The translations under genes and the position numbers were made by a program. DNA of 64,000 bases from Anthoceros angustus (Eukaryota; Plantae; Anthocerotophyta): assembly GCA_010909165.1 (NCBI GenBank), contig VJWM01000186.1:310001-374000 (forward strand), written 5' to 3'. The notes under the pieces were generated by a model. It searched no databases and was not told the DNA's origin. It was given only the letters and a program-made list of their open reading frames with translations. This document shows positions 1 to 64,000 of this stretch, piece by piece. Position 1 is the stretch's first letter. Each line of letters opens with the position of its first letter.

Positions 1-107
1 CACAATGGTGTAGATGTTGATATAGATTATTAAAAGCGATTGGAGCGTAATCTGGGTTCAAACGACCTTGACGTGGCATGTTTTCTTCCATGCCATGAGT
101 TTTCAAT

Positions 108-3100
108 TATTCTAATGGCTTGCACCCACCTTCCTTGGACCATGGTGGAGGGAGAATTTTATTTGAGAGAAAGGGAACCATTGTCCTTGGTTCATGGCGA
201 GTTGTAAGATGGCCATGACCTTGTCATGGCATGGCACTTCCTTGGTCATCGCCACTCGAAATCGCATTGCAAACACTTGTCCTTGGGTCACGAAATGGTC
301 ATAAAAAGCGGGGACTATATATGGCATGCATGGAGGAATGGCATCGTGGACAAGGAAGGTTTCGTGTTTGTGCACGTGCACAAACAGTAGAAGGTGGCAT
401 GGCAAGGCAAGGAGCCATGGCATGGCATGCCACGTAGTCCCCTTCTTGGATGGAAGCACGCGAAGGATGGTCCTAGCGCAAGTGAGGTGGGCACGCTGGA
501 GAATGCGGATTCAAGTGAAGTGGAGGGTGGATGATCATCGCGTGGAGCGGAGGCGGCGAGAGAGGTGTCGGGTCTGGAGGAGCAACTTCCAGCGGCGTCT
601 CTGAGGGCGAGGCGGAAGCGCCGAGTGTCTCTAATAGGTGGGAGCTACTGGAGGCGCTTGCTGCGAGAATCCAAAACTTTCGAGGAGGAATGCCGGGGTG
701 ACATCGGGAGGAGGAGGAATTTGGCGTGAGTCAGGAGAAAGAGGACTGGTGATCGGGAGCATGGTGGTGCTGCCCAAGAGGCCGACCGTGTGGGTGGCGA
801 GAGAGGCCATTGGTCTTGTGGACCTTGTTGGTGGCGATGGATAACCCCAACAACGTGGGAGGAGGATGCCTGTGGAGGGAGGCTGCTGCCACAGGAGTGG
901 GAGTCTCTTGGAGGAGGCGGTTGCGGAGGCGGGCCAAGGGCAGCGTGCATATGATGGTCGGGAGGCGGTGAGGAGAAGGACAGGCGGCAATGATGGGGAA
1001 GCGAGAGGCGGATGTGGAGATGGCGGATGATGAGGTGGAGACGACATACCGACTACATTGCCACTACGAAATTGGAGGTGGGCGGTTGGCGGTAAGCCAC
1101 TAGGCATTGCCGTGTTGTGCATGGGCGTGGTGGAGTGTACATGGTGAGAGGTTATGCGATGGAGGTTGGGTGGAGAATGAGGAGTTGATTGGTTGGTGCG
1201 GCGTGGTGATATGTAGGACGTGAGCTCTAAGTGATGTGTGTGCATGGTGCGGGGAAGAAGGGAAGGAAAGTGGTGGAAGGTGAAGGCCATGTCGGGAAGG
1301 AAGGCACGATACTAGTGGAGAGAAGGAAGATGGAGGAAAGGTGGCAAGCGTCACCGTCAAGTGATCTTGGAATGGTGGATGATGTGGAACGATGGTGGGA
1401 ACGATGTGGGAGCGGGGACTGGAGATGGTGGGAAGGATGTGGAGGGAGCCTGGAGAGATGGTGGGGAACTGGATGGATGAGAGAATGCGGGCGCATGCGA
1501 ATGCAACTGAAAACAACCGTGGCGGTGGGCCGTTTGTGGAGGGAATGTGAATGTTGAGCCATTTTCTTGACGAGTCGCCCGATGCGTGGTGGACCGGTGA
1601 TGGTCAATCGGCAACAACAGATGGAATTGGTATTCCCACCTTTATAGCCTAGCATTTACAGGGTCCTTCGCCGTGAAAGTGGTGATTGAGGCTGGATAGG
1701 TCTAGGAAGTTGTGGAGGAACCACGAAAACAATGGTGTTGGTCTAAGAGTCACCAAGTGGCGCGCAAGGCATATGGCCATATCACTTGGAAGACGTACAT
1801 GTTTGTAGATAAAGCCAATTGCATCGGTGGCAACAAAGCCAATCTTTGAAAAGGGATAGAGGACGGCTTGTCCAAAATTCCAATTAATTTGTCAATAAAA
1901 TCAAACACTTATATATGCAAGGTATGAGAGAGTGAAGGGTTAGCACATACATATTACTATATATAAACAAGTCTTGACGCCTATATACATACGTATATCA
2001 TTATACAAAGGAGGCATATAAGTACACTAATATAATATATAAGTATAAGATGGATGTGTACATATATATGTACACATACTTACATACTTATGTCTTGAAG
2101 CCTATACATATATATGTATACAAAGGATATGCAAAGGAGGTAAAATAGGAAGGGAAGGACAGGGAGAGAGAGGTCCTTGTTACAATCATGTTGCAAGAGG
2201 AAGAGGGAAGAGTATAAAATGGTTGTGATAGGGAGGTCCTTCTCACGGTCATGATGGAGGAGGAGAAGTGAAAGAGTATAAAAGGGTGTGATAAGGGGGC
2301 AATAGCAGGTGAGGTGAGAGAGAGAGACCAAGCATTGTGTTAAGATGGGGTGAGAAGGTGGATAAGAAATTGACACCACAGACACCAAGCCACCAAAAGT
2401 GTTGCAATTTTGAAGTGGTACATGAAGTGAGAGACCAAGCATTGTGTTAGGATGGTGGGAGAAGGAAGAAAAATGGACCAACTTAACACCAAGCCATCAA
2501 AACATGTTGCAAGTTGGAAGTGTTACATAAAATTGCAACACGTAATAGGTGGGAAATTATTAATAATGCTTGTGAGAGAGGGTGTACCGGAAGGGTGAGG
2601 TGGGAGAGAGAGTGCCGGTTCGTGTTAAGATGGTGCGCAAGCAGGACGACTAACAAACTTAATACCAAGCCTCAAAACATGTTGCAATGTGGAAGTGTAA
2701 CAATTGCAACATCAACATAACATAAAATTGCCCTTTTCTAGTAGGAGAGGGTCTGAAATAAGACGTCCTGGTAATTCACCAACCCCAACACAATCTTCGC
2801 AAGAGCCTCACTTCAGCCTCCTTGATGCTATCCGTCTTCCGACCATTCTTGGCGGGCCTTCACCCTCCATCCATCATATCCGGGACCTCCTGAATTTACG
2901 TGAAATCCTCTTCCCTCCATTCGTCTCTTGAGGAGAGCAATTTAAGCTCTCCTCCTCCGCTTCCATACACTTGCCGAATGCTTGGATCGTCGCCCAGCGG
3001 ATCGTCAGATTCTCTCCCGGCGCAGGGGCTGCCCGTTGATGGAGGTTGATATAACACTCCTCAATCAATTCCAAATTAGTGTAGGCCCATTACGCCATAC

Positions 3101-6100
3101 ACCCATCCCAATTGGATGTTCTCCTCCTCTTGCCCATTGCACGAAATCCACCAAATCTCTGGATTGAGCTGCCGCAAAACACGTAAATTGGGGCATCACA
3201 GTTCATCTCCCACGGCGCATTCTCACGCCGCCTTCTTCCCTTGCCTCTCCTCAGGAAGAACCTTAGCGGGCAGTTCCTTTCCCTTGCCCTTTCGCCGAGG
3301 CATGATGGCGCCTTACTTCCCAAGGGCTTCAAGGTGTGGAAGAAATTACTTCCCAATTTGGACACCGGCAACCTCGGGCTTCGTTCCCAAGTGCTTCTCC
3401 TCCTCGCGACCGGCAGCAAAGCCCCCCCTAGAGTACAATTAGCAAGTCGCGGTAGCTTCCCAATTGCTACAAGTTTCCTCATGATTCCTCCTTCAGGGCA
3501 AGCCGCGTAAATAGTTGGAGCTCTTCGAGCCCTCAACTTCCACCGCGAGGCTTTGGATGGTCCAACCTCGCCTCCCCCTTAACAACTACCTCCGATACAT
3601 CGTGGCGTTTGAGAGCTCCTCCCACCCTCCTTTGGCAGGCAAGCCTGGAAGGTGCCTTCTCGTTCCACCGCGCTTGGCGTCCCTTTCTTTCCTTCCTCCT
3701 CTTTGCGCTCAACTCGTAGCTAGGGTTCTTCCTCCCCCTTAGCTGTCGCGCAAGCTCCTTTCTTTTCTTCGCGCTCAGTAGCGATGGCGATGGCGTTGGT
3801 GATGGCAACTTTCTCTTTCCGCCTTACGCTCCAGCTCCAGTCCCAGTTCTTCGCGAAGTGAGGATGCCTCCGTTCAAGAGAGAGTTGGCGCTGCCCAAAC
3901 TGCACTTTGCCCTCTGTGGATGCCTGCCACCTGGAGAGTTCCCAACCCTAGATCTGGTTCAACATCCTAAATTACCTAAGCCTACCTAAATTACCTATTT
4001 TCCTGCCCTATCCGCAACCCCAAATTAATCACCTTCTAATTAATCCTATTTATCTACTCCCCTATTGGTGAGCATATATAGTGGATATCCCCTATTCTAA
4101 TGGCTTGCACCCACCTTCCTTGGACCATGGTGGAGGGAGAATTTTATTTGAGAGAAAGGGAACCATTGTCCTTGGTTCATGGCGTTGTAAGATGGCCATG
4201 ACCTTGTGTCATGGCACTTCCTTGGTCATCGGCCACTCGAAATCGCATTGCAAACACTTGTCCTTGGGTCACGAAATGGTCATAAAAAGCGGGGACTATA
4301 TATGGCATGCATGGAGGAATGGCATCGTGGACAAGGAAGGTTTTGTTTGTGCCGTGCACAAACAAGTAGTGAGGAAGGTGGCATGGCAAGGCAGCCATGG
4401 CATGGCATGCCACGTAGTCCCCTTCTTGGATGGAAAGCGAAGGATGGTCCTAGCGGCAAGTGAGGTGGGCACACTGGAGAATGCGATTCAACCAAGTGGA
4501 GAGGGTGGATGATCATCGCGTGGGCGGAGGCGGCGAGAGGTGTCGGGTCGGAGGGAGCAACTTCCTTGGAGTCTCCGAGGACGATCGAGAAAGCGGCCGT
4601 GGGTGTCTCTAATAGGTGGGGAGCTAACTGGGTGCTTGCAGGAGAGAATCCAAAACTTTCGGAGGAGGAATCGGGCCGTGACATCGGGAGGAGGAGGAAT
4701 TTGGCGTGAGTCAGGAGAAAGAGGGGTGGTGATCGGGAGGAGCATGGTGGTGCTGCCCAAGAGGCCGACCGTGTGGTGGCGAGAGAGGCCATTGGTCTTG
4801 TGGACCTTCTCGGTGGCGATGGATAACCCCAACAACGTGGGAGGAGGATGCCTGTGGAGGAGGCTGCTGCCACAGGAGTGGGCGGTCTCTTGGAGGAGGC
4901 GGTTGCGGAGGCGGGCCAAGGAAGCGTGCATATGATGGTCGGAGGACGGTGAGGAGAAGGACACCGGTGGCGGCAATGATGGGGAAAGCGCAAGCGAGGC
5001 GGATGTGGAGATGGCGGATGATGAGGTGGAGACCGACATCACTACATTGCCACTACAGGAGGTGGATGGGCGGTTGGCGGTAAGCCACTACAGCGTCATT
5101 GCCGTGTTGTGCGGCATGGGCGTGGTGGAGTGTACATGGCGAGCGGTTGCGATGGAGGTTGGGTGGAGAATGAGTTGGTTGGTGCGGCGTGGTGATATGT
5201 AGGACGTGAGCTCTAAGTGATGTGTGTGCATGATGCGGGGAAGAAGGGAAGGAAAGGCGGTGGAAGGTGAAGGCCATGTCGAAGGAAGGCACGGATACTA
5301 GTGGAGAGAAGGAAGATGGAGGAAAGGTGGCAAGCAGTCAAACTGATCGGGAGCGTAGATGGTCTGAGCTAGATGGTGGGGAACTGGATGTGGGAGCGAG
5401 GGAGATGGTGGGGAACTGGATGTGGGAGCGGGAGCCGAGAGATGGTGGGGAACTGGATGGATGAGAGAATGCGGGGCGCATGCAACTGGAAAACAACTGG
5501 CGGTGGGCCGTTTGTGGAGGGAATGTGAATGTTGAGCCATTTTCTTGCGTATTTGGAGTCGCCCGATGCGTGGGTGGACCGGTGATGGTCAATCGGCAAC
5601 AAGCAGATGGAATTGGTATTCCCACCTTTATAGCCTAGCATTTACAGGGTCCTTCGCCGTGAAAGTGGTGATTGAGGCTGGATAGGTCTAGGAAGTTGTG
5701 GAGGAACCACGAAAACAATGGTGTTGGTCGAAGAGTCACCAAGTGGCGTCGCAAGGCATATGGCCATATCACTTGGAAGGCGTACATGTTTGTAGATAAA
5801 GCCAATTGCATCGGTGGCAACAAAGCCACGATCTTTGAAAAAAAGAGGGCGCTTGAACTCCAAAATTCCAATTAATTTGTCAATAAAATCAAACACTTAT
5901 ATATGCAAGGTATGAGAGTGACGTAAGGGTTAGCACATACATATTACTATATAAACAAGTCTTGACGCCTATATACATATATATATATATATACAAAGGA
6001 GGCATATAAGTACACTAATATAATATATAATGATGGATGTGTACATATATATGTACACATACTTACATACTTATGTCTTGAAGCCTATATACATATATAT

Positions 6101-8190
6101 GTATACAAAGGATATGCAAAGGAGGTAAAATAGGAAGGGAAGGACAGCCCCAAGGAGAGAGGTCCTTGTTACAATCATGTTGTGAAAGAGAGGGAAGAGT
6201 ATAAAATGGTTGTGATAGGGGAGGTCCTTCTCACGGTCATGATGGAGGAGGAGAAGTGAAAGAGTATAAAAGGGTGTGATAAGGGGCAATAAATAGCAGG
6301 GTGAGGTGAGAGGAGAGAGACCAAGCATTGTGTTAAGATGGGGTGAGAAGGTGGATAAGAAATTGACACCACAACACCAAGCCACCAAAAGTGTTGCAAT
6401 TTTGAAGTGGTACATGAAGTGAGAGACCAAGCATTGTGTTAGGATGGTGGGAGAAGGAAGAGAAAAATGGACCAACTTAACACCAAGCCATCAAAACATG
6501 TTGCAAGTTGGAAGTGTTACATAAAATTGCAACACGGTATAATAAGGCGGTGGGAAATTATTAATAATGCTTGTGAGAGAGGGTGTACGGAAGGGTGAGG
6601 TGGGAAGAGAGAGTGCAGTTCGTGTTAAGATGTTTGCACCAAGCGAGGGAACTAACAAACTTAATACCAAGCCTCAAAAATATGTTGCAATGTGGAAGTG
6701 TAACAAAAAATTGCAACATCAACTGTAACATGGGGTGCCCTTTTCTAGTAGGGGGAGGAAGTTGGTGCTGAAATAAGACGTCCGTTGGTAATTCACCAAC
6801 CCCAACACAATCTTCGCAAAGAGCCTCCACTTCAGCTCCTTGATGCTATCCGTCTTCCAGCCATTCTTGGCGTGGGCCTTCACCCCTCCATCCATCATAT
6901 CCAGACCTCCTGCGGAATTTCTGTGAGGGAAATCCTCTTCCCTCCATTCGTCCTCTCGAGGAGAGCAATTCCTAAGCTCTCCTCCTCCGCCCATATCTTG
7001 CCGAATGCTTGGATCGGGCCAGCGATCGTCCGGCATTCCTTCCCGTAACGCTACGGGTGCTTCCGATTGATGGAGGTTGATATAACACTCCTCAATCAAT
7101 TCCAAATTAGTGTAGGCCCATTGGCGGCCATACACCCATCCCAATTGGATGTTCTCCTCCTCTGCCCATTGCCTGAAATCCACCAAATCTCTGGGATTGA
7201 GCTGCCCTGCAAAACACGTAAATTGGGGCATCACAAGTTCATCTCCCCCTGGCGGCGCAGCCTCCGCTGCCGCCTTCTTCCCCTTGCCTCCTCGCGAGGA
7301 AGAACCCTTGGCAGGCAGTTCCTTTCCCTTGCCCTTTCCTGCTCGAGGCATGATGGCGTCTTACTTCCCAAGGGCTTCAAGGTGTGGAAGAAATTACTTC
7401 CCAATTTCGGACACTGGCAACCTCAGGGCTTCGTTCCCAAGTGCTTCTCCTCCTCGCGACCGGCAGCAAAGCCCCCCCTAGAGTACAATTACAACGTTAG
7501 TCCTGGGCAGCGCTTCCCAATTGCTACCAAGTTTCCTCGCGATTCCTCCTTCCAGGGCAAAGCGCCGCCAGTAAATAGTTGCGGAGCTCTTCCTGGAGCC
7601 CTCAACTTCCACTGTCGCGAGGCTTTGGATGGTCCAACCTCGTGCCTCCTGCCCTTAACAACTACCTCCGATACTCGTGGCGTTTAGAGAGCTCCTCCCA
7701 CCCTCCTTTGGCAGCGCACAGCGCCTGGAAGGTGCCTTCTCGTTCCACAGCGCTTGGCGTCCCTCTCTTTCCTTCCTCCTCTTTGCGCTCAACTCGTAAC
7801 TAGGGTTCTTCCTCCCCTTCAGCTGGCGCGCAATCTCCTTTCTCTTCTTCGCGCTCAGCAGCGATGGCGATGGCGATGGCGTTGGTGATGGCAACCTTCC
7901 TTCTCTCTTTTCGCCTTACGCTCCAGCTCCCGGCCCAGTTCAGGGTGAGGATGCCTCCATTCAAGAAGAGAGTTGGCGCGCCCAAAGCGCACTTTGCCCT
8001 CTGTGGATGACTACCACCTGGAGAGTTCCCAACCCTAGATCTGGTTCAACATCCTAAATTACCTAAGCCTACCTAAATTACCTATTTTCCTGCCCTATCC
8101 GCAACCCCAAATTAATCACCTTCTAATTAATCCTATTTATCTACTCCCCTATTGGTGAGCATATACAGTGGATATCCCCCCTATTCTAAT
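108..8190. repeat. ~4-kb direct tandem duplication (units 108-4092 and 4093-8181)
   Basis: Near-identical units. The anchor TATTCTAAT occurs at 108, 4093 and 8182. Copies differ mainly by small indels. Confidence 0.93.
6719..7351 (-). pseudogene. Truncated gypsy extra 3' ORF (Athila/Tat extra-ORF-like)
   Basis: 210-aa ORF homologous to 39709-40531, cut after VNYQRTSYF. Confidence 0.65.
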
Positions 8191-8520
8191 TTCCTTTTCG
8201 GCGAGACCTGTCGACCTACCATGGTAGTCGCCACCACGTGGTAGTCCACTACCGGTTGCTCGCGTACCTCGGGTGGTGTGGCCACGCGGTAGTTCACGCT
8301 ACCGCCCTTCGGACTGCCTTCTGCTAAGGGTCATTTTGACCCGTTCTTTTCCCTGGGATATCCTCTCTGCCTCCCTAACAATATCCTACAACTCCAGCTT
8401 CAAGGATTTCAGAAAATTCCTTGGCATGATCCCCTTCAATCGTTTTTAGCCAAAAAAAATCAAATTCGTTCGTCCTCTGGCTCTTTTGGACTGGTTGCCC
8501 AAACTTTTGCATTCCACAGT
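6770..8520 (-). mobile_element. 3' internal region of a Ty3/gypsy element, same family as 38600-41450; partial duplicate at ~2750-4092
   Basis: Reverse complement matches 38630-40300, including the MPRAGKGKGKE...QLGWVYGRQWAYTNLELIEECYINLHQ ORF. Confidence 0.8.
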
Positions 8521-8530
8521 CGGGCACCGG

Positions 8531-11288
8531 TGCAAGGTGATGACCGGAGTACAGACACAAAACAATACGGTTGACAACAACACTCAACTGCAGAGATTAA
8601 CTTGGACGACGGCCGAACAAGTTGAGCAATACCAAGCTTGCTGTGGAACTTCGGTTAAGGGAGGCTGCAAACAGAAGAGATGAAAGCCTCTGTTGCACTG
8701 GTCACACAGCAGCATAGCATCTTCATCGTCCACCCGGCTGCAAATCTCACATGCTAAATCCGGGGGCGGTCACCACATGGTGGGGCTAATCTCTAGATCT
8801 AAATTAGGCAGATGACCAAGTGCCAAATTCTTCAAATGCTCATGCTATGTACGTCCATCGGAGCCCTCTAACTCCACAACGCTAGAATCACGTACAACAA
8901 CCACTCGCATGATGATGCGACCCATGCCTACATCTGTGAAGGATGTGAAAGATGTGGAGGTTGTGCAAGCGGTTGTTGCCAAAACTGAATGAATAATACA
9001 ATACAAAATGATTACAAAAATGTGTTTAAATACTCATGACCTAGAGTCATGTTATTTCACTTCAACTAAAAATATTTAATCTAAATTAAATATATACAAC
9101 CCTAAGTGTGACAGAGCTTGTTATCTTAACACTCCCTCTCAAGCTTCACGCTTAGGTAACAGTTTGTCCAAAGCAGTCTCCACAAAACAAAACAAAGCAA
9201 ATAGTCCACAGGCCAATGATTCTCCATGCATGGGGCGTCCCCCACTCTGTGGTAGAAAACACATGTGCCAGCGGCGTAGTTGCAGCAGCGCTGAATTTGA
9301 AGAAAAACTTATGAACAAACAACTTGAAGATAAATAACTCACGACTGGTTGTCTGCATGTAGCTTCATCCACTAAGTTATCTGCTCCCCCTGTATTACGT
9401 GCAATTCACATATGCTGAGTAATCACCCAGCCCTAAGCCATCCATATGCTTATAGTGTTTTGGCTTTGAAAGTGCTTTGGTTAGAATGTCGGCCACATTA
9501 TCATCTGCTCCAACAAAGCTAACCTTGTTACCCTCTATCCACAGATCCCGATGTAGTGATGGGATATCTCTATATGCTTGGTGCGCGTGGAAGCGAGGTT
9601 AGCAACCAAAGCAAGCGACATGTTGTCACAAAGTATGGGGTAGGGTCTCAGTGTAAGTCTTGTAAAACCTCCTCTCCCATTCAGCCTCCTTGGTGGCTTC
9701 AGTGAGAGATTTATACTCTGCCTCCATTGAAGACAAAGATATAGAGGGTTGTTTCTTGCAACTCCAATTAATGGCAGCTCTTGCAAGAAGAAAGCAATAT
9801 GTGGAGAGGCTGCGACGAGAGTCAGCATCAGACGCCCAATCGGCATCTGTAAAACCTTGTAGAATGAGTTTAGCCTTGCCACTACGCTTATATATGAGCC
9901 CATGTGTCAAAGTGCCTTTTAAGTATCTGAAAATACGCTTGACGGCAACCCAATGAGCCCTGCCCGGATGTTCTAGAAACTGCGACACTGTGCTTACAGC
10001 ATACTGAATATCAGGTCGGGTCCAATTCGCCACAAAAATGAGACTTCCGACTGCGTGTCTATATGGAACATCCTGCATATCCAAGCTGCTCCTCCGGGTT
10101 TGCGCATTGAAGACTAGTGAGCTTCACACCCATAGCTGGAGTAGTGGCTGTCGTGCTCCATATGAAACTTAGTCAAAATTTCCTTGATGTACTTGTTTTG
10201 ATGTATGGCCATCACCCCATCAGCTCTCACCAACTGGATCCCTAAACAAAACTTCAAGTCACCAATATCCTTCATTTCAAATTTGTTAGATAAAAGCTGC
10301 TTGACATATTCTAAAAGGGTCTTGTCATTTGTGGCTAATATTACGTCATCAACATATAAAGCCAAAATGACGTATGAGGAGCCTTGGGTAAGCATGTATA
10401 TATTGGAATCAGCAGTACTTTGTACAAAGTTAATTTCCAATAAATAAACATGCATGGTAAAGTACCATACTCTACCAGATTGCTTGAGGCCATAAATACA
10501 CTTGAAAAGTTTTAAAACTTTGTTGGGGTATTTAGAATCAACATACCCCTCAGGTTGTTGCATATAAAGTTCCTCCTCAAGCTTGCCGTACAAATACGTT
10601 GTGCAAACATCCATTTGATGCAGATACAAATCATGTTCCGTTGCCATAGCAAGTAACATCCTAATGGATTGAGATCTAACCACAGGACTGAATGTCTCTT
10701 GATAATCTAGGCCTTCAACCTGCGTGAATCCCCTAGCAACGAGTCGAGATTTATAACGTGCTATCTCTCCTTTCGAGTTGAGCTTGTGCTTGAAAACCCA
10801 CTTGCGAGATGGGTTTTTGCCGTGGCAAATCCACTAACTTCCAAGTATTGTTCTTGATCAAGGATTGATACTCATCCTCTCTCGATATCGCCACTTGTCA
10901 CCATCGAGCGCAGGCTTGCTTCAAAGATTGGCTCGAGGATGGCGGCGGCAAGTGATGTGGAAGTGTTGCGAAAATCTATAGACTCATAGGGGGGCTCAAT
11001 CCACTCGGCTCTAGGTGGTCTTTGGCGGGTGGATCTGCGCAACTCAAGTTCTGGTGGGACTTCTACAACCTGTGGCGATATGACGTCTGGCTCTAAAGCA
11101 GGTTCATGGTCATCCTGAATAAGGTCAGGAACTACATCTTCCATGAGAGGTTCGGTCATGTAATGTCATCTTGGATATCTGTGCATCTAAAACAGGCGGA
11201 GGGTTAGCTGGAAACTCATCATCTTGTGGATACATAGCAGGTACCTCATCAGTGTCCTGCTCATCATCACGATCAGCGGTGCAGCTGC
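8531..11288 (-). mobile_element. Ty1/copia 3' half (RT, RNase H, PPT, 3' LTR)
   Basis: PPT GAGAGGGAG (9132-9140, minus) abuts LTR start TGTTAAGATAA at 9131. Probable LTR end near 8531. Cut at 11289 by another LTR. Confidence 0.85.
9395..10890 (-). pseudogene. Copia reverse transcriptase-RNase H, frameshifted
   Basis: HQMDVCTTYLYG, YGLKQSGRVW, LYVDD, GFTDADWA, SSMEAEY, RTKHIEI. Confidence 0.93.
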
Positions 11289-11488
11289 TGTAAGAGGGTG
11301 AGTAGAGGGCGCCTTGCTCGTTTAGAAGGCTGAGAAGTTGTGCCTCTGCAGGTAGCGGTCGGGTATCACAAGACCTCGAACTTTCACACGAGTCTCATGG
11401 GGCGAAACCCAACGTACGAAGCGACAGTGGGATAGGTGTGGCCAAGGGGAAGCCACGGAGCCCGGGTTTTCCCCACATTTTGGCGCTA
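11289..11488 (+). mobile_element. Short (~190 bp) LTR TGTAAG...CCCACA followed by TGGCGC-type PBS
   Basis: TG at 11289, CA at 11476-11477, then TTT-TGGCGCTA. The same LTR recurs inverted at ~43309-43500 and 43927-44124. Confidence 0.65.
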
Positions 11489-12380
11489 TTGGGATTTATT
11501 CTTGAAAGGTTGAAGTTTTGTGGTTCCATCGCTGTAATGTTTTCAAGGGACCCAGGGTTGACCATATGTTGTGAAAAAGAACTTCGTGCCCTCTAAGGTA
11601 TCATCATAGGGGTGAGCGGTTGAGACACTAAAGGTGTGATTTGCTTCCTTCTTAACAAGCGTGGGTTGGAGGACATGAGGATGCTTGCGATGCAGTGGGG
11701 GCGGTCTCGAGGAGAAGCGGAAGGTCGCGCTCGCTCTACCTGCAGAGATTTGCGCGGAGAATCGTTTGAGAGAAGAAATTGCTGCCGTCACCATCGACGG
11801 CGGGGAGGAAAAGCGACGGGCGATTGGAGAGAGCCCGTCTTGCGGCCCACGAAGGAGGCGGTGGTGGTGATGGAGGATCGAGAAAGGGAGAAGGCGGAGC
11901 TCGCGATAGCGAGAGAGGAGGTTGTGGAGGAAGTGTTGGCGTCGAGGCGAGGAGGAACATCCTCCCGGCGCGACCACACTGCGACCGTCGCGAATTTCCA
12001 TGTTGGACCTTGCGTGTGAATCCACATGTGGCCCGGCGGCGGCAGCGGTCGTGGCGGTGGGGAGTTCAGGCTGATCGGAGGACTTGGTGACGCCTCGATT
12101 GTATCCTTTGCTCGGCTCGATCTTTGGGGCCGGACCGAAGTAGCTACTCCTCTGTCGGTTCGAATTTGTACCCAAAGATCGAGCATTTTACGGTCCGAGG
12201 AAGAAGAAGCATAGTGTAGCGGCCGGGGCGAGCAACATGAGTGGAGCCCTTTGGCGGAGGAGGGCCGACTCCATAATTAACAATACGTCAAATTTGGCGA
12301 GAAGAAGAAGGAAGATAGCGGCGTTTGGCTTGAGAACTTGAGCACGTCTCCTCGCTAATTTGGAGGATGGAGTCATTCGA

Positions 12381-12648
12381 TCGATAAAATATATTAGGGT
12401 TAGGGCACTATTCATTGGGCACCTAACTTTAACATTATTATATGCCTAGGGCATTAAGTAGTTACTAGTTAGTTGATCTAGGTAGTTAGTAGTTATAGTA
12501 GTTACAACTACTAGGCGGTTACAACTACTTATGGTTGTAACCACCTAACCACCTAACCACCTCGCCTATAAATAGGCTTTGTACTTTCTATTAAATCAAT
12601 TGTATATAAGCATCTTTTGCTTAAGGAGTTTGTGTGTGATTTTCATCA
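12381..12648 (+). repeat. 5' LTR of copia 1
   Basis: Ends ...CATCA immediately before the PBS. TATAAATA box at ~12567. Homologous to the copia 2 LTR. Confidence 0.8.
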
Positions 12649-13164
12649 TGGTATCACACGCTCCTCGTGCTTGACCACTCTTGCTTGCTTATGCTCATGG
12701 CACTCTCCTCCCAATGCATTCTATTTTAGCTCTTCTATCAAGATCATGCGATGGAAATTTTGTTTTGAGCGAAAACATTTGGTGATCGACAATACTTTAA
12801 GGATGCACTTTGTGCACAATCTCGCCCGCCTCCATGGATTTCCCCAATCTTAGCGCATAAGAGTATAGGGAGAAGATCAAGGCTTGAAGAAGAAGAGACA
12901 ACAACACATCGGATCATACGCAACACGGGAGGAGGATTTTGATCTTAACGCTCCGAAATTGATGTTGTTGAAGCTCAAGTGTATTGTCTCATTGAAGCCT
13001 CGTATCTAAATCTATAGATCGAGTAAGTAATATAAATTATGCTGCAGATTCTCGATGATGATGACTCATTTTAATATGAAATCATGCGCCGCCACGCCTT
13101 TTCTTCGATACACCATTCGAGAAGGCGTGTCAAAGACGGCGAATGCATTAATAAACTCACCGCA

Positions 13165-16100
13165 ATGGCGGAACTCTTGACCGACCAAGAACTTGCAAGT
13201 TCTTAGGTGACCAAAAGGCTAAATTGGCTCAAGAGCAAGCAAGCCAAATGGGAAAGAGAATTGGAAGAAATTAAGGAGAAGGAGAGCGAAAAGAAAATCG
13301 ACTTAAAACCCTAGTGGTTCAAGCGGATAATTTCAAAGACAAAGATAGATTCAATGGAAGAGGGTATGACGTGCAAAGTCGCCCAAGGAGTGCTGCGTGA
13401 GTCGTGACTTGTGGGAGATCGCCAGCACCGAGCCTCGCATGCTTGGGACTGATGCACAGGATGTTTGGGATGCCAAGGACCAGAGCTCGAGATGTTTTAG
13501 TTGGTGGCCTTCACAAGGCGATGGTGCGACAAGTTTAAAGGAGACACCTCCATGATATGTGGGGCGCTAGCTCAATTATACTGGCTAAAGATGGAATGAG
13601 CTTATTGACTACCGCCATCTCCATACCACGAAAATGAAGGAGAATGATTCCATTGATCATATATAGCTTTGCTTTCGCCAAAATAATTTTGAGCGTCATC
13701 GAAGAGAAGCTCTCTCGAAAGCGACATTTATTGCTCTCCTTGCCTCCTTACCACCCTCCTATAGGGCCTTTGTGACAACACAAATCATCCTTAGAGCCGC
13801 ACGAGAAGAGAAAGCAAATGGCTCAGCCACACTTTGGACATTAGTGTCCTTGAATAATTGGAGCCATCATACGGGAGGATGATCGTCGACAAGAGAATCC
13901 TAGATCCACTGCAGCGGTGATGTTTACGGGACAAGGTAGAGGAAGAGGGCGTGGCGGGGCCAGCGGCGGATCCTTTCCTCCTAGGCAAATCCTGGTCAAT
14001 ATTCTCCGATTGGAGAAAACTCTTCTTCCAAAAGGTAACAAGAAGAGTGGAGTTATATGTAATTGGTGCAGAATGACAAATCATATGGAGAAGAATGTAG
14101 AAGAGAAGAGCAGGCGAGCCTAGGAAGGAGGCCACCCCTGGAGCACATGTTGCCATGAAGAAACAATCTTCAGCAACACCATCGCTCTCAACATGCTTGG
14201 CATCATCCAAGCCCTCAAACCAATTGGTATTTAGGAGGTGGAGCTACATCACATATCTGTCACAACTCTTTTGAGTCTTACTCGCCAAAGGACATCAAAG
14301 CTGTCCTATTGGGTGATGATCATAACCTCACTATCTACGGTGTTGGTTGATTGTTCTCGAGATGCTCTTAGGCCAAGTTCTCTCACTTTCTCATGTCCTC
14401 CATGTACCATCCATGTGTAAAACCTAGTGTCATTTGCCAACTTATGTTCGAACATAGCATGCAAATCATCCTTCAAGCGGATAATTGTTACTTTCTTATC
14501 TTACAAGTAAGTTTCATACAATGCTCGGGCACACTAGAAGATGGACTATAAACTTTCAGTCCAAGTGGGTCCCTCACATCTCATCAATGTAGCTTCCCAA
14601 CATTCTGTCCCCTCCTCCAATACTATGCTTTGGCACTGTCGTTTAGGTCACCCTAATAGCCAAAAGCTCATCCAAATGTCTAAGGGAAATTTTTACAGAA
14701 CTCCCTCCTCCCAAGATAGAACCCCTGTCTTGGTGTGAAGCCTGTGTTGTCACCAAACGGCACCAAGCTCCTTTTCATAACCCATCTCCATGGCTAAGCA
14801 CCTTGAGTTGGTACATACAGACATTTGTGGTCCCATTTCTGCGCCTTCCTTTAGTGGTTGTAGATACTTTTTAACCTTCACAGCTGATTTCTCTCGTTTT
14901 GTCCTCACATACATCCTCCGCCACAAAAGCCAAGCTTTCCAGTTTTTTAAGGATTATATGATGTGGGCCGAGAGACTTACGGATAAGAAACTCAAAACCT
15001 GCGTTCCGACAATGGTGGAGAGTTTACATCCAATACTTTTGCTGATTTTTGTCGAGCTGAAGGCATCGCTCAACAACTCACCGTGGTACACACTCCTCAT
15101 CAAAATGGCGTAGCAGAGAATAAGAATTTACGCCTTCAAGAGATAACAGGTTGCTTGCTCTCCCAATCTACTCTATCCAAGACCTATTGGAAGCCATAAT
15201 CTGACCATATCTCATCAAATTGCCCACCTCCAGCGGTCAAGGTATGACACCTTATGAAGCATTCACGGTAGAAAGCCTTCTATTGGACATCTTCGATTTT
15301 TGGATCACCCTATGTATTTATTCCAAAGTACAACGCAGAAGTTCGATCCTAAGGCAAGTACACTTTCATTGGCTATACGGAAGGCATAAAAGGATACAAA
15401 TTATTCGACCCTTCTACCAGAAACTCATATATGCCGAGCGTGACTTTTCATGAGTCCCATATTCTTTCCCCGGTGGGAGCTCCCGCCTCTTACTCCGATG
15501 TTCCTCTGCAACATGGAGCATTCGTCTTTGATGATGATGAATTTGTTACTTTTCATCCTCTTCCTGCCAGAGTTTTCCTCTTGTTGAACCTACTCTGCAG
15601 GAGGAGGAGGAGGAGTTAGAACATATTCCATGTCGACCGACTACACAGATCCCGACACACAAGAACCTCTACATTTAGAAGATCACTATCACCTTAGGGA
15701 TGATTTTGATATTCCCGCGGATGATCGACTTGTGAATGAGGACGAGCTCTGAGGCGAACATGAGCGACTCCAACACAAGAGCCACTCATGAAGTGACATT
15801 GAAGAAAATATTCAACCACAACAACTTTGCTTGGTACAACACGAGAACTAGACCTAATATTTCGGGACTGCAGGATGGAAGGAACCACCCCTAGGATACC
15901 TTGCTACCATTGATGATCCCATCTCTCCCTTTTCACCTTATCACCAAGCTCCTTTTCATAACCCATCTCCCACTTACTTGAGTTGGTACATCTGAGACAT
16001 TTGTGGTCCCATTTGCGCCTTCCTTTAGTGGTTGCGAGATACTTTTTAACCTTCACAGATGATTTCTCTCGTTTTGTCCTCACATACATCCTCCGCCACA

Positions 16101-17520
16101 AAGCCAAGCTTTCCGGTTTTTAAGGATTATATGATGTGGGCGAGAGACTTCTGATAAGAAACTCAAAACCTGCGTTGACAATGGTGGAGTTTACATCCAA
16201 TACTTTTGCTGATTTTTGTCGAGCTGAAGGCATAACAACTCACCGTGGTACACTCCTCATCAAAATGTAGCGAGAGAATAAGAATTTACGCCTTCAAGAG
16301 ATAGCAGTTGCTTGCTCTCCCAATCTACTCTATCCAAGACCTATTGAAATGAAGCCATATTACTTACACATATCTCATCAATGATTGACCTCCGCGGTCA
16401 AGGTATGACACCTTATGAAGCATTCACTGGTAGAAAGCCTTCTATTGGACATCTTCGGATTTTTGGATCACCTGCTTATGTCTTTATTCCCAAAGTACAA
16501 CGCAAGAAGTTCGATCCTAAGGCAGCCAAGTACACTTTCATTGGCTATACGGAAGGCATAAAAGGATACAAATTGTTCGACCCTTCTACCAGGAAACTCA
16601 TATATGCCAGGAGCGTGACTTTTCATGAGTCCCATATTCTTTCCCCTTCAGTGGGAGCTCCTGCCCCTCTTACTCCTGATGTTCCTCTCCCTGCAAACAT
16701 GGAGCATTCGTCTTTTGACGATGATGAATTTGTTACTTTTCATCCTCTTCCTGCCACGAGTTTTCCTCTTGTTGACCCTACTCTGCAGGAGGAGGAGGAG
16801 GAGTTAGAACATATTCCACGTCGACCGACTACACCAGATCCCGACACGCAAGAACCTCTACATTTAGAAGATCACTATCACCTTAGGGATGATTTTGATA
16901 TTCCCGCGGATGATCAACTTGTGAATGAGGACGAGCTCGAAGACGAGCCCGAACATGAGCCTGACTCCCCAACACAAGAGCCAGCTCATGAAGTGGTCGA
17001 CATTGAAGAAAATATTCAACCACAACAACCTGCTTCGAGGTACAACCTGAGAACTAGACCTAATATTTCAGGACCTGCAGGATGGAAGGAACCACCCCTA
17101 GGATACCTTGCTACCATTGATGATCCCATCTCTCCCTTTTCACCTTATCACCAAGCTGTATACAAAGCCACAGTTGATCCCGAAGAACCGCTAACCTTGA
17201 AACAAGCATTTTCCTCTCCTGAGAAACACTTGTGGAAGGTCGCTGTAGATTCTGAGTATGACTCTTTAGTTAAGAATTCTACATGGGAATTAGTGAAACC
17301 ACCTAAGGGAAGAAAAATAGTGACTAGCAAGTGGGTATTCAAAATAAAAAGAAAGGGTGATGGTTCCATAGAGAGATACAAGGCACGACTAGTGGCAAGA
17401 GGGTTTACCCAGATCCTTGGTCTAGATTTTATACCCTGGGCCACCTATGCACCAGTTGCCAAGTTTGCTTCCCTAAGAATTATCTTAGCCTTATTTATGA
17501 CCTACACCTCCATATGATGG
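13165..17520 (+). pseudogene. Copia gag-pol (gag, PR, GAG-pre-integrase, INT, start of RT)
   Basis: ORF pieces 13917, 14541, 14790 and 16381-17517 (PYEAFTGRKP...KWVFKIK...RYKARLVARGF). The start coordinate is approximate. Confidence 0.9.
14761..17157. repeat. ~1.2-kb tandem duplication inside the copia integrase
   Basis: Anchor CACCAAGCT at 14761, 15942 and 17149. Confidence 0.92.
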
Positions 17521-17931
17521 GCGACATATCTTCATCTGCGGAATAATGTCATGATTATGGAAAATTGCCATTTGGTACTTTTCATACGATTACTAATTCG
17601 CTCCAAACACGTCTCTTGAAAGCACATGCGTGCGAGCAATCATTGTGATTGACATTTGAATTCGTGTTCAAAGTGCAATGAAGGTGCTAGGGTGCGAGGA
17701 TGCTTGCGGACAAGCGGCAATGCTCGATTATAAGTAGAGTCGTCGCTCGGATGTATTCAAAACGGCCTCATGGCGGAATGAACAACTTGCTACTAGAAGA
17801 TCCGCGTGTCATCCACTCCAAAGACAACGGCCCATACGACATACATTACAAAAGCAGAAAACGTTCTAGCCACCTAAGGAAGTTCACGGTCAAGATTCAA
17901 GCGCACACAAAACCGGCTTCACTATCGGGAA

Positions 17932-20900
17932 CTACGGTGGCGTTTCTCGACGTTCTTCATCTGTCTCTCCGAAAGAGTCCAGACCATCATCGCCCGGCGT
18001 CGTCGTCTTCCTTCCGTCAACCCGGAGGCATGCCATGACCTCTAGTGTCTGTGCCCTCATCGGCGGGGTCTCAGTCCTTTCTTTCATTCGCTTGACCCTA
18101 GAGGCACAATTTGAGCCTTCCCAATATCCTTCTCGTGGCAAACCTCCTTGGCCCAGGTGAGATGGACCACGACGATGCGGCTCATGTGTCGCTCCTCCTC
18201 CGCATCCGGCGGATTCATATCCATGTACACGCAGAATGAATTACGCACACCTCTTATGCCTCGATAGAAATACAATTTCGGCCGACAACAAAGCCATTAA
18301 AGATGACCCACTACACGCACATGCATCCAATATCCAGTCCCTTCCTTGGAGAATGTCTTGATAAGCTTCATCATCAAACCTAAAGGCGGTAGGACATGAG
18401 ACAACAAGTTTGTCAAGTGAATGATAAACCAGCTTTTCACAATATGGTGGGCAATCACCGACCGACCATTATTGAAAGTGCCCGCAAAACATTAGGTAAC
18501 ATGATGACCCGCAACTCGAGCTTTTCTTGACCCGAAGCGGTGACATACTCCACCGTATCAAACCCACCCTTGTCGTTGTTGACATTTGTCTTGTCCCACA
18601 AATGAAACAAGACCACCCCTCTGCACCACTTCCGCATAGGCTCCGCACAATATGTGAATCTTCCACACCATGCATTATGATCATCCTGAACTGCTCGCAT
18701 TCAGTCAAGTCATGGAAGGAATGCAAAACATTACCAACTTGCCAAATATCAAACCTTCCATCCTTTGGGCCCTTCTCGAATCCACGTGGGACATCCATCA
18801 CAAGCAAAGAGTAACTCCTCTTCCTCACAAAACCTCGCATATCCGCACATCTCGAGCATGAATAAATCGCCTTTTTCTCCGACGTGGGACGGTGGTGCAA
18901 CAATCCCTCTTCAATGTCTCTATCTGCGCTCGCTCATCCTCCAAGCCCTTCCAAGTGTTGACCTCATAAATGAACTGAAAGTTTTGGGGCACTTGGTAAG
19001 GACTTCAATGTCTTTGTTGCTGCACAAAAAGCAGGATGCTTGTCAATATTAGGCGCATCTTGAGGAGGGGCCGCATGCGCGCCCCTCCACTTAGGGCCTC
19101 GGCATCTAGACCGGGTGGCGGCATGCCGGCGTCCTCCTCAACCCTACTATATTGGGGGTGAGGCGCGGCATGCCGGCGCCTCACTCCCGCCGCAGGCCGC
19201 GCCCGTGCCGGCGCGCATCGCTGGCGGCGAGGGGCGGAGGAGGGCGCGGCATGCGCTCTCCTCCTCCTCCTCCTCTGCCTATAAAGATCTAAGAAACAAG
19301 AGTATGATAACATACCTTTCCCTCGAAAGCGATCGCGACTACTTTGGGTGGAATGTTGTGGGTACTCTTGCCTCACCATCTCAAAAGATGAACATCCTAA
19401 GTGCTTCGCCATGGCCACTTGGATGATATGCAATTTCTTGCAATATAATTTCATCGACATTCCTTCAAATCCATAAGGCGGTGAGAACTTTCTCGGTGGC
19501 ACTAATAAGCATTTTGCTGCCCGCTCTCCCCAGAATACCTTGAAAGCAACGCCATGGCTTTGTCTGCATCTCCTTGGGCTTCACCAATATACCCTCAACT
19601 TGTTTCGTTTCTTCCACCGCTTCCGCTTGCCTTTGCTCTTTTGCTCAATCCTGCACATGTTTCTTCCATTGCAAGTCACAAGCCTCCCACTTTGCAAAAA
19701 TTTTGTCCACATTCTCCCATACCCTTCCTTCCAACTTATGCACAAGATGTGCGCCTGTGTCAACCTTGTTCTTTTGTAGGCATCATCTTCCGTCCTTCAT
19801 CATCTTGATAAGACCCAATACCTTATACAGTTGAACTTCCAATTCATGGACATATGCACGCCATCCCGCTTGGCTATAAGATTCATCTCGAGATATCTTA
19901 CTTGCTCTATGAACGACATCTTCCGCCGCGTTGTCGACATTGTATTGTGATCATCGCCAAAACCCTCATTTCCGTGTGGTCACCACAATACACATGTGCC
20001 TCTATCCATTTGAAACGCTCTTTCATGATATGTCCGCCAAATGTTGCATTGCCGCAAATGTGTGGTTCCCTTCTAACACACCCATGATGTATTTCTTTGC
20101 CTGAATTTTTCCACCAGTCCTCTAGATCATCACACTCCTTGGGATCAATCATGCACAAAAGGGGCGCCTCCTCAACTCGGCCCTTTCCAATCACGCGAGC
20201 GGATAATTAGTCCACGCTTCATCCACACGCCGAATCATCCGGTTAGATAAGAGGCGGGCAGATTCTCCAGCTTCACCAAGTCCGGACCACCTTCTTCGCA
20301 TATCTGCATCTCGAATTGGTGAGGTAGTCCTCCTCGTGGAAGGAAGATTCCAACCTCTCTTCATCTGTTGAAAGGTGCACTGGGAATGTCTCTCTGGTGA
20401 CATAGTTCCTGTAGTCTTTGCTTTCTTCCGTATTTTACCATGTTCGGCTCCAAACTCTCTCGTTCGCTCGGATCCTCTTGCATCAGACTGCTTCCTCTTT
20501 CCGGATCCCGGCCTTGTATCGAAATGACTAGCTCGTTGCAACAAATTACCAAATGATCCGGACTTGGGTGTCGTGTTGTTCTCTGCTGCGCTTTGTTTGC
20601 CTTTCCTCCAGCCCTCCCGACAATCCAACGGTGGGTCGATAGCTCTCATAGCTTTGGTATAGTAGAAGGGTGGCGCTGTGGGATGAAGGAGTGAGCGCCG
20701 GGCATACCCCCTTCCCTTGCTCCTGCCACATCCATAAACATGCCTGCATGGGGGGTTGGGAGGGACTCCACACCTGGCGTAGGGGCGCGCATGCGCGCCT
20801 CCTCTTCCTTGCTCCGCCACATCCATACCCATGCTGAGGGGTTGGCGGGGACTCCACACCTGGAATGGAGTCGGGCATCGGCGCCACTGCCTGGCGGGTT

Positions 20901-22270
20901 ATAAGGGACTGGGCACAAGCATAGAGTCGAGGCATGTCATAATCCATTATTTGCATCTCTAACCTCGGTTTCCAAGTCATCCCCTTCTTCCATCATCTTC
21001 GTCGGATTGTCCAAGGATGTCGGGCAATGGTCCATCATGCTCATCTTGAGGCCCAGCTCCTCTTCCTCCGAGCTGCGAGAGGTCCTCCTCGTGATTTTGG
21101 GAGGGCTGCCCAGTTCGCCGCATGCTCATTTCTCTCCTGGTCCACGATAGGGCGTGACAAAAGCACGATTGCTTATAGAAAGCCCTCCCACTGTTGACAC
21201 ACAAAACCCATAAGCCAACTCACGCTACATGCGGCTACAAGCGAAATGAAAAGCACTGATTCAAGCACAAAACAATGTTAGCCAACCCGTCCATACGTGT
21301 TGATTCTGTTTAGCCTCTCAAGGCGGTTGTCGGCTCCGGGAACACTTCTTAAGCTTGAACATCCCAAGGCCCACGGTGATAACCTTGAACTCCTCGCCGG
21401 GCGAATTTCATCCGATTGGTGTGGCTTTGTTGTAAGGAGGATCTCGAATTCGGTTCCGTTCAAATCCAGACTTGCCCATACAACCCAGCCAACTCTTGCT
21501 CGCTGATTTTGGCTTAGCTGGTCCAAACCACAGAACCCACAAGAGCGGTGTCCATATGGTCATCATCCAGCCTCGCTTCTGCAAAACCACTCCTTCCCTA
21601 GACAATTCGCATCGATTGAGTTAGTCCACTGAGCATAGTTTCTTCCAAGTTGTATGGCGAAGGCACAGATCGGGTTGCGTTTTCTTCTTCCCCTTCAAGC
21701 CTCCTTGTCTTTCGCCCCGCCTCCACGTGTTGTCGGCTTTTCTGAATTCCGAGCTCGATTTCTTCGCCGCCCACCCACATCCTTATCTCCAGCGATGCTG
21801 GTTGCTTGCGCTGGCGCCACCGATCCTTGTCGGTGGGGGGCGCCATATCCGCGACTTCCTCCTCGCCTCGAGTCGCCTTCTTCTTGGTTTCTTCCGCACA
21901 ATCTCGGAAGGTGGTTCAAGCGAGGCGCCTAGGTCCTTCTTGCTCGGAGAGCCCTCCCGATGCCATGATTTCCGCCACAAGGAACGGACGCGCATCAACC
22001 ACCAATACGATTAGAGTTCTCACTTTGCGGTGGAAAGCAGCGATTGGGGAGAAGAACACCTCCTTCCTTGCGTGGGGATGATCCTCAAAGGCCCTACGCA
22101 TCCAAGCGTTGAATCACTCCCTCTTCTCTCGCGGTCGCCTGCGATCCACAAAGTTGAAGGGGACGTAAAGCCGTTTCGTGCCGTGGTGTGGGGAAATGGT
22201 TTTAAAAGACCTTATCGCCCGGACAAGAAGTTAGGGTTCCCTTCATTTGCCCGATTCTCATAACCTCCAT
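17932..22270 (-). pseudogene. Multi-exon gene: disordered N-terminus, ParB/Srx-like domain, helical region, beta-class DNA N6A/N4C methyltransferase-like domain (frameshifted as assembled)
   Basis: Read across frameshifts: RRVDEAW...VLEGNH...AHVYCG...LAxDHN (20245-19940); YSLLVMDVPRGF (motif IV); LWDKTN...E; PYCEK/PLGLMMKLIKTFSKEGDWILDACACSGSSLMA...GRNCISIE (motifs X-I-II, 18450-18260). GT-AG introns at 19315-19020 and ~21296-21191. Gene ends are approximate. Confidence 0.78.
18258..18870 (-). other. Beta-class amino-methyltransferase domain (N6_N4_Mtase-like)
   Basis: Motif order IV (18781-18795) ... X-I (18307-18390) ... II is the beta permutation. Confidence 0.8.
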
Positions 22271-22676
22271 GGATTCGCGACGTACATAATGCATAAATTC
22301 CATTTTAGGATAATGTCCTAACTACACCTCTTAATGGTGGTGTCGTTTTGGCGGTGGGCGGCGCCATTACGATGGCGTGCGATTGTTTGCCGTTATAGGT
22401 CTAGAACTTGTGCATTGGCGGCGCCAGCGCCTTTCTCGGTGCGTTGGGTGGCGTTGAAGTTGGTGGCTTGGCGTTATATTTCCCTTTTCCTGGAGAACAC
22501 ACTTTCGTTTGTGTCGTGGGTGAAGTGGCATCGTCGCGGAATGTTACAGAGACTCACGCATGGGCGGTGAAGTGAGCGATCTTTGTTGTATCCAATGCAC
22601 TCCATGCAATAATGTTCCCTTGATGTTCTCTAGCTAAACTTGGCGTTTTCATGTTGCGGAAGGGAGGACTTGCATC

Positions 22677-25600
22677 ATGATTCAACCAAGAGTCGACGCA
22701 AGAAAAAGGAACGCAATGCAAGATTGAATGCGTCCATCCTCCTGTCCGATGATGCCGCACAACACACCGCAGTCTCCAAATGGCTTGTGGGTAGTAGATG
22801 GTCGTGTTAATTGCGTAGTTCTGCCTCACGTGCATGCCAACGGTGACAGAGGCTGGTTCCCCGACTGTCACCAAATCGGCGTTGATGAAGGTTGGAGGGC
22901 GGGTCCGACCTCACCAAGGATTCCTCGGGGTGTTCCTCGAACCAAGGAACATCAATTTGTATTTGTGGGCGGAGTCCTAGTGGCCGCGCCATGAAGAACC
23001 GAATAGTTCCCACGCACGTCGCCGGGTTTGTTTCCAATTGAGGAAAGGAGGGTGTTCTGAAAACCCTCGTCGATGCACCTTTAGTGAGACAGAGGAAGGC
23101 GACCGTCACGCAGTCATTCCACCCCAAACCACCGAAACATTTGTGGCGCCACGGACATGCAATCCGTGGTTCGTAGAAGGCGGGCAAGTGGAGTTCCTTT
23201 GTCGAAGAGCGACTCGGCGTTGTCACAATGACTTAAGCCATGCGCAATGCGTCCATCAATGTCTAAGGCCAATTTCCATGAGCAACGTTATCGTTTTCGC
23301 GAATGGGGAGGCGAGCAAGAGACATTTCTTGATCCCTCGGTCGTGGACTTACAGCCACCGAAAGGACAAGGTCATCACGCATATAATGGGGCGGCCGCGC
23401 ATTCGGTGTTGTTTGCAAGCTTTTGAAGAGTATCGCATCGGCTCGAGAGGTACGAGGAGTTGAAGAGCGGTGTTATGCAATGCACCGTGGGATGGGTCAA
23501 GAGTGAATCCGCGACAACCATCTACACACGATCGGAGCCGTTCGGATGGATAGTTTTCAAGTGATGGCGGAAAGGCTAGCGTTGATGTGTTCCACTGGAC
23601 ACGTTCTCAAAGTTGGAGATCCGGGCCATGTCGGATATGACACGGTCTAGTATGCGATTCGTGTCGTATCCCTATTTTCCGACCCTACGGAGGACCAACT
23701 TCCGAAGGTTAGGATTCCAAAGTCTAATAGGTTTTCCACTTGCTCTTTATGTGAAGGATCAAGCGCACCATCCGAACACTTGGAGCGACCAAGGTTTGTT
23801 CTTCATATCCTGCTGGGATGTGCATAGTTTCTAAGAACCATTTTGCGGAAGGATGCATGACGCCTGTTTACATGTCTGTCACAGTGTATATGCATATGTG
23901 GCTTCTTAAAAGGTGGGCCACCGTGCTTGCGTCTCGGTTGTCGCGGAGGTGTGGCAATGTAGATACCAATGTGCAAGACTCACATAGGTTGCATAGGCGG
24001 AAGAGTGCTTCCATTGTCGGGCCCAGCACCCTTCGGTACATGCACGGCCGCCGGGGCGGCCCCTCAGCGCCTCGGGGGCGCGGAGGCGTGCCCCCAAAGC
24101 TTTTCCGCATGTCGGTCCGGGGAGGGCCATCGCGCCCCTCAGCGTGATTAACCGCACCCATGTTCATGTTCATGTGGTTGTGCAACAATGTCTCGATATA
24201 ATACTGTGTCGTCTCCATTTTTGCAGAGGTTTACGAAGGAGCTTTGGCATCACAGTGCGACTAAGCAATGAGAGAGACAAAGCGGAAACATCGGTCCAAA
24301 AGTTATAGTCAGCCCCACAAGTATATGCGACTTGCTATCGATGGCATGGACGAGAAGACAGAGCTCCCTCATTTCCTCCGTTATCCCAAAGAGTTGGCGA
24401 GGCATCACTTATTAATGTTCATGTGGTGGGATGTATGATACATAATTACACTTTCAAGGCCGGGCATATTTACACTACGCTAATCACTGTGGCCAATCTC
24501 ACTATCCATATAATTGATGTCATATTTTCTTACGAAGGGTGCTTCCTAAAGTTCTTTACCTCCACTTGATAATACTTGTGCGAGAACAAGAACCAGCTAC
24601 TATTCGCGTACCTAAATATGCTCATCGACCTTGGTGTTCGTTAAAATAAAGGTTGGGTTCCTATTGGTTGGTCATACCCATGATCGGGTTGATCAAATGT
24701 TTTCTTGTTTCTCAAGCTTCTTAGGCACAAAGAAGCGTTTACTATTGATACACTTTGGAGATTTTGACGAGCTTTCACCCCAACGCTGAAGTTAAAGTAA
24801 TAGAGGTGATTTTCGGTCTTATGTATGGCCCATTAAGAAGGGGACGAGAGGATATGCATACAAGGCGGCAGTGAACCAGTTGAATAATCTTTCCTTCCAA
24901 CATCAATTTAAAATCACGAGAGAGGAGCGACAGGACCGAGGTCAAGTTACGGTCATTCGAAGTAAGCAGTACTCAACATCCCCTCAATGGGAATCAGAAG
25001 ATGGGTTGGAATTTTTGAAATTTGTTCCATCAACCACCGTACGCCCCACTCCCCTCATGCCGCTGAAGGCGAGAGACAAAAAGGGTCAAGATGGAGGTCT
25101 TTCACCAACGGCAGGTGTGGCGCACTTGAAGCATGGCTTCGAACTTGGCGGCGTATATCACGCCATCGGAGAGGTGTGGTGGAGGTTGTTTTGGGTCGAC
25201 AGAAGGAATTGCCACTATTGTGGAGAACAATATTGCTCTAGTGCTTAAACAACCGTGGAGGTGGTACAACAGAAGAGGTGGAGGCCCACATGCCGCCACT
25301 TCAAGTGCGGAGGAGGTTGTGCTTGATGAAGCATTACTAAGAGAAGTTCCTCAACGGGATATGTATTTGGGAGCTCACCGGAATGCAAGTCGACAACATC
25401 AAGAAATAGAAAGGATGAATGGAGATGTCAAAGAGATAAGGAAGGGCATGTTCATTGCAACTCCATGCTCGGAGATACACATACAGGCTTTGGATTGGGA
25501 AGGTGGAAAGCGTAGACTTGATTGTGCGAACCCATTTCTTATGGTCCAGTACGGTGCACACTGCGATGCTTTTGAAGGGAAATATGTTGAGGAGTTCTTT

Positions 25601-25870
25601 GTTAGAGGACCGACAATCGACGATCGCGAAATGGGAAGAGAGTGGGAAAGAGAAATTTACCCAAAACATTCGAAACTATTTGTGAATAAGACTATTATTC
25701 TCTATTATGGGTTCAACCTCAATGCAAGAAAGCACCTTTACGCTCCGACAAGAAGGCTATTCGAGATAGAATGAATCAGCGACCTTATCTCGCAGCTGGA
25801 GAGGAGGATGACCATGAAGTGGATGATGGATGTCCTTTGGTTGTGAAGGAATTCGGTGTCCCAAGACTAG
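22677..25870 (+). pseudogene. Sola1/DUF7869-like DDD transposase, one predicted intron, frameshifted
   Basis: PKVRIPKSNRFSTCSLC (23702-23752); YMRLAIDGMD (D at 24340); LPKVLYL-LDNTC-ENKN (D at 24568); GFLLVGHTHDRVDQMFS (24655-24705). Intron 23794-24226 (GTTTGT...TTTTTGCAG). The start is approximate. Confidence 0.85.
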
Positions 25871-26019
25871 AGATTTTAGGGTTTTGTTTTCACGATAGAG
25901 TTAGCGTATGTTGGCTTCCGAGTTTCATACTCGGCGTGATTACTAGATAGGTTGGTGAACCGACGCTTTTACGCCTATGTAATGAAGGCGTTCTGGTCCA
26001 TGCTTTTACGTGGTCTACC

Positions 26020-26750
26020 GGTTGTCTTCCAAAAATACCGTGGCGCCGCATCCGGCGCCATCATTGACAATACCCTAGCTTGCACAGTTCACTCCTAATA
26101 TGTTTGAACATTTGTCACATGGGATGGCATTTCGGTCCATGTGTTCCCTAGTTCTCAAGGTTAGTCACTTGTTTCTACCGTTTGTAGCGGTATAAGCGGT
26201 GGAGGCGGCATGCGCCTCCACCGCCCACCGATTCACTCCTCATGTGTTTAAACGTTTTGAAGGGATGGCATTTCGGCGGGGCCATGCGTCCACGAGTTTA
26301 AGGTAAGTCACTTGTTTCTCTTGTAGAAAATATAGATAGTGGAGGCATGCGGGCCTCCGACAATACCTAGCCCGCCGATTCGCTCCTCATATGTTTCAAC
26401 GTTTGTCGGATGGGACGGCATTTCGCGGGTCCATGTGTCCCTAGTTCTTTCCAAGGTAAGTCACTTGTTTTCGTGTAGGCGGTGTAAGCGGTGGAGGCCG
26501 GCATGCGGCGCCTCCTTACACCGCCTTCACTCGCATATGTTACAACGCTTTGTCGAAGGGGCGGCATTTGGCGGGACCATGCGTCCGAGTTGTCCAAGGT
26601 AAGTCACTTGTTTCTCTGTCAGAAGATAGTGGGCGCGGCATGCCGCCTCCATTGACAATACCTCCGCATTCAATATCCATATGTTTCGATGTTTGTCGGA
26701 AGGCGGAATTTCTAGTCCATGCGTCCAAAAGTTCTCTCTAAGGTAAGTCA
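26020..26750. repeat. ~145-bp subterminal tandem array, ~5 units with palindromic cores
   Basis: AGG(T/-)TAAGTCA-type marker at ~26158, 26301, 26454, 26597 and 26740. Cores resemble TGGAGGCGGCATGCGCCTCCA. Confidence 0.88.
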
Positions 26751-27076
26751 ATCTCCTCACTCTTCCGGAGACTTTTGTTCCCCTTGATTGTTTTTCTTTG
26801 ATAGCACCCATCCATGAAGGTGAGACTCGGTACAAAACACACACCAAAGGCATGGAAAGCAGCAATTGCATGTCTTGATTCGGAAGATGGAAACAGGGAC
26901 TTGCACCTGCATGTTGAATTTTCATTGTCATCTCCAATAGTTATTACTCCCTCATTAAAACGGTTTTCCAAAATCATATACCCTTTACGTCTTGAATGAA
27001 TAGCAAGAGGCCTCTCGTGCCCTCTTGCCTGTAGAAAGTCATGTATGGGCATTATTTCAAGGCAAATGTGTGCCCA

Positions 27077-30000
27077 TCGAGGTTGTATATCCCTTTTCCA
27101 GCCTATGTCATGACATTATCCGGCTTCACACACAAAGCAACTGTAATTTTGAAGCATTTTTTGGAAAATGGCGGTGATCAGCGCTTGCTCCCATGTTCGC
27201 CGGGTTTCCTTATTCATTGCAAAAGCCGCCTCGCTTATTCACGATGAATATTATCGTGTTGACGCTAACAAAGATATTTGCATGGGCGTAAGAAGAAATC
27301 TACATGAGGCGACTGAGGCTATGAGGTCAAGGAAAGGAAGATTGGGTATGCAAACTTATTAAGTGCACATGCGGCCCGAAACAATCGCAAAGAAAGAATG
27401 GAATGTCGTCATACATAATAAACTAGTTAATCGGGCTTTAGACAAAGCAAGGCCGATGCTAGTATGTACATATTGATATCGTGAAGTGATATCATATATC
27501 TCTTACTTTATGTTGACGACTTATTTATGGCCTCATCCTCACTCTTACGGAGACTTTTGTTCCCCTTGGAAACTAAGGCATGGTTAAGTGTCATTTTGAG
27601 ATGACGATTTAGGGAGATGACTTATGCCCTTGGCGTCAATGTTATAAGGGATAGAGGCAATAAAACCTTAAGCTTAGTACAGACTAAGTATATTAAGGAA
27701 AGCTTAGCTAAGGGTGGAGGTAGATTTCTAGAGAGAGAATTGACCTTTTGGTCATTATTTTACTCAATACAGTAAAATTTATTACAATAGAGTAGAAAAC
27801 ATGCCAGGTAGGGTGAAAATGGTCCACCATCAATGTTGAAAGCAGGGCAGTAGGGTACATCTAGGTAGAAGCTCATTCTAGAAATCCCACCAAAATCGCT
27901 AATCTAGCAAAAACATTTTCTGTTAAGTAATATTCATGCGGATCCAAGATATACAAAAAACCAACAAAGAAACCTTTTCTTTGCGTAGTTTCCTATATAT
28001 CCAGAATGGCATGAAATACAAATTAAAATAATGTAGAGTAAATACCAGAATAGATTGAACTCTACTACTGCCATTTCTGCCATTTGAAACCTACAAATAA
28101 AACATAAGTTAGGACAAAACGCAAAATAGGCTGATAACTAGGGAACACTGGAAATATTCAGTATAACCACAAATACTTAAGGAATGATACTCACCTTATT
28201 TTGGGAAATTGACTGTGCAATTGTACAATTCGAAAATGTAATTTTCACGACCACTTGACTTGATTGGCACAACTTGTCCAACATTATCATAGTTGGCCGA
28301 AAGTGATGAAGTTGAGGGCTTCAAGAAATTGTCCGTCTTCCGTAAGGTCACAACCTAATAGAACACTACAATTAGTTTTCAATCACCGAAAGTGATTTAA
28401 TAGAGCATAACAACACTTCATCGATCCCGACGGATTTTCGCATTGTAAAGGAAGCGATCGGAGGAATCCTGTGGGAACGAGGGCAGCCGGTGGAGGTAAA
28501 TGTGGTCGAACTTATTGATTTGGGGCACCCGAAATTGAAATTGAAATTGAAATTGCGGTTGCTTGGTGCCCGATGTGCCTTGGTTGGATTCGGTTCGAGA
28601 GTCAACTTGATGACAGAGGAGACTCATCAACTTGGGTTCACGAGTTTCACCCGGCCAGTGTTTTTGGATGGCCGACCAAACTGAGGAGGAAACCACCGGG
28701 AGTGTTGAGAAATATACCCACTGATTGAGGTCTCACCTTCCACCTCACCTACATTGTTATGAGGCCCGTGTCGATTTAGGCTACAAGGTTTTGATAGAGT
28801 CGTCATGGTACCGCCTGTCTTTGATTTCGCCAGCGGCATCACGCTTAAGTCAAGTAGGGTAGGACTGCTGAGGTCGCTTTTGTGTCATGGAGCAAGGCTC
28901 CCTATGAGGAGTCTACGCTACAATATGGGTACACCTCGGTAGCACGGGGTAAGCTCCTCGAGCGGACCGAGCTACCGGGGACCTTCAATCGAGGTTGTAT
29001 ATCCCTTTCCAGCCTATGTCATGACATTATCCCGGCTTCACACACAAAGCAACCGTAATTTTGAAGCATTTTTTGGAAAATGGCGGTGATCAGCGCTTGC
29101 TCCCATGTTCCCGCGGTTTCAGTTTATTCATTGCAAAAGCCGCTCGCTTATTCACGATGAATATTATCGTGTTGACGTCAAAACAGGATATTTGCATGGG
29201 CGTCTGCAAGAAGAAATCTACATGAGATGTACTGAGGCTATGAGGTCAAGGGAAAGGAAGATTGGGTATGCAAACTTATTAAGTGCACGGCTCGAAATAA
29301 TCGTAAAAGAATGGAATGTCGTCATACATAATAAACTAGTTAATCGGGCTTTAGACAAAGCAAGGCCGATGCTAGTATGTACATATTGATATCAGGAAGT
29401 GATATCATATATATCTTACTTTATGTTGACGACTTATTTATGGCCTCATCCTCACTTCCTCTCCTAGCTGAAACTAAGGCATGGTTAAGAAGTCATTTTG
29501 AGAGACTGAGGAGAGATGACTTATGTTGGCGTCAATGTTATAAGGATAGAGGCAATAAAACCTTAAGCTTAGTACGACTAAGTATATTAAGGAAAGCTTA
29601 GCTAAGGTGGAGGTAGATTTCTAGAGAGAATTGACCTTTTGGTCATTATTTTACTCAATACAGAAAATTTACAATAGAGTGAAAACATGCCGGTAGGGTG
29701 AAAATGGTCCACCATCAATGTTGAAAGCAAGAGGGTACATCTAGGTAGAAGCTCATTCTAGAAATCCCACCAAAATCGCTAATCTAGCAAAAACATTTTC
29801 ATATAATATTCATGCGGATCCAAGATATACAAAACCAACAAAGAAACCTTTTCTTTGCGGAGTTTCCTATATATCCGAATGGCATGAAATACAAATTAAA
29901 ATAATGTAGAGTAAATACGAATAGATTGAACTCTACTACGCCATTTCCTCGCCATTTGAAACCTACAAATAAAACATAAGTTAGGACAAAGCAAAATAGG

Positions 30001-30906
30001 CTGATAACTAGGAACACTGGAAATATTCAAGATAACCACAAATACTTAAGGAATGATACTCACCTTATTTTGGGAAATTGATGCAATTGTAATTGTACAA
30101 AATGTAATTTTCGACCACTTGACTTGATTGGCACAACTTGTCCAACATTATCATAGTTGGCGAAAGTGATGAAGTTGAGGGCTTCAAGAAATTGTCCGCC
30201 TTCCTGTAAGGTCACAACCTAATAGAACACTACAATTAGTTTTCAATCTGCTGAAAGTGATTTAATAGAGCATAACAACACTTACTGATCCTGACGGATT
30301 TTCGCATTGTAAAGGAAGCGATCAGAGGAATCCCTGAGGCTGTGGGAACGAGAGGGCAGCCAGTGGAGGTAAATGTGGTCGAACTTATTGATTTGGGGGC
30401 ACCCGAAATTGAAATTGAAATTGAAATTGCAGGTTGCTTGGTGCCCGATGTGCCGTTGGATTCGGGTTCGAGAGTCAACTTGATGACAGAGGAGACAGCT
30501 CATCAACTTGGGTTCACAGAGTTTCACCCGGCCCGAGTGTTTTTGCGGATGGCCGACCAAACCAGGAGGAAACCACTGGGAGTGTTGAGAAATATACCCA
30601 CTGTGATTGGAGGTCTCACCTTCCACCTCACCTACATTGTTATGAGGCCCGTGTCAGATTTAGGCTACAAGGTTTTGATAGACAGGTCTTGGCTGTATGG
30701 TACTGCCCGTGTCTTTGATTTCGGTTGTAGCGGCATCACGTTTAAGTCAAGTAGGGTAGGACCTGCTGAGGTCGCTTTTGTGTCATGGAGCAAGGCTCCC
30801 TATGAGGGGGAGTCTACGCTACAATCTGATGGGTACACCTCAGGTAGCACGGGGGTAAGCTCCTCGAGCAGTGACCGAGCTTACCGGGGACCTTCAGTCG
30901 AGGTTG
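27077..30906. repeat. ~1.9-kb tandem duplication spanning the transposon right end, copia RT, an AT-rich block and gypsy protease
   Basis: Anchor TCGAGGTTG at 27077, 28989 and 30898. Confidence 0.92.
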
Positions 30907-32410
30907 CTGAAATAAAAGTTGATTTGGAGTATTCCTGCTTGCACATAGAGGATGTCGTAGAAGAGTCAGAGGATGAGGCACATAGAGAGGGAGTAGCCTT
31001 TTGGAAAGGTAAAACCTATGATCGCGATTTTCCTGAGGAGGGATCCGGGATTAGTGCAGGTAGCAGTCCGGAGGGGACGTATGTAGATCCCGATGCTGTA
31101 GAGGATTTAGAGTTAGAGCCCGGCAAGGTAGTCAGGATTTCTAGGTATCTAGGAGAGGTCGAGAAAGAAGAGTTCCGTAGTGTGCTTAGAGAATACGTCG
31201 ATGTGTTTGCTTTCAAGATTACTGACATGACAGGAATTCCGGAGGAGCTAGGTATACATCGGATTGATTTGAAGGAAGGTAGTACTCCGGTGAGGATCAA
31301 GCAGGACAGATTGAATCCCAAATATTCCATGGTCGTTAAGGATCAACTCGACCAATATTTGGGCGGTGATTTCCTACTTAGTGAGTGGTTGCCCCATCGT
31401 GATTGTACCCAAGCAACAGGGAAATCGGTGTGTCAAGATTTTAGGAAGCTCAACGAAGAAGGATCACCACCCTTACCCTTCATGGACGTATCTTGACACG
31501 GTAGCAGACATGAAATGTATAGTTTCTGAAGCGGTACTGGGTTACAATCAGATTTGCGGAAGGAGGACCGGGACAAGAGGCAGCGTTCTGGCAGTTGGAG
31601 CACCTACGCTTATTCAAAGCTCCCTTTCGGATTGTGTAATGCGCCCGCCACGTTCCAGCGCGTGGTGAACGCGATATTCCGGGACTTCTTACGGAAATTC
31701 ATGGAGGTATTTCTGGATGATTTTTGCGTGTTTGGGAAAAGGCTCCTGCACCTGGACCATTTGAGACGGTGCTTCCAGAAGTGCAGGGAGTCGAACATGA
31801 AACTTCATCCGGGGAAATGTTATTTTGGTATGACGGAAGGCATATTATTGGCACATCGGGTTTCGGAACGGGGATTGCAGGTAGATAGGGAGAAAGTAGC
31901 AGTGATAGCGGAGATGGATGCCCCACAAACGGTGAGGCAAGTGCGAGCTTTTATAGGACTAGTAGGGTATTACAGGAGGTTTATCAAGGACTTCGCCAAG
32001 AAGGCAGCCTTGTTGACACAGCTGACCAAGAAGGATGTACCCTTTGAATGGACAACCGCGAGGCAGGAGGCCTTTCAACAGTTGAAGGACAGTTTGGTGA
32101 GCGCTCCAACATTACAACCCCCAGATTGGGAAAAGCCGTTTCATGTATACGTGGATGTGTCCGCTTATGCCATTGGGACCATCTTGAGTCAAAAGGACGA
32201 AAAGAAACGGGATCACCCGATTTTCTATGCTGGGAGGCAGCTCACAGATGCTGAGAGGAACTACTCGACCACGGAGCGAGAGGGTTTTGGGATCATCTAT
32301 TCCTGTAAGAAGTTTAGACATTATTTGCTGGCTTGCAAGGTGACATTCCATGTGGATCATTTCGCATTGAAGTACCTTGTGAACAAAGCGGAGTTATCAA
32401 GACGGATAGT
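30290..32410 (+). pseudogene. Ty3/gypsy pol: protease, RT, RNase H (truncated)
   Basis: LDSGSRVNLM, PFGLCNAPATFQR, FLDDF, YVDVS, YSTTEREG, VDHFAL. Confidence 0.93.
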
Positions 32411-35400
32411 GTGGCGCGAATTTCACTGACGGCCAGCCGGGCGCGCACAATCCCGTGTCGTTGTAGGAAGGAGTCCGTTCCCAAGGGAATGATAGGCTCC
32501 GTTTGCCGCGTTTCAGACGATTCTCACTTCACTTTGCGTTTGTTCAGACTCAACGCACACATTCATCAGTTCGCGTCTAACTACTCGCAATGTTCACCGC
32601 ACAGGCCCGGTGTGGCCAAACGTTTAAGGACCCGTTCGCGTCCGTATCGTTCACGTTCGTCACTTGCACCTCTAGTCCGTTCTTCTCTCCACTCACACTA
32701 CACTCATCAGCCTTAGGGAAAACGCTGGGCTACAGTCCGACCTCCTCGCTGCTGGGCCTCTCCGTCCGGCTCTACACGCCCTCCGGAGTTCCTCCACTCT
32801 CGCCCGGTCGCTCGACGCCGCTCGACGAACACGGGTCCCCGCCACCCTTCCCCGCACACACCACCACACGTTAGGGTCCGGTCACGGAACCTTGATCGGT
32901 CTCCGGGCTCGTGCCTCGAGTGACTCAGACTCACGTTAAGAAGACGACAAGGGTCTGTGCAAGAAGCGCGCATCGGCCACCAAGAGAAAGATACTTACTT
33001 AGAGCACCTCACTTCCTTATACTACGCCAAGGTCGGCTGCTATTACACCTTATTCTCCCTTATTCCCGAGTCCTGCTGGTCCGGTCTCATCTCTGAGGTT
33101 GGACCTCGTGGTCCGACTTATTCAGTCCGTCCCCAAGCTCCGGACCCTTATCCATGGACCTCTTACCGCTAGGTCCTCATCCCTTCCCAAACCCTTGTCT
33201 TGGGTCGGTTTCCTCCTCCTTCCGCTCCCCTTCAAGGCCGCCTCTATCTTCCCGAGCAGGTTGCAACGAACTTACCCTGGGATTCGTTGTATTGGCCGCG
33301 TCCTGCTCCTCCTGATGCTCTTCTCCCCCGCTTCCGTCGTCTCCAAACAGGGCCACTAGAGTCCCCGTGCTGTCCCCATGCCCTTCATCCCCTTCTGAGC
33401 CTTCCAGGGGTCCGTCTATTTGAAGCGGGCGCTGAGAGGCTGCCAATGTCTTAAGGAGCTCAGCGTGGTAATAGGCAAAGTCTGAATCAACTTGCTGAAT
33501 TGCCTCTTCCACGTGTGCCCGGAGCACCCGATACTCCCTTCGCCATAGGTGTTGGGAAGCCGCGCTTGTTGGACCACCTCCCTTCTAGGTTTGGTGGGCG
33601 GGCCGTATCACGCGAGGCTACAAGGGCCTCGGCCACCTCACACTGGCCGCTGTTGTTGCCCGCTCTCCGGCTCCCGCGTTTCCGCTCACGCTAGCTTACC
33701 AGCCATAGCGCGCTCCCCTTCCGCCTTTCTTATCCGGACCCGGCCTTCTTCAGGTGCTCCTCCGCTCTCCGTTCATTACGTCAACTCCGCCATCTCCTCT
33801 CCGGGCGGTCGGGCCTCTCGTCCGGCTCTACACGCCCTCCGGAGTTCCTCCGACTCCCGCTCCGGTCAGCGGCCGGGCGCTGCTCGACGAACACGGGTCC
33901 CCGTCACCCTTCCCCGCACACACCACCACACGCGTTAGTTGTCACGCAACCTTTCGGTCGGGAGCTGTGCACCTTTCGTGACTCGGGACTCACGTTAAGA
34001 AGACGCAAGGGTCTGTAAGAAACGCGGCATCGGCACCAAGAGAAAGATACTTACTTAGGCGGCCTCAGCCCTCTTATACTACGCCAAGGTCGGCTGCTAT
34101 TACACCTTATTCTCCCTTATTCCTGGTCCGATCTCAGGTCGGTCTCATCTCAGGGGTTCGGACCTCGTGGTCCGACTTATTGGGGTCCGTCCCTGCTCCG
34201 GACCCTTATCCGGACCTCTTCTGCTAGGTCCTCATCCCTTCCCACCGACCCTTGTCTTGGGTCGGTTTCCTCCTTCTCCCCTTCAAGGCCGCCTCTATCT
34301 TCCGACGGGGTTGCTGTGAACTTACCACAGGATTGTGTATTGGCCGTCGCTCCTCGATGCTCTTCTCCCCGCTTCCGTCGTCTCAAAGCAGGGGCCACTA
34401 GAGTCCCCGTCTTTGTCATGCCCTTCATCCCAGCCTTCGAGGGTCCATCTATTTGAAGCCGGAGAGGCCAATGTCTTAAGGAGCTCGCGTGGTAATAGGC
34501 AAAGTCCGAATCAACTTGCGTGCCTCTTCCACATGTGCCGGGTACCGATACTCCCTTCGCCATAAGTGTTCCGGAGCCTGGGCCGCACTTGTTGGACCAC
34601 CTCCCTTCTAGGTTTGGCTGGAGGGCCGTACGCGAGGCTACAAGGGGCTGCCACAGTCACCTCCAGCCAGTTGCTCCGCTCCAGCTCCCATCGTTTCCGC
34701 TCATTGCTAGCTTACCGGCCATAGCGCAGTCGCTCCCCTTCCGCCTTTCTTATCCGGACGGCTTCTTTTCGTCCAGGCTCTCGCTCCTCCGCTCATTCTC
34801 AACTCCGCCATCTCCTCTCCTGATGAGTCTGCCGGTCGCCAGTCCTTCTCCATTTCGGCGGCGTCACGCTCCCTGCTCCATCGCCTTACTTCCTCCGTCC
34901 AGCAATGGCCGCTCTATTTCTCGTTCGTGATCCGTGATCACGCCTGCAGATACCATTCCTCTCAATGGTAACTTGGAGGTTCCCGAGTCTCCTTGCGGTC
35001 TTCCATCTCCTGCAGCGCTCCACCTCCATAGCGGGGCCGGAGATCCTCCATCTCCTTGCGCGTGCTTCCTCCTCCTCGGCATGGGTGGCACTGCCTCCGC
35101 CGCCTCCGCTCCTTCTTCAAAGTTAGCGCCTATCCTGCCGTCTCCCTCCAGGTTGGAATCACGCGATGGATAACAATCGGTCTTAGTGGCGCCTCCTCGG
35201 CCACGGCTTCGCCCACTTGGCGCCAGTCACCGCCGCTCCGCCTCGCCTTACGCCCGGCGTGCTCTGGCCTTACGCTGCGGTCCGGCGTGAATACCGCTAT
35301 AACCCGCGGCCCAGCAAGGTTGCCGGTCTGACTGCCGCATGCCCGACCTCCACTCGGGGCCGTCCACGTGGCGCCGCTTAGTGCTCCTCACGACTCAACT

Positions 35401-37690
35401 TAAGTTACTTTCCGCGTATTTATCCTGCTTTTGACCCGGAGTGGGGTCCTGACTTATCCTGTTACAGCGTGGTCGGAGCTCGCCATGGTAAATGTAGGGT
35501 CCGTTACCCACTCGAGTCCGATGTATACTCCGAGTCGGTCCGAGCGCCATCCGTGCTTATTCCTCCTTTTACTTATTTCTACTGGACCTATGAAAAACAA
35601 AACCCGACTCATTTCCTAACTTTGGAAGTCCGTAGTCCACATACTCCTTCTCATCATTGGCGTCTCCGCCAACACTAGGCATGATACTTCTTCACCCGCC
35701 ACCCGTTCACCCGGGTAGACAGATTCTCCATCCAACGCCGGAGCTAGCCGGACCCATTTAGTATACACTACAGTAGGGTCCCATCCACGCAGTGGAGCTT
35801 GCCGGAAAGTGCATGTGGCGATCGTGAAGGGCCAAATCTCCTCCTTCACATACTCCACGGTTCCGGCGTCTGCCATGCCACGTCCCCGTTGATTGCATTA
35901 CATGAGTTGCATTATTTGTTGCACCTCTTGGGTCGGTTTCCTCCTCCTTCACATACTCCCCTTCAAGGCCGCCTCTATCTTCCCGGCGGTTGCAACGAAC
36001 TTACCATTCTATTGGCGCGTCCGCTCCTCGATGCTCTTCTCCCCGCTTCCGTCGTCTCAAGCAGGGGCCACTAGAGTCCCCGTCTTGTCCCCATGCCCTT
36101 CATCCCCTTGAGCCTTCGAGTCCATCTATTTGAAGCGGGCGAGAGGCGCCAATGTCTTAAGGAGCGCTGGTAATAGGCAAAGTCCGAATCAACTGCTTGA
36201 ATTGCCTCTTCCACATGCCGAGCACGATACTCCCTTCGCCATAAGTGTTCCTGCGCCATGTCTTTGTTGGACCACCTCCAGCTCGGCACCGAGGCTACAA
36301 GGCCGCACATTCCCCATCGCTCCGGCTCCACAGCTAGCTTAGCTTGCCCATAGCGCGCTCCCCTTCCGCCTTTCTTATACGGACGGCGGCTTCTTTCTGG
36401 AAGGTGCCTCCTCCGCTCATTCTCAACTCCGCCATCTCCTCTCCAAAGGCCGGGCAACGCCGATTGCGTGCTTCGCCTGTGTCCTTCTCCATTTCGGCGG
36501 CGTCACGCTCCCTGCTCCATCGCCTCTCCGTCCGCCAATGTAGCCGGCAGCTCCTATTTCTCGTTCGTGATCCGTGATCACGCCCAGCGATTACCATTCC
36601 TCTCAATGGTAACTTGAGCCTCCCGAGTCTCCTTGCGGTCTTCCATCTCTGCAGGCGCTCCACCTCCATCCGAGACCAGGAGATCCTCCATCTCCTTGCG
36701 GTGCTTCCTCCTCCTCGGCATGGCTGCCTCACCGCCGCCTCCTGCTCCTTCTTCAAAGTTAGCTTGGCTATCCTCGCTCTCTCCTCCATGGTTCGATCAC
36801 GCCTAGTGATAACAATCAGCGGGCTTCCGCCTCCACCTGGCTTCGCCCACTTGGCCGTGTCCACCGCCGCCTCGCTTACTGCTGCCTTACTGCGTGCATT
36901 GGCCCACGCGCGATGGCGGGCGTGAATACTATAACCTCGCGGCCTACGGCCCTGACTGCCGCATGCCGGAGCCTCCACTCGGGGCCGTCCACGTGGCGCC
37001 AGTCTGCCCTCACGACTCAACTTAAGTTACTCGCGCATTTATCTGTTTTGACCCGGAGTGGGGTCCGGACTTATCCGTTACACCCAGGCGTGGTCGGAGC
37101 TCGCCATAGTGGTACCGGGTCCGTTACCCACTCGAGTCCGATGTATACTCAGTCGGTCCGGGCGCCATCCGTGCTTATTCCTCCTTTTCGACTTATTTCT
37201 ACTTGGACCTATGAAAACAAAACCCGACTCATTTCCTAACTTTAAAAGTCCGTAGTCCACATACTCCCCTTCTCATCTATTGGCGTCTCTGCCAACACTA
37301 GGCATGATACTTCTTCACCCGCCACCCATTCACCCGGGTAGACACACCTCCATCCAACCGGGGTTTGAGCGGACCCATTTGCGTATACACTGCACAGTAG
37401 GGTCCCATCCACCGCGGTGGAGCTTGCGGAAAGTGCATGTGGCGATCGAAGAAGGCCAAATCTCCTCCTTCACATACTCCCGGTTAGAAGGCCCTGGCCA
37501 TGCCACGACTTGCGTTGATTCCATGTTGCATTCACCTCTTCCACCTCCGTATTATCTTTGGACAAACCCTAGCAATCGCTCCAGTTGGCTTTCCTCCTCG
37601 GTTAGCCGGCCTTCCATCAGGATCCGAAGTGTTGGCACCTCAAATTCGACCGGCATAACCGGTGAATGCCCATAGGTTAAGTAATACATG
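32411..37690 (-). mobile_element. Inverted 3' half of a gypsy element (integrase C-terminus, charged extra ORFs, start of 3' LTR) with internal duplications
   Basis: Minus strand TYGHSPVMPVEFEVPTLRI and a GPY/F-type WMGPY region. Duplicated blocks ~32750-34810 and ~34255-37540. Putative LTR start TGTGCGCGCCCGG at 32448. Confidence 0.7.
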
Positions 37691-37717
37691 ACCCCTCACC
37701 TATATATTACCGCTAGC

Positions 37718-38590
37718 ACCGTTCGAAAAATGGGGAATCGATTTCGTAGGCCCGATCAAGCCACCTACCCAGTGGACAAGGAAGCAGTACATTTTGGTGG
37801 CCACGGATTATTGTACGAAGATGGTGGAAGCGGAAGCGACGAGGAAGGACGACGCACCTGCGGTGGCAAAGTTTCTGTTCGAGAACATCATAACGAGGTA
37901 CGGGTGTCCTTTAGAGTTGGTCAGCGATCGGGGGACACATTTCCTCAACGTTGTCGTGGAGTCCCTAACCACCTACTTCAACATCCGACATCGAAAGACG
38001 ACCCCCTACAACCCCAAGGCGAATGGATTGACGGAAAATACGAACGGGTTGTTGTGCACCATCCTCACCAAGGTAACTGTAACGCACATGTATGATTGGG
38101 ATGCTAAGTTACATTCAGCACTGTGGGCTTACAGGACCGCGGAAAAGGTAACCACCAAGAAGACTCCTTATTATCTGACGTATGGAATGTCCCATGTTAT
38201 GCCTGTGGAGTTCGAGGTGCCTACCTATAGGATCGTGGAGGATGAACACATGACTGTAGAAGCTAGTCAAGCGGCTAGGTTAGAATCTTTCGTAGAACAG
38301 GAGGAGCGTAGAGAAGATGCCTTAGAAGAAACCCAACGGATTCAGGAGCTCAGAAAAGACCGACATGATGGAAAGGTAAGGAAGCAGGAGACTATCATGG
38401 CCGGGGATTTGGTTCTTCTATACGATAGTCGATACCTGGACTTCCCAGGGAAGCTTAGGCTACGTTGGATGGGACCTCACGAAGTGGTGGCAGTGTATGA
38501 GAATGGATCCAAATCATGAAAGTGCTACTGGGATTTACTGCCAACTAGGGTAAACGGGTGGAAGGTTAAGAAGTACCTTCAGCCCGAGGT
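37718..38590 (+). pseudogene. Ty3/gypsy integrase core and GPY/F region
   Basis: PFEKWGIDFVGP, VATDYCTK, VSDRGTHF, YNPKANGLTE, LWAYRT, GKLRLRWMGP. Confidence 0.93.
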
Positions 38591-38632
38591 ACCGGTTGTT
38601 TGCGAGGACGCAAACAGGTGAGGAGGGGAGTA

Positions 38633-39000
38633 TGTGAAATGCACAAGTTTGGGCAACCAGCCCAAAAGAGCCGGAGGACGAACAAACTTGATTTTTTTTT
38701 GGCTAAAAATGATTGGAGGGGATCATGCCGGGAATCTTCTGAATTCTTTGAAGTTGGAGTTGTAGGGTATTGGTGGGGAAGCAAGGAGGATATCCCAGGG
38801 AAAAGAAACGGGTCAAAATGACTTCTTGTGAAATGCACAAGTTTGGGCAACTTAAAAATGGGAGACGAACAAACTTGATTTTTTGGCTAAAAATGATTGG
38901 AGGATCATTGCAGGAATCTTCAATTCTTTGAAGTTGGAGTTGTAGGGTATTGGTGGGAAGCAAGGAGGATATCCTGTGAAGAAAGCGGGTCAAAATGACT
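38633..39000. repeat. ~190-bp tandem duplication in the gypsy 3' region
   Basis: TGTGAAATGCACAAGTTTGGGCAAC at 38633 and 38827. Confidence 0.85.
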
Positions 39001-39708
39001 CTCGGTAATGGAAAGTCCGTCAAGGGGCGGTAGGTCGGCAGACCACCGTAGGTTGCCACATTCGCCCAGAGGCTGCTTAAAGAGTAGACTAAGTGAAGCC
39101 TCCAGGTGGGAGTCATCCGAGAAGGGCAAAGTGCAATTTTGGAAGCGCCAATTTTCTCTTCGAGTGGGGACGTCCACACTCCACGAAGGACTGAGACTGG
39201 AGTTGGAGCGTAAGTGCAAGAAAGGAGGAAGGCCGCCATCGCCATCGTCGCCGCGACTCGCAGCGGGAAGGAAGGTGGCGCGCGAGAAGGAGACGGACTG
39301 TGTGTGCGCTGAAGGCTAGGAGGAAACCCTAGCTCTAGGCAATCGGCGAAGAAGAAAAGGAAAGGAAAAAGAGGCGGAGGAGAGGCAGTCGCTGTGGAGC
39401 GTAAAGGGGCACCAGGGGCTGCGGGAAGGCACCGAGGAAGGCTGACGTTGGAAGTTGGAGCACCAAGGGTGACGCGGTAACGGCGGTTGAAAGCACGGCG
39501 TGAGACGCAGAGCTGGATTGCGGAGGGCGCCCTTGAAAGAGGCGGAGGAGGAGGAGGAGGAGGAGGCGCTCAACGTGCCGTTGTGTTTCACCGGGTCTGC
39601 TGCTGAGAAGGAGAAGCACTTGGGAACGAAGCCTGAGGTTGCTAGTGTCTAAAATTTGGGAAGTAATCTCTTCCACACCTTAGGACACTTGGGGAGGAAA
39701 ACGCCGCC

Positions 39709-41450
39709 ATGCCTCGAGCGGGGAAAGGCAAGGTAAGGAACCACCTGCCAAGGGTTCCTCCTCGCGAGGAGAAAAAGGAAAGAAGGTAGCAGCAAAGGCT
39801 GCGCCGCTAGGAGGGGGTGAGGTCGAGATGCCCCAGTTCACTTGTTTTGGGACAACTCAACCCCCGTGATTTGGTGGATTTTCGGTGGCGAGGAAGGTAA
39901 CATCCAATTGGGATGGGTGTATGGTCGCCAATGGGCCTACACCAATTTGGAATTGATTGAGGAGTGTTACATCAACCTCCATCAATCGGAAGCAGCCCTT
40001 GCCGCGTTGCCAGAGAGGAATGCCCGGACTGATCCGCGCTGCTGGACGGTCCGAAGCATTCGACAGGTGTATGGAAGACCGGAGGAGGAGAGCTCAGGAA
40101 TCTCTCTCCTCGAGAGGACAACTGGAGGGAAGAGGATTTCCCTCTCGGAAATTCCTCAGGAGGTCCTCGACATGATGGACGGAGGAGTGAAGGCCCACGC
40201 CAAGAATGGCTGGAAGACGGACAGCATCAAGGAGCTGAAGTGGAGGCTCTTTGTGAAGATTGTGTTGGGGTTGGTAAATTATCAGCGGACTTCTTATTTC
40301 GGCACCAACTTCCGGCAATTTTTGTGGAAGATTTCGAGAGGAGCCAATCCGGATTGGGGCACAATCATGTATGAGGCCTACATCCATCACAGGGAGAAGC
40401 TCCTTAGGCCAAATTTGGTGGATGAGGAAGGGCCAAGGCCCTGTTATCTTAGCACCTATTTGGTGCATTTGTGGGAGGCAGGGGCTTCTCAGACAAGGAG
40501 CTGGAGGATGCTTGGCATCCTTCGGAAGTAATTCACCTCCAGCCAAGTTTAGAGAGGCCTTTGCCTTTCGCTTTGAGGAAGACGATGGGAGGTCAGACCT
40601 CCACAAGCGCGCTAGGGCCAAGGGCGGAGGAAGTAGAGGCAACGAGGTTGCCGGAGTGGGAAGTCCTTCCCTCCCAAGAGCGAGAAGAAGAAGAGGAGCG
40701 AGATCCGGAGGAAGAGGCGAGGAGGGCCGAATGGTAGTCTGAAGGAGGACTACCGCGAGGAGGATGCGACCCCAAGGGTGGGAGGAGTTCCCACCATTTG
40801 TGAGTGCCTAGGGAAGAGCACCCCCGTGGGAGGCCTACGGTGGGTAGGCGGACCTATGGTAGGCGGTCGACCTACCGTGGGTAGACACCCCTCGAGTGGC
40901 GGGCAACCTCGGTAGGGAAGGGGAAGGGGAAGGAGAAGCGGTCAGGCGCGGGCGTGGCTCATCACCACCCAGGTGGGAGGAGGCGGATGGGGCGGTGAGA
41001 GGACCCACGCGCTGTTCGGCGAGGGAGAGCTGCAAGAGGCCCGGTGGGAAGAAGCCCCTAGGAGATTTGCTGAGTGCTTGTGAAGCACTCAGCCGCGTGG
41101 ATTTGAAGGGGGCTAGGGAATTAGTAGCCTCCTTGTGGGCATGTCAGAAGGAAGTCAAGGCCCAAGAGATGACCGAGAGAAGAGCCGGGACCAAATGGCA
41201 ATTGGAGGCCATGGAGTCCGATGAGAAGGCAGCCAAGTTGGAGAAGGCTGTAGAGAAACTCCAGCGCGATCTTGTGGATCAGCGACGCGCGGAGAAGATC
41301 CTGGAGGGGAAGTTGACCCAAACGGAGGAAAGGGCAGTCCGGGCAACCACCCAAAGGGACTCATGGAGGCAAAAGGCAGAAGATCACTTTGCCCACCTAG
41401 AGCAGGAGAGGAAGAGCAAGGCTGAGGCTCTGGGGAGGGAAAAGCAGGCG
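39709..41450 (+). pseudogene. Gypsy sense extra 3' ORF(s): plant-transposon-domain-like region plus coiled coil
   Basis: GCCGCCATG start at 39709; NLELIEECYINL...PDWGTIMYE...PCYLSTYLVHLW; heptad-rich ORF 40896-41450. Confidence 0.6.
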
Positions 41451-41452
41451 GT

Positions 41453-44400
41453 TGTCGCGCGGTGGCTGCATAGCGCTCATGACAAGGTGCCACGTGCAAG
41501 GGTGATTATGATGAAACCACACTCACAACCCTGATTAAGATAAGCCGTATCACTCGGTTAAAAACAACAGTACCAACGGAAAATGAGTTCTTGTCCTATT
41601 CCTGGCAAAAACCCCTCACTCCCCCTTTGCCAAAGCTCGCACACGGAAGAACCCCTTGGGATCCGTATGGCTGCTCAATCGAACAAACATCAGCAATCCG
41701 CCTTCCTCGCCTATGCCCTTTATCTACCCTTTTCGGCGTTCTTCTTTGAATCCCGGCGCATCGAGCGCCGTGACGCCCAATTGATCGCCATCATGGTGAT
41801 TGGGCAATGATGCCGCCGTGACCCACAACTAATTTATCCTCTTGACGTCCGTTGTCCTCACACACCACACATACATCACACACGTCATACATGCATCACA
41901 CATGCTCATATGCATACATGCCGTGCCACACTATGCGCATGGGTGCATACATGAACATATCAGCATGGCCACCTACAGACGCACCACTCCATGTCATGAC
42001 AGCTGTCGCGCGGTGGCTGCATAGCGCTCATGACAAGGTGCCATGTGCAAGGGTGATTATGATGAAACCACACTCACAACCCTGATTAAGATAAGCCGTA
42101 TCACTCGGTTAAAAACAACAGTACCAATAGCCCCCCTGCCAAAGGAGCGGTCACAGTGTTCCTGTTGGGGCAGCACTTTGGCACTCAGATCCCATAGAAC
42201 CTACGATAGACCCTTCGAAACATGCTATCGCGTAATTAGGGCTCAGAAGGTCGCTCATGTTCCGTGCGGCCCATGGCCAACAAGGCGGCCACTCGCCTGT
42301 CTTCGGGATCAAAATACTCGTCTACTTGTGCTTTTCCCAGTCGCTGCTTCTCTCTAGCTCGATGTCGAGCCATCAACTCCTCTTCTTAGTCCATCGAGCT
42401 AGTCTTGACCGGCAAGACCGGTCCATTCAATCCATTCACATAATCGCTTTCTCAACACATCGAGCACGCAAGAAATCACCAACATTGTTATTCAGCAAGT
42501 ACCAGCATTCTGAGGTGGGTTCATCCCATTCCGTAATCCTTTCCGTGAACATTACAAGCGGTGATAGAAGGCTCTGGGGTATCCAATGGCATATCGCCCC
42601 GCCTTCTCTCGATGCAAGTGACTGAGCCATACTTGAAACCACGAAAGCCGTCGCGAGTTTCTCTTGTTGTTTGTAAACCAAAAATCCTTCCTGAGGCCAA
42701 TGGTCGAAGACCTGATGCATGAATAGTTGCTGTGAAATTGCTTTGCTCTGGGTGTGTGGCAATGCCCAGGGAACTCTCGGCTTGAGGTTAATCCACAGGG
42801 AAAGACTCTCTGGAGGTGCTCGCCATCTGGTGTCAAACTCATAGCAACCGGCCCAAGGAAGGACTTGCTGGTGGAGGCTGACCCCAGGCAGTTGTGCCGA
42901 AAGGGCGAGCCCCGGCCTACAACGACACGACATAGTTGCAGGCTCTGCCTTAGCAGCGAGGAGCCTATCGCGGGCGCCCAGGGACCCCCTGATCCGCGCT
43001 GCAATTTTGTCCCTACTTCTAAGACCACTCTTCTCCATTCAGGGAGCGCCCTTTTACTTGCAGATTTGGGATTCGTCCCTTAGGCTCTGCCTGTGGCCTT
43101 CCACTAACGTCTACACTTCTAATCCTCTACTCATCTTCTCATCCTCTTCCTCCTAGTCTAACCTCAGTTTGGGCTTACTGGCGTCGACTTGCCCTTACGG
43201 CACAACTGCCTGGGGTCGGCCTCCACCAGCAAGTTCTTCCTTGGGCCGGTTGCTATGAGTTTGACACCAGATAGCGAGAACCTCCAGGGAGTCTTTCCCT
43301 GTAGTCTAATGTGGGAGGGAAAACTCCGGGGCTTCCGAGGCTTCCCCCTCTAGCGGCCACACTTGTCTTCACTTGTGCGGCGTCGTTGGATTCGTCCCAT
43401 GAGACTTGTGTGAAAATTCGAGGTCACATGATGGCCGATCGCTACTGCTGTGACACACTTCTCTTCGAACAAGCAAGGCGCCTCTACTCTCCCTCTTGGT
43501 GCACCACTTGCCTTTGCTCAGAAAATTGCCAATCCTCGACCTACAACGACACGACACAGTTGCAGGTCCTGCCTTAGCAGCGAGGAGCCTATCACGGGCG
43601 CCCAGGGACCCCCTGATCCACACCGCAATTTCGTCCCTACTGCTAAGACCACTCTTCTCCACTCAGGGAGCGCCCTTTTACTTGCAGATTTGGGATTCGT
43701 CCCTTAGGCTCTGCCTGTGGCCTTCCACTAACGCCTACACTTCTAATCCTCTACTCATCTTCTCATCCTCTTCCTCCTAGTCTAACCTCGGTTTGGGCTT
43801 CAAGGCCGACTTGCCCTTACGGCTGGCACAGGTCGGCCTCCACCAGCAAGTTCTTCCTTGGGCCGGTTGCTATGAGTTTGACACCAGATAGCGAGAACCT
43901 CCAGGGAGTCTTTCCCTGTAGTCTAATGTGGGAGGGAAAACTCCGGGGCTTCCGAGGCTTCCCCCTCTAGCGGCCACACTTATCCCACTGTCGCTTCGTA
44001 CGTTGGATTTCGTCCCATGAGACTTGTGTGAAAATTCGAGGTCCTGTGATAACCGATCGCTACCTGCTGTGACACACTTCTCAGCCTTCTGAACAAGCAA
44101 GGCGCCTCTACTCTCCCTCTTACGGCACCGCACCTTTGCTCGAAAAATCACCAATCCTCGACCTACAACGACACGACATAGTTGCAGGCTGCCTTAGCAG
44201 AGGAGCCTATCACGGGCGCCGAGGACCCCACAGTCCACACGCAATTTCGTCCCTACTTCTAAGACCACTCTTCTCCACTCGGGGCGCTCTTTTACTTGCA
44301 GTTGGGATTCGTCCCTTAGGCTCACTGTGGCCTTCCACTAACACCTACACTCTAATCCTCTACTCATCTCTCATCCTCTTCCTCCTAGTCTAACCTCGAT

Positions 44401-46439
44401 TCGGGCTTCTTGGCGTCGGCTGTGCAGCTGGCACAGGTCGGCCTCCACAAGTTCTTCCTTGGGCGGTTGCTATGAGTTTGACACGGGGAGAACCTCCGAG
44501 TCTTTCACAGCAGTCTACCCTCAAGCCGAGAGTTCTCGGCATTGCCACACACCCAAAGCAAAGCAATTTCACGGCAACCATTCACAAGGGAGCAACTCGT
44601 TTAGGCACTTGCAGTGAGCAAGTCCTCCACCAAGCACTCAGACCCCCGACTTCCTCTCTACCCATGTTGGCTCACGGTGGCACGAAATTCCTCTGTAATG
44701 GCAAAGGACTCGATGTGGGCGCAAGACATGATACTTTACTTTGTGAAATCCTCCTCCTCTTATAGGAGGCCTTCCACATACAACCTCCCTTGGGTGACCC
44801 TCTGCAGTCACCTTTTCCAATATTCTATTATTTCCTACATTTAAGGCACGGCATCTAAGTCTCTTGTCGATCCTAGGTAAATTCTATTCTAGCAACTTCA
44901 CCTATGGCCACTCTTTAATGTTGCCAACCTACACCACCTATCCTTCCCATTCCCCAAAGCTCATTTATGGTCATTGACAATTCTCGGTCCTTATCTTGCT
45001 TTGGGGTGGCGGGTTCCCTTGTTGGTCTTCTCATCCCCTTTTTCTTTGGTCTTCCCTTTTTTTCTTTGGTCTTCCCGACCTCGACTCCCTCGACTTTTGG
45101 GGCAAGTACCTTCCACCCCGACTTTTGGGGCAAGTACCTTCCTGCCCCTTCCCACTCGGGGCGCCCGATTCCTCTTGCCATCCGGGCAATCGCGCCTTCG
45201 CGCACTCGAATGGCCCATCTTCTAGCCTCCGCGGCCGCGCTCCTTCAAAGGGCACCCTACGCGGTAGTCAGCGGACTACGGGGTAGGTGACTACCTACCA
45301 TGGTAGTCGGTCCCTATCTCCTTCCCTCTTCCTCATCGGTGATGGTCCACAGGGTTGAGATCCTTTTGCTCCTTTCCTGTTGTTTGATTTGTCCATACCT
45401 ATCATGGAGCATGTCTTCAAAGGTTCCTCCCCATTCTTGACCGATGTTGTCACCTCGCTAATTCCTCCGGGCCTTCTTTGCGTTGGTCTCCTCTCTTCTG
45501 GCTCCTCCCTTATCCAGGTGAGGGAATTTCTTACCCTCCCCTTCCTCGCCAGGTACCCGTCTTTGGTCTCCTCCGTGGCATTGCCCTCAACCACCTTATC
45601 ATCCTCCCGGTTGCTGGATCCCCGCCCTTCATCCTCAATCGGGCCTTGTGGCTGGCTCCCCTCGTCCTCGCCCTGGTACACCTTACCGTGTCAGCGGACT
45701 ACCGTGTGGCGACCTACCACGGTGATCTGGCGGACTACCGTGGTAGGGTGGTCACCCTCTGGTAGGTGACCCCTACCTTGCTCTGCGCCATCTCCTTCCT
45801 TTGGCGCCGAGGACTCATCCTCCTCTCCTTCACTTGTGGAACAAGTGACCTCCTTACTCCTGCACTTATGTTGGTAGGTTGAGCTCCTCTTTGTGATTTT
45901 TCATTCTCCTAGGGAGACAACCTCCTCCTTAACATCTCCTGTGGGGGCCAAAGTACTTGCCTCCCCTACCATCGCTCTCCCTCAATAGCACTTGCATCCA
46001 TTGCCTCCTTTGACCTCGGGTAGGTGCCTCCCCCCTGGTGGGCTGCCTCCCCTACCGTGGTAGGTTGCCTTCTTCCCTCCTGTTTCCTTATGGCACTATG
46101 GGCTCCTCTCGCCATTTCTTCTCCAAACTCCTCGGAGTCCATATCGCTTGTGACCTCATCAAAATCTAAGGCCCTGGCTTAATGCATGAGGGCCTCCCTA
46201 TCATCATCGTGTGGCCCAAGCATCCTCCTCTTCACAATTATTGTAGGCCTCCACACACACCGTGCCATCGCCCAATATTTTTGGCAATGGGTTTATACTC
46301 CAAACTACCACCATGCGCTTCATGAATTGGGGTTTCTTGGCCTTCAGAAACCCTTCACGGCATCCACACTTGGCTTCCTCCGGAACCAGCCTCATCCTTG
46401 CAGCTTGGCTCTTAGCAATCCCATGAGGAGAACAAACAC
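41453..46439 (-). mobile_element. 3' portion of a gypsy (Tat-like) element with PPT and LTR
   Basis: Minus strand GGCAGGGGGGCTAT (PPT-like, ~42127-42140) then TGGTACTG. Putative LTR 42125-41577. GGTAG/CTACC motif clusters resemble those at 8200-8320 and 40830-40920. Confidence 0.5.
42916..44510. repeat. ~623-bp tandem array (about 2.6 units) bracketed by an inverted repeat (42721-42908 versus ~44418-44583)
   Basis: CCTACAACGACACGA at 42916, 43540 and 44162. Reverse-complement match read directly. Confidence 0.85.
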
Positions 46440-47413
46440 TGATGAAATATATTAGGTATAGGGCACTATTCACTAAGGCACCTTTACTTAATGATTATTA
46501 TATGCCTAGGGCACTAAGTAGTTTTCTTTAGGTGGTTATTTAGGTAGTTAGTTGTTATAACCACTTATGGTTATAACCACTTATAGTTACAACAACTTAT
46601 GGTTGTAACCACCGACTCTACCTACTATTTAAACACTCTTGTATTTTCTATCATGTAATGCAACTCTACAAGACTCTTTTGCAAGTGCGTTTGTGCGTGA
46701 TTCTCATCATGGTATCGAGCTTGCTCTAGATGCTTGAGCACCTTGCTTGCCTCTTCTTTAGGCATGAATTCTTTTGTGCATTACTAATTTTGCAGCATGG
46801 AATTTTGGCTTGGAGGCAACTTTACAATTATGCTCAACATCATATTTTTATGATGCACAAATTGTGCATCACTTTCTTGACTCCTTCTCATGGGGCAAGG
46901 AAGTAGGAGGAGATTGAAGGCTGCATCAAGGGAGAATGCATCAAATTATAATAATTCCGATAAATTTATAGATCCAATTGAAAGAGATTCTAAATTTATT
47001 AGCAATTTTATTGGTGCAATCCTTATAAAATCAGAGAATCAAGGAGAGTTGATTGAGGTGGCTAAGAGAGATTTACTTACTTGTTTTAGTTTATCACAAG
47101 TAGAATCTCTAGTTTTAGCACTCCAACACATTCCTAATCTACATCTTTGGTCCTGTTGTGATTAGTAGCAGATTCTCTGACCTCTCCTTAAATCTATCAA
47201 AATAGATTCGAACTTAGACATGATGTCATTAGTAGACAATTGTCTTTGGCTCATGCCTTCAATCATTTGGATGCATTGAAGACTTAGATACTAAAATGTC
47301 TAAAAGTTCCCTGAAATTCACATTTTACTGCAGTTTTTTTGATATGATTGGAGCATCGTCTGAAATCTCCTCCAAGAAGCCACGGCGTAGTCGTGGTCTT
47401 TAAACATCACCGC

Positions 47414-50127
47414 CATGGCTAGTCGGGAAGATGAGGGAGAGCAACTTGACAAGAAGTCAACATCAACAAGGACCCTATTGAGACCAAATCAATGGTTGTC
47501 AATAATTATGGAGACGACTTCAAAGAAAAGGATGATTCAATGGCAAGGACTACGACGTCTGGCGCCTGCGAATGAGGGGAGTATTGCGTAACCGTGACCT
47601 ATGGGATATTGTCAGCGGAGCCTTAGAGCGCCAAGATGTAGGTCTTGACGCACAGGATGCGAAGGATGAGAGAGCCAGGATATGATTATCGATGGTCTCT
47701 CTCTCCATATGGTACGGCAAATGGCGGGGATCCTCCAAGGAAATGTGGGATCACCTCGCACAATTATACTCCTCCAAGGATGTTATGAGTCTGATGACTG
47801 CTACTCGTAACTTCCACAACCTTAAGATGAGGGAATCTGACACCATTGAACACCATATTAGTGCTTTTCGAATGGCAAGATCCCAACTTGAAGCTGCTTC
47901 CAACTCCAAGCTCTCCGAGTTAACATGCTTTGTTGCATTATTATCCTCTCTTCCATCCTCCTATAGATCATTTGTGACAACTCAAAATGCTGTATTGAGA
48001 ACAGCCCAGAAAAATATGGACAAGCATGATACCTTGGACATAAGTATAAATGAGTTGATCGGAGCATTGATACAGGAGGAGTCCAGTCGACGTCAAGACT
48101 CACGAACTAGCCGGCAGCAAGTGATGTACACAGGAAGAGGCAGAGGAAGTGGTCGCGGTCGAGGCCGCGCAAACGGACCTCCTTCCACTAAGCCTGCCAC
48201 TTCATCCAGCTTCTACAGTGGAGCTTCTCCGTCTTCTTCTACACCTGCAAGAGGTAATAAGAAGACTGGAATTATTTGCAATTGGTGCAGAATCCCAAAT
48301 CACATGGAGAAGGACTGCAGAAGGAAGAAAAATGGTGAGCCTAGGAAAGAGGCCTCACCTGGCGCACATGTTGCTGTGAAGAAACCATCCTCTTCAACTC
48401 CTTCTGCCCTTACAGTATGCGGCATCCTCCGGGCCTACAAATCAATTCTGGTACCTTGATAGTGGAGCTACCTCACACATCTGTCATGACAAAGACTCCT
48501 TTGAGTCATATTCCCCAACCACAGGACACCAGACTGTCCTCTTGGGTGATGATCACAACCTCCCAATAGCTGGTGCAGGTTCAGTTGTCCTCAGATGTTC
48601 CACAGGTCAGACTCTTCACTTACGTCATGTTCTCCATGTACCAGCCATGTGTAAAAATCTAGTCTCTGCCGCTAGTTTATGTCATGCACATACTATGCAA
48701 GTCACACTTTATGCAGATAGTTGTCTTATTTCATACACCTCCAATAAGTCACATGCCATCTGCATAGGCATACTAGAAGATGGGCTATACAAACTTTCAG
48801 CTCAAGTGGGTCCCACACATTCCATCAATGTCGTCCCCAATTCGCACCACCCAGCCATACCATGTTGTGGCATTGTCGTCTCGGTCATCCTAATAGCCAA
48901 AAATTAGTACAAATGTCTAAGGCAGGAAATCTATACCGCACACCCTGCCTTTCTCAAATTCAACACCTTCCATGGTGTGAGACTTGTGTCATTACCAAAA
49001 GACATCAAGCCCCTTTCCAGAACATCTCTCCACAGAGGGCGACATCTCCTCTAGAGCTTGTTCATACAGACATTTGTGGCCCTATCTCTACACCTTCCTT
49101 CAGTGGTAGCAGATATTTTTTGACCTTCATCGACGACTACTCCCGCTTTACACTCACCTATATCCTTAATCACAAGGGTGATACTTATCATTTCTTCAAG
49201 GACTATATGGCCTGGGCGGAGAGATTGACAGAGAAGAAACTCAAGACCTTACGTTCCGACAATGGTGGCGAGTTTACTTCTAAACAGTTTGAGGACTTTT
49301 GCCGAGCTCAAGGTATAGCTCAACAACTCACTGTTGTATACACTCCTCAACAAAATGGCGTAGCTGAAAATAAAAATCTGCGCCTTCAAGAGATCACTGG
49401 CTGCTTGTTAACCCAAGCAAATTTACCCAAAGTATATTGGGCTGAGGCACTCCTCACAGCCACATATCTCATGAATCGACTGCCCACTTATGCAGTCAAA
49501 GGTATGACACCTTACGAAGCCTTTATAGGCAAAAAGCCCTCTATTGATCATCTCGCATTTTTGGATCTCCGGCATATGTTTTTATCCCTAAAGCATTGCG
49601 TAAGAAGTTAGATCCGAAGGCGGCCAGATATACTTTTATTGGTTATACGGAAGGAATCAAGGGCTATAAATTATTTGATCCCTCCACCAAAAAGCTTCTT
49701 TATGCTCGCGTCACTTTTCATGAACATTCCCTATTTTCTCCTTCGATTGGGAGATCTAATGCCTCCCATCCTTCATCTCGATGCAGCCCTGAATGTTCTT
49801 CTTTTGATACTAGTGACTACATTATGGACTTCCCTGTTCACGCTCTCCGTGTCCCTTCCGATGGACCTATTATGCGGGAGGAGGAGGAGTTAGCCCTTCT
49901 TACGTCCCGACTCACCTTCATTAGATCGAGGAACCTCAACATTTTGAGGATATTCACGATGATCCGGACGAACTGGCGTGACCACAGTATTTAGTTGAGG
50001 ACCCTCATCAGGAATCAACCCTTCTTGAAGACGTAGAAGACGAGCAACCTGCACAAATGTACAATCTCAGAACCAGACCAACCATCCCTGGTCCTGCAGG
50101 TTGGAAGGAGCCTCCTTTGGGATACCT
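47414..50127 (+). pseudogene. Copia 2 gag, protease, integrase
   Basis: ORFs 47692, 48542, 48862 and 49596; WYLDSGATSHIC, HTDICGP, SDNGGEF, PQQNGVAE. Confidence 0.92.
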
Positions 50128-50605
50128 TAATGGAATATAGCTTATTTGAACAAAATGTGTTAAAACATAATAGTGATTTAAGTCACAATTAGAATTAGGT
50201 TTAGTTTTATTATTAGTTAATTAATAACCGTCAATAACCGTCAATAACCGTTTTTTGTATAAGACACCTTTTTCGTGCATTAGTTGAATATCTTACAATC
50301 CCAACTTGCTCTTGTCTCCCTTGCTTTCATCTTGCACGATCATCACGCATTGCACACATGCGATCCTAGGCCACAAATTCTTTATGGTATCGAGCCAATA
50401 TGCTCTGTTGATGTGATTGTTTTCTTTTTAAAAGGAAGGAAAATGCTTTAGTCCTTGCTTATCACAATGCCGTGTTGCAGGAACGTGTTTTTGTTTTTGT
50501 GGATTAGTCTTGAGTAGGCAGCAGGAACGCAATTACAAGATGTTTTTCATGTTGGGGATATTAGCCCTATGTAGGCTGCATGAATGTGGCTGCAGGCTGT
50601 AGATC

Positions 50606-50772
50606 CAAGAACGCAAACAAGCACACCTCTAAGCAAGCAAGGAAGCAGCAATCAGCATGCAGCAGCAAGAACGCAAACAAGCACACCTCTAAGCAAGCAA
50701 GCAAGCAGCAATTAGCATGCAGCAGCAAGAACGCAAACTAGCACACCTCTAAGCAAGCAAGCAAGCAGCAAT
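50606..50772. repeat. 60-bp tandem repeat (~2.8 copies) in the copia 3 leader
   Basis: CAAGAACGCAAAC at 50607, 50666 and 50726. Confidence 0.85.
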
Positions 50773-51651
50773 CAATGATCAAACAATGATCAAACAACCA
50801 ACATTTCTGATCTGCGGCTGCTCGGCTCATGTTGGGGTTATGTGCATATGCTTTGTCGGCGGTGTATGAGGCAATCGTGAGGCTGCGTGCGTGCTTGCGC
50901 CGCTGCGCCTCGAGCAATCCGGGCAAATGGGGCGAGTGCAATCGGCAGCAGCGGCACGGTGGCGGCATGGCGAAATCTGCAAGCCAAAGGAACCGGTCGA
51001 GGCGGAGGGGCTCGGTGATTGGCCCGGCTAGTCTCACAACACGCTGGCGAGGAGCCATAGCGGGCGGCAGAGGAGGAGGAGCCTCTCATGCGGAGGATCG
51101 GCGACATCCCGCGTCCTGCAGAGGAATCCTATGACCCATCGCCTCGCGTCGCGGTGGAGAAGGAAGACGGAGCATAAAACGGCATCTTTTGGCATCTTTC
51201 GAGATTCTATGCTAATAAGCGGCTTCTCGGAAATCTATAAAGGCCAGAATATCTTGTTTTTAATTTTGTTTTTTTTTTCTGTGGAGAGAGTCTTGCTAGG
51301 AAGCCTCATAATTCACCAGACCCTTAAAATTAATTAATTAATTAATCAATTAATTAATTAAAAAGGGGCTATTAAATATGTTTTTTTTTAGGCATTAGAC
51401 GCATGCATTTTGTGAGTATTAGTTTTTGCTACAATACCAATCTAGCTGCCTAGATTGTCGTAGACGTACTTTGCCCTGGTTCTAACCATTTTATGGTGTA
51501 GTTTTTATGCTTTCGACCCGTGATGGCGGTGATGGTAGTCAAGCATCAAATACTTTGTTTGGAAGTTTATTTGATACTCCGAGGCGAGCTCATGTAGTAG
51601 AGTATTCCATATGGGATTTTTCTCCTCAAGTACAATCTAGATTAAATATAA

Positions 51652-54600
51652 TGGCGGCACCTTCTCATTCCCTCTTGTTCCCCTAACTCCTCTTAGGATA
51701 GAATTTAAGGATAAGGATAGATTTAATGGGTCCGATTACACCATATGGGCAATGAGAGTGTCAGATTTTAGAAGAAAGCGAATTGATGGGGTTGTAGATG
51801 GTCGAACTGCTCGCTCCAGAGGGGCCACGATGTCGTTTTGGATTGGCAACGAAAGAAGACGTGCAAGAACTATTATTATTTCCGCTCTAGATCGGAACAT
51901 GATGACACACACTTTGGGTGCGCCACTTCGATGTGTGGAATAACTTTAAGATGATTTATAAGGACGAGCTCGGCTTCCCTTGTTCAAGCATTCGGATTTT
52001 TCAGCCTCCGCATGAAAGATAACGAGCCCGTGGAGTCTTATATTAACGGTTTCGCACTTGTCGTGCTAACCTTTCATATTGTGGAATGATTTGATGAAGT
52101 TCAGCCGCCACCTACTTGCAACCCTACCAAGCATATCAATCTTTTGTAAGCGCCGCAGTGCCATTATCGAGCGGCAGTCAATCAGCGATTGCAGTGCAAC
52201 TCGCTATTACACTTGAGGTGTTTGGAGCTCTTCTAGCGGAGGAGAGGACTCGTGGCCTTAATAAGATGAAGGCCAGCTCAAGTGGTCAATCAAACTCGAG
52301 AATTTTGTTCACTTCTCGGCGAGGGGCTTTCGAGGGCGTGGGCGTGGCTTCCCCAATCAGAATTTTCAGCGTTCCACATATAATCCTAATTTTCTGCAGC
52401 AGCACCAAAGCAGAAATATGACTTGCCATTGGTGCAAGATACCCGGCCATATTGAGAAGAATTGCCGGAAGAAAAGGGCTGGTGAGCCTTGTCGAAATGT
52501 AAGTCTTCCTGAATCAAACCTCACAACCACAAAGGCTAAGTCTTCCACAATCTTAGTTGTTTTGTCTTTCATTCATTCTCAAGTAGAAACTTGGTTTTAG
52601 ATTCGGAGCTACCATCATATTTGTTTTGTGACACTCATTTAAAACTTTCTCACCCACATATGATGCCAATCGGTTTGTGCTTTTGGGTGATGATAGTGGG
52701 CTTTCCATCAAGGGCTCGGGCTCGTGGTCATACAACTCCCGGATGAGTCTTCACTCACACTTTCGGTGTTTTATTTGTTCCTTCTATGACCAAAAATTTG
52801 ATGTCGGTGCTTAAGTTGTCACAAGAACACTCTTGCCGAGTCTGCTTGATCAAACTGCTGTGTAACGCATGTTCCATCAAGCCATGACCTTTTCAGGCAC
52901 CCCTTTTCATGATTTGTATTTATTAGATGTCAAATCCATAGTGCAACCTCAACCCACTCGATCATGTGCCATTCAAACAAGCTTCAATGCACCTTTGGCA
53001 TTGTCGTCTTGCCCACGTAAATTTCAGCGTCTAGCATCTCTTACGAAGGGTGATAGCTTTAGAGATCCACTTACCTATGTCCCTTCCGTCACCCTTTTGT
53101 GACTCTGTCGACAGTAAAGCATTTCTAAGCCATATACGGATCTCCACTCAACAAGGGCCTCGCCTTTTGGATACTATTCATAGTGATATTTGTGGCCCTA
53201 TGTCCACCAGCTCATTTGGAGGAGCTGCTTATTTTATTACATTCATAGATGAATGGAGCCGCTATTGTATTGTTTATGTGTTAAGAAATAAAAGCGAGGC
53301 TTTTATGTGTTTTCAAACCTATGTGCGGTTGGCATCCCGCAACAGTCACAAGGTTAAAATTTTCTGTGATGACAATGGCGAATACATCGCAATGCTTTTG
53401 AATTTTGCTCTTTGGAAGGGATACAACACCACTCAGTCAGTACTCTCGCCGAACTCCTTTCTTTGAGAGGAAAACCGGACACGCAAGAGGCTACTTTGGC
53501 CTCTCTTACTTTTGCCAGCCTCTCGTGGATATTGAGGCATTGATGGCTGCAAATTATGTTCTCAACCGACGCCTACTAAGGAGCTTGGATTGACAACTCC
53601 TTATGAGAGATGGACTAGAAAGAAGCCCCGTATAGGGCATCTACGCATTTTTTGATCACCTGCTTATGCTTATGTCCCTACAGCTATTCGTCATAAGTTG
53701 GATTTGAAGGCAGTCCGTAGAATTTTTGTGGGTTACTCCGATGATGTGAAGGGTTACAAGTTGTTTGATCCGATTACACGCCAGGTGACCATTTCCCGCA
53801 GTGTGGTTTTTAACGAAGATATTTTGCTTCGTCAACATGCTGCTCAACTCCCTCCTGGCGCAACTATGCCTCCATCTATATCTGGTGTTTCGGACCCACC
53901 TTCTGACTCTTTTGCGTTTGATGATTCTTGTGTTACTATTTTTGAGGATGACTCCTCTTTGGCTTCAGAGGGGGCTGCTCCTATTACCCCGCTCCAACGG
54001 TTGTAGTTGATGATGTTCACCCGCACATCCAGGTGGCTAATGACACTTGTGCTTGATCCGGCCAGATGGCGTTAATGAAGCCAATGAAGAGCCTCCTCAA
54101 GTACTACGCGTTCCACTGACACCGTCCTCCAAGGTCGAGTGGAAAGAGCCTCCATATGTCGCAGTATTCTTTGTAGAGGAATCCTTTTCCACCTCCTTAT
54201 GTTTTTAGTGTTGTAGAATCATTAGGTGAACCGCCACCTATAGAGAAGCAATTGAAGGGCCTGAAGCTTCCTTTTGGCAAAAGGCTATTGAGTCGAATAT
54301 CAATCTCTCATTTCTAACAAAACTTGGGTTCTCGTTGATCTCCCTCCGGTCGCAAACCGCTTGCTTGTAAGTGGGTCTTCAAGAAGAAACTTAATCGATG
54401 GTAGTGTTGGTAGGTATAAGGCTCGCCTCGTGGCAAAGGGTTATAGTCAAGTAGCGGGACTAGACTACAATGAAACATTTGCCCAGTTGTTAAGTCTACT
54501 TCCATAAGAATACTCTTGGCCCTTGCTGCTCACTACAATCTCCTCGTACATCGCTTAGACGTAAAAGCGCTTTTCTTAATGGCACCTTAGATGAGGTCAT

Positions 54601-55759
54601 CTACATGGCCCAACCGGAAGGTTTTATTATAGACCCTAATAAAGTGTGTCACTTTTAAAACACTTTATGGTCTTAAACGATCCTCCGTGCATGGAATGAA
54701 GTGTTTCATGCATTGCTCATAGAATTGGGTTTCACATGTTTGACGATAGCGATATATATATTTTATGGGATGGAAATGATTTTATCATTTTAACTGTTTA
54801 TGTGGATGACAATATTTTATTTAGCACGTCACCAACTCTTATGGCAAGAATAAAAGCAGTTCTTTTGGCAAGATTTGATATGACTGATTTGGGGCAGTTA
54901 TCATTTTCTCTTGGTGTTCAATTTCATTTTAGCACCCGTGATAATACTATTGATATTCATCAAGAGCATTTTGTACATCAACTACTTAAGAGATTCAAGA
55001 TGGAGGATGCACGACCAGTCAGCACACCTATGTCTATAGGTGAAAAGCTATCTAAGGAACAATGCCCAACAACAAGAAGAAAAGGTTGAGATGGCACTCA
55101 AGCCTTATCGACAAGTTGGTTGTTTAATTTATCTATCGTTGGACTAGATTAGACATTACACGCGATTAGTAATGTTAGTCAATTTTAGAGAACCGGCTTG
55201 CCACATTGGGCTGCGTGAAGAGGATTTTAGGTACCTCAAAGGAACAACGCAAAGGTTTACGTTTTCTAAGCAATCGGATGGTTTGCGCTTATGTCCTTTT
55301 GTGATGCGATTGGGCTGGAGACCCGGACACTAGGCGTAGTGTAGCAGCCCTCTTGCGTTTTAGGTGGATCGTTATTTCTTGGTCTAGTAAAAGCTCACCA
55401 CTATTTGTCTCTCCTCTACAGGCGAATATGGTGCTATGACACAAAGCTAGAGAGGTTATTTGGATTCGATCTTTCTTATGTGGACTTAAGCGCTTCATGA
55501 AGGACCAACTCGGCTTGGTGCGACAATCGATCGACCATTGCTTTATCGAAGAATCCGGTTTTCATGCTAGGAGCAAGCATATTGAGATTGCTCATCATTT
55601 TATAAGACAAGCAGCGTAAAGAGGTAAAAGTGGACTATGTTGATACTTGAGAATGTGGCTGATCTTTTGACCAAAGCTTTGCCAAAGCTAGTACATGAGA
55701 AGCATACTTTGGCGGTGGGCTACAAACTATACTGCAGTGAACAAAGCGAGACTCATTAG
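51652..55759 (+). pseudogene. Copia 3 gag-pol, frameshifted
   Basis: CHWCKIPGH, DSGATHHIC-like PR, HSDICGP, VYVDD, DADWAGD, RSKHIEI. Confidence 0.9.
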
Positions 55760-57965
55760 GTTGATTCTCACCTTTATTTGGCTTGGTGATTGGATGAAGC
55801 CTTATTGTTTATTTCACACTTGTCAAAACTCTTTTCCTGTTTATACAAGCGTGGGAGTACACTTCTAGTGAAGTTCATCTTCAAGATATTTTCAAGCTTA
55901 TTAATTAACTCCTAATTGCAACTAAGTGGGAGTAATGGAATATAGCTTATTTGAACAAAATGTGTTAAAACATAATAGTGATTTAAGTCACAATTAGAAT
56001 TAGGTTTAGTTTTATTATTAGTTAATTAATAACCGTCAATAATCAATAACAATAATCAATAACGCTTTTTGTATAAGACACCTTTTCGTGCATTAGTTGA
56101 ATATCTTACAATCCCAACTCTGTCTCCTTGCTTTCTTCTTGCACGATCATCACGCATTGCACACATGCGATCCTAGGCCACAAATTCTTTATACCTAGCT
56201 ACTCAAGCCGTATATCGTGCAACTATTGACCCAAGAACCCACTACTCTCAAACAAGCCTTCTCATCCACGAAAAGGACTTATGGAAGGCGTGATGGTCGA
56301 ATATGACTCCTTGATCAAGAATTCTACATGGAATCGTCAAACCCCTAAGGGAGGAAGATAGTGACAAGCAAATGGGTATTTAAAATCAAGAGAAAAGGAG
56401 ATGGTTCCATTGAAAGATATAAGGCACGTCTAGTAGCCATAGGCTTTACACAAATTCACGGCCTAGACTACGTACCTTGGGCCACTTATGCCCCAGCCAA
56501 ATTTGCTAGCCTCGAATGATATTTGCCTTATCGATGTCGTGGTTGTTTAATTTATCTATCGTTGGACTAGATTAGACATTACACGCGCAGCTTAGTAATG
56601 TTAGTCAATTTTTAGAGAACCCTGGCTTGCCACATTGGGCTGCAGTGAAGAGGATTTTTAGGTACCTCAAAGGAACAGCACGCAAAGGTTTACGTTTTCT
56701 AAGCAATCAGATGGTTTGCAGCTTATGTCCTTTTGTGATGCTGATTGGGCTGGAGACCCAGACACTAGACGTAGTGTAGCAGCCTACTGTACGTTTTTAG
56801 GTGGATCAGTTATTTCTTGGTCTAGTAAAAAGCTCACCACTATTTGTCTCTCCTCTACCAAGGCGAATATGGTGCTATGACAAGTCGCTAGAGAGGTTAT
56901 TTGGATTCGATCTTTCTTATGTGGACTTAAGCGCTTCATGAAGGACCAACTCGCTTTGGTGCGACAATCACCACCCATTGCTTTATCGAAGAATCCGGTT
57001 TTCATGCTAGGAGCAAGCATATTGAGATTGCTCATCATTTTATAAGACAAGCAGCGTAAAGAGGTAAAAGTGGACTATGTTGATACTCAGAATGTGGCTG
57101 ATCTTTTGACCAAAGCTTTGCCAAAGCTAGTACATGAGAAGCATACTTTGGCTGGCTACAAACTATACCGCAGTGAACAAAGGAAAGACTCATTAGGTTG
57201 ATTCTCACCTTTATTTGGCTTGGTGATTGGATGAAGCCTTATTGTTTATTTCACACTTGTCAAAACTCTTTTCCTGTTTATACAAGGGAGTACACTTCCT
57301 AGTGAAGTTCATCTTCAAGATATTTTATTAATTAACTCCTAATTGCAACTAAGTGGGAGTAATGGAATATAGCTTATTTGAACAAAATGTGTTAAAACAT
57401 AATAGTGATTTAAGTCACAATTAGAATTAGGTTTAGTTTTATTATTAGTTAATTAATAACTAATAACACAATCAATAACCGTCAATAATAACCGCTTTTT
57501 GTATAAGACACCTTTTCGTGCATTAGTTGAATATCTTACAATCCCAACTTGTCTCTCCTTGCTTTCTTGCACGATCATCACGCATTGCACACATGCGATC
57601 CTAGGCCACAAATTCTTTATACCTAGCTACTCAAGCCGATATCGTGCAACTATTGACCCAAGAACCCACTACTCTCAAACAAGCCTTCTCATCCTCGAAA
57701 AGGACTTATGGAAGGCGCAGAGATTCTGAATATGACTCCTTGATCAAGAATTCTACATGGAATCGTCAAACCCCTAAGGGAGGAAGATAGTGACAAGCAA
57801 ATGGGTATTTAAAATCAAGAGAAAAGGAGATGGTTCCATTGAAAGATATAAGGCACGTTTAGTAGCCATAGGCTTTACACAAATTCCTGGCCTAGACTAC
57901 GTACCTTGGGCCACTTATGCCCCTGTAGCCAAATTTGCTAGCCTCCGAATGATATTTGCCTTATC
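55102..57965. repeat. ~1.43-kb tandem duplication creating a third copia 3 LTR (57360-57619)
   Basis: Anchor GCCTTATC at 55102, 56525 and 57958. The TSD and host flank are duplicated too. Confidence 0.92.
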
Positions 57966-59222
57966 TGCCCAATATGATCTTGAACTCCATATGATGGATG
58001 TAAAGACAGCATATTTACATGGGCATCTACAAGAAGAAATATACATGAAACAACCTGAGGGTTATGAGGTTAAAGGCAAAGAAGATTTGGTGTGTAAGCT
58101 TATTAAATGTATCTACGGATTGAAGCAATCCGGTGAGGAATGGAACAATAATACATATTAAGCTTATTAAACGAGGTTTTAGACAAGCAAGGCGATTCTT
58201 GCATGTATATCTTAATCTCGGAAAGAGATAATTTACCTCTTACTCTCGTCGATGACGTGTTGTAACTTCTCTTCATCCTCTCTCCTAGCCGAGATTAAAG
58301 CTTGGTTAAGAAGTCATTTTGAAATGACCGATCTTGGAGAGTGACTTACGCATGGTGTTAATATTATGAGAGATAGAAGCCGTAAGACTTTAAGCGTTTT
58401 TCAAACAAAATATATTAAGGAAAGCTTAATCAAATTTGGATAAGAAGACGCTAAACCTGCTCCCACTCCTTTTGCAAGTGGGATACGACTCACGTTGGAA
58501 ATGAGTCCTAAAACAGATGCAGACAAGTTACAGGTGTCAGCAGTTCCTTATCGACATGCTGTTGGCACACTTATATATTTGAGCAACTTCACTAGGCCTG
58601 ACACAGCTTTTGAAGTTAGTGCTTGTTCACAATTTTTGGAGAATCCTGGTCGTGAACATTGGGCATCTGTCAAACGTATATTTAGGTACCTTAAGGGTAC
58701 AATGAATACAGGATTAGTTTATCAACATACACCAAGTATGAACAAACCAATATTAACGGCATATCGATGCCGACTATGCTGGTGATCCCGACACACGATC
58801 GATCGGCTATGTACTTATGCTATGCAAAGCTCCCATATCATGGTCAAGTAAGAAACAAACGACCATTGCCCTTTCAAGCACCGAGTCGAGTATAGAGTAC
58901 TAACCTCGGTTGCCAAGGATATTGTATGGAGTAGGTTAGCCTTAAGTGAGCTCAATCACACACAAGACAACCCTACACCTCTATACGTTGATAGTCAAGG
59001 AGCCATAGCATTAGCCGAAATCGCTTTTCCATTCTAGGACTAAACACATAGTCGCCGAATACCATTACATTAGAGAAATGTTGGGAAATAAAACTATTGA
59101 TATTAGTTATATTCAAACTCGGGATAACGCACTGATTTATTCACAAAGTCCCTTGGTCGGAATTACATATTAAACATATGAAGACCTTAGGTATATTAGA
59201 TACCAAGTCAATACCAACCTAA
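57620..59222 (+). pseudogene. Copia 2 RT-RNase H
   Basis: RYKARLVA, HMMDVKTAYLHG, YGLKQS, PYRHAVG, RTKHI. Confidence 0.92.
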
Positions 59223-60959
59223 CCAAGAAGATCGTACTATCTCGATTAAGTTAACCTTATTCTTCAAGCCCATTTCTTAACTACATATTCCATTTCCTCT
59301 TCAATTTCTAAACGGTCTTCGTAGTATTCCCCAGCATCCTTGCTAAGTGCCCAAGCATCCTAAACCATAGTGCAAGAAGGGTCAAAATAATATTTCTTTA
59401 TTATAACTTTTGCTTATTGAGAACACTTACTATAGATGTGCTTAGTGTGTCCTCGAACTCCTTACAGTGGAACCTAGTCACACCATGTGGATTCCGTAAT
59501 TTGGTACACATATTCAACTGGAGGGTTAGAAGCCGCATAATCTCCTGTGGCACACTATGTAAGTGGTAGTGGTCAATCCACCTTGAGTACGCTAGCTTGG
59601 ACTTCCTTGCAATATAGCTTGGACTCGCGCTTAATGGGGTGGATCACAAGTCTTAGGAGACTTGCCCTTGCATAAATTTTCTTCAAGAAACTGTATCAAT
59701 TTCGGTGAATCGTCGAGTGGAACATTTCAGCACGTATGAGCATATATGGGCATGAAAGTTGGTTCCTACCTTTGCTATTAGATTCTTCATGAAGGTTATC
59801 AGCTATATTTTTCAGTCGACGATGATATCTCGATTACACCAACGTGCACTGCAGTAGGTGTGTTGTGATGAAGATCAATTGCTGGCATTCCACTGCCATT
59901 CGCGATTCAACCCATGTTTTCATATACAGAAGTTCAGAAAATTTGAGGCTTCACCATCTGCTGAGGTTCCAATTCTGTCACAGCTGTTGTTGTTTCCAAT
60001 GGTATAGTCATGGCGGCCATCTTCCACAGCTACGATGCCGTCGTGCCTTCTGCTTGACCTTATGATATGTGAATTTCCAGCCACTTTAGGAAATGATGGA
60101 TATCTCATGATTGCATCGGCAATCACGCTTATTCTTCCTTGTGGTGCGGCAGACCATCCGACCGCCGCAATGCCGTTGTGGTATGAAATTGTGGTCCGCA
60201 ATGGAAGGAATCCTCCCCAACGGGAGGTGTTGTAGGAGGTCGGAGGATCTTTTGCAAATTCAGCCTTCCGGATGCGTTTCCCGCCATGGATGTCCTGTGA
60301 GCACAGCCTAAGGGCGCCTGTTTGGAGGGAGAACACAAGCATAATGGCCGCAATGGCCGCAATGCAGGAAGGTATGAAGACGAGGTATCGCAATCAAGCC
60401 CCACACATGCGAAACGCCACTTTTGCCGCAGAGAACTCTAGGCTGGCGCCCCTCGGAAATGGTCGACAGCAGGAAAAATCGGCTGGCGGGCACTGCACGT
60501 GGCGCCGAGCTGGCTCCGCCGCCCGCCATAGCTGCACGCGAGCTGCGGCTCCCAATGGTGGCGCGAACCGCCAAGCCCGTCCGTTAAGTTTTCTTTTCGG
60601 CATTTTCATTTTAAAAATATTTTCCTATTTTCTTATATAGGTTATTTCCTTTATGTTTTTAAATTAATTTTGCTTAAGGTCTAGTCTTCAGTTTTAGGCC
60701 TATTTTGGCTCATTTTGAAGCTAGAAAAATCCTCTATTTTGTCACCCCTAGTTCACAGTGAGTGGGAGTGATGAAATATATTAGGTATAGGGCACTATTT
60801 ACTAGGGCACCTTTACTTACAGGGCAGCTAACAGAGCCGAATGCAGATGAAAGGGAGAGAGCCATGGGATTCCAAACTGGAACCACCAAGCCAGACGTCG
60901 GCAATTGTTGGGGCGCGCCATGGACCTGCGATGCTTGACCTGGTTGGTCTGTACATGCA

Positions 60960-62060
60960 TTGCATTTCAGGTTTTCTTTCGTCCACGACCTGCTGCACCA
61001 GGCATTCCCTGGGTCCATGCAGATTCAATGCATCTTCCCGGGCATGCACGCACTCCTCCTTGTGCCAACTGGGAGAGCTCCACAGAGGCTACTCAAAGAA
61101 ATTTTGTCAATGGGAGCGACTAATGACCCATCCATGGCTGCAAAGGGTGCAGCCGTCAATGCTGCCACTCACTCATGGACATTTGGGGATAATTTGACTG
61201 CTGCTGAGAAGAAACGCATTCATGGGCTCATTCTTCAGTACCAAGATGTGTTTGCATTCTCAATGAAAGATTTGGGTAGGTGCAATGTTCAGCAGTTTCG
61301 TATCAAGGTGGAGAGCACGGAGCCAATTTGGAAGCGCAGGCATCGGCTAAGTCCTAGAGAATGGGACATAGTGGATAAGAGGTGTAAAGAACTACAGGAT
61401 GCAGGACTGATTCAGCCCTCTTCCTCGCCATATGCCGCAGCCACAATCCTACCAGCGAAGAAGGACAGCAACGGATCATGGACCGAGAAGAGGATGTGTG
61501 GGGATTATAGACCTCTTAATGCTGTGACACCACATGATAGATACCCAATGCCCGTTCCAGAGGAGATTTTCAACAGCCTAAAAGGGGCACGGTACTTCTC
61601 CATACTCGACTTGAGGCAGGGCTTCAACCAGATTCTGATGGCTGAAGAGGATCGCCCCAAGACTGCATTTCATGGCAGCCGGCAACTCTGGGAGTGGCTT
61701 GTCATGCCCTTTGGGCTGAAGAACGCTCCAATATGTTTTCAGCGCGTCATGGACATCGTGCTTGCAGGATCTGAAGGGCTGAGGTGTTACATAGATGATG
61801 TGCTCGTTTACAGCGACACATTTGAGGAGCATCTTAAGCATCTGCAGAACTTGTTTGAGCATTTGCGCCGGGCTAACCTTCGGTGTCACCCTAGCAAATG
61901 TGAGTTTGGAATGGATTCTGTTGTGTACTTGGGGCATCGTATTGTACCAGGTGGTATCATGGCTCATAGAGCCAAGGTGGAGTCGATCTTGGCAGTCAAG
62001 GAACCTACTGATCTCAGCACTTTGTGTGCTTTCCTAGGGCTAGCCAATTACTATCTGGTT
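60960..62060 (+). pseudogene. Ty3/gypsy RT fragment (different family), no LTRs seen
   Basis: RMCGDYRPLN, LDLRQGFNQI, MPFGLKNAP, YIDDVL, FLGLANYY, then truncated. Confidence 0.92.
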
Positions 62061-62184
62061 TACTTGTATGAATTCAGCAGGATCGCTCATCTGGAGCAAG
62101 AATCACAAGGAGAAGACCAACCTCCTAACATCCAGCAAGGAGCTCACTTGCTCCACCAGTGAGAGGAAGAGGAGCAGCTGTATG

Positions 62185-62395
62185 GCTTGAAACTGATTGT
62201 TTCAAGCCATACAGTGTTTTGATTAGTTGGCAAACATAATCCTCCTTGCTCTTCACCTCGAAACCGGGAGGCTGCTGCATGTAAATTTTTGTGTCAAGCT
62301 TTCCTTTTAGAAAGGCCGTCTTCACATCAAACATATGTAGCTCAAAATCCTTATAGGTTGACACTGCACTGATAGTTCGCAAAGTTGTGTGACCG
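62185..62395 (-). pseudogene. Copia RT fragment
   Basis: LHMFDVKTAFLKG...MQQPPGF...LYGLKQS. Confidence 0.88.
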
Positions 62396-62396
62396 G

Positions 62397-64000
62397 TGCA
62401 CGCCCGGCTGGCCGTCAGCAAAAGTAGTGCCACAGAACACCAGGCCAAAACTGTGTCATAGAAAGGTTTTGCCCTGCGTACGAACCTACCGAAGCTGATG
62501 TGGCACATATTATACGTGTATTGTATGCAAGTATCCACGGCATCTTTCCGTAGCGTACACCCAAAAAAACAAAGTCACACACACGAAGCCGAGTGACCAG
62601 AACGGTATTCCATACTTCAACGTTGTAATAAAACTTGAACTTGATGGTCCCAACCGGGAAAGGTATGATTCTCGGAAACCCCAGGTAATTCTTTGTGGGG
62701 AAAGAAACTTTTTTGAGCACCACAAAAGTTTTTCACAAAAACCTTTCAACACCACAAAAAAATCTCACAAAAGCCTCTCAACCTACAAACCGTCTCTCCC
62801 ACCGCCGCCAAAGTAGCGTCCTTGGGAACCAGTGGACTCAGTTCAAATTTTTGAAATTCCTCAATAGCATCTTCCGGTGATGCAAGCTAGGGTAACGAGT
62901 AAAGGGTACGCCCAGCTCAACCTCTTACAAACCAACCATGGTCCATGGGCCTCATGTGGAAGTGATCAACCAAACTATGTGACGGTTAACCGTCCTTACT
63001 GGACTTTTATTACAACTCTTCTATGTCTGTGGGCCCATATGTCCCAAGACTGTCCATCTCTGTGCCCAGAGCAAGGTGCAGGAAGAGTCGGATGGTATCA
63101 GCTAGAAACAAAGGACCTCTGCACCCAAATAGCTGAGTACAGAATGCACAAGGTAAATGTCCGGTAGTCTCAGTAATAAAGGAAGTGCAAGCTTCACACT
63201 CCAGCAACCTTCCAACCTGCCTAGGATACTCCCACTCACATTCCAGAGAATCCTGCCTGAGAGTACTTGAGGAACAAGCATGATGACAAGATTTGCGCTG
63301 CTTGACAAAAACTTCTTCCGAAGACATGCTCATCAAAACTTTGTAAGTTTCAGAAAGGTTATAGGAACTCTGTAGAGCCTGCTGATTCAGCTTCTTGTTT
63401 CCACAGGATCCCACTCCACTGAACTCCGCAGTGGGTTGTTCCCACGAAGTTCGATCATGGACCAATACATGGAGGTCATGCTCAGCTCTATGTAAGATGA
63501 AGGAGAAGAAGTCCACAAAGTTCATCCCTGTGACCAGACAGGGAGGACATACTGACGTGCGACATCACTTTCCAGGATCGTAACGGGGCAGTAAACAGAG
63601 ACTTCCTTACCAGAGTTAGCTGCAAGATTCCGCTGACATAGTTCCTCAAAATCGTCAGCAACTGAGCGAATATCTTCAATAGACAAGACAGCCGCCCTGT
63701 AGTCATCCTGAAGAAGAAGCCACTAGCAAGAAACAAGCCAACAATGTAGAAGATTGACGTATTGCTCAACCAAAGAAACCACGGCAGAAACTGGAGAATG
63801 CAATAGGTGCAGAGTGTGTGGGGCACTTACAGCCCAGTGGATGTTGCATGCATTGATCCAGTTGTGATTTACTGATATGGTGTCCTCCTGATACAACATC
63901 ATCATAAGTTGCAAGGCTCCAACAAAATGCCCAGACACTGCAACAGTAACAGTGCTACACTCCAGCCACCAAGATCTTATACTCTACTTTGATGTTTCTT
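62397..64000 (+). mobile_element. Probable LTR/5' region of another gypsy-type element
   Basis: Begins TGCACGCCCGGCTGGCCGTCAG exactly where the copia fragment ends, and matches the rc of 32411-32448. The extent is unknown. Confidence 0.35.

What the first reader, a model, noticed from the sequence alone, without database searches (positions are those of the whole stretch)
17521..27260. Two-gene Sola1-like DNA transposon carrying its own ParB-fused, prokaryotic-type DNA amino-methyltransferase
Seen: a discrete ~9.7-kb insert splits the copia RT codons HMM|DVK, has imperfect inverted ends, and holds two divergent genes. The + gene has the DGMD / LDN..ENKN / VGHTHDxxDQ triad. The - gene has a ParB/Srx-like domain followed by beta-class MTase motifs IV, X, I and II. 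Established: that triad typifies the Sola1/DUF7869-like transposases. ParB-MTase fusions are common in phages and bacterial mobile elements. Eukaryotic amino-MTases such as bdelloid N4CMT, Marchantia 4mC enzymes and the DIRS Dam-like domain are rare. Inference: a plant cut-and-paste element encoding a 6mA/4mC writer or DNA-binding derivative that could mark itself, regulate transposition or counter host 5mC silencing. It could also be a route by which amino-MTases spread in plants. I cannot confirm that this pairing is undescribed.
Basis: partly seen in the sequence, partly recalled or inferred. Interest (0 to 1): 0.92.

Follow-up and report, generated by a model that had tools for sequence, protein, structure and literature searches.

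The report
Sola1 transposon with ParB-like methyltransferase gene
This 9.7-kb insert is a real cut-and-paste (Sola1-type) transposon that carries, opposite its transposase gene, a gene with a bacterial-type DNA methyltransferase-like domain; the same pairing was published for a brown alga in 2025, so this is a further copy and host record rather than a new kind of element.

Summary
The insert is real. A second copia copy in the window is continuous where this one is split, at exactly 17520|27261.

The + strand gene is a Sola1/DUF7869 transposase (Pfam E 4e-11; E 1.5e-26 to a full DUF7869 protein).

No profile library recognised the - strand gene. An exhaustive protein search led to one independent 9-kb public contig (L002). 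It has the same divergent layout: a DUF7869 transposase facing a gene that ends in a beta-class N6/N4 DNA methyltransferase domain (PF01555 E 7e-10; phage MTase family E 7e-15; solved MTases E 2e-6). The window's - strand is colinear with that gene (summed E 1e-23). A chance nested insertion is therefore excluded.

- Both copies read D-[V/L]-P-R at the catalytic motif IV position, not DPPY, so methyl transfer is doubtful.
- The ParB-like fold could not be verified.
- A GC-rich palindrome around GGCATGCC occurs 10 times in the element and essentially nowhere else in the window. It is a plausible binding site.
- The pairing is already published for Ectocarpus Sola1-1_Ec32, and this scan has noted the family many times on other DNA of this genome.
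- The assembly here is indel-rich, so the frameshifts may be technical. Whether the copy is dead cannot be told.

The parts
17521..27260 (.). Whole insert: a Sola1-type DNA transposon copy in a copia reverse-transcriptase gene
   Evidence: Both flanks are contiguous in a second copia copy (57997|57998).
17521..17524 (.). Possible left copy of a 4-bp target site duplication (GGCG). Its partner is GACG at 27261-27264.
   Evidence: Three of four bases agree. Sola1-1_Ec32 has a 4-bp TSD (supplement of PMC12477816). Inconclusive.
17522..17547 (+). Left imperfect inverted end
   Evidence: Aligns to the reverse complement of 27235-27257. Score 18, reached by 21 of 1000 shuffles.
27235..27257 (-). Right imperfect inverted end
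   Evidence: A second short inverted pair lies at 17538-17554 / 27108-27124.
18210..20598 (-). Accessory gene (ParB-like N-terminal part plus beta-class MTase-like C-terminal part), broken by frame changes and stops as assembled
   Evidence: Colinear tblastn/tblastx chain to L002 2455-6122, summed E 1.1e-23. Single matches: E 9e-13, 5e-11 and 4e-9.
19991..20161 (-). ParB/Srx-like core candidate: LLCMIDPKE at 20135-20161, GNHTFAA at 20050-20070, FKWIEAHV at 19991-20014
   Evidence: Matches L002 'ALPMVVMLHPGQ...YVLGGNHSWQA...YQWMEATV'. The fold is unverified: the Atlas feature search gives a ParB_N cluster only at rank 26, score 0.92.
19323..19439 (-). Conserved middle segment of the accessory protein
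   Evidence: 51% identical to the L002 74-aa ORF, E 5e-11.
19065..19263 (.). Palindrome cluster A: four copies of GAGG-N-GCATGC-N-CCTC, lying between two coding segments of the accessory gene
   Evidence: L002 has a short-repeat array (7 x TTCATGCYYA, 5155-5394) at the syntenic place.
18628..18840 (-). N-terminal half of the MTase-like domain. The motif IV position reads DVPR (18784-18795).
   Evidence: 36% identical to P0002, E 9e-13. Exhaustive phmmer gave E 1.8e-4 library-wide. P0002 abuts the PF01555 ORF in L002.
18210..18435 (-). C-terminal half of the MTase-like domain: motif X at 18339-18389 (other frame), motif I LDACACSGS at 18304-18327, motif II-like at 18210-18251
   Evidence: Aligns to L002 aa 60-142, which carries PF01555. 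Both pieces score above all shuffles against a phage-MTase profile.
23696..25765 (+). Sola1/DUF7869 transposase gene: DGMD at 24340, LDNT at 24565, ENKN at 24582, GHTHD at 24670, and a conserved C-terminal domain at 25352-25765
   Evidence: Pfam DUF7869 E 4.3e-11. tblastn with the L002 transposase: E 1.5e-26, 1.4e-7 and 7e-7. L001 chain E 4e-25. The motif run is shared with the published Sola1-1_Ec32 transposase.
26088..26650 (.). Palindrome cluster B: a tandem array near the right end (period about 146/296) with four palindrome copies at 26199, 26339, 26491 and 26629
27076..30906 (.). Two-copy tandem duplication (27076-28997 / 28988-30906) that includes the last 185 bp of the insert
   Evidence: 90% identity. 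The differences are indel-rich with ts/tv about 1. It may be an assembly overlap that was not collapsed.

Best explanation
This is one copy of a Sola1-superfamily cut-and-paste DNA transposon (transposase domain = Pfam DUF7869), inserted into the reverse-transcriptase gene of a copia retrotransposon.

Like the published Sola1-1_Ec32 of Ectocarpus, it carries an accessory gene on the strand opposite the transposase. The C-terminal part of that gene is a phage/bacterial beta-class N6A/N4C DNA methyltransferase-like domain. The N-terminal part resembles ParB/Srx domains.

Shown here:
- the insertion;
- the transposase family;
- homology and colinearity of the accessory gene with an MTase-bearing gene on an independent contig;
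- an element-specific palindrome array.

Inferred:
- The accessory protein recognises the element's own GGCATGCC-centred palindromes through its N-terminal domain.
- It then acts on the element's DNA or chromatin.
- Motif IV is D-[V/L]-P-R in two distant copies, while the AdoMet-binding motifs X and I are kept. I therefore think a binding or regulatory role, or non-canonical catalysis, is at least as likely as ordinary 6mA/4mC writing.

As assembled both genes are broken, but the assembly is indel-rich. This copy may or may not be dead.
For: - Insertion. The flanks are contiguous in a second copia copy.
- Transposase. Pfam DUF7869 E 4.3e-11; E 1.5e-26 to the L002 DUF7869 protein, which itself scores Pfam E 1.7e-49. 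The run 'VGHTH..DQ.FSCF' and 'DN..ENKN' are shared with the Sola1-1_Ec32 transposase printed in the paper's supplement.
- Accessory gene. Exhaustive phmmer found P0002. It lies on L002 directly before an ORF with PF01555 E 7e-10, phrog_67 E 7e-15, CcrM NCBIfam E 4e-5 and solved beta-class MTases E 2.4e-6. The window's - strand matches L002 colinearly, summed E 1.1e-23.
- Pairing. The divergent orientation and gene order are the same in L002 at about 35% protein identity. The pairing is published for Ectocarpus.
- Palindromes. There are 10 in the element and 1 doubtful in the other 54 kb; shuffles average 0.15. An array sits at the syntenic place in L002. A similar idea is published for red-algal Plavaka ParB-domain genes.
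- Copy number. High-depth short contigs of run X1 cover the coding parts.
Against: - No window piece of the accessory gene hits Pfam, PHROGs, solved structures or the Atlas directly.
- The MTase assignment for this copy passes through a single intermediate contig of unknown organism.
- The N-terminal half of the MTase domain shows no significant similarity to phage MTases, so 'motif IV = DVPR' rests on position only.
- The ParB-like fold is unverified: the AlphaFold model was unusable at pLDDT 40 and there were no profile hits.
- TIRs are weak and the TSD is uncertain.
- No RNA evidence was found.
Confidence: 0.8

Rival explanations
1. The accessory protein is a working DNA amino-methyltransferase (6mA or 4mC writer) that marks the element's own DNA.
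For: In L002 motifs X, I and the following stretch are well kept: 66 bits to a phage-MTase profile and E 2.4e-6 to solved enzymes, including N4C and N6A MTases. The nearest phage MTases also depart from DPPY, reading DIPY or DILY. The authors of PMC12477816 predict 4mC or 6mA for the Ectocarpus protein.
Against: The aromatic residue of motif IV is Arg in both copies seen (DVPR, DLPR). The N-terminal catalytic half is not recognisably MTase-like. No methylation data were available.
Confidence: 0.3
2. The two genes are together by chance: a nested insertion of an MTase-bearing element into, or next to, a Sola1 element.
For: Only one copy could be examined in the window. The termini are weak.
Against: L002 shows the same neighbours, order and divergent orientation at about 35% protein identity and with no DNA similarity. 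The same pairing is published in Ectocarpus. The insert has only one pair of boundaries in the copia gene.
Confidence: 0.03
3. The insert or its breaks are assembly artefacts: a chimeric join rather than a transposition, and sequencing errors rather than mutations in the genes.
For: The window has seven adjacent two-copy duplications whose differences are indel-rich with ts/tv about 1. X1 contigs differ from the window mainly by small gaps. The transposase core changes frame five times in 350 nt, and two of the shifts are single-base losses in CC or GG runs.
Against: The join falls between adjacent codons of the copia gene on both sides, with a possible 4-bp duplication. That is what a transposition gives and not what a random mis-join gives. 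The artefact reading therefore applies to the frameshifts, not to the element.
Confidence: 0.1

Closest known systems
Sola1-1_Ec32 of Ectocarpus (Dinatale et al. 2025, Genome Biol 26:320, PMC12477816)
   Same: It has a Sola1 transposase with the DN..ENKN and VGHTH..DQ.FSCF signature. An accessory gene on the opposite strand combines a ParB-like domain with an N4C/N6A-type MTase domain. The TSD is 4 bp and the inverted ends are imperfect.
   Different: It is 21.5 kb against 9.7 kb here, and the accessory protein is 1104 aa. Its termini are AACCG/CGGTT with a 282-bp TIR. The host is a brown alga. I could not see its motif IV. No palindrome array is reported for it in the text I read.
Plavaka accessory genes PAG2/PAG3 of Bostrychia (Petroll et al., bioRxiv 10.1101/2025.02.11.637652)
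   Same: [quoted passage not shown] Tandem arrays of inverted repeats lie next to the gene and are proposed as self-binding sites.
   Different: The superfamily is different (Plavaka/KDZ). There the ParB domain is fused to a 2OG oxygenase, and the N6A MTase domain sits on another protein together with SET.
Phage and bacterial beta-class N6A/N4C DNA methyltransferases (PF01555; TTHA0409 2zie, CcrM, RsrI, MboIIA; phage GMA4 and Lrm1 methylases)
   Same: Motif order is IV ... X-I-II. Motifs X and I are conserved in the relative L002.
   Different: Here motif IV is D-[V/L]-P-R and the catalytic half has diverged beyond detection. The domain is fused to a long eukaryotic N-terminal region and carried by a eukaryotic transposon.
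Marchantia MpDN4MT1a/b 4mC methyltransferases (bioRxiv 10.1101/2021.02.12.428880)
   Same: They are prokaryote-type amino-MTases in a plant-lineage nuclear genome.
   Different: They are host genes with shown 4mC activity in sperm. The paper mentions neither a ParB domain nor a transposon context. No relation to this element was tested or found.

Membership tests
Sola1 superfamily of DNA transposons | Transposase with the Sola1 RNase H-like catalytic core (DGxD ... DN..ENKN ... GHTH..DQ) | tested here: met
   Pfam DUF7869 E 4.3e-11. E 1.5e-26 to the L002 DUF7869 protein. The motif runs are shared with the published Sola1-1_Ec32 transposase. That DUF7869 equals Sola1 rests on that one published sequence.
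Sola1 superfamily of DNA transposons | 4-bp target site duplication | tested here: inconclusive
   GGCG (17521-17524) against GACG (27261-27264), three of four bases. The sequence is noisy.
Sola1 superfamily of DNA transposons | Terminal inverted repeats | tested here: inconclusive
   The best terminal alignment, 17522-17547 against the reverse complement of 27235-27257, is reached by 21 of 1000 shuffles.
Sola1 superfamily of DNA transposons | Repeated in the genome | tested here: met
   146 short contigs of run X1, with word depths of 20-180, lie on the coding parts. Many notes of this scan describe other copies; I did not check those.
Transposon-borne ParB-MTase accessory gene (as in Sola1-1_Ec32) | Lies inside the element on the strand opposite the transposase | tested here: met
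   The - strand gene is at 18210-20598 and the + strand gene at 23696-25765, within one insert. L002 has the same layout.
Transposon-borne ParB-MTase accessory gene (as in Sola1-1_Ec32) | ParB-like N-terminal domain | tested here: inconclusive
   Only a GNH[ST]..A motif and an Atlas feature hit to a ParB_N cluster (rank 26, score 0.92). No Pfam, PHROG, NCBIfam, solved-structure or BLAST hit. The model had pLDDT 40.
Beta-class N6A/N4C DNA methyltransferases (PF01555) | AdoMet-binding motifs X and I in beta-class order | tested here: met
   L002 ORF: PF01555 E 7e-10, phrog_67 E 7e-15, solved structures E 2.4e-6. Window pieces 18244-18468 and 18300-18491 align to it and score above all shuffles. 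Motif I in the window reads ACSG instead of AGSG.
Beta-class N6A/N4C DNA methyltransferases (PF01555) | Catalytic motif IV (D/N/S)-P-P-(Y/F/W) | tested here: not met
   DVPR at 18784-18795 and DLPR in P0002. The assignment is by position (about 140 residues before motif X) and is not statistically supported.
Beta-class N6A/N4C DNA methyltransferases (PF01555) | DNA methyl-transfer activity | not testable with these tools
   This needs an enzyme assay or kinetic/nanopore methylation calls.

The most novel reading that the evidence does not exclude
The plant-lineage branch of these Sola1 elements has a conserved self-recognition module. A ParB-like domain would bind the element's own GGCATGCC-centred palindrome arrays. 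It is joined to an MTase-derived domain that keeps AdoMet binding but has a conserved non-canonical D-[V/L]-P-R catalytic loop. The protein would then either methylate DNA by an unusual active site, or work without methyl transfer, for instance as an AdoMet-sensing binder that shields or regulates the element. Neither has been described for a eukaryotic transposon.
Probability: 0.2. Interest if true: 0.7.

Novelty: new member of a known kind. Interest (0 to 1): 0.4.

Why it matters
Transposons that bring their own DNA-binding and DNA-modifying protein could set their own epigenetic state, which bears on how elements escape or recruit host silencing. That idea is already in print for brown, red and green algae.

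This locus adds three things:
- a further host lineage;
- a compact 9.7-kb version of the element;
- two concrete, testable features, namely a conserved D-[V/L]-P-R motif in place of the catalytic tetrapeptide, and an element-specific palindrome array that could be the binding site.

It also warns that the assembly in this region is indel-rich, so calls of 'pseudogene' from frameshifts in this genome need care.

Tried and rejected
**Searches with window pieces that found nothing**
- Pfam, PHROGs, solved structures and the Atlas on stop-free pieces of the - strand gave nothing usable.
- Word-index protein searches with 18472-18933(-) and 25130-25771(+) were blank.

**Hits rejected**
- P0001, the best hit of the exhaustive search, is a false positive: a repetitive kinase model in which 'RYDARVDLWSVGEILL' is repeated.
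- 'DPPY' at 21411-21620(-) and 'SPPY' at 19008-19580(-) look like motif IV but are chance. Neither lies in a segment homologous to the L002 MTase domain, and the SPPY residues are not conserved in L002.

**Attempts to verify the ParB-like fold**
- The AlphaFold2 model of the L002 N-terminal core with a two-sequence alignment had pLDDT 39.8. No fold search was run on it.
- tblastn of that core against phages gave only chance hits.
- None of the phage or plasmid MTases I fetched was ParB-fused.

**Attempts to find more copies or expression**
- The metagenome scan gave only a 1.6-kb contig holding the transposase core (L001).
- Cluster look-ups gave singletons.
- No RNA evidence: run X2 laid no contigs.
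- L002 shares no DNA similarity with the window. Its organism is unknown to me.

Pieces were searched apart, by reference.
- The 14-nt duplication that splits the L002 MTase ORF is described, not mended.


Full report
**1. The insert**

A second, related copia copy lies at about 55-58 kb of the window.
- The left flank 17200-17520 aligns to 57677-57997.
- The right flank from 27261, and its duplicate from 29174, continues at 57998.
- The reference reads CAT ATG ATG | GAT GTA AAG.
- A 4-bp duplication is possible (GGCG at 17521-17524 against GACG at 27261-27264) but not certain.
- The ends are only weakly inverted. 17522-17547 aligns to the reverse complement of 27235-27257 with a score that 21 of 1000 shuffles reach.
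- A second 17-nt inverted pair lies at 17538-17554 / 27108-27124.

**2. The + strand gene**

Piece 24616-24786 hits Pfam DUF7869 at E 4.3e-11. They lie in three frames.

The transposase of an independent contig (L002; Pfam DUF7869 E 1.7e-49) matches 24366-25765 at E 1.5e-26, 1.4e-7 and 7e-7. A 1.6-kb metagenome contig (L001) extends the match upstream to 23696.

The published Sola1-1_Ec32 transposase, printed in the supplement of PMC12477816, shows 'DNTVAENKN' and 'MVGHTHIQIDQIFSCF'. Those are the same runs as here. This ties DUF7869 and this gene to Sola1. That paper lists a 4-bp TSD and imperfect TIRs for the Ectocarpus element.

**3. The - strand gene**

No stop-free piece gave a hit in Pfam, PHROGs, solved structures, the Atlas or the word-index protein search.

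The exhaustive phmmer search with 18472-18933(-) gave two hits.
- P0001 is a repetitive kinase artefact.
- P0002 (86 aa, E 1.8e-4) is a true relative. 'YSLFILDLPRG...RIVMFHSVDDVSIVRSVL' matches 'YSLLVMDVPRG...RMIIMHGVEDSHIVRSLC'.

P0002 lies on Logan contig L002 (9089 bp). That contig holds a DUF7869 gene on one strand. On the other strand it holds a row of ORFs:
- a 488-aa ORF;
- a 74-aa ORF;
- P0002;
- directly after P0002, a 286-aa ORF. This ORF has PF01555 at E 7e-10 (profile positions 163-217), phrog_67 'DNA methyltransferase' at E 7e-15, CcrM NCBIfam at E 4e-5, and solved beta-class MTases (2zie, N4C MTases, MboIIA, CcrM, RsrI) down to E 2.4e-6. It also matches 238 phage records annotated as DNA methylases.

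P0002 and the 286-aa ORF are separated only by an exact 14-nt tandem duplication, which shifts the frame. They are therefore one domain.

The window's - strand from 20598 to 18211 is colinear with L002 2455-6122. The summed tblastx E is 1.1e-23, and single matches reach 9e-13, 5e-11 and 4e-9.

Motif X (PPLGLMMKLIKTFSKEG, 18339-18389) lies in a different frame from the flanking KLVYHSLDKLVVS and from motif I (LDACACSGS, 18304-18327). That explains why profile searches of single frames failed. Against a small profile built from seven phage and plasmid MTases, these two window pieces score above all 200 shuffles each. The N-terminal half does not.

**4. Do the two genes belong together?**

L002 shares no DNA similarity with the window and only about 35% protein identity. 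It nevertheless has the same genes in the same order and the same divergent orientation.

**5. What kind of MTase?**

At the place of motif IV, about 140 residues before motif X, the window reads D-V-P-R and L002 reads D-L-P-R. Several of the nearest phage MTases read D-I-P-Y or D-I-L-Y, so a hydrophobic second residue is not unusual. The aromatic residue, however, is replaced by Arg in both eukaryotic copies. Two unchecked notes of this scan report DVPR in other copies of this genome.

In L002 motifs X and I are well kept. I therefore regard AdoMet binding as likely. Ordinary base methylation is uncertain.

**6. ParB-like part**

The L002 488-aa ORF and the window share 'ALPMVVMLHP.../LLCMIDPKE', 'YVLGGNHSWQA/VLEGNHTFAA' and 'YQWMEATV/FKWIEAHV'. 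The G-N-H-[ST]-x-x-A box recalls the GxxRxxA box of ParB/Srx domains. That comparison is from my own knowledge.

The tests gave little:
- no profile or solved-structure hit;
- only chance BLAST hits against phages;
- an unusable model, pLDDT 39.8;
- in the Atlas feature search, eukaryotic hypothetical proteins and DUF3723 first, and a ParB_N cluster at rank 26, score 0.92.

The ParB assignment thus rests on the Ectocarpus authors' statement for their protein and on resemblance.

**7. Palindromes**

The motif GAGG-N(1-6)-RCATGC-N(1-6)-CCTC, allowing one substitution, occurs 10 times in the element. There are four copies at 19065-19263, inside the accessory gene between two coding segments. Four more lie in a tandem array at 26199-26650 near the right end, and single copies lie at 20780 and 25281. 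Only one doubtful match lies in the other 54 kb, and shuffles of the element average 0.15.

L002 has seven direct copies of TTCATGCYYA at the syntenic place, 5155-5394; no shuffle of 200 reaches its total of 11 matches.

For red-algal Plavaka elements, arrays of inverted repeats next to a ParB-domain accessory gene have been proposed as self-binding sites. The same reading fits here, but it is inference.

**8. State of this copy and quality of the sequence**

As assembled, both genes are broken. Several observations suggest technical indels:
- The transposase core changes frame five times in 350 nt while staying 60-70% identical to L002 within each fragment. Two of the shifts are single-base losses in CC and GG runs.
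- Short high-depth contigs of run X1 differ from the window mostly by small gaps, for example one other letter and six gaps in 100 nt.
- The window holds seven adjacent two-copy duplications. Their copies differ by nearly as many indel events as substitutions, with ts/tv about 1.

I cannot tell whether the copy is dead.

The X1 contigs also show that the coding parts are multi-copy in that sample. No RNA evidence was obtained.

**9. Novelty**

The pairing of a Sola1 transposase with an opposite-strand ParB-like + N4C/N6A MTase gene is published (PMC12477816, 2025). [quoted passage not shown] In the papers I could search, I found no description for land plants or their close relatives, but the library is incomplete.

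I did not verify the host organism myself. This scan has noted the same family many times on other DNA of this genome, and one earlier follow-up had already pointed to the brown-alga paper. I checked that lead and it holds. The finding is a new member of a known kind.

Noticed in passing
window 108-8190; 14761-17157; 27076-30906; 32754-34820; 34255-37524; 42910-44517; 55102-57965: Seven adjacent two-copy tandem duplications, 80-93% alike. Their copies differ by almost as many small indels as substitutions, with ts/tv about 1. This looks like uncollapsed read overlaps or an indel-rich long-read assembly rather than evolution.
   Followed up: partly
window 17300-21500 against run X1: Short high-depth contigs of an independent DNA run differ from the window mainly by 1-4 nt gaps. 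Frameshifts in this genome's assembly may be technical.
   Followed up: partly
window 25352-25765 (+); L002 transposase aa 348-490: A C-terminal domain of the transposase is conserved (28% identity, E 7e-7) and has no Pfam hit. Its function is unknown.
   Followed up: no
L002 5866-5893: An exact 14-nt tandem duplication splits the MTase domain of the relative into two ORFs (frame +2). That copy is therefore broken too, or mis-assembled.
   Followed up: partly
L004, L005, L009, L011 (phage and plasmid MTases nearest to the L002 MTase): These beta-class methylases read DIPY or DILY at motif IV instead of DPPY. They may mark the prokaryotic clade from which the transposon domain came.
   Followed up: no
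window 20715-20885: An 86-bp unit is repeated 1.9 times in the region between the two genes. It contains one of the palindromes (20780).
   Followed up: no
window 16348-17514 and 30276-31493: These are long stop-free copia stretches (389 and 406 aa) next to very choppy ones. Sequence quality seems to vary along the window.
   Followed up: no
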